Shown: positions 1 to 40,000, counted from the first letter of the stretch. The stretch is 40,000 bases of DNA from Patescibacteria group bacterium UBA5532 (GCA_002426885.1 DINU01000017.1:37961-77960), one strand, 5' to 3'. Numbers and translations are program-made. The notes: generated by a model not told the origin, from the sequence alone.

Positions 1-2402
1 AAAAAATCTATTGCTTCTTCGACAGTCATTGCCAAGACATCGGCGATATTTTTTCCCTTAAAGTAGATATCGAGTGTCTCATGATTATACCGAGTTCCAT
101 GACAATTTTCACATTCAACATACACATCAGGTAGAAAATGCATAACCACCTTCTTGTATCCTGATCCCTCACATATTTCACATCGTCATCATTTTGTATT
201 GAAGCTGAATCTTCCCGGTCCGTATCCTCGTTTTTGGGCATCAAGAGAAGTCGCAAAAACCTCACGAATAAAGGTAAATACCCCCGTATACGTGGCAATA
301 TTAGAGTGTGGAGTTTTTCAGATCGGAGACTGATCTATAATAATTGCTTTGTCGAAGTTCGACACACCTTCGACACGATCATGTTTTCCGACTGGATAGG
401 TCGTTCTTCAGAGTTCATTCATACAGACGTTCGCCAAGATATCCATAATCAGAGACGATTTCCCACTTCCAGAGACACCTGTCACAACAGTGAGAAGTCC
501 CACTGGAATGCGTACATTAATATTCTTCAGATTATTCTCTCGAGCTCAGAAAATGGAGACATACGCCTTTGGTTTTCGTTTTCTTGGAGGCAATTGTACC
601 TGCAGTGTTCGATTAAGGTATTTTCCTGTTTCGGACGAAGCATCACGTAATATTTCATCGTATGTTCCCGCAAATATAACTTCGCCACCATGAACTCCTG
701 CTCGTGGTCAGATATCGACGATATAATCAGATTCTCGCATAATATCTTCGTCATGTTCGACAACCAAGACTGTATTCCCAATGTCGACAAGACGTTTGAG
801 ATTCGCAATAAGAAGGGTATTATCTCGAGGATGGAGTCCTATGGATGGCTCATCAAGAACATAAATAATTCCTTCAAGTCGAGTTCCGATCTGCGTCGCC
901 AGGCGAATTCGCTGAGATTCTCATCCAGAAAGTGTACTTGCTCTTCGATCAAGTGTCATATATTCGAGTCAGACTCCTATGAGGAATTCGAGGCGTTCTG
1001 CGATATTTTTGAGTGCTCATTCGGCGATTTTTCTCTCAGTATCCGAGAGAACTACTGTATGAAAAAAATCTTGTGCTTCAGAGACAGAAAATGCAGAAAC
1101 TTCACCAATATGTTTTCCAGAGATTTTCAGAGAAAGAAATTCTTTTTTCAGACGATATCCAGAACATTCTGGACAGGGAATCTCTGTGGCGAAGTTCTCG
1201 ATGCGCTTCATATAAGCGTCATTTTTATTCTCTATATCGGTGTATCGTCGCTCGAGATTCGGGATGACTCCTTCATATTTTGCATGATGGTATTCTTGTG
1301 ATTTATCACGTGTGATATACTGAATATCGAGCTTTTCTCCTTTACTGTTCAGAATCTTCTCTTTCTCCTTCGACACAAGTTCGCCAAATGGAGTATCCAT
1401 GTCGATGGAATGCTTCTGGCAGAATGCTTCGAGCAAGGCAGTATAGTATGGATGCTGTCTCCATGGCAGAATCGCTCATTCGCGAATCGAGAGTTCAGGA
1501 TCTGTCACAGACTCTTCTAAGAAGCTTGTCTTGAGTCCAAGTCCATGACATTCTGGACAGGCTCATAAATGAGAGTTAAAAGAGAAATTTGAAATAACAA
1601 GGTCTGGGATGCTGTATCCACATTTATGACATGACGCTTGTGTGGAGAAATCTTCTGCGATTTTATGAGTCTCATTCCAGATACGAATCTTTCATTCATC
1701 AGCCTGAAAAGCGAGCTGAATAGAGTCTTTCAGACGTGATATAATCTGCGCATTTTCGGATCCTCGCCAAACCAGTCTATCGATCACAATCCATACCTCT
1801 TTCTCATGAATCACTGTATCCTCCCGATCTGCTACTGTATAAATCGTATCTCAGGCTTTATAACGGATAAATCCGCGATTTGCAACAAGATCACTCACCT
1901 GTGCAATCGTCTGAAATCCATTATCGAGCGGAACAGGAATCATGATATAGAAGCGATCTTCGAGGGAAAAACTCTCGATATATCGCAGAACATCATAGAG
2001 TGTATTTTTTCGAAGAATAACTTCTGGGTGATTGGGACAATACCCAGTCGCAATCGTGGTAAAGAGAATACGAAGATAATCATATATTTCTGTGACTGTT
2101 CCCACAGTCGAACGTGGGTTGTTCGACACTGTTTTTTGATAAATGGCGATCGTTGGCGAAAGTCCCCGAATTTCTTCGACACGCGCGTCATCACCTCATT
2201 CCCCCACGATCATTCGTGCATACGTCGAAAGACTCTCAAGATATTTCTTTTGTCCTATCGAATAAATCGTATCGAAAGCGAGGGATGATTTTCCACTTCA
2301 TGATACACCCGTAATAACGACGAGTTTATTTTTCGGTATTTCGAGAGAAATATTCTTCAGATTATGTGTATTCGCACCCCTGATAGAAAGGAAGTCTGAC
2401 AT
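1..2402 (-). CDS. uvrA: Excinuclease ABC subunit A (UvrA); the C-terminal end of the gene runs off the window start
   Basis: The minus frame from ATG (2402) reads [46 protein letters not shown] second Walker A ([14 protein letters not shown]) lies near 440-480, and the zinc module [15 protein letters not shown] near 60-190. I walked the frame codon by codon over 180-1020 and 1437-1853 and found only TGA interruptions, no TAA/TAG. The TGA at 2298-2300 falls on a Walker-A glycine. Confidence 0.95.
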
Positions 2403-2426
2403 AGAAAATGTGCAGTTATTAAACCA

Positions 2427-3347
2427 TTAATGTACAAATCGAAGAAAATCTTCGTGAATGCTATTCGCAGCGAGACATCATTCTGCCGCAGACATAATCG
2501 TTTGTCGGAATTTATTAGAACCATTTGTGACATCTCCTGCGGCAAATAATCCTTGTATACTTGTTTCTTGTCGACGATCGACACAGATTGTCCCATCATC
2601 ATCCTTATCGACAAACATATGATCGAGAAGTGACGTATTTGGAGATGTTCCAACAGCGATAAATATGCCATCTGTGGTAATTTCTGTCTTATTTGTCAGA
2701 AGGAGATTTTTTACTCCCATAGCATCTCCTCGAATCTCCTCTACCTCTGTCTCATAATGGAGTGTGATATTTGGCTGTGCATGTATCTTATCCATCCAGA
2801 CTGCTTCTGCACGCACCGTATGTGAACGCACGAGAATGTGGACATGACTTGCGATTTCTGCAAGATAAAGTGCTTCCGTGACAGCTGTATTTCATCATCC
2901 GACGACCGTCACGACCTGATTCCGGAAAAAATTCCCATCGCATGTCGCACAGTAGGAAACTCCTCGTCAGAGAAATTCATTTTCCCCAGAAACTCATAAA
3001 TGTCGATACGAATTTCCCGTTGCAAAGAGCACGAAAGGACTCGTAAATCGCTTCCCACCGGAGGTAGTCAGTGCAAATGCTCGCTCACCAGTCTTTTCAA
3101 TTTTCTCTACTTTTTCTTGCAATATCTCAGAGCCTGAAGCCTTTGCTTGTAGGAGGAATGAATTCATAATATTTCCACCACTTTCTGAGAGAACTCATGG
3201 CCAGTTCTCGACATTATGTGAAGTCGCGAGTGCACCTCATGGCATTTCTCCGATAACAAGATTTTTTAATTTATAACGTGATGCATACATCGCGGCAGGA
3301 AGTCCTGCACTCCCAGCTCATATCACTATGAGATCGTAGTCGAACAT
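2427..3347 (-). CDS. trxB: Thioredoxin-disulfide reductase
   Basis: 306 aa under table 25: [22 protein letters not shown] (FAD motif, Gly encoded by TGA 3318-3320), redox-active CATCDG, NADPH motif [15 protein letters not shown] (two TGA Gly), C-terminal GDVTNG..AAEGCLAA. Ends at TAA 2427-2429, 24 nt before the uvrA start. Confidence 0.9.
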
Positions 3348-3393
3348 ATTCGGAAATAAAAGAACTCTTCCACTATATAGAAATCCGATCAAA

Positions 3394-3409
3394 ATGCAAA
3401 AAGTTGCAT
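3394..3409. promoter_or_regulatory. Perfect 6-4-6 palindrome ATGCAA-AAAG-TTGCAT in the trxB/lexA divergent spacer; candidate operator
   Basis: Read directly from the sequence. It lies in the 150-bp spacer between the divergent trxB-uvrA and lexA-recA units. No binding protein can be assigned from sequence alone. Confidence 0.3.
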
Positions 3410-3478
3410 ACATATTTTCATCGTAATTTCCAAAAAAGAAAAAAAGATTTGCAAAGAAAAAAGAAATGTATATGGTGT

Positions 3479-3493
3479 GTATACTTTGTATAC
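3479..3493. promoter_or_regulatory. GTATAC-TTT-GTATAC repeat/palindrome just upstream of lexA; candidate LexA operator and/or -10 (TATACT) box
   Basis: Two self-complementary GTATAC hexamers separated by TTT, ending 5 nt before the lexA ATG (3498). TATACT resembles a -10 hexamer. Confidence 0.35.
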
Positions 3494-3497
3494 TTTT

Positions 3498-4142
3498 ATG
3501 ATCGCTCTCACAGAAAAAGAATCTCGTATCGTCCAGAAAGTGGAAGAATGACTTGCTCAAGGTGAGAAGATTACGATACGTTTTCTGCAGGATGCGCTCG
3601 GATATGCCTCGCCTCGATCTATCTCAGTTCTCCTTGAGAAAACCATACAAAAGGGGTGGATATATCGAGATAGTAGCGGACAGATTCGACTCAATGCACA
3701 GACACATACCCGAGAAGATGATATTCGCTATATACCTCTCATCGGAAATATCGCCTGCGGAACGCCAATTTTTGCAGAGGAAAATATCGTCACACATATT
3801 CCTGTATCGAACACATTTCTGAAGAAGAATTTCTCATATTTTCTGCTCCAGACACAGGGGGATTCGATGGAAAAGAAAAATATTCACGAAGGAGATCTCG
3901 TCCTGATCGAGAAATCTGATACAGCTCAAAATGGTGATATCGTCGTCGTGACCCTTCATGATATGGCAACTCTGAAAGAATTCCGTCAAGAATGAGATAC
4001 CGTCTATCTGATACCGCATTCATATAATCCGATTCATACTCCGATACTTCTCCATAAAGAGGATGAAAATATTTTCCTGCAAGGTATTCTCGTAAGGCGT
4101 TTCCCTGGAAATTATTTTATCTCAGAAAATACAGAGACGTAA
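3498..4142 (+). CDS. lexA: LexA-like SOS repressor (wHTH + S24 autopeptidase)
   Basis: 214 aa under table 25. N-terminal wHTH-like segment ITIRFLQDALGYASPRSISVLLEKTIQKGWI, linker IPLIGNIACGTPIFAEEN, catalytic GDSM, and a downstream Lys (ATLKEF). It sits directly upstream of recA. Ends at TAA 4140-4142. Confidence 0.85.
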
Positions 4143-4185
4143 AAAAACAGTATTATTTTTAATTTATTTTCTTTTTTTCTTCATT

Positions 4186-5184
4186 ATGTCACTTCCAGAT
4201 AATAAAAAAGAGGCTCTCAAATCAGCCCTCTCTCAAATCGAAAAACAATTCTGAGCCGGATCCGTCATGATGCTCGGCGAAAGGACACATATGCAGATCG
4301 CAACGACATCATCTGGCTCCATCGGGATCGATGATGCCCTCGGATGAGGATATGCGAAGTGACGTATCATAGAAATCTATGGACCAGAATCTTCAGGAAA
4401 GACGACCCTCACTCTACATGCGATCGCGGAAGTACAGAAAGCTGGGGGAGTCGCTGCATTTGTCGATGCAGAACACGCGCTCGATCCGAGCTATGCGGAG
4501 CGAATCGGAGTGAAGATCGGTGACCTTATCGTCTCTCAGCCAGACAATGGAGAGCAGGCACTCGAGATCGTAGATGCTCTCATACGATCGAATGCTGTCG
4601 ATCTGATCGTGATCGACTCGGTCGCTGCACTGACACCAAAAGCAGAAATAGAAGGAAATATGGGAGATTCCTTCATGGGACTTCAGGCGCGACTTATGTC
4701 ACAGGCACTTCGAAAAATTACTGGTATTATCGGGAAATCCTCCACGACTGTGATTTTTATTAACCAGATTCGTATGAAGATCGGGGTCATGTTCGGAAAT
4801 CCTGAGACGACAACAGGTGGAAATGCACTGAAGTTTTATGCATCGCAACGAATAGAAGTACGTCGAAAAGAGAAGATCGAGAGTAAAAGTGGTGATGATA
4901 AAGAAACGACGGGAAATCGTGTACGTGTAAAAATCGTAAAAAATAAAGTTGCCCCTCCATTCCGAGAAGTAGAAGTAGAACTCCTCTTTAATGAGGGAAT
5001 CGGACACACGGGAGAAGTGCTCGATATCGGAGCCGAGAGAGACATCATCAAGAAGTCAGGAGCTTTTTACTCATATAATGATGTGAAGCTCTGACAGGGG
5101 AGAGAAAATGCGAAAGAATTTCTGAAAGAAAATCCGAAAATTATGAATGAGATCGAGAAGGCAATCCGAGGGAAGGGGAAGTAG
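4186..5184 (+). CDS. recA: Recombinase RecA
   Basis: 332 aa: [56 protein letters not shown], continuing into track ORF 4510..5094. The four in-frame TGAs (4252, 4345, 4360, 5092) all fall where RecA has Gly. Ends at TAG 5182-5184. Confidence 0.97.
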
Positions 5185-5232
5185 TGTCTCATTCGGAAAG
5201 GATTCATCTTTATTCTTTCGCTCAGAATATAT

Positions 5233-5709
5233 ATGTATGGTAATCTTCCAAAAAATAAGCCTACCAGTGCCGTGTCGAAAGAATATACAAATCCCAGAAG
5301 TTGGAAGAAGAAAAATATTGCCACTGAACAATCACAAATACTTGTGTCACAGTTCAGAGAATATATAGAATGAAGGGTGAGTATAGAAGCTTTTTTGGAT
5401 ATCCTTTCTCCCAATGATCTTCATAAACTCGCGGATCTTTTCAAGAAACCCTCATTTTGCATATTTTATGATGTCCATAAGCATACCCTTCTATATAGAT
5501 CAAAATTTACTAAAAAGCTTATATCTTTTAAAGAATGAACGGAATATCCTTTAAGGAAAGGCTTATTTACCCTTATCCCTTCATATAAAAAAATTCTAAC
5601 TCTTTTTCTGGAAGCGGAGAAGAAATTCCTATATTTCAGAGAAAAGATCATGGACACTGAGTTTCGGGAGAGGCTTCTTGCCTGAGAGACGAGATTCTGA
5701 AAGTACTAA
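5233..5709 (+). CDS. Hypothetical protein (158 aa) downstream of recA. The position would suit a RecX-like regulator, but I recognise no motif.
   Basis: Continuous frame under table 25 with 4 TGA codons, checked codon by codon, no TAA/TAG. MYGNLPKNKPTSAVSKEYTNP...REKIMDTEFRERLLAGETRFGKY. Same strand as recA and close to it. Confidence 0.5.
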
Positions 5710-5814
5710 CGCTTCACAAAAGTGCAAACCATGCATATAAACAAAGAGGGACGTATGTGGCCACAACAGGAACTGACAGAAAGAAGAGAGCGGGAGTTTC
5801 TTAAACAAACTGCT

Positions 5815-6216
5815 CTAAGTCGCTCAAAAAAACTGTTCGAGTATCTGCTTCTGTCCGAATGCAAGAGACTCCAGATCTGGAATCTCTTTTTTCTGTATCC
5901 ATCAGAAGTCCTGAAGCGCATCATGAGCAAGTTCGAAAGTATGAATCTCTTCTGGTATCTGAATGAGGAAATAGAATGACTGGAGCACAGGGTCATTCTG
6001 CACTGTGTAAAATATCCTTTTCTCATACGAAGAGAGGTCGATCGCGAGCTCTTCTCGAAGTTCGTGATCCAGTGCATCCTCAAGTGTCTCATCAGGCTTG
6101 ACACTTCATCATGGAAGTGACCACTTTTATGCCTCGACTTTCTCCGACTTAGTTCGCTGTACTAGGAGAATAGAATCACTCAAGGAAATGATACATGCAT
6201 TGTCGGTACAGAGCAT
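5815..6216 (-). pseudogene. NUDIX hydrolase interrupted by one in-frame TAA (6127-6129)
   Basis: The minus frame reads MLCTDNACIISLSDSILLVQRTKSEKVEA-TAA-KWSLPGGSVKPDETLEDALDHELREELAI... A Nudix box is recognisable (G-x5-E-x7-[H]E-L-x-E-E-L-[A]-I). No ATG follows the TAA. Ends at TAG 5815-5817. Confidence 0.6.
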
Positions 6217-6268
6217 AAGCTATGAAATTACTCGTACCATCATACGAGAATCAGCATCTATTTCCAGG

Positions 6269-6790
6269 CTAAAAAAGTCGGCTGATAAAAAATGGAAGAA
6301 GATCAGTAAAACTCGTAATATCTCGTTTTTCCTCAGGATTGCTATCATGTACTGCAAAAAACCAGCATTTTTCATTCTCATATCCGAGGGACTTCCAGAC
6401 AGTATGAAAGTATCAGAGCGTATATCTGTGTTCCGGTCAAAACCAGGGATCATAGAAGGAAATATGTTCTGCGTCGATGCATCGCACGATCGAGTAGTGA
6501 TCGACGTGTTCTCTCGGAAGATAGTAGCACACGATCACGATATATCCCTGATTCTGATACTCCTGCAGATCTTCTAGTGTTGCATTTCTTTTTACACAGT
6601 AATCAAATTTCAGTTTTTCTGCGACTCTCGGAAATTCACGATGCCACGTTCCACGGATTTTGTTGGTCTTCAAGATTCGTACGATCTGTCTTTCTGACTT
6701 TTTTATCCCCAGTTTCTCGAGTGCCATGCGCATTACAGCTGCACCACATGTCCACGAAGTTTCCTGCGAGTGAAAAGGAAAATCAGTCAT
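6269..6790 (-). CDS. Cytoplasmic papain-like cysteine peptidase, C39-like family
   Basis: 173 aa. Track ORF 6437..6790 extended through TGA. Cys motif QETSWTCGAAVMRMAL and His motif EHVDHYSIV. No signal peptide. Confidence 0.7.
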
Positions 6791-6825
6791 ATTGGTATGA
6801 AATTATGTATTTGGGGAGATTTTTT

Positions 6826-7542
6826 CTATGATGCCTCATTCTCGCCCCGAGTATACACCTTTCAGACATATTTTTCAAGTATTCTATGGAAATTGGCAAG
6901 TTCTTCAGAAGAGAAACTTTCCCAAGAGAAATCCTCCTCGAGTGTCTTCCCACTTTGGAAGTTCTGCAGTGAGAAACGCTTTGCCCCACGAATCCTCTCA
7001 CCGATCGCATGGATATCTGCCTCGGAATGGATTCCACGCACAACTGTCGTCCGAAATTCATAGTCTGGCGCTCGAGAAAGAATCAAGTCAATACTCTCCT
7101 GATATCGTAACTCATCCTTGCTTCCACCGACAAGATTCTGGTATTTCCCCGGTGCATGCTTCACATCCATGGCGATATAATCGAGAACCCCCGCATCGAG
7201 AAGGCGCGCAAGTACATCGGGACGTGCACCATTTGTATCGAGTTTCACGAGAAATCCCATGGAGTGAATCCGCTCACAGAACTCAAGAAGCCCAGACTGG
7301 ATCGTCGGCTCGCCACCACAGATAACGACTCCATCGAGGAATCATTTCCGACTCTCGAGAAATCGAAAAAAAACTGCCTCAGGAATCACATAAGGTCGTA
7401 TCTTTTCGACTTCGTGGGGAAGTACAAATTCTGGATTATGGCAGTATCGACACCGGAGATTGCATCCGAGTGTAAACACGATCGTCGCAACTTTTCCAGG
7501 ATAATCGAGGAGTGTCGTCTTTTGGACAGCAGAAAGAAGCAT
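6826..7542 (-). CDS. nrdG: Anaerobic ribonucleoside-triphosphate reductase activating protein (radical SAM)
   Basis: 238 aa. Track ORFs 7342..7542 and 6862..7260 join in one frame. Radical SAM motif [12 protein letters not shown], then [10 protein letters not shown] and KLDTNG. Ends at TAG 6826-6828. Confidence 0.9.
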
Positions 7543-7642
7543 GGAAGATTCGAAGAAAATAAATATGACTGAGATTCTCTGGAGAAAAACCTCAGTCTGA
7601 TCAGAAAATCTTCTGAAGAGACGATCTCAGCGAGAAACAAGA

Positions 7643-7810
7643 CTACGAGAATTGCTCGATAAATCGTGAATTTTCAAGAGCTTGTTCTGAGAAATATGCA
7701 CGCGTGTAAAACTCAGACTTTTTCCCATTATTAAAGTGAGAAACAGGACGATAGTATCCCATAACACGTGTATAGATTTCGCACTTGGTGCGTGCCGATA
7801 TGTCAGCCAT
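7643..7810 (-). CDS. 55-aa ORF carrying the class III RNR glycyl-radical motif (detached C-terminal module of NrdD)
   Basis: MADISARTKCEIYTRVMGYYRPVSHFNNGKKSEFYTRAYFSEQALENSRFIEQFS. RVxGYYRPV..N.GK..E is the glycyl-radical signature normally found at the extreme C-terminus of NrdD. It has its own ATG (7810) and sits in a different frame, 41 nt after the last sense codon of the large nrdD ORF. Confidence 0.7.
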   Translation of the reverse strand: MADISARTKCEIYTRVMGYYRPVSHFNNGKKSEFYTRAYFSEQALENSRFIEQFS

Positions 7811-7848
7811 AAAAGAAAAAGTAAGAAAAATAAAATGTGACCAAAGAT

Positions 7849-10053
7849 TTAAATGAGGGATTCTTGAATGTTTTTCATTTTCTCAGTATCAGCAGTGTAT
7901 TGCGCGCGAAGTTCGGTATCGTATTTTTCTCCTGTATATCCGATCTCTTTATCACATTTCGGACAATAATCGTGTTCTCAGGCGATATATCCATGCTTCG
8001 GACAGATAGAAAATGTCGGCGTAATGGTAATATACGGAACTTGATATTCTGAGATAACTTTCTTCACGAGTGTCTTACATGCCTCTGCATCTGTGATTCG
8101 CTCGCCCATGTAGAGATGAAGAACGGTTCAGCCGGTATATTTACACTGAAGTGTATTCTGATAGGTCAATGCTTCAAATGCATCCTGTGTGAAATTAACC
8201 GGAAGCTGAGAAGAGTTCGTATAGTATGGATGATCCGACGTCCCTCACTGGATAATCCCGGGAAGTTGCTTCTTATCTTCACGAGCAAAACGATAGGTCG
8301 TTCCTTCCGCTGGCGTCGCCTCGAGATTATACATATTTCCCGTCGATTCCTGGTATTCTCGAAGTGTGTCGCGCATAAAGTCAAGGATCTCGAGCGCAAA
8401 TGCCTCTCATTCTGGTGTCGTAATATCTTCTTTCCCACCCGTAAAATTCAGGATCGCTTCGTGCATACCATTGAGCCCGATCGTAGAAAAATGATTGCGG
8501 AATGAACGAAGATAGCGAAGTGTATAGGGATAGAGTCCACGCTCGAGCCATTTCTCGAGTGACTCACGCTTGAGCTCGAGTGATGTCTTCGCGAGATTCA
8601 TAAGATGCAGGAGATGCGTCTTAAATCCTTCTTTGTCGCCTCGGTAGTTATACCCGATTCGTGCCATATTAATCGTCACGACGCCGATCGATCCTGTCAT
8701 TTCCGCAGAGCCAAAGAGCCCATTTCCCCGTTTCAGAAGCTCGTTCAGATCGAGCTGAAGCCGACAGCACATCGAGCGAACTGTCCCTGGCTTGTATGCC
8801 TTTTCATTCTCTACTTTTTTCCATTCTCCATTCTCATCCTGAACGCGCTCATACTGGGAGCCGATAAAATTCTGAAAATAGGGAAGTCCATATTTTGCTG
8901 TCATCTCAAAAAGCATATTCGTCTCGGGATTATCCCATGGGAAATCCTCTGTGATGTTATACGTCGGGATCGGGAAGGTAAATGCGCGCCCACGATAATC
9001 TCCAGCTGCATACACCTCGAGGAGTGCGCGATTGATGATCATGCGCTCATGATCGAGCTCGCCATATTTTTTCTCATATTCTCCGCGATCATATCCCCCG
9101 AGATGAAGTGCTTTTTCGCGAAGATCTTCTGGACATGTCCAGTCGAGTGTGATATTGGTAAAAGGCGTTTGCGTCCCCCAACGAGAAGGCACATTCAGTC
9201 CGAATATGAAGTTCTGCATCTGCTGAACGACGTACGCATATGTTTTTTCGTCGATATATTTTTCTTTCTCCTCTTCAGTGGAAAAAGTCATGCCATAGGT
9301 CTCGATATCATGACGAAGCTCTTCGGAATGCTTATGGACAAAAGGCGAGAGATAGGTATCGAAAGAGGAAAATGCCTGCGCCCCAGCCCATTCATTTTGG
9401 AGCGTCCCGAGGAAATTAATCATCTGATTGATCGCTGCTTGGAGATTCCGCGGTGGTGCCGACTCGATACGATTTGGCATCCCATTAAATCCTTCTTCGA
9501 GGAGTTCTCGGAGGCTCCATCCAGCACAATATCCACAGAACATATCGAGATCGTGAATATGATAATCTCCATTTCTATGTGCATTTCCGACTTCTTTCGG
9601 ATAAATATGTGAAAGCCAGTAATTCGCGGTGATTTTCCCTGCGGTGTTCAGGATGAGTCAGCCGAGTGAATACCCACTATTTGCGTTCGCATTTACGCGC
9701 CAATCCGATCGATGAAGGTATTCTTCCATCGTGTTACCGACTTCGACGACGACCGAGCGATGATCTCGAATCTGCGCATGTTGCTCACGATAGAGAATAT
9801 AGGCTTTCGCGAGAGCATCGTATCCATGATGCATGAGAATCTGCTCGATCGAGTCCTGAATCATCTCAATATCTGGGAGTTCGTCCCCTGCCTTTTCCTC
9901 TGTGAGGACGATAATCTCATCGACAAGCGACGGAATCTCGGTCTTTTCGATCCCACCGACAGACTCGACCGCTTTTTCGATCGCATTTCCGATCTTGTTG
10001 CGATCAAATGTCACGATAGCACCATTTCGTTTCCGAACTTTATAGAGAGGCAT
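7849..10053 (-). CDS. nrdD: Anaerobic ribonucleoside-triphosphate reductase (class III) large ORF: ATP-cone + catalytic barrel + Zn-ribbon, but lacking the glycyl-radical tail
   Basis: 734 aa. MPLYKVRKRNGAIVTFDRNKI (ATP-cone) leads into track ORFs 9658..10119 and 8407..9543 in the same frame. The downstream part reads ...LHLYMGERI...FSICPKHGYIAGEHDYCPKCDKEIGYTGEKYDTELRAQYTADTEKMKNIQESLI and ends at TAA 7849-7851. Confidence 0.93.
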
Positions 10054-10082
10054 ACAGAAGAAAAAGATAAAAAAATAAAAAC

Positions 10083-10131
10083 ACACCAGATAATGTGTAC
10101 TTTGATTTGTGTAAACCACTATATATTGTTC
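10083..10131 (-). promoter_or_regulatory. Two NrdR-box-like 16-mers upstream of nrdD
   Basis: Read on the minus strand: ACACATTATCTGGTGT (10083-10098) and GAACAATATATAGTGG (10116-10131). Each matches the published NrdR consensus acaCwAtATaTwGtgt at 13 of 16 positions. Centres are 33 bp apart, 30-80 nt upstream of the nrdD ATG. Confidence 0.55.
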
Positions 10132-10164
10132 TCTGAATTTGCAAAATATTTTTCTGAAACTCGC

Positions 10165-10234
10165 TTGACGTTCGAAATATCTGTGAAGAAATGGTGAAGA
10201 AGAATGCTTCAGAAAAACAAAACACTCCCAGAAA
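10165..10234. repeat. Copy 1 of a ~70-bp conserved intergenic element (partner at 13020-13088)
   Basis: TTGACGTTCgaaATATCTGTGAAGaaatgGTGAAGaagaatGCTTCAGAAaaacaaaacACTCCcAGAAA, against copy 2 TTGACGTTCctgATATCTGTGAAAaatgcGTGAAGgaaatcGCTTTCAGAAgaaaaaaACTCCAGAAAG. It contains the direct repeat GTGAAR-N5-GTGAAG (11-bp period). Confidence 0.5.
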
Positions 10235-10249
10235 CATGAGAGTGTTTTG
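10213..10249 (-). terminator. Intrinsic terminator after the 223-aa secreted-protein gene
   Basis: On the minus strand: CAAAACACTC-(12 nt loop)-GAGTGTTTTG followed by TTTTT. It starts 16 nt past the stop at 10265. Confidence 0.6.
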
Positions 10250-10264
10250 TGAAATCACGAGAAT

Positions 10265-10936
10265 CTACGGATGATACCACTTGTCTCAGAGAAAGTATCG
10301 CAGATCGTCTTCCGTGAAAGAATATTCCTTTTTCTCATAATCCCAGTGAACTATCTCTCACGACTCATCCCGAGCAACGAGAAGGAGTCCAAGCCGATAG
10401 ACATAAAACTGAATTATCGGTGCGGAGCGATATGGTTCTGATTGAGAAAGAAAATAGAGCTCTCTTCGCTCAGTTCCTGTATAACGAGGATAGAAGCAAT
10501 GGAGTTTTTGTCTATTGTCAGAGAAATCGAGTCCACCACAAGGAAAATTATAGAGTGCCCAGTAATTTCCAGGAGAAGACAGCATCTGAGTGTATGTTCC
10601 TGTGGAAGATCCTCCTACCGATATGAGAAACATCGGATAAGAGAAACGGGGATGATATACAGGAATAATCTGAAGCAGTGTCCCTGTTTGGAATGGGGGT
10701 ATTCATTGTCTGAGTATTTCATTCATTGCATTTGAAAACTTATTATCTTCATAACATCCATCAAGTATGAGATGAAACATCCGATCAGGCACCTCTTCGT
10801 GATAAATATTCTCATAGGGATTCTCTATCGCATAGAGTAACTCTGTCTCGCATGTTACACCAAGAGAGGCATGAGTGATTGAAATATTTCAGAAAAGGAA
10901 GATGGGAAGAAGGAGAGAAAAAATGAAGATTCGCAT
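10265..10936 (-). CDS. Secreted hypothetical protein (223 aa), paralog of 10955..11584
   Basis: Table-25 frame MRIFIFSLLLPIFLFGNISITHASLGVTCETELLYAIENPY... includes track ORF 10358..10633. The C-terminus ...LLLVARDESGEIVHWDYEKKEYSFTEDDLRYFLGDKWYHP shares LLV.RD..G....L..LGDKW[YH]HP with its neighbour. Confidence 0.7.
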
Positions 10937-10954
10937 AAATGAGAGAAAAAAATC

Positions 10955-11584
10955 TTATGGATGATGCCACTTGTCTCAGAGAATATCCTGAAGTGTTGCA
11001 AGTTCATCAGACGGAGCTTGAACTTTCCAGCGTGTTTCCGCATCGATGACTATTCCATCCTGATCCCGTACAAGAAGACTTACTCCCCGTTTATGCTCTA
11101 TATACTGGATCATAGAAGTATCCGTGAGATTCTCATATTCATTGAACCAAGTACTGATCTTAAAAAAAGTTAGACTTTCCTGAGAGAGTACGTTAGTTCA
11201 TGAGTTATACGCATTTGTACGAATACCCTCAAGAGGAAGGATCACAAAATAATTTGCAGGTATCCATTCATGGGTGACAATATGTTTACAATCGATAAAC
11301 CAATAGAGGGTATATGGGACACCAGGAGAAACTACGAGACTCGGATTTACGTCATTCATGAGGTAAAGTGGAATGGGATAGTCATTGTGAAGTCGACATC
11401 CTGTCAGCTCGAGATTCGTTGTCATTGCTTTTCTCGCGGTTCTCTGAGCATAGAGAAGGTCGGAGAGGCGAAGTCATTCATGATAGAGATTTCCATATCC
11501 TTCCTCGAAATAAAACATACTGCTCGCGTAGATAGAAGGGGAAAGTATGAAAAATACCAGAAGGAAGGATATGATCTTTTTCAT
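10955..11584 (-). CDS. Secreted hypothetical protein (209 aa), paralog of 10265..10936
   Basis: MKKIISFLLVFFILSPSIYASS (signal peptide) ... includes track ORF 11198..11425 ... SLLVRDQDGIVIDAETRWKVQAPSDELATLQDILGDKWHHP. Starts 7 nt after the stop of the upstream peptidase gene. Confidence 0.7.
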
Positions 11585-11590
11585 ATAATT

Positions 11591-12931
11591 TTAGAGAGGA
11601 ACGGTTACGATACTGACGAGACTCATTCAAATAATATCAGGATTAACTCCAGGAACATTCGTACTTGTAATAGCAGTATCACTTGGAATATACTTGTCAG
11701 GGAATCATGCTCCCCATCCAAAATTTACGTGGATCATTTTACTCGGAGTCGACTGGTAACCATACGCAACCATGATATGTCAACTCGGAGTAGTAGGACT
11801 ACCGTTATGGTAATTCACAATGAGTGGTCGCTGTGCATTGACTTCATTGACGACGCGGATCCATGCACTCCATACTCCTCAGACATGTGTCCCATTCGAG
11901 ACACTGTATCCACGATCTCGCGCATACTGCATGCCAAGTGCGATAGAACCAAATGAAGTTTCACCACCATTCGCAGTACACACCGTCCCCATATAATTTC
12001 CGATCGATTGTACCATGCTCGCATCGACGGAGACATCGGAAGCGATGACTGATGCATTTCCATAAAGATTCGGATAGGTTCCCTTTCGATCATAATATCA
12101 GAAGATGATCGCAAGAGCAGTGGGTCAGCAACCACCAGAATTTACACATGTTACCCCATTATACGTTGCTGTTGGCTGATCATAACACGGAACTGCACTA
12201 TTACAACGCCAGGTTCCACTCGTCCAGGGGACATCTTTTGTCACAGTACCTGAATATGACATTCCTCCGTCTTCATCTTTAAATTTTAATTTTCCACTCT
12301 TTCTGATTTCTTTCGCTCGTTCCTTTGTTTCTTTCAGAGCATTTTTCGCATCTTTTTTATCAGTCATTATTTGCGTTGTATCCTCGAGATCTTTTACGGT
12401 TACTTCATCCTGAGATGTGCTCTCGACGTACTGCTCGACCGCACTGTAATAATAGAGCTTATTCTTATTTTTCTCATATCCCTGTGTCAATCTCTCATAG
12501 TTCGCGAGTCCATCGGTCCCCGCTTCCATTACCCTCGATTCTCCATCGAGAGTAGCAATAATAACTGAACCACAGTCGAAAGTATTATCACACTGAATTT
12601 TCCACTCGTAGACGATCGGACTGCTTGTATCATCCGTGTAATATGGAACAGGATTCCCTGCGGGCTCGGGATTATTTCACTTCCAGAAATGATCGTACGG
12701 TTCCAATTCTTCTATATATGACTGAAGCAGTGTCTGAGCCGCCTCGACATCTTTCTTATTTATTTTTACCTTTTCGATAGAGCTATCCGTTTCTTGGAGT
12801 TTCAGGGAAGTCTCAGACAAAAAAGAATTATCTGATGATAATTCTGAGGTGGCGTACACATATGAAGAGAGAAATGTCTGCAAGCCAAATACCAAAACGA
12901 GGGTACATGACAGAGAAAAACGCATTTTCAT
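11591..12931 (-). CDS. Secreted papain-like cysteine peptidase, C39-like domain (446 aa)
   Basis: Signal peptide MKMRFSLSCTLVLVFGLQTFLSSYVYA. Track ORFs 12677..12931 and 12125..12529 are in one frame. Catalytic-Cys motif NSGGCGPTALAIIFGYYD (the Gly after Cys is TGA 12125-12127) and His motif PSGHIMVAYGY. I checked 11591-12130 codon by codon and found only TGA interruptions. Confidence 0.78.
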
Positions 12932-13019
12932 AAAGAAAAATAATTATGAAGTAGAAACGTATCTCTAGAGACAAAGAAATCATATTCTTTTTCCTGCATT
13001 TGCAACGATTTTTTTTGGA

Positions 13020-13088
13020 TTGACGTTCCTGATATCTGTGAAAAATGCGTGAAGGAAATCGCTTTCAGAAGAAAAAAACTCCAGAAAG
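13020..13088. repeat. Copy 2 of the ~70-bp conserved intergenic element (partner at 10165-10234)
   Basis: See copy 1. It lies 90-160 bp upstream of the minus-strand peptidase gene start (12931). Copy 1 has the same orientation and a similar distance relative to nrdD. Both copies are followed, toward the gene, by ATTTGCAA (a possible -35 TTGCAA on the minus strand). Confidence 0.5.
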
Positions 13089-13522
13089 ATCAGAGAATAC
13101 CGAATCCCCCCTGGTGGTGATGAAAGAGGATTGTGTCATCATACATGCAATCTGAGTGGAAGCATGAAGCTAGAAAAAAACGCCAGTTTTTCTACTGCTT
13201 CGCGGAAGCGGAAATCTCTGTGTGTAAAAAGACAGAAAGTCGAATTTCCGTGGAGGAATTCCATGCCAAGAAAATATAGATTCCGAGATAAATCCGGAAT
13301 GACAGAACTCTAGCACCATCATCTCGCGCAAAATCGATACGCATGAACGAAGTAAAAATAGAATTCCAGTACACAGAGACTGAAAACACACATATTTTTT
13401 GCAAAAAAGAAAAAAGATATATACTCGAGGCAATAGTCTCTTACGAACCCTTGCCATGGTCGCACAACTTGATACGTCATGTTCTGTATTTTCGCTTGGT
13501 GTATAGGTTTTTTGAGAGTCAG

Positions 13523-13559
13523 AAAACTCCTGCATCCAAGCGGGAGTTTTTATTTTTTT
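13523..13559 (+). terminator. Intrinsic terminator-like hairpin + T-run at the end of an ORF-poor region
   Basis: AAAACTCCTG-(8 nt loop)-CGGGAGTTTT followed by TATTTTTTT. It ends 12 nt before the Nudix ATG. Confidence 0.5.
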
Positions 13560-13571
13560 ATTCTAGAAATC

Positions 13572-14015
13572 ATGCAAAAACCTGAATTTTATGGGGCTGT
13601 CTATGCTCTCATCGAGAATGATACATGAGAGATGCTCTTCGTAAAGCGAAAAAATACGGGCTATCTCGATGGATGGTATGGCTATCCTGCGTGACATATC
13701 GAAGAATGAGAGACACTCAAAGAGGCGATACAGCGCGAAATACGAGAAGAAATCGGTCTGGAGATTCCAGAATCCGATCTGGAACTCGTTCACATATGTC
13801 ATCGTATTGATACCACTGATAGGACATATTTTGACTGCTACTTCAGAGTAAAGCAATTTCATGGAATGCCAATAAATGCAGAGCCCGAGAAATCAGAATG
13901 AGTATTTTGGATTGACTGGAACAATGAAGAGCTCATCCAGAATAAATCCATACTCAAGAAAATCTCTGCTGGAGCATACTTTTCTGAGATAAAAAATCTC
14001 GAGATCATCTTCTAA
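13572..14015 (+). CDS. NUDIX hydrolase (147 aa, intact)
   Basis: MQKPEFYGAVYALIENDTGEMLFVKRKNTGYLDGWYGYPAGHIEEGETLKEAIQREIREEIGL. This is a canonical Nudix box G-x5-E-x7-REUxEExGU. Four TGA Gly codons. Ends at TAA 14013-14015. Confidence 0.85.
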
Positions 14016-14032
14016 TTTATAACTTTTTCACT

Positions 14033-15934
14033 ATGTCTTCTCTCTCCACACGACGCCACTCGCTCTCACATATCATGGCGCAGGCAACTCGCATGATTAT
14101 GGGAGCCGATGTGAAGCTCGCTATCGGTCCCGATGTGGACACATGATGGTATTACGATATGGATTTTGGCGATACTCCGCTCGAGGAAGCACGACTGAAG
14201 GATATCGAGAAAAAAATGCAATCCATCATTCGTGAAAATCAGGAATTTCGACAGTTTTCTCTTTCTCTTGCGGATGCAGAGACCCTTCTGTCGGCGCTCG
14301 GGGAAAAATATAAACTCGAGATGATCCGTGACCTCGGAGAAAAAGGCGAGACAACCATCTCTTTTTTCGCGAATATCGGAAAGTATGAAAATCCTGCATA
14401 CAAGGATTTTTCATTCCTAGAAAATCCGAAGACGTGCGCAAGAATCGAAGGAGAGGAAGTAGTCGTCCCGGTCGAGGAAAAGAAATGGAGCGACTCTGAA
14501 TATGACTTCCGAAAGGCGACTTTTATCGATATGTGTCAGTGACCTCACGTGCAATACGCGGGGGAAATCCCAGAGTGAAGCTACACGCTCGATAAGCTCG
14601 CAGGCGCATACTGGCGCGGAGACGCGAAAAATCCTCAGCTCACTCGCATCTATGGACTCGCGTTCGAAGATGCGAAGGCGCTCGCAGACTATACGAACAT
14701 GATGGAAGAAGCGAAAAAACGCGACCATCGAATCCTCGGGAAAAAGCTCAAGCTTTTTACTCTTTCTGATCTTGTCGGCTCATGACTCCCACTCCTTCAA
14801 CCGAAGGGAATGATCATCCGAAAAGAAATCGAAGAGTACCTCTGGAATCTTCATAAAGATAAATGATACCTCCGAGTCTGGACGCCACACCTCGCAAAAG
14901 AAGATCTCTACATTACGAGCGGACATGCGGGGCACTATCTCGAAGATATGTTCTCTGTGTGGGGCGGAACGAGCAAGGAAAAATTTCATGTAAAACCGAT
15001 GAATTGTCCGCATCATATGCAGATATTCGCGGATAATCAGTTCAGTTATCGTGATATGCCGATCCGATACTTCGAGCCTGCGACAGTCTATCGTGACGAG
15101 AAAACGGGGCAACTCTCATGACTGACACGTGTCCGCTCGATCACGCAGGATGATGGACATCTTTTTTGTCGAGTTTCTCAGATCAAGGAGGAAGTCTCCA
15201 CGATCGTCGGGATTATAAAAGAATTCTACAAGACATTCTGACTGCTCGAAGGATACTGGGTCTCATGGTCGGTTCGGGATCCGAATAACCTCGAGAAATA
15301 TCTCGGATCGGATGAAGTATGGAAAATAGCTGAATCTTCTCTCGAAGAAGCAGCACAGGCAAATGGTCTGAATTATCGGAGAATCGAAGGGGAAGCAGCA
15401 TTCTATGGACCGAAGCTCGACTTTATGTTTAAGGATGCGATCGGTCGAGAGTGGCAACTCGCGACGATCCAGTGTGATTTTAACCTTCCGAATCGATTCG
15501 AGCTCAAGTTCATGAATGAAAAATGAGAAGAGGAGCGGCCCGTCGTGATTCACCGCGCGATCTCTGGATCACTCGAGCGATTTATGGGGATTATGATCGA
15601 GCATTTTGCGGGGACTTTCCCACTCTGGCTCGCTCCGGTGCAAGCAGTCGTGATCCCTGTCGGTGAGAAATTCAGTACATATGCTGATATGGTTTTCGCA
15701 GAGCTCAAAAAAGCGGATATCCGTGTGAAGCTCGATATATCGTCTGAGTGACTCGGGAAAAAAATCCGCAACGCAGAGACGGATCATGTGAATTATATCC
15801 TGGTCGTGGGCGAGAAGGAAGTGAACGAAGGAAATATTTCTGTCAGAAATTACAAGACGAAGGAGCAATCCACGGAATTACTCGAGGATTTCATCGAGAG
15901 AATCCGTGAAGAAAGAGAGGAGAAAAAGCTGTAA
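14033..15934 (+). CDS. thrS: Threonine--tRNA ligase (633 aa) starting at the editing domain, with no N-terminal TGS domain
   Basis: [26 protein letters not shown] (editing-domain HxxxH), DMCQGPH, class II motifs ..[15 protein letters not shown].., [37 protein letters not shown], then the anticodon-binding domain. I walked the whole 14522-15934 stretch codon by codon and found only TGA interruptions. Confidence 0.95.
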
Positions 15935-15967
15935 AATGAGTATTCTAGATATCTTATAAAGATAAAT

Positions 15968-15995
15968 TTGACAATTATTATATTTTGAATATAAC
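15968..15995 (+). promoter_or_regulatory. Candidate sigma70-like promoter TTGACA-N16-TATAAC
   Basis: TTGACA at 15968-15973 and TATAAC at 15990-15995, about 30 nt upstream of the ATG at 16026. Confidence 0.35.
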
Positions 15996-16025
15996 AATCT
16001 TTGTTTTATTCTTAACTACACGACT

Positions 16026-16421
16026 ATGCGTACTGATAAAGAATCCTCCAATATGTATTGGGAAACTCTCCCTTATCTTGATGAATCCAGCAGGACTTCA
16101 TTCACTATTCGACAGAAGATTGATGCAGTTCTCGGCACTAATACTGACCCGAACAATTTTCTTCCGCCAGTTATATATCGATTACAAAATCTCGTGAACA
16201 TGGCGGAGCAGCATGCAAAAGGTGAGCAAGGTATTGATCCTGCACATGATGATAAGCTCAAGGGTGCTATAACCACACTCAAACGGATACGTGCGAGTGT
16301 GGAAAAGGATTGCATAATTCGTACTGATCAAGGGGCTGAAAACGCCCATTCGATTTTGAATAACCTTATTCGTTCATTGGAATCGCAACTCTATGCTATC
16401 GATTTTGATTTTTATATGTAA
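16026..16421 (+). CDS. Hypothetical protein (131 aa)
   Basis: Track ORF with no TGA, a plausible helical composition, flanked by a promoter-like site and a strong terminator. Confidence 0.6.
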   Translation: MRTDKESSNMYWETLPYLDESSRTSFTIRQKIDAVLGTNTDPNNFLPPVIYRLQNLVNMAEQHAKGEQGIDPAHDDKLKGAITTLKRIRASVEKDCIIRTDQGAENAHSILNNLIRSLESQLYAIDFDFYM

Positions 16422-16430
16422 TACCCCCCA

Positions 16431-16467
16431 ATAGCAAAAAGAGGGCAGATGGCCCTCTTTTTGCTAT
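16431..16467. terminator. Bidirectional intrinsic terminator between convergent genes
   Basis: Perfect 16-bp stem ATAGCAAAAAGAGGGC / GCCCTCTTTTTGCTAT with loop AGATG. A/T runs within both arms allow it to act on either strand. Confidence 0.75.
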
Positions 16468-16518
16468 TTCTCCGTGTACTATGTACTATCTGATAAAACT
16501 CGAGATATACTGAAGCAC

Positions 16519-18663
16519 TCACTCAGAAGCGAATTCGGCAGTCGCACTCGGCGTCGCTGTATTCGCGAAGTTCCACTTCGAGATGCGAGAATTTCCGATC
16601 GTATAGAACGAGTCTCCGATATAGAGTGCTCGGTTAATATAGTCATTCGAGTATTCCCAGATGTGATCAGCGATATACGACTCGACGGTCGCTCCTTCAT
16701 AACAATACTGTGGGACATACCGTGTATTTCCTGGACAATATTCTGTACCATCGAGCAGTTTTACACATGTAGCCGTGTCCGTCTCTTTCAGATATTCCTC
16801 ACAGTCTTTTTTCCATGCATCTTCTGCTCCGCTCGCATATGTGATATGTGTGACACGGAATTTCTCTGCGATAGCCTCGGGAGTAATCTCCACTCAGACG
16901 ACTCACTGAAATGCACCCTTCGTGTATCCTGTTGTATCAGAATCCATGAGAAGTGTAGGCATGAGAAGAAGGTCACGATCTGCATCCCAGACGAACGCTC
17001 GTGGATTATCGAGGACTTCAGAATACGATCCGATTCCTCCGAGTACGAGTGACTGTTCCTGTACGGGTTTTGTAACATCAGCGACATTATAGAGATCGAT
17101 TTTTATTCCGGCATTTTGCGTTCCTCAGAAATTATTTTCTTCTGTCGCATATCCAAGTCCGATCAGTCGATCTGCATCATATGGATGAAGATATGTCGAG
17201 TATCCTGGGATTTTCAGCTCTCCGAGTATCTTCGGGCTCGATGCATTACTCAGATCGATGACAAAAAATGGATCAATCTGTTCAAAAGTTACGAGATAGA
17301 GACGATTTCCGATAAATCGAGCGGATTGAAAATTCTCATCTGGGGCAATATCCGTAAGTGTCCCGACGACTTTTCCGAGTGAATTCAGGACTGTAACAGC
17401 AGTACTCTGTGTCTGACCATCGACAGCAGTTACGATGCGAAGATTTTCTGATGCATCCTCATCCATACTATACTGATCGAGTGGACTTCCTGCAATGGTG
17501 TGAGAGTAGACATACTGCGTCTGCTCTCCATCAAAAGCAAAACGATGAACGATCGTCGAAGAGGATGTCACTGGATTCCATATCGTCTTACACATTGCTC
17601 CCGCAGGACACGTGCTCTCTCCGTATGAATATACAGGAGTCGTAAGATAGAGAGAATCATGGGAAAGATGAATCTGCTGATTACTCGAGAAAATTACCTT
17701 CGAATCGAGTGCCCCAGAACTTGCCTTCGTATCAAAACGTACGACGGTCGTAACTGCTGGAGAATAGTATGAATCCGAGAGTGTCGAGAGATCATCTGGG
17801 AGCACCGCTCCGATCTCAGTACAGTCGAGAGAACGTCGACTTTCTGTCTTAAATCCATCTGTAACCGAGTAGGTAGAATCGTAAATATTCGGGATGAGCG
17901 AGCGTGCCGCATATGTATATGGCGTCGCCAAGGTAGTATCAGCACTGTAATAAATGGGAGGAATCCCGAGGTAGTTCGTACCGATGAGTGTCATGATACC
18001 ATCAGAATCGAGACGACTATCAGAGATAGTCCCATCGAGCTGGATCACGCGCTCAAGTGAGACACGAGAACGATCGGTCATATCATAGACCGCTACGATT
18101 CCGCGCTGTGTGTTATCATACCATCCGTACCAGCGTGCGTTATACGTGATGCTTCGAGCTGCGGTCAGAATAAGTGTATTATCCTGGACATAGATCTTTA
18201 CATCATAGTATGATTCTGGAACACGAATATTCTGGACGCTTTTTAGTGTATTCGCATCGAGGATCACGACGGCTTTCTCACCCTCCTGATAGGAGTAAAT
18301 ATATTTTCCATCTGTTTTTACTGTATCTGCCTCATCGATACCGCTTACTTGAATATTCGTCTGTGAGTGTCCTGCTGACATGGTCGATGTGCCGAGTGCT
18401 TGGGGCGCCACCATATCGACAGCGGCTTTCTCATACCATGCTCCTCATCGACTGACTGCATCGGTCATACCAGAGAGCATACTTGCGGTCACTGACTCCA
18501 TCTCTTCACAGGATGCAAATGTGCGATATGAGTATGTCGCCTGCTTTTCTACCGTCCCTCCTGGTGAAATAAGCTCTGTATTATCTGTCGCAAAAGCCTG
18601 TCACATAACGCAGAAAGATGCGAGTAAGAAAGACGCACCCCCTAGAGAAAATACATATCTCAT
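16519..18663 (-). CDS. Secreted beta-propeller domain protein (714 aa; Beta_propel/COG4880-like)
   Basis: Signal peptide MRYVFSLGGASFLLASFCVMGQAFA. Track ORFs 17125..18414 and 16519..16893 are in one frame. The family-typical stretch is YLVTFEQIDPFFVIDLSNASSPKILGELKIPGYSTYLHPYDADRLIGLG. Confidence 0.8.
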
Positions 18664-18739
18664 ATGGAAAAATAAGAAATAAAGTGACGACATTATATCC
18701 CTCTCAAAAAGAGAAGTCAAAAGAAAAAGAGTGAAGAAT

Positions 18740-18768
18740 TTGTGCATTTTTCTGAGATATGCTACAAT
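18740..18768 (+). promoter_or_regulatory. Candidate promoter TTGTGC-N17-(TGc)TACAAT for giant ORF A
   Basis: -35 at 18740-18745 and extended -10 TGCTACAAT at 18760-18768. The -10 ends 20 nt before the ATG at 18788. The promoter-like site upstream of ORF C (24391-24419) has the same geometry. Confidence 0.5.
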
Positions 18769-18787
18769 CGCACCATATACCATAATT

Positions 18788-20809
18788 ATGGCTGAAATAC
18801 CATCATCATCCCCCATCCCTCAAGAAACCACTCCGAAAAAATCTCCAGAAGCTCTGGAAAAACCTCGGAATCCTCAACAGGGAGAGAACAAAGAGGGAGA
18901 GAACAAAGCGCCAGAGACTTCTCATGATGAACAAGAATCTCTGCGATGAAATGTCGAAATTATAAAAATGCTGGAGGAAACAAAATCACCATTTTTTCAC
19001 GCATTTCATGAGCTGGTCACACGCTCTTCACTTTCTGAAAAAATCAAGACGACACTCGATGGATCAGAGCTGACAAAAAGTTATTTCTGAAATATACAAT
19101 ACTCGATGATCCATATGGCGCTCGATGATATCTCCCGACAACAAGGTATTACACGTGGACTCGGATTTATAAATAGTACATTCAGGATGATAGGAAAAGG
19201 CGTACAGACCGATGAGCTCTCACGTAAAGAGGACCAAGCAAATGAAATAAGCCCCCAGATCGAAGCTATGAAGACGCGCGTAACGAGACTCATGGAGGGA
19301 TATCTAAGTACGATCACAGCGACGCTCACACAGGAAAAAGATCGTGCAAAACTCCTTGCACTCTTCCAGAATACAGGGTCCATCCGTGGACTTCTGCAAG
19401 GAAAAACAGTCGATCAAGCGCTCGCGATTACTCTCCCGATACAGTCCCCCGAGACAAAAAGTATAATCGTGACGATGGATACGAAACTCAGCAATCTCTG
19501 AGTTCTTCAGGATAGTGTATTCGATAAAATTGCTGGAATGGGAGTATTCGGGGAAAGTATACTGAAGTTCCTCCGCAAACCACCGATCAGCACACTTCTC
19601 GCTTTTCTTCTCGGCATCGAGTCTCAGGAGGATCTCGAGAGCTATCTCGACTCGGAGATGTGGTCTCGAAAAAGTTTTCTCACACTTCTCTCATTCTGAA
19701 AGGATGGGAAAATGAGTCAGTCAGAAAAACCGATTCCATTTCTCGAGAAAGTCGATATGCGAATGCCTGATGGAAAGCCGGTTACTCGGACGATGCTCGG
19801 GGATTTTTATAAGAATATAAAAGAGTGGAAAATTAACTCGACGACTGCATGATTCTGGCAGAGCATCTTCTCGACGGGAAAACTCGAGTTCTCCGCTGGG
19901 AATACACATAAACGCATCGTATTTCCATGACTGGACGAGATGATTCGAGCACATGCAAACGGGGTCGTCTCCCCCATGGAAGCGATTATGAAGAGTCTGA
20001 ACGAGGGAAAGGTCGAGGATATTCCAGTATCGACTGCAAGTACATCGTGAAAAACAGATAGTAAACCAGAAACTCCAGCCGAGAAAACACCTCCGAAGTT
20101 CGAGGATCTGCGTGCGGGGGATGGATATGAATTCGTGGGTGAGCAGAGTGATCCGACACCCGAGCAGAAACAAGCAAAGATCGGTGAACAAGAAGTCATA
20201 AAGACTCGGAAAATCCAGGAAAAAGGAAAGCCAGACACGATAAAAACCGTCTCAAGTATAGGAGAAAAAATATATTTCTGGGATGAGACGAAGAAAACGT
20301 GGACAGAAGATCCAGATCTCGTCATCAGCAATAGTGCGATCATGAAGAAAGTCATCAATCTGACGGGTAAGCCAGATGATGAGAAAAAACCTGAGGCGAC
20401 ACCGGCGAAGCCAGCAGAAGCAGGTAAGCCGGAAGAATCGAAAGAAGGGGGAGCAGATGAGAAACACATATTCCAAGATGCATTTAAAAAAGCAACGACA
20501 TTTCCATTTACGTACACAGTGGGTGGGGAGGAGAAGACAGTATCATATAATTCTGGAACGGGGGAATTTATGATCGGAGATAAGAAGTACACCCTGACGG
20601 TCAAGAAGAGTACACTCTTCTCGAAGCGTATCGCAGGTATTCAGATGACCCCTGAAACTATTCTCATAAACATGGAAGGATTTTTTGTACCCAATATCAC
20701 ACTCCCAAAGTCAAACGTTCCTATCGCTCAGATATTTGCACTCGAAAAGCGAGATTCCTTGCCTATCGTGCAAGACTGATCTCTCATAGCAACATTTCAG
20801 AGAATATAA
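18788..20809 (+). CDS. Giant-ORF cluster protein A (673 aa), no recognisable domain
   Basis: Track pieces 18731..18949, 19106..19501 and 20135..20779 lie in one frame. I read the gaps codon by codon and found only TGA. The N-terminus MAEIPSSSPIPQETTPKK.. is acidic and disordered. A Lys/Glu/Pro-rich linker lies near 20380-20460. Ends at TAA 20807-20809. I prefer ATG 18788 over GTG 18731 because the promoter-like site lies between them. Confidence 0.75.
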
Positions 20810-20857
20810 CATTCCGAGGTTCATCACCTATAAAATACATCCATAATACTCCACCCT

Positions 20858-23800
20858 ATGTATACTCGCATCCAGAACATCCAGAAGATAAAAGTGTGTT
20901 TTTCCCTTGGGGCGCCATCAGGTATTTCACACTCGACGAGTAACGCTCCCCCAGCACCTGATGCACTTGGAAGAAATCCGAATACGCTCACCTTTGATCG
21001 GTCGAATGATATTCTCTACATCGATGCTATATATCGGACCCTCCGTATCGCGCCAAATGAAGCGCGTATACAGGACGCAAGACAGCTCATACTTCAATAC
21101 TTCGATACATTGTTACAAAATAGGAATTTCCCTCATAAAAACAAGTTACAGAACTTTATTACCTACCTCAATGATCCGACGACCACAAATGGACTCGACC
21201 TGATAAAACGAATTCTCTATACTGAGAATAATCTCTCCCAGCTACATATTACATTTCCAGATAATATAACACAAGCGATCCGCAACATGGAAGATCCTCG
21301 TGTAGAGGAGATGCGTCAAGCCTTCATACAGATGAATGTCGCTCACGAGCAGTATACTACAATTCACTACCCACTCTACTGAGGAAATCATATCGTTCTC
21401 TCTCCGAGACAGATTACACAGCTCGAGAAGACGCTCATTGCTGTAGCGGGACTGGGGGAGGATGAAAGGCTTGAAGATTACTATAGAGGAACTTTTTTTG
21501 ATAATCAAGGTACATATAATCGGAAGACTGTCGAAGATGCGCTCTATGATCTTCAGAATAACTCATGATATCATGATTATTTTCAAAGAAATAAAAAACG
21601 GCAATCTGTATTTGAAGAGCATTTCCGCCAGTACATGTCTCAGAAACTTCTGATCGATGCAAAAACACAGCTCGAAAAAACAAAAACAATAATATTCAAA
21701 AATCAGCGATCACAACTAGAGCTGTTATATGCCGAGAACACGAGACAAAAGACACGTGAGATGATAGGGGGACCTATAGAGACTGCTTATCTCTCACAGA
21801 CATTTCGAGAGAATCCTCGACTTTTTGCAAGAACGGATGACCCATGATTGAATACCGAAATCGCACATCGACTGAGATTGATTATTTCATACTTATTCCC
21901 CCATCTCAGCAATATAAATGGACTCCAGGCCCGACTCATCGAGTATATCATGGACAGACTTGCAGCAAGTGACGATCTCTATAGCAACCCGAGAAATCAT
22001 CTTGGGAATACAAAACCCTCTCGTATCCACTCTATTCAGGAGGGTGCAAACACATTCAGAAACATACTCCAGTCCACGCCTCTCAAAAATGGTGCAAAGA
22101 TGGTGGCATGAACGCTTAATATTGTCATCGTCGATCTTCTATGAAAATGACTCTTGAAACGGGTCGCATGAGAAGGGATACTCAAAAATGGATTATATGG
22201 GTGATCTAAATGGCTGGATGCACAAGTAGGAAAGGCTCAAGACTGGGCAAAAAAAGTTCCAGAAAAGGCATGATTCTTTCGGGCAGTGGCATCGCTTCCA
22301 CGACGAGTACTTGCACGTTGACTCCTTACGATTCCACGTACAGCGACCCTGACAGCGACATGAGTCACAGGTATCACATCATGGTTAGTAAATGGAATAC
22401 TTGGTGTGTCATGAGGAGCATGGGGTATTCTTGATACTGGAATACGGGAGCGTCTCTCTGGAGTGAATCCTGGACTCGATGGAATATTTCCAGCCGTTAT
22501 AGAATCCGTCCGATGAACGCTGATGGCAGCATGATGGGGGGTAGAGAAGATCGCAGAAATTGTCTGAAATAGCATGGAGCAAGCGGAACAGAAGAGGGTT
22601 TTTGAAAGACTTGCGAGGGAGCGATGAATAAAAAATTCTCCTTGATTAGAGGAAGACACGCTCGCGGCTATGGAGCTCGTAAACCTAGAGAGGATGCTGA
22701 GCTCTACCACTATCACGCCTGCTTCGAATCAGGCATCACAGAGTAATCAGGGGAGTGCGGGTGGAGGGAATCCATCATCGAATCCAAATGCAGGGAATCC
22801 ACAACCGAGTTCATCAGGTCCATCAGGAAATCCACCAGCGAATCCATCAGGGGGTCCGAATCCGAATGCAGGAAATCCACCATCGAATCCGAATCCATCA
22901 GGGAGTCCATCAGGGAGTCCATCAGGGAGTCCATCGAGTCCATCAGGGAGTCCACCGAATCCATCGGGTCCATCGGGTCCATCAGGGAGTCCACCGAATC
23001 CATCGGGTCCATCAGGTTCATCAGGTCCATCAGGTCCATCAGGAAGCCCGAATGCAGGGGGAAGTTCACCAACCCCAAGTCAGAGCAATTCAAATTCATG
23101 AACACCACCAGCAAACACAGAGAATTCACCAGAGCCCCCGAGCACAAATACTAAAAACAACTCTACTGAACTTACGAAGCTCTTCGAACATATCGAAACT
23201 GTAACGAAGGATTTGGAGACAGAAAAAGAGAATCTCAATGTCTATTATCAAGAGCTCACAACTGTGAGTTTTACTCCGGATAAGAATGTACGGATGAGGC
23301 GTGAGGTCGCACCATTCTTAGACACCGCGGTCATAGGGGAGACTCTCAAGGCTTTCATAAAACTCAATCACTCACTCAACACCCTTGCAGAGAAAATTAT
23401 TCCAACACTCTGAAAATATAACCTTTCTCGTACACAGCGAGACTTTATACGGAGTCTCGAGACAGAAATAGAGTTATATCGAAAGAAGTATCTTCCAGAA
23501 CTCCAGCGACTCTACCCGAAAGATGCATCTCCTCGGTGATATACCCTTCCAGATGAAAATGAGCTTCTCAAGAGTGACATCTGGGAGATTCTCGATCCAG
23601 ATAACGGTCTCGAATATATGATAGAGCTTATAAGGTGAATCCTGCCCCAGAATCCACCCCCACTAACATGAGAGAATAGGCAAAACCCTAGCCCAACTCC
23701 ACCGGGAAATCCAGAGAATCAAGAAAACTCCCGAGAAAATCCACCACCAGTTCCGAGTCAAAACGGTGCAAGTCAAGACGATCGAATAGTCACAGACTTT

Positions 23801-24301
23801 GACAATCCACGATGAAATATAATATCTTTGATAAACCATAAACATTTAACTAATAAACTTACAAATATAGGTCTCGCGGGAATTGCTATATTAGTTTGTC
23901 ATGCGAAACTAACGTCACGCCATAGAATACTTCAGAACACACAATCAGCAGAAACCATTCAGGACATAGTTACAGCTTATCCAAAATTACTCTCAGAAAT
24001 TCGTAAGGGGCTGCTTTCCATACAGACCAATATCAAGGAGCTCTGACCCCCCATCACAATACAAAGTCCCCAGTATCAACTCGATCAAAAACGGCAAGAC
24101 ATGATAAACACCCTTGAGGCTCATGTCATCGCCCTATTACGAAAAATTGAAGATTATGAAAAAAAGGTGGATGGATGGGACAGTGCCCCACCAACATGAA
24201 TTGAGCTTCTCAAGAGTGACATCTGGGAGATTCTCGATCCGAACGATGGACTTAGAAGTATCACACAACTCACAAGGCAAATCGCACCGAGAAATCCATA
24301 G
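20858..24301 (+). CDS. Giant-ORF cluster protein B (1147 aa), no recognisable domain: Gly-rich hydrophobic segment, P/S/G/N low-complexity linker, duplicated C-terminal modules
   Basis: Track pieces 20858..21382, 21635..21847, 21848..22111, 22670..23101, 23213..23413 and 23828..24046 lie in one frame. All gaps were read codon by codon, with only TGA and no TAA/TAG. Ends at TAG 24299-24301. Confidence 0.75.
22894..23045 (+). repeat. In-frame tandem repeats (12-nt TCCATCAGGGAG = P-S-G-S unit, 9-nt P-S-G units, a ~42-nt higher-order unit) inside ORF B
   Basis: TCCATCAGGGAG appears three times in a row from 22894. TCCATCAGGGAGTCCACCGAATCCATCGGGTCCATC occurs twice, at 22939 and 22978. It encodes ...SPSGSPSGSPSSPSGSPPNPSGPSGPSGSPPNPSGPSGSSGPSGPSGSP. 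Confidence 0.85.
23561..23598 (+). repeat. 38-bp exact direct repeat, copy 1 (encodes ELLKSDIWEILDP)
   Basis: GAGCTTCTCAAGAGTGACATCTGGGAGATTCTCGATCC is identical to 24203-24240. Confidence 0.9.
24203..24240 (+). repeat. 38-bp exact direct repeat, copy 2 (encodes ELLKSDIWEILDP)
   Basis: Identical to 23561-23598. Both copies are in frame in ORF B, 642 bp apart. Confidence 0.9.
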
Positions 24302-24344
24302 AAATTTTTCGTTATTCTATAAATCTCAGAATTCAGAAAAAGAT

Positions 24345-24368
24345 AAAACACTCAGAAATGGGTGTTTT
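24345..24368 (+). terminator. Weak terminator-like hairpin after ORF B
   Basis: AAAACAC-(10 nt)-GTGTTTT. The T-run is limited to the stem, so this is low confidence. Confidence 0.3.
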
Positions 24369-24390
24369 ATTGAAACATATCTCCATTTTT

Positions 24391-24419
24391 TTGCAAAAAG
24401 AAAATCAATATGTTACACT
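24391..24419 (+). promoter_or_regulatory. Candidate promoter TTGCAA-N17-(TGt)TACACT for giant ORF C
   Basis: -35 at 24391-24396 and extended -10 TGTTACACT at 24411-24419. The -10 ends 20 nt before the ATG at 24440, the same spacing as upstream of ORF A. Confidence 0.5.
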
Positions 24420-24439
24420 ATCAATGACTATTATCTTGC

Positions 24440-26836
24440 ATGGCTGATACACCCTCCTCATCACAAGAATCCGAACTCTCGAAAGATATATCTTCTCTGG
24501 AGGCATCCATTGATTCTCTTGGAAATGAGCGTCAGTGATTATCGGGTATAGATGCAGAGATTCGTCGAATACAAGGTATATTCGATAGTGGCGATTATTC
24601 ACCCAAACTAAGGAAAAAATTTACAGAACTGGCCTCACGATTCACTGAGACAAGAAGAGGTATTACAGAGAATGCGAGAAGTGCTACTAATGGAGTAAGA
24701 TTTCAGAATCATCTCGAGAATCCCGGGGCACTCACGCCACTCATGATACGACTTCAGCAGTCAATACAAGAAAATCAACCCACCGCCCACCAACTTGGAA
24801 GCATGGTGCCCATACTCGCCACACTTGAAGCAGGCTGATACTACTACGATCAGGGAACACATCAGATATATAACTCGAAAGATCAGGTGGATCCTGAGCG
24901 TACCCTGATGATTCGGCAGGTGTCCGAGTGGAAAAAGCTTTGGAGACCAGCACAGGATTTACGTAACAGAATCAATGCCCCAAAGGGTGATCCAAAGGAC
25001 CATATCAATGCTATGCTTGCAAAAATACCCCATCGGAATGCACCACTCACACTTTCTAATAACCCTACACCAGAGCAAGAAACACGTATTCGAAGTCTTG
25101 TCGTGAATTCGCGACTATCTCCTGACAATAAAGCATATATTCTCGCGTATCTCAGAGATCCTACTGCTTTTCCTGCTCCTACTCAGGAAGATAAAAAAGC
25201 ATCGCAAGATGCAGCAAAAAAAATGGGAACAGCAGGAAATACCTTTCTAGAAGAGCATAATCTCAAACCGATGGATCCGATGACATGGGAAAAATTTACA
25301 CAAAATCCTCTCACCGTTATTCCACACTTCCTGAAAAATATTGGTCCCGCTGGGGCGCTGGGGTTGATGGCATTTATGTTTACACGCATGATCGGAGCGA
25401 AGAGTAAATTTATCACCTACCCGATGGGGATCCTCGCTGGCGCTATTTTTATGCAAGGAATAGGACTCTGGCGTCCTACTCTTGATGCCCTGAGCGGAAA
25501 AGTCGACACAGAAAGCTGGGTGTATAAATTCTTCGGGAGTATCGGACTCAGTATCAGTGATGGCTTCAGCTGGCTCTGAGAGAAAATGGGGGATCTCGCC
25601 GGCTGGAGTGTCAATGCGAAGAATGAAGCGGTATTCTGGTACTACATGAGTAACTACACGATCATGGAGGGTGGGCAGAGAAAAGAGTTTGTCAATGCAA
25701 AAGCCTCGACACTCGATAACCTTACATGAGAAAAATGGAAGAAGACCATGTCATCTCTCAATCTAGAAAAGGCAGGAAACAAAGATCTCGTACAAGAAGC
25801 AGATCTGGAGGTGGCACGAGAACGCTTGATACTCACAAAAAATAAAGCACTCGAGAAACTACGAGTAGAGAAACCAAATAAAACAGAGTCACAACACGCC
25901 GCTGAGTTACGAGGTATCATGCAGGCAAAAACTCTTCTCGAGTTTGTAAAGTGGGCGTACGAAGCTCCGAAAATACCACCAACAGTAGGATGAGTAACAC
26001 CGGTCGCAACAGCACCAGCCACATCAACATCAAGAACACCAGCAACACCACAAATCCAGAGCGAAAGCGCTCCTGCTTCTCTGAAGGAAACAGCCCCCTC
26101 ACTGAAGACACTCGCAGAAGGCATCCCCCAGGTGGGTGATGGGGCAATAGACACCTCACGGAAGAAAAGTACACTTCCCGAGATACAAAAAGAACTTGAA
26201 ACCATAACAAGTAAAACAACCGAGATAGCCAAATGACTCGATGAAAAGAAGCTCCCACTACAAGACTATACAACTCAGAGAACATACCTTCTTGGGTGGG
26301 TGAATGCGCTCCGTGCAAGCATGATCGAGATTGCGAAGCAATCATGAGTTGATACAGAATCACTTCGTACTATGATCGATCAGATATCCACATTCGCAGG
26401 AAATCTCGATTCTCTCCTCCCAGATCCAGAAAAACTCAAGACAAAAAAACCATACTCAATAAGCAGAAGGACGTATTCAACATGGATCGAGGATATAGAA
26501 CTCACGACAAACGAGCTCGGAGACATGAAAGTAAAACGATACTTCGGAACGAGTGGAAATGGAGTGGATTTTTACATAGTGCAGATCGGGGAGACACACT
26601 ACATCCTGAGAATGGATGAAAATGCCTCGCTTTGAATCGGAATTGATCCTCAGCTTCTCGAGATAAATGCTACCGACTCTGATAATGTTATTTTAACGGG
26701 TATACAGACAAAGAATTTTTATAATATGGAGCTCACGGATGCTGGGACGTTCATCGATCCTCAAGTGGGTCGCAATAATATGAGATGAATCCAGTCACAG
26801 CTCGATGCTGTGAAGACCTTCGCAGTATGATCATAG
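24440..26836 (+). CDS. Giant-ORF cluster protein C (798 aa), no recognisable domain: helical N-terminal part, two central TM helices, Thr/Pro/Ala linker, C-terminal globular part
   Basis: Track pieces 24887..25579, 25748..25993 and 26372..26635 lie in one frame, and the gaps were checked codon by codon. N-terminus MADTPSSSQESELSK. Hydrophobic pair GPAGALGLMAFMFTRMIGA / ITYPMGILAGAIFMQGIGLW near 25340-25480. Ends at TAG 26834-26836. Confidence 0.75.
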
Positions 26837-26895
26837 GAAAAAGTGGCTGATAATTTCTGATCTCATAATTTATTTCTTGCTTTTTATTCTTCTCC

Positions 26896-29577
26896 ATGAC
26901 CCAAAAACGTGACCCTCAAGTGGAAATACAAACGACTAAAGCAGAAATGCCAACGCCCGAAACACAAGCGCCTTCTCCGGAACAGCAAGCGAAAGAAAGA
27001 GAGAAACAAGAGGCACTCGAGAAGACACAGGCAGACATCCAGGCTCTGAATCTTGACTGGGGAAGCTTTCTCGCGGAAGCACATCTCACAGCTGAGCAAG
27101 TTGCTGAGATCATGTACACACATCGGGAAGCATGACCTGCATTTCGTGTGAATCCACGAGAAACAGTGGAGACACAAGTACGCTGACTCTTCGAACTCGA
27201 GCGAGTCTTGAGTACGCTTTTTCTCGCGATCCACGACGTGAATCCGAAGCCACAGAATCTTACAGAACTTGTCCAGATATTTACACCCGAGCGTATTCAG
27301 GGTATTCCAGCATCCGAGCGACCATTTCTCCAGCTGATGCTCTGGAAGCTCCGCACGATCGTCCGAGAGGAAAACAGAGCCGTATACCAGTATCTGAATC
27401 AGATCTGGCAGAAGACGATCCTCACGACAGAGATATCAAGATGATTTTCGAGTGGAATCACTGATCTCGGAAAAACTATTGCAGAGGGAAAAGCACCAAG
27501 CGAGGGGAATGAAATTATAAATTTTGTAAAGAATCACTGGGGAAAAATGCTTCTTATCGGAACGGCAGGTTATGGACTTTATAAGCTTTTTGGTGGAGGA
27601 AGAAATAAAGAAAAGGCGGGAGGATGATTTTTCGCATGGCTTTTTTCTCTCCTCTCGAAGATCCCCGGCATCGGATGAATCGGGATGCTCGTCACACTCG
27701 GAGGAATCTTCGGGCTCTTCGGTACACAGCTGATGGCGTGGATAAAAGATATCGATGGAACTGTCGGAAAGGTCGCGAAGTTCGTCGCAAATCCGACACT
27801 CGAATGACTTCTCGATATTGCTGGTGCCTGATGACTCCCACACAGTCTCGAGGGCATGGCATGATGAGCGGTAGGCTGGGCAAAAACACAAATCGGCATG
27901 AATGAAGCAAAAAGTGAAGAGAGTCGTGATGCTCGTGCTGAAGCCGTGGGAGCGTCATCACTGGCACGATATACTTTTATGAAACCCTGGGAAAAAGCAT
28001 CCGACCTCCAGAAAAGCATTTTTCATTCTGGAACAAAAGATATAAAAGAACTCCCAAGATTCTCGAAAGAATGAGCAGAAGAGCTTCTCCAGAAACACAG
28101 AGCACGATACACAGAAATTATGAATAATCCTGATGAAGTCGTGCAGAAACGAGAAATAGAAATTCGGGAACAGTTTCAAGATGGCAAACATCCAAAATAT
28201 GGAACGATAGAGGATGGAATCAAGCTTCTCGATACTGATCAGAAAAGTCTCGCAGGGATCAATGATCTCATTTCATCAGAAGAAGCGAAAGGACGTTATC
28301 TTCGATATCTCGCTCTCAGTGAGGTGGGTCTCGAAGCGCGAGCACTCGAGTATCACATGACCGCGCTTCGAGTGGGCATGGACAGTGAAAATGGTGCCCG
28401 GATTTATAAAGAATTCATGGAACGAGCTCGGACGCCTGACAAATATCTTCTCGAGCTCCAAGCATTTCAGGTACAAGCTGCAGAGAATCTCCATACATTT
28501 CCCGCATGAACGAATGAATCGCTTCGAGAATATGCACAGCTTCGCGGGAAACTCGAAGATCTCCTCGAGATAAAAAATACACAGGTCGATACGCTCATGC
28601 GAGAAATTCAGGAAGAAGTACAGAGGCAATGATGATATGCAACAGGAAAGAATCTTACCACAGAGGAAAAAGCAAAGAATGCAAAAATCAATGCTGCGAT
28701 CGAACCAAAGATGAGAAAAGTCGAAACAATCGAGAAAAAAGTCGCAGAAATATCGACATGATTTATGAAAGAAAATGAGCAAGTAATAATCCGAATGCTT
28801 CAGAATGAAGGCGTCGGTAAGACGCTCGCCTTTCGATTTCGTCAGTATATTCCGAATATATGAAATATAAAAAATGTCGAATGATTATGAAAAAAATGGA
28901 AAGCCTATCGGGATCAGAGAAATCCGACTTCCGTGCACGATTTCGAAACGGGGGGAAAAAATAAATACTTCCGAATGAGTACTGTCGGTGGATGACTCAT
29001 AATTACGGGACTCGGTGCTGGCTGGGCATTCGCGAACAGTGCTGATGGCGAAGGTATCGATAATGCTCTCGCGACAGGCGGTCGAATCGCAGGTGGAATG
29101 GTCCCACTCCTCGCAGAGTATCTCGATGCACGCGACGCGATCGAGGCACTGAGCCGGGGAGAACATCTGAATGCCATGATCTATAGTGGAGCATTCGTCG
29201 CGGATGTCGCATCCACCCTGATGATCGCTTCAGGAATCTTCTCAGGAGTCGGATTCTGACTGAAAGCAGGAAAATCTGCCGTGCTTCAAGGAATAAAAAA
29301 TGGTGTGGTGAGAAAAGTAACACTCGAATGAAATGAACTCGTCATAAAATGAGCAGGGGGAGCAGTTCTAAAAAAAGTGGCTGTCTCAGCGAATGATCTT
29401 AATCAAGTGAGAAAGGTGCAAGAGCTTGTGGGAAAATGGGGAAAACATGCACTTTGGTCAGGAATGACAGTAAGTCTCGGCGGGACAGGTGTCGCCGTCG
29501 CAGGCGCCTATCTCGATGATAACGGAAAACTCGATATCGATGATCATACACCTCCAGGAAATACAGAAAATAAGTAG
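26896..29577 (+). CDS. Giant-ORF cluster protein D (893 aa), no recognisable domain: multi-pass membrane protein with glycine-zipper-like helices
   Basis: Track pieces 26896..27135, 27208..27444, 28120..28509 and 29377..29577 lie in one frame. The whole 27133-29577 stretch was read codon by codon (22 TGA, no TAA/TAG). Segments include GGGFFAWLFSLLSKIPGIGGIGMLVTLGGIFGLFGTQLMAWI and VGGGLIITGLGAGWAFA...AMIYSGAFVADVASTLMIASGIFSGVGFGL. Ends at TAG 29575-29577. Confidence 0.75.
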
Positions 29578-29596
29578 GATCCCCCACACAACCACC

Positions 29597-29624
29597 AAAA
29601 AAATGCACTCTCGTGCATTTTTTT
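29597..29624 (+). terminator. Intrinsic terminator after ORF D
   Basis: AAAAAAATGCAC-TCTC-GTGCATTTTTTT, a perfect 12-bp stem including the A/T runs, 20 nt after the stop. Confidence 0.7.
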
Positions 29625-29638
29625 ATAGTTCTAGAGAA

Positions 29639-29713
29639 TGGTTGCGGAGGTGTGAATCGAACACACGACCTCAAGGTTATGAGCCTTGCGAGCTGCCACT
29701 GCTCTACTCCGCG
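29639..29713 (-). tRNA. tRNA-Met(CAT), initiator type (fMet), CCA encoded
   Basis: Minus strand: CGCGGAG TA GAGC AGTGGCA GCTC G CAAGG CTCATAA CCTTG AGGTC GTGTG TTCGATT CACAC CTCCGCA A CCA (75 nt). It forms a clean cloverleaf with anticodon CAT and a C1:A72 mismatch. It is very similar to E. coli tRNA-fMet (CGCGGGG..GAGCAG..GCTCG..GGCTCATAACC..GGTCG..CCGCAACCA). Confidence 0.9.
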
Positions 29714-29739
29714 GAAATCATCTCGCATCTCGCTGGATT

Positions 29740-29934
29740 CTATCTCTTTCCTGCTGTTCGATAAAATGATCGGATAATCGCCTGTTCACGAACCTTTCGC
29801 TTCGATGGAGCACGATGATGTTGCTGTGTATTCTTGAGGCGATTCGCAGTACGTGTCTGAAAAAAAGCCTTTTTATATCGGAGAATAAGTTTATCATTGG
29901 ACTCACCGTCTTTACGAACTGCGTATGCAATCAT
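29740..29934 (-). CDS. rpsU: 30S ribosomal protein S21
   Basis: 64 aa: MIAYAVRKDGESNDKLILRYKKAFFQTRTANRLKNTQQHHRAPSKRKVREQAIIRSFYRTAGKR. It is basic and fits the S21 pattern (V.v..gE..D.al.rfKr......R....yekPS..R). I chose the internal Met of track ORF 29740..29994 because the upstream 20 aa are hydrophobic junk and a promoter-like site overlaps them. Confidence 0.75.
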   Translation of the reverse strand: MIAYAVRKDGESNDKLILRYKKAFFQTRTANRLKNTQQHHRAPSKRKVREQAIIRSFYRTAGKR

Positions 29935-29966
29935 AGAATAGAAATAGAAAAAAGAAATGCCCGCAA

Positions 29967-29994
29967 ATAATATGAAAAGAAAAGAAGAAGTCAA
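29967..29994 (-). promoter_or_regulatory. Candidate promoter TTGACT-N16-TATTAT for rpsU
   Basis: On the minus strand: TTGACT (29989-29994) and TATTAT (29967-29972), with the -10 ending 33 nt upstream of the rpsU ATG. Confidence 0.45.
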
Positions 29995-30339
29995 ATAAAT
30001 GTGTAATTCTTTTCTCCTCTGAGAAAGTTACGAACATCAGAATCCTGAATGACAGAATTTAATACGCAGCTATGATGACCTCGTGCGTGCTACTCGTCTC
30101 TTCTTTGTTTATCATAATCTGGATACGCCCAGGCTTCGAGACTACTTGCTACAGCGACTCAGACTTCTTGCACCTCTCTCGTTGTATCAGGGGGCACATT
30201 TCGCCAAAAATCCTCTAACATCTTCGCACAATACAGTCTTTTCTCTCGTTCTCATGCATCTTCCGGGGACTCAAGAGACATAAGAGTGAATTATGGACGA
30301 TCTGATTATATACTTTCTGATCGAGAATCAATCAAAAAA

Positions 30340-30711
30340 CTACTCGAGTGCCTGTGCCATCACCTCGATGACCATCATCACCATCCAGATAATCAGCACG
30401 AGTTTTGGCTGAGAAATCCCGTAGATCGAGAGTCCGAGTGTGCCGATAGTGCCGATCATGATGAGCGTCGCCTGTCTGAGAGACGCATTCATCGTCGCGA
30501 CGTAGACTTCTCCGCGGTAGTATATTTTCTTAATAAAAAAAAGGACAAAAGCGAAGAGGCTCCCGCCAGCAAGTATCACCGAGAAAGCCATCAGACTGAA
30601 AGCAAGTGAAAAATCTCATTCCGGATTCATATAGTAAAAAAGCAAGAGCGCAGAAGAGAGGCTCGAAGCGAAGATAACAAGCAGGATGATCGAGTACAGA
30701 CGAAGAGTCAT
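30340..30711 (-). CDS. Small integral membrane protein (123 aa, about 4 TM)
   Basis: MTLRLYSIILLVIFASSLSSALLLFYYMNPEGDFSLAFSLMAFSVILAGGSLFAFVLFFI...LVLIIWMVMMVIEVMAQALE. Track ORF 30340..30591 extended upstream through one TGA. Confidence 0.65.
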
Positions 30712-30878
30712 GGAGGGGGAAATCACAGGGGGTACACGTGTTATAATACAGAAAATGGAATTCTTTCAAGTTTCTCTTTTTTTCCTGTTCTGAATTTTCA
30801 TAAGGAAAATACCGTACAAAACTGGAAATTTTTCTCTTTTTCGGTATATTCAGGATGTTTATTTTTATAAAAAATCTT

Positions 30879-31409
30879 ATGACAGACGATCAGACACAGG
30901 ATCCACAGGGAGATACACCAGGTACTTCACCCGAAGAAAGTATGGAGGAGACAGGAACGACGCCCACACTAGAAGCGAATCCAAGTGAGGAAGTCGCACA
31001 ACTGAAGGAAAAACTTGCTCGCGCACAAGCAGACTACCAGAATCTTCTCATGCGCCAAGAACGCGATCGTATAAGCTCTTTCAGTATGATCAGCGGAGAT
31101 ATTCTCGCGCGGATACTCCCGACACTCGACCACCTCGAGCGTGCACTCGACATGAAGAAAGACGCTGAGAATGACGCATTCGTCGATGGAATCCGCTCGA
31201 CTTATAATGGGCTCGTGAAGACGCTCGAATCACTCGGTGTAAAAGGATTCGCATCAGTCGGCGAAGAAGTCGATGCAGACAAGCACGAGGTCGTCATGCA
31301 GTGAGCAGGCGAGGAGGGGAAAGTCATCGCCGAGATCGAGCGAGGATACACACTCCACGATCGCATCCTGCGACATGCGAAAGTAATCGCCGGAAATGGA
31401 GCACAATAA
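30879..31409 (+). CDS. grpE: Nucleotide exchange factor GrpE
   Basis: Track ORF 30855..31304 extended through TGA. ...LKEKLARAQADYQNLLMRQERD...ILPTLDHLERAL...GLVKTLESLGVKGFASVGEEVDADKHEVVMQGAGEEGKVIAEIERGYTLHDRILRHAKVIAGNGAQ. The start could instead be 30855. Confidence 0.9.
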
Positions 31410-32370
31410 AGCCAAACCACTTCCGATGGTATTGCTCGCACGGATCAAGACGATCACTCCGAGTTTTTCTGACGAGATTATCGAGAGTTTCTCACGGGAA
31501 CGAGTGGGATCTTTTCGGGTAAATGGAAATAAATTCCCATGAGAAGAAAGACTTCCGAGAGAGATTTCGGAAGAATTCTCAGAAAGAAAAATTGCCGTGG
31601 AGGCATTTTCAGCACTTCCATGAGTCTTCACATTTTCTCGAGAACATGAGTACGCGATTAAGGGAACCCGAGCATTTTATGATGGAAAAATCTATCTCCA
31701 GGGGATTTCCAGCATGCTTCCAGCGCTCCTACTCGAGCCAAAAGTAGATGAAAATATTCTCGATGTCTGCTCGGCGCCATGATCGAAGACGACGCTCATG
31801 AGTGTCCTCATGAAGAACACAGGGAAGATTACTGCCATCGAACAGAATCAGATTCGTATGGAAAAACTGAAGCACAATACACGACTTCAGTGAGCGACGA
31901 ATATTTTCTTCGTGAAGTCAGAAGCTGAGAAATATCTCAGAGATCACGAAGGGTCATATGATCGGATTCTGCTCGACGCGCCTTGTAGCGCCGAGGGGCG
32001 AATATCCACGAAGAATGAGAAAACATATGGCTTCTGGTCGCTCCAGAATATCGAGAAAAAATCCGAACTGCAGTATACACTTCTCGAGGCAAGTGTGAGA
32101 CGGCTCGCTCCGAATGGTATACTTCTCTATTCGACGTGTACGTTCGCGCCGGAGGAAAATGAAGCGGTGATTTCTCGTATTCTTGCATCTGATCCGAGTC
32201 TCGCACTCATCCCACTTACCGAATCGATTCCTGATTCTATTCCGCATATTCCTGGAATTCAGACATTTCAGGGAAAAATATTTTCTGAAGATATCGAGAA
32301 AACAGTACGCATTCCCCCGAGTCGATATACAGAAGGATTTTACATGGCGAAGATCCAGAAAAGAAAATAG
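31396..32370 (+). CDS. RNA (cytosine-C5)-methyltransferase, NOL1/NOP2/Sun (RsmB/RsmF-like) family
   Basis: 324 aa. FYDGKIYLQGISSMLPALLL, LDVCSAPGSKTT, ILLDAPCSAEGRI and LLYSTCTFAPEENE are the SAM and catalytic-Cys motifs. The start overlaps the grpE end by 14 nt. Ends at TAG 32368-32370. Confidence 0.85.
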
Positions 32371-32426
32371 AGATTGTTTTTTCTGTGAATCACGTAGAAT
32401 ACTTTCGATTTTTTTATCATTTCTAT

Positions 32427-33005
32427 ATGTACGCATACTGCGCGGGGACACTGATGACGATCATGGACGAGAAAGCGGTAATCCTCGTGGAAGGGACGGG
32501 ACTCGGACTCGAAGTCCTTCTCTCTCCCGAAGCACTGGGGAAATATCTCATCGGAGGAAAATGTGAATTTCCACTCTATCATCATCGGACAGAAGCCTCA
32601 GAAGTGCTTTTCGGCTTCGCGAATGATATCGAGAAAAATGTCTTTCAGAAGCTTCTGAAAGTAAACGGAGTCGGAGGAAAGACGGCGCTCGCGATCCTCG
32701 GACTTGGCGTCGATGCGATCGTCCGAGCGATCAATCTCCATGATGATAAGCTCCTCTCTGGCGTCCCATGAATCGGGAAGAAAACCGCGCAGAAGATCGT
32801 TGTCGAGCTCGCAGGCTCGATCGATTTCCAGTCATTTACATCTTCTGGAAGTACAGCGAAAAACAGCGGAAATACTCAGCTAATCACATCACTCGTCCAG
32901 ATGGGATATGATAAAACTCGTGTCGAAGAGACGATCGAATCCCTCGATTCGAGTCTCTCGATCGAGCAGAAGACGATCGAGGCGATCCGACTCCTCTCGA
33001 AGTAG
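32427..33005 (+). CDS. ruvA: Holliday junction DNA helicase RuvA
   Basis: 192 aa: MYAYCAGTLMTIMDEKAVILVEGTGLGLEVLLS..., HhH motifs LLKVNGVGGKTALAILG and LSGVPGIGKKTAQKIVVEL, then C-terminal domain III. Track ORF 32385..32771 extended through TGA. Ends at TAG 33003-33005. Confidence 0.9.
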
Positions 33006-33006
33006 G

Positions 33007-33774
33007 CTATCGTGCGACTTTCGGAAGTGGGATACTTCCTTCCCACTCTTTTCGCTGTGAGAGTGCATTTTCAGCTGAGTCCTGCTCTCACTTTTTTTTC
33101 GAAGTTCCAGAACCTTTTCCGAGAATAATGCCCCCGAGACTGACAGAAATCTCGTAGGTTTTGTTATGATCTTTTCCTGACTCATTCTCAAGTGTGTAGA
33201 TCGGAGTCTGTCACCACTCAGCCTGCGTCAGCTCCTGAAGATACGACTTCGGATCGACGTAGAGCCCTTTTTCGAGGATACGCGGAAGTGTCACATAAAT
33301 ATGTGTCAGGATAAATTCCTTCGTATACGCAAGCCCAAGATCGAGATAAAGCGCGCCGATAATCGCCTCGAGTGTATTCGCGAGAATATAGGGGTTATCC
33401 TGTCATTGTGCGAGGATTTCACCACGAGAAAGCTGAATTATATCAGAAATCTGAAGCGTCCGAGCGACTTCTGCAAGATTGCGTCCTCGGACGAGCGCGG
33501 AGCGAATATCAGTCATTTTCCCTTCTGGATACTCCGGAAAATCTTCGTAGAGTTTTTCAGTCGTAATAAACTCGAGAATCGCATCACCGAGAAATTCGAG
33601 ACGTTCATTCGAAGTGGTATATCATGGAACATTCAAGTTCAGGACCGAGCGATGAATACTCGCAAGTCTGTAGAGTGAACGGTCACGAGCGGGAATCTGG
33701 AGGGAGGAGAGAAAAGTATCTCACCTTGCTTCAAACTCTTCTCGCGTATAACGAAGAGCAAAAGATGGGGTCAT
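33007..33774 (-). CDS. rnc: Ribonuclease III
   Basis: 255 aa. Signature NERLEFLGDAILEF, then LANTLEAIIGALYLD, and a C-terminal dsRBD (DPKSYLQELTQ...GKGSGTSKKKGEQDSAENAL). Its stop lies 1 nt from the ruvA stop (convergent genes). Confidence 0.92.
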
Positions 33775-33779
33775 AAAAA

Positions 33780-34061
33780 TTAGTGAAGGTCAGGGGATTT
33801 TGGTCAGAATCTATCGCGATCGCCTTCTTCATCGAAGTTATTCAGAATATCTTGATTCCAGCGAGCGAGCGCATACATCGTATCATTGAGGCTCATATTT
33901 CTCCAGTCGATTATGAAATCATCGGGACTATTATCCTGATCATTTCCCGAGACGAAATACGCCATCATAACAGAAAATCATTGCTCCTGTGCGATCTGAT
34001 TAATGCGATGAATATAGTCCTGAACTTTCTGGGTAAATTCTTCTCGACTGATATTTGCCAT
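33780..34061 (-). CDS. Hypothetical protein (93 aa, acidic)
   Basis: MANISREEFTQKVQDYIHRINQIAQEQGFSVMMAYFVSGNDQDNSPDDFIIDWRNMSLNDTMYALARWNQDILNNFDEEGDRDRFGPKSPDLH. Two TGA codons. It ends 5 nt upstream of the rnc start. Confidence 0.5.
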
Positions 34062-34139
34062 AGGAGTAATAAATGGTATGAAGAGTATACAAAAAGCCGG
34101 AAAACACGCAAAATTTTTTTCACAAGGAGAAAAAGAGGC

Positions 34140-34167
34140 AAAAAAAAGTTCCTCACAGAGAGGAAAC
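34140..34167 (-). terminator. Intrinsic terminator about 190 nt downstream of argS
   Basis: On the minus strand: GTTTCCTC-TCTGT-GAGGAAC followed by TTTTTTTT. Confidence 0.6.
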
Positions 34168-34278
34168 TGATGTGTGCAAGATTTTTCTTCCAGAAGATTC
34201 CGCGAGAGCACTCAGATTCGAGTCCTGGATTTTCCTCGTTTTTTCTTTTTGTGTTTTCTCTAGAAACTTTTGTATCAA

Positions 34279-34301
34279 TGGTGCCCAGGGGGGGACTCGA
34301 T
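34279..34301 (-). other. Orphan tRNA 3'-end fragment (T-loop half + T-stem 3' strand + acceptor 3' strand + ACCA)
   Basis: The minus strand reads ATCGAGT CCCCC CCTGGGC A CCA. This has exactly the spacing of a tRNA 3' end, but there is no complementary GGGGG T-stem 5' strand, no GCCCAGG acceptor 5' strand, and no D or anticodon arm upstream. Confidence 0.35.
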
Positions 34302-34359
34302 CACTCTCCGCCGTGATCGGCTCTCTTCGTTCTCGAAGCCAACTATTTGGTAAAATCAT

Positions 34360-36111
34360 CTACATCTCAAAAGGCATCTCTATGCCAAGAAGTTGAAAGC
34401 CCATCTTGAGACGTTTAGCAGATAAAGATACCAAAAGTGTTCGAAGATTTTTCAATCATGTATTTTCTTCGTGTACAATACTTGGAGTATGGGCGTAAAA
34501 ACTATTAAATGCTCATGCAAGGTTATAACAATATTGAGCTAATATGTGAGGTTTATGATTTTTTAGTACTTCATCAACTTTTTCATCAAAGATCACGAGA
34601 GTCTTAATCAGTTCCTTATCATCTTCGCTTAATGTTAACTCAATTTCTGATGAGATTTCCGCAGGATTACCTAGTTGTTCTCAGAGTTTCCTAGCTCGGA
34701 CATAGGCATACTGGATATATGGTCCGCTATTTCCCTCGAAACTCAGAGCCTTATCCCAACTAAAGACGATATTCCTCTCTCGGTCTTGCATGAGGTAGCT
34801 ATACTTCAATCCCCCAACAGCTATTTCTCGGATATCCTCATCTGATAGAGAGCGTCATTTTTCCGTGAGAATATTCTTTGTTCTAACAAATGCCTCATCA
34901 ATCAAGTTATCCAGACGGATAATATTCCCTTTTCGGGTACTCATGGCTCACTCAGGGAGTGATATAAATCCGTTTGGAGCATGAATTAATTCAACGCCAT
35001 CATCTACCCATCCAGCCATCTTTGCAACAGCAAAAACTTGTTGAAAATGAAGTTGTTGACGAATATCAGTGCAATAAATAATCTTCTTTGGGTCCCACCC
35101 ATTTGTTATACGGTATTTTATACAGGCAAGGTCACTGGCAAAGTAGCCATGAGTTCCATCATGTTTCTGTAGAATATTTGAAGGAAGCTTCGTGTTTTCA
35201 GGAAAACTGATAGATACACTCCCATCCTCATTTCTTTCGGCTATTCACGCTTGTACAAGTTCTTGTACTACATCCTTCATGCTATATTGGAGCTCTGGAT
35301 ACTCTCCGATCTTTGGGAGAGGGAGTCCCTCATAAAAACTTTCACCAATAGCCACATCAGGTCTCACATGGAGAAGATCTATAGTTTCTTGCATTCCTTT
35401 GAGAGAATGTGCTGTAAATTCGGACCAGAGTTTCATATTCTCTGCATCTCATTCAGAAAGTTTTTTGAATTCTGCTCTACATGTCTCATCCACAGAAGCA
35501 TCTCATTCTCCGTCGTCCGGCTCAATAAGAGCAGATATTTTTTGATAGAGTTCAAGTAGGTGATTTACTGGATCTGTTTCAAGTTTTTTTGCATCTCACC
35601 AACGTTTCCATTATGCGATAAGGCGTCAAAATATACCTCACCAGTCCCCAGTATGCACATCACCAATTACCCTCATTCATTTATGGCGATATATATTACA
35701 AAATACCTGACCAATGGAAGGGGTACATATATGTCATATATGAAGAGGTTTCCCAATATTAACACCGATATAGTCAACTACTACTGTTCAATTTTGTTTC
35801 CCTGATAGATCTTGCCCCCTTGATGGTTCTCACAACATCTCAATAAATGCTTTATCTGTCAGACAGAGGTTGATATATATGCCAACAGTACTTACGAGTC
35901 GAAAAGTCTCATCATTTCATTGAAGTACTGGTTGTATTTCTGCTGATAGTTCTATCGGACTTCGTTTGACCGCTTTTGCAAGCGTACCTATATTGAAGCA
36001 GTAATCAGCATTTTGATTTTTCGGAGGAATTCATAATTCCATGGACTTGGCAGCATCAGCTCCGTATAAATCCTTGATTGTAGTAGCAACGATGTCTTGG
36101 AGTTTTTTCAT
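34360..36111 (-). CDS. argS: Arginine--tRNA ligase
   Basis: 583 aa under table 25. MKKLQDIVATTIKDLYG..., class I signature NIGKPLHIGHICTPSIGQ, ...GAMSTRKGNIIRLDNLIDEA (KMSK-equivalent), and the anticodon-binding C-terminus ...YCYNLAGAFNSFYAH...LLGIEMPFEM, which ends in Met as is typical for ArgRS. About 22 TGA Gly codons. Track ORF 35245..35436 is in this frame. Confidence 0.93.
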
Positions 36112-36129
36112 AATGAATGAGTTAAAGAA

Positions 36130-37167
36130 TTAAGAAATGATTTTTAAATAGAGTTTTTTTCATGGTGATTGAGCGATCCGGTCCGGGAAGATATGTTCCG
36201 CGCGTACATATCATCGAGATTCAAACATGCCACCTAACTTTGGGTTATTGGTTACTGCTATGACATTTTTGCTTTGGAGGTATGCAAATCTTTCAACCTC
36301 CTCGATGAGCTTCTTTCCGATACGGAAATCCATAAAGTCGAGATTGACGGCAATTCCTCAAAGTTCAAGAGTATCGTTATTGATAGAAATCATTTCCACA
36401 CATCCAACGGCTACATTATCGATTCTTGCAACTTTGAATCTACCCCAGTGTTCCCTGAGGTAATCCATGCTTCTTGGCTTCAGTTGTCCTGAATATTTGT
36501 GAGCTGATAAAAGCAAGAAAAGTGTCATAATATCCGACTCAAGAGCATCTCCGATTTCTGGCTTAAAGTTTCATTCAATCATGGTGCCCACGCCTTCTAA
36601 AGTGAATAGCTCTTCTTTTATCCCATTTCTTCGATTTGCTCGAAGTATATGAATGCGATCGATCTGATTTTCCTTAACCGCTTGAGCCATGAGAGTCAAT
36701 GCGGATCTGAGACGAGTATCTTCGATAAGAGCTCATAATCATTCAGGATTGAGGATTATTTCAGCAGGAAGAACGTTAATGCGCCTTCATTTGTTACGAT
36801 TATTGATATGATCGGTTTCCAGGAATATAAGTTTATTCCCCATTTTCTTCTTGTGTTCTTCTGATCATGACGGTCTCCCATGACTTGTGATGCTTGATGC
36901 ATAAAAATCATCATGATCTGAAATACGAATAGGGGTTACTCATTTTTCCTGCTCAATTCCTTTTAGTAGCCTTCATGCTTCAGATCATTGAGGAACATTA
37001 TGAAAGAGCTTAAGGGATATTCCCATTCTTACAAGGTCCTGAAGCTGAGTGATAATATTTCTGTGATTATCCCTTAAAATTCCAGATCTCACAGCAACTC
37101 CTATATCTGCTTGTTGCAAAAGGGGCAAGTATGTGTCGAAGTGATAGGTTGGCATCAAATTAATCAT
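36130..37167 (-). CDS. ArgA-like two-domain protein: short amino-acid-kinase-like N-terminal domain + GNAT acetyltransferase C-terminal domain (345 aa)
   Basis: The AAK-domain end motif EELFTLEGVGTMIEG is followed by GNAT motif A (LELGGIAVNLDFMDFRIGKKLIEEVERFA). Track ORF 36985..37194 is in this frame. I chose the ATG at 37167 because it forms an ATGATTAA start/stop overlap with the upstream GNAT gene; a TTG at 37194 is also possible. Confidence 0.65.
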
Positions 37168-37705
37168 TAAATTCTCAGGTAGAAATTCGTCCAAGCATTG
37201 TCTTGTTTACAAATATTCTTTCTTCTTCTTCTAGTTTCTGGAGTCAGCTAATAATTCATCTTAATCTCGATCACATGTTTTCTTGTAGAATTTCATGTTG
37301 GTTTGGACTATGTACTCACAAATGAATAACGGCAGGCGTTTTAGTAACCATTACTAGTGACCTTTGCTGAAACTGGTGAGTAATTTTGTCTACAAGGGTA
37401 TGTCATAGTTTCCTTCATCGCGCATTCGGCATAACCAACAATGATCCCCATTCATATACTGAGGATAGTTGGTCAAGATTATCTAATTTGAGACATCCTG
37501 CTAGATCTCCTGAACCCTCATAACGGGCACATATTCATCCATATCTAACAAAGCAATCTATTAGTTCTCTTGCTTTTATAGGAAACATATGCCCACCGAT
37601 AACATTTTCTATTTCGATTTGTCTCTCAACTAATCGGGCTTCGCTCAAATCTATTTTGCTATCAAAAATGAATCATGTCGAGTTCAGCATATTAATACTT
37701 TTCAT
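37160..37705 (-). CDS. GNAT family N-acetyltransferase (181 aa)
   Basis: MKSINMLNSTGFIFDSKIDLSEARLVERQIEIENVIGGHMFP...WGSLLVMPNARGRKLGHTLVDKITHQF (GNAT motif A, Q/R-x-x-G-x-G/A-like). 9 TGA codons. It starts 8 nt after the upstream stop. Confidence 0.6.
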
Positions 37706-37712
37706 TAGAGAA

Positions 37713-38660
37713 TTAAATTTGATTCGTTAGACAATGTACTCATCATCAAGCATTCCAAAATTCAGATACATCCACTATGAGCCTTTGAATATCAAGGGTA
37801 GCTATTTCATCCTCTGTTTCGTTGTCGAATTTTCATCAGGAAATCAAGGTATTTCCAATATTAAGAGTGTTTACAGTTCATAGTGCTCATCTATTTCCAA
37901 TTGCAGGTGAGTATATTCAGAATTTGCTATCAACTTCAATACACTTTATTCATCTTGATACGCAAGCTTCTTTTACTTCAGTGTAGTTGCTTATTAGCTC
38001 ATTACAAAAGACGCAGGCAACTACACTGTCGTCCATATCCGATATAACTCACATAACGGTATCTAAATGGAATCACTTGGCTTCAACTAATATCATATTT
38101 TCTGGCTTTACTCAAAGCTGTCCCATTGTCCATTTGACTCATGAATAAGAGTTCCTGGAGGAGGTGTTATCTCTATTAAAACCGGCAAATAATATTCATG
38201 ATCATTTGACATATCGAAACTCTCAGCCTTCTAGATAAAGTCCATCTTCGTTTGGAGGAGTAATTATCTCTCTAGATAGTCCAATTTTTTCAACTCTTTC
38301 TTGTAACGCCTTTCATATTCCGAGTGCTTGAGGTATCCTATCAGCTCTTCGGAATTTGGATAAGAGAATTTTATCTACTTGATTGGATACAAATGCATCT
38401 CGAACAAATACCGCATTATCAAGGAATCAAGGGTTTTTATCTAACGGGATAGATATAACCCTGACTCAAAGCTCACCTAATTTCTCGACCAAGTTACGAT
38501 GTTGTTCCTGAACTCTTGTTTGGTCTGGAATATGTCACCTCTTGGTGGCATGATTTTTTCAAACATTCTTTCAATTTTCCTTCGAGCTACTATATATATC
38601 AATGCCATCTTTGTACCATCATTCCTGGTTCGGAGGCACCACAGATATTGTCCTGTTCAT
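37713..38660 (-). CDS. Guanidino-group-modifying enzyme superfamily protein (amidinotransferase / agmatine- or arginine-deiminase-like), 315 aa
   Basis: MNRTISVVPPNQEGWYKDG...KGFHLDTVMGVI (conserved HLDT) ... the C-terminal catalytic-Cys signature SEFWNAGGGVHCLTNQI. The frame was checked codon by codon: 23 TGA codons, no TAA/TAG. No standard-code ORF of 60 aa or more exists anywhere in 37195-38962. Confidence 0.78.
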
Positions 38661-38904
38661 AAATAACAAGAATATTAATTATAATTCCATAGCATGTCTA
38701 CTATCTGGATCTAATCGCCTGCTTACCCCGTGTTTATTAGAATAGCTAATTCGGTCTACGCTTGATTGAACGTTGGATGATAGAGCTGTTGTGGTATGAG
38801 GAGGTTGAACTCTTTGTTGTTCAGTTGCCACCCAATCATCTCACTCCAGATGCTTTCAGTCGTTAGTATAAGGCATAAGTAAGAAGTTACCTAAGTTTAC
38901 TTTT

Positions 38905-38916
38905 CAATTGCAACAC
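38905..38916. repeat. IS30 left inverted repeat core
   Basis: CAATTGCAACAC is the reverse complement of 39975-39986. Confidence 0.65.
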
Positions 38917-38962
38917 TCAGATTCACGTGGTATACTATTTACCTCTGTAATCTGCAAGCGTT

Positions 38963-40000
38963 ATGACTCAGCCAATCAAGCAATCATTTAAACAACTCTC
39001 CATCTCTGAGAGAGAAGAAATAGCTATACTGTTTAACAAAAAGAAATACTCTCTCAGAGATATTGCTCTCGCACTTTCCCGTAATGTCTCAACCATCTCT
39101 CGTGAGATAAAGAATAACTCAGTGAAAAATAAGAAGACAGGGATAATCGAGTACATTGCAGAAAAAGCAACTCTCAAGAAATACCAAAGAAGAAAATACT
39201 GCAAGATTACCCTCAAAAAAATCAAAGAACACCCTGAACTCGAAAAATATATACGAGAGAAGATAGAATGAGAAGATTGGAGTCCCGAAACAGTGAGCAA
39301 ACTATGGAATATTGAACATCCAGAAAGTACTATTACTGTTTCATGGAAAACTATTTACCAATACTGTTACTCAGTGTGGTGACAAACTCTTTGTCCTCAT
39401 CTCTACCAAAAAAGATACAGATACAAGAAACGGAAACAAACAAAAGCTGAGAAGGTTCTTATTCCAGAACGAGTATGGATTGAAGAAAGACCAAAGATTA
39501 TACAGAAACGAGAGAGAGTAGGAGATACAGAATCTGACTTCATTGTCTCTACAAAATGAGATGCTACCGCCCTAACAACAAATATAGATCGTAAGAGTCG
39601 ATACCTCCAAGCTCGTATTATTCCTGTAAGAGCATGTAATGAAGCAAATACAGCTTTGAAACATATGATGGAAGTCTACAATACAAAAACAACACAGATA
39701 CATTCAGTGACACTCGACAATGATATAGCATTTCAGCATCACACAGAGCTGAGAAACAAGATGCATATACAAACCTACTTCTGTCATCCATTTCACTCTT
39801 GGGAAAAGTGACAGATTGAATACTGAAATAGACTCATACGCAGATACATACCAAAAAAATCTCGTCTTGCGGATTACACACAAAACGAGATTGACAGAAT
39901 TCTAGAAAAGATTAATAATACTCCAAGAAAATGTCTTGGATGGAAAACTCCTATCCAAGTTCTACGAGAAGAGGGTGTTGCAATTGGGGGTACAATTTAG
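38963..40000 (+). CDS. IS30 family transposase (345 aa)
   Basis: N-terminal HTH (LSISEREEIAILFNKKKYSLRDIALALSRNVSTISREIKNN). DDE region ...GDTESDFIVS...VTLDNDIAFQHH...YFCHPFHSWEKGQIEYGNRLIRRYIPKK...INNTPRKCLGWKTP. 7 in-frame TGA codons on Gly positions, including W-E-K-G. TAG at 39998-40000. Confidence 0.92.
39975..39986. repeat. IS30 right inverted repeat core (inside the 3' end of the transposase ORF)
   Basis: GTGTTGCAATTG is the reverse complement of 38905-38916. Confidence 0.65.

Follow-up and report, generated by a model that had tools for sequence, protein, structure and literature searches.

A conserved block of four sequence-orphan genes in a bacterium that reads UGA as glycine: a candidate membrane-anchored complex

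Four co-directional genes under genetic code 25

The window (the whole 40-kb stretch of DNA analysed here) contains, when TGA is read as glycine, four co-directional open reading frames, A to D, which all have an ATG start and together form a block of 10.8 kb, or ~27% of the window. An earlier note on this DNA had given these frames, with gaps of 48, 138 and 59 nt for A–B, B–C and C–D respectively; a recheck of starts, stops and spacing matched its coordinates, lengths and gaps exactly, and a recount of in-frame TGA codons (listed below) found no TAA or TAG, in agreement with its statement that only TGA interrupts the frames. Its description of the proteins as 'giant', however, is an overstatement for products of 673–1147 aa. 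The features of the locus, with identities to a related contig (L005), are as follows.

18740–18768, plus strand: weak promoter-like sequence upstream of A: TTGTGC, a 17-nt spacer and TACAAT, with an extended -10 (TGcTACAAT, the TG lying one base upstream)
18788–20809, plus strand: gene A, 673 aa, 8 TGA read as glycine; L005 orthologue at 2186–3889, 28% identity
20858–24301, plus strand: gene B, 1147 aa, 25 TGA read as glycine; L005 orthologue at 3932–6553, 28% identity
22715–23152, plus strand: P/S/G/N low-complexity linker of B, with degenerate 9–12-nt tandem repeats at 22829–23043
23330–24298, plus strand: duplicated C-terminal domain of B (copies 23330–23656 and 23987–24298; 32% identity, E 1e-15)
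24342–24371, plus strand: hairpin just past B, dG -14.2 kcal/mol, z -2.9, without a long U tract
24440–26836, plus strand: gene C, 798 aa, 10 TGA read as glycine
25265–25498, plus strand: best-conserved part of C, aa 276–353, 52–68% identity (25-aa windows, two lineages)
26896–29577, plus strand: gene D, 893 aa, 22 TGA read as glycine; best conserved of the four, 36% identity, E 1e-145
27496–27738, plus strand: hydrophobic module 1 of D, aa 201–281, motif VKNHWGKxLLxGTAGY; 76% identity window
28975–29271, plus strand: hydrophobic module 2 of D, aa 694–792, near-invariant helix GRIxGGMVPLLAEYLDAxDA; 84% identity window
29597–29624: bidirectional intrinsic terminator, a 12-bp hairpin set between runs of A and T (dG -12.4 kcal/mol, z -6.8)

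The host uses genetic code 25 (Gracilibacteria/Absconditabacteria type), in which UGA is decoded as glycine. Independent proof comes from RecA and UvrA encoded in the same window, where TGA falls on universally conserved glycines, namely those in GVSxSGKSS (Walker A), LSGxE (ABC signature) and ALGxG (RecA). The frequency of TGA is 26 per 1000 codons in housekeeping genes, compared with 18.5 per 1000 in the block, and in A–D it aligns to glycine in the orthologues about as often as GGN glycine codons do.

A–D are genuine genes, which are kept together and are under purifying selection. The length of the frames is in itself weak evidence of coding, because under table 25 the opposite strand of the block, too, has open frames of up to 667 aa. 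That table 25 yields many spurious long ORFs, including antisense frames of 400–667 aa within the block, is what would favour reading A–D as chance open frames created by ignoring TGA; this reading, whose probability is negligible, is refuted by the codon-usage score (the sense frame is the best of six for each of A, B, C and D), by orthologue matches (as low as E = 1e-145 for the sense frame, compared with 1e-6 to 1e-13 when the mirrored antisense frames are used), by the alignment of TGA with glycine, and by a pN/pS of 0.33 among strains of the L005 relative. GC content and codon usage of the block agree with those of host genes. An independent assembly from another sample was 100% identical over window positions 24211–34337, and a third sample showed 99.8% identity over 1.9 kb. 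No gene in the window is preceded by a Shine-Dalgarno sequence, so the lack of one before A–D is uninformative.

The short gaps and the presence of a terminator only after D favour an operon. This terminator, which bears out the strong one claimed earlier, sits between D and a convergent tRNA-Met gene (29639–29713, minus strand); apart from this flanking tRNA, no Rfam element was found at the block. The promoters fared less well: the site before A, previously called good, and a second one before C each match the consensus at 8 of 12 positions, below the scan threshold, and neither was called by the scan, in which sites were no more numerous than in shuffled sequence. Two transcription units, A–B and C–D, as proposed earlier, would be compatible with the hairpin just past B, suggestive only of a possible attenuator or terminator between them, and with the B–C spacer, which exceeds the other gaps in both lineages (138 nt in the window and ~207 nt in L005, the latter from first-ATG gene starts as assigned), but the promoters are poor matches.

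Conservation and architecture of the A–D proteins

The order A-B-C-D recurs on L005, a 12-kb sewage contig from another TGA-recoding bacterium, at 28–36% identity and with orthologue E-values of 1e-13 to 1e-145. The flanks differ (rplL, dnaJ and a methyltransferase gene on L005; a beta-propeller gene and tRNA-Met in the window), A–D being the only genes that the two loci have in common, and D is the last gene of the block in both lineages. The earlier note had proposed a search for the syntenic block in relatives and regarded the lack of any trace of it there as evidence against its hypothesis; since the block is conserved on L005, that objection falls. Relatives were found in three lineages only, the exhaustive homology search returning a 100% self fragment and two relatives. 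A word-index search with D, A and C as queries came back empty and missed even the self match, and its negatives are uninformative because the exhaustive search did find the self match and relatives. Queries of GTDB genomes and JGI metagenomes (with C, an alignment of D and back-translated MVPLLAEYLDA), in which only a few exact peptide patterns were detectable, gave no match.

All four N-termini are acidic and S/T/P-rich in both lineages, and no signal peptide was seen at any of them, as claimed earlier. In A, an acidic disordered N-terminus is followed by a helical region, linkers, a small beta domain (aa 451–511) and a beta-rich C-terminus (aa 566–673), and there is no hydrophobic segment. 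B consists of a helical N-terminal domain (1–405), a Gly-rich amphipathic region (406–600), the P/S/G/N linker, which is shorter (P/S/G) but identically located in the orthologue, and a helical C-terminal domain; this domain is duplicated in the window, each copy ending ELLKSDIWEILDPxxGL, and single in the relative. In C, a helical/coiled N-terminal region is followed by a conserved hydrophobic hairpin and by further helical sequence; a T/P/A linker (aa 505–560), at which the relative's C is split into two ORFs, then leads to a helical and beta C-terminal module (aa 605–798). As to sequence conservation in C, its best-conserved part carries two hydrophobic helices, NIGPAGALGLMAFMF... and YPMGILAGAIFMQGIGL. 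In D, an N-terminal domain precedes hydrophobic module 1, and a charged helical region of ~400 aa separates this module from hydrophobic module 2, which holds the highest identity of the block and a conserved Asp at aa 770 in the helix next to GRIxGGMVPLLAEYLDAxDA; a hydrophobic segment follows at the C-terminal end.

The peaks of conservation coincide with the small-residue-rich hydrophobic helices of C and D, whose positions are conserved across lineages and whose Kyte-Doolittle values are 1.3–2.0. Glycine-rich hydrophobic helices had previously been described in B, C and D; those of C and D are conserved, but the case for B is not convincing, as it has no conserved hydrophobic helical segment. 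The four proteins are not paralogues of one another: paralogy of A with C or of B with D was rejected by blastp and by hhalign (probabilities < 2%).

No significant match to A–D was obtained in Pfam, NCBIfam or PDB sequences and profiles, and in Pfam and NCBIfam nothing appeared at E ≤ 1, the TrbL/VirB6 profile included. PHROGs, searched with B, C, D and their orthologues, gave best E-values of 0.06–0.3 that were inconsistent between orthologues; there was no match in 50,697 phage records, in IMG/VR or in 72,556 plasmids (tblastn). PADLOC identified no defence system, its sole hit being from the coiled-coil region of C to LmuB (E 4e-4, 17.6 bits) without partner genes, and the only weak matches overall were of this coiled-coil type (SMC-related, LmuB). 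A match of D 409–527 to PDB profile 2pgc_A, an uncharacterised protein, was too weak to be informative (E 0.0045, 18 bits). The lack of significant matches in Pfam, NCBIfam, PHROGs, PADLOC and PDB agrees with the earlier finding of no known domain. AlphaFold models of TGA-free fragments were all-helical for C 134–379 (pLDDT 51) and, for A 422–663 (pLDDT 45), contained one beta domain at ~72; Foldseek against PDB returned nothing at E < 1. Because these models are of low confidence, A–D may yet have fold-level homology to a known system. A–D would represent four unrelated sequence-orphan families; their newness rests on missing matches, and comparison of full-length structures might place them in a known fold class.

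A tentative membrane complex and its alternatives

Our preferred reading, to which we give a probability of roughly 0.4, is that of a chromosomal, lineage-restricted operon, known to date from a few code-25 CPR bacteria of Gracilibacteria/Absconditabacteria type, whose four products form one complex in the bacterium's own membrane, with C and D as its anchors; complex formation, membrane anchoring, topology and cellular role are all inferred here. The transcript would begin ahead of A and run to the hairpin that follows D; within the B–C spacer there may be a restart or attenuation. C and D would insert by their conserved Gly-, Ala- and Ser-rich helices, and their long charged helical stretches would serve as scaffold. 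A, which has a beta-rich C-terminus and lacks hydrophobic segments, and the helical B, with its flexible linker of Pro, Ser and Gly, would be soluble or peripheral partners. The membrane embedding proposed in the earlier note is plausible for C and D, with their conserved hydrophobic helices, weakly so for B and not for A. The C and D helices could instead be amphipathic or buried, as their hydropathy is marginal and polar residues are present.

As none of A–D has a signal peptide, the bulk of the complex would most simply lie on the cytoplasmic face; given also the acidic N-termini, the large domains may equally well face the cytoplasm. Pro-rich linkers such as those of B and C are, on the other hand, a common trait of extracellular proteins that span the wall, and would speak for surface exposure. 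The near-invariant helix of D together with the Asp of the next helix suggests a polar or ion-binding site in or at the membrane and not a passive anchor. A bolder version, in which A–D are the core of an unrecognised membrane machine of a subclade of UGA-recoding CPR, perhaps energy- or ion-coupled with the acidic helix of D as its working site and serving host-dependent life (contact, uptake, polarity), we consider unlikely.

It is similarly improbable that A–D, or just C and D, are exported independently of Sec and enter a host or prey membrane by their hydrophobic hairpins, in attachment or permeabilisation; this is the idea of the earlier note, whose proposed role in host attachment or membrane perturbation gained no support here. 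In C and D, paired hydrophobic helices (C aa 297–347, D aa 218–281) do occur together with extended helical regions and with N-termini that are polar, disordered and devoid of signal peptides, but such helix pairs are not a specific feature. The literature describes code-25 lineages as episymbionts or predators whose surfaces are elaborate (PMC8080830), and secreted proteins (the beta-propeller protein and a C39-like peptidase) are encoded nearby; yet in neither lineage is there a secretion apparatus, chaperone or ATPase in or beside the block, the 40 kb of the window contain no gene of such an apparatus, no pore-forming or adhesin family was matched, and the pN/pS of 0.33 and 84% identity in the D core resemble housekeeping constraint rather than an arms race. 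Glycine-zipper toxins (TelE, Tde1, VacA-type (G/A/S)xxxGxxxG) were rejected: D contains 6 motifs where shuffled sequence yields 3.6 ± 2.0 (a count of 6 or more occurred in 88 of 500 shuffles), its orthologue contains 2 where shuffling yields 1.9, C contains 0–1, and the positions are not conserved between D and its orthologue.

Somewhat less probable is a scaffold, similar to a cytoskeleton, that would underlie a polar or attachment structure in the manner of the Mycoplasma terminal-organelle proteins HMW1, HMW3 and P65, which are large, signal-less and operon-encoded, have acidic Pro-rich regions and attach inside the membrane. A–D share with these the acidic Pro-rich regions, the lack of signal peptides, the operon and a host-dependent or wall-reduced bacterium, and their Pro/Ser/Thr-rich low-complexity and long helical segments, with the weak SMC-related and LmuB matches, would fit such a role. 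However, the likeness is compositional only, there was no Pfam match to an EAGR box or other terminal-organelle domain, and the best-conserved parts are the hydrophobic helices, not helical rods.

Mobile-element remnants or cargo, whether phage tape-measure or ejection proteins or T4SS proteins of VirB6/TrbL/TraG type, are very unlikely. Sequence orphans are common among tape-measure and ejection proteins, which are long and helical and have hydrophobic segments rich in Gly; A–D resemble tape-measure proteins in these features and in lacking domains, and an IS30-like transposase lies ~9 kb away. This reading is largely refuted by the lack of phage, plasmid and IMG/VR matches and of PHROG hits below E = 0.06, by housekeeping genes on both sides of the block in both lineages, and by host-like GC and codon usage. 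No integrase, capsid or tail genes adjoin the block, nor do VirB4/VirD4 ATPases or other T4SS neighbours, and neither the 40-kb window nor the 12-kb L005 contig was found to carry phage genes.

Significance and relation to known systems

CPR bacteria with code 25 depend on hosts and have barely, if at all, been brought into culture, and most of their genes are unannotated. Orphan modules are common in their genomes, and a specialist would not be greatly surprised by this one; a block held together across lineages at ~30% identity under purifying selection is nevertheless a testable lineage-specific candidate for a cell-envelope function. Gene calling with table 11 breaks A–D into pieces of 30–250 aa, and this shattering, together with the misses of word-index searches, makes such families systematically invisible in public protein catalogues.

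Among known systems, T3SS translocators and chlamydial Inc proteins are, like C and D, signal-less and helical with a central hydrophobic helix pair, but C and D are much larger, have no sequence match to them and are not accompanied by chaperone or injectisome genes at either locus. EsaA/YueB/Pip (YhgE) proteins share with D a charged helical region of ~400 aa between hydrophobic modules; D differs in its 215-aa N-terminal domain, in lacking an ABC-2-type membrane domain and any NCBIfam or Pfam match, and no T7SS genes lie near the block. The code-25 predator Vampirococcus lugosii has a membrane proteome enriched in very large proteins for which a role in host recognition has been proposed (PMC8080830); these are of 1392–4163 aa, mostly with known interaction domains (WD40, PKD and others), whereas A–D are of 673–1147 aa and have no known domain. 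Gracilibacteria and Absconditabacteria also carry narrowly distributed, co-occurring modules of unannotated protein families (Jaffe et al., 2021, PMC8406219), described there by presence/absence rather than as this operon, a general phenomenon that covers the block described here.

The four frames and the genetic code

Re-reading the window under code 25, in which TGA is glycine and TAA and TAG are the sole stops, gave four consecutive long frames across 18.7-29.6 kb of the + strand, none of which is interrupted by TAA or TAG; the gaps between them are 48 nt (A-B), 138 nt (B-C) and 59 nt (C-D), and the coordinates proposed for them in an earlier, sequence-only note were all correct.

18788-20809, + strand: gene A, 673 aa from the first ATG, 8 in-frame TGA
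20858-24301, + strand: gene B, 1147 aa from the first ATG, 25 in-frame TGA
24440-26836, + strand: gene C, 798 aa from the first ATG, 10 in-frame TGA
26896-29577, + strand: gene D, 893 aa from the first ATG, 22 in-frame TGA

The recoding is independently justified by RecA and UvrA of the window, where TGA falls at invariant motif glycines (Walker A GVSxSGKSS, the ABC signature LSGxE and RecA ALGxG). TGA occurs 26 times per 1000 codons in housekeeping genes and 18.5 times in the A-D block, frequencies that we regard as alike. The window represents ordinary chromosomal DNA from a code-25 bacterium, with genes including uvrA, trxB, recA, nrdD, thrS, tRNA-Met, grpE, rsmB, ruvA, rnc and argS, and it also encodes a secreted PF09826 beta-propeller protein (g18, E 8e-109), divergently transcribed relative to A. 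Near the block (10955-12931 and 16486-18720, both on the - strand) are three proteins with N-termini that, by eye, resemble signal peptides; they are g18 itself, g12, which has no domain, and g13, a C39-like/C10 peptidase (E 2e-7). The arginyl-tRNA synthetase gene argS (34360-36111, - strand) is interrupted in frame by one TAA, at codon 167 (35611-35613), between ...GDWGGIFGRLIA and WKRWGD..., after which the frame is open for 417 more codons; possible explanations in this essential gene are a nonsense mutation, an error in the assembly and recoding. An IS30-like transposase with an HTH_38 domain (E 5e-15; 38963-40000, + strand) runs off the end of the window.

In code-25 genomes the length of an ORF says little about whether it is a gene, because antisense frames stay open so long, within the block up to 667 aa under table 25; off-frame and antisense ORFs of 400-667 aa lie inside real genes at 18700-29600 (e.g. 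26884-28884, minus strand). That the sense frames A-D are genes is established by four independent lines. A codon-usage model trained on the housekeeping genes of the window scored the annotated frame highest of six for each of them, and orthologues were found. TGA codons of A-D stand opposite glycine (GGN or TGA) in these orthologues about as often as GGN-glycine codons do (11/20 aligned TGA and 36/67 GGN positions in D), and in the reverse direction the relative's TGA codons face window glycine in 17/25 cases. Finally, strain polymorphism in the relative gave a pN/pS of 0.33, from 33 synonymous changes and 36 non-synonymous ones. Open as the antisense frames are, it is scarcely conceivable that A-D are not genes. 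The assembly is also reproduced in other samples, as one Logan contig is 100% identical to 24211-34337 of the window and a second is 99.8% identical over 1.9 kb. The SRR1171181 contig L002 differs from the window at four positions, all within 17 nt of C (24589-24605, codons 50-56), and three of the changes are non-synonymous (S50R, D52N and K56E).

The block in a second lineage

A word-index protein search returned no matches for D, A or C, negatives that we judged unreliable because code-25 genes are fragmented under table 11; even a 100% identical self fragment was missed. When a TGA-free fragment of C (residues 134-379) was compared exhaustively with 1.84 billion representatives by HMMER, it recovered the window's own table-11 fragment (P0001, 100% identity) and two true relatives, P0002 (45%) and P0004 (41%); three further matches were dismissed as repeat-driven. 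P0002 lies on 1.4-1.5-kb contigs (L003 and L004), where the C homologue is 39% identical, and P0004 on 17 contigs assembled from sewage and wastewater. Read with table 25, L005, at 12 kb the longest of these, carries the entire block with order and orientation as in the window, ruling out that relatives lack any trace of it, an outcome which the earlier note had counted against its proposal.

Block genes on L005, with identity to the window proteins
2186-3889: A, 28%
3932-6553: B, 28%
6761-8578 and 8702-9520: C, 28-31%
9573 to contig end: D, 36% (E 1e-145)

On a neighbouring contig D ends with an equivalent hydrophobic C-terminus and nothing is conserved beyond it. The L005 block is preceded by rplL, dnaJ and a gene for a SpoU-type methyltransferase. 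Since A-D are the only genes common to the two loci and the block ends at D, it is a self-contained module, its order kept while its surroundings changed. The dnaJ gene (L005 660-1385) lies upstream of the relative's block and grpE (window 30804-31409) about 1.2 kb downstream of the window block, a proximity that may be fortuitous or may reflect an old linkage to the dnaK-region genes. Pattern scans of limited sensitivity gave no further copies in GTDB species genomes, JGI metagenomes or IMG/VR.

Protein anatomy and expression signals

Pairwise comparison found A-D mutually unrelated. In C a helical N-part is followed by two paired, conserved hydrophobic helices (residues 297-347) and further helices, and a T/P/A linker then leads to a C-module of helices and beta structure; in D an N-domain is followed by hydrophobic module 1 (218-281), about 400 residues of charged helices, module 2 (694-792) and a last hydrophobic segment. 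Conservation in the block is maximal in the hydrophobic modules of these two proteins.

Identity in 25-residue windows
D 201-225: 76%
D 724-748 (GRIxGGMVPLLAEYLDAxDA): 84%
D 754-778: 60%
C 300-324: 68%

The relative's C is split into two ORFs precisely at the T/P/A linker in 6/6 strains, which could reflect a genuine split of the gene, a frameshift or an alternative start. Between the parts (L005 8576-8730; also L006 and L008-L010) lies a short ORF in another frame (8596-8727) that overlaps the start of the second.

A has no hydrophobic segment; its acidic disordered N-terminus and helical part are accompanied by two linkers, a small beta domain (451-511), which reaches a pLDDT of ~72 even when modelled from a single sequence, and a C-terminus rich in beta structure. 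B has a helical N-domain of 400 residues, a Gly-rich amphipathic region and a P/S/G/N linker, the coding sequence of which consists of degenerate 9-12-nt repeats; its helical C-domain terminates in IWxxLDxxxG and is duplicated in the window. Degenerate 9-, 12- and 30-nt tandem repeats at 22829-23043 encode its P/S/G linker, possibly a length-variable region. The hydrophobic helices previously described in B, C and D are conserved in C and D, but hydrophobicity is not conserved in B. As had been stated, classical signal peptides were lacking: none of the eight N-termini (A-D in the window and the relative) resembles one. Canonical glycine zippers were neither enriched nor conserved in the block proteins.

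The predicted hairpin at 29597-29624 (dG -12.4, z -6.8) is a convincing bidirectional terminator, in agreement with the strong terminator placed there before. A second hairpin lies just 3' of B (dG -14.2, z -2.9), and in both lineages the longest spacer is the one between B and C (138 nt in the window and ~207 nt in L005, with first-ATG starts assigned). Two promoter-like sites singled out earlier are present, each matching 8/12 consensus positions, but went uncalled by a promoter scan, whose sites in the window were no more numerous than in shuffled sequence. No gene of the window is preceded by a Shine-Dalgarno sequence, and a tRNA was the sole Rfam match.

A candidate membrane complex and known systems

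We tentatively propose, with a probability of about 0.4, that the block encodes a single lineage-restricted complex, anchored to the membrane of the bacterium itself. Anchoring would fall to C and D, via their conserved small-residue-rich helices, and the working site might be the invariant acidic helix of D; a scaffold would be formed by the long helices, with A and B as partners that are soluble or peripheral. A mostly cytoplasmic-face topology would be the most economical, and is favoured because signal peptides are lacking; the Pro-rich linkers fit surface exposure equally well. Exported proteins inserting into the host membrane, as the earlier note imagined, are an unlikely explanation. 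The long helices might instead belong to a cytoskeleton-like attachment scaffold, next in order and rather improbable given the conserved hydrophobic modules of C and D. A mobile-element remnant is very improbable in this chromosomal setting, tblastn against phage and plasmid records having found nothing significant.

Nor was anything significant found in Pfam (A-D, orthologues and isolated conserved modules), NCBIfam, PHROGs (B, C, D and their orthologues) or PDB sequences and profiles; the sole PADLOC match, C to LmuB, was of coiled-coil type and not significant. These searches therefore did not place the proteins among VirB6/TrbL proteins, tape measures or adhesins, the known systems named in advance as contrary findings. 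Foldseek gave no match with two fragment models, both of low confidence; the proteins may still be related to a known system at the level of fold. None of the four families is described in the literature searched. Judged by sequence, A-D are four orphan families, new as sequence families and represented in three code-25 lineages. It is, however, well known that narrow modules of hypothetical proteins are common in these code-25 phyla (PMC8406219).
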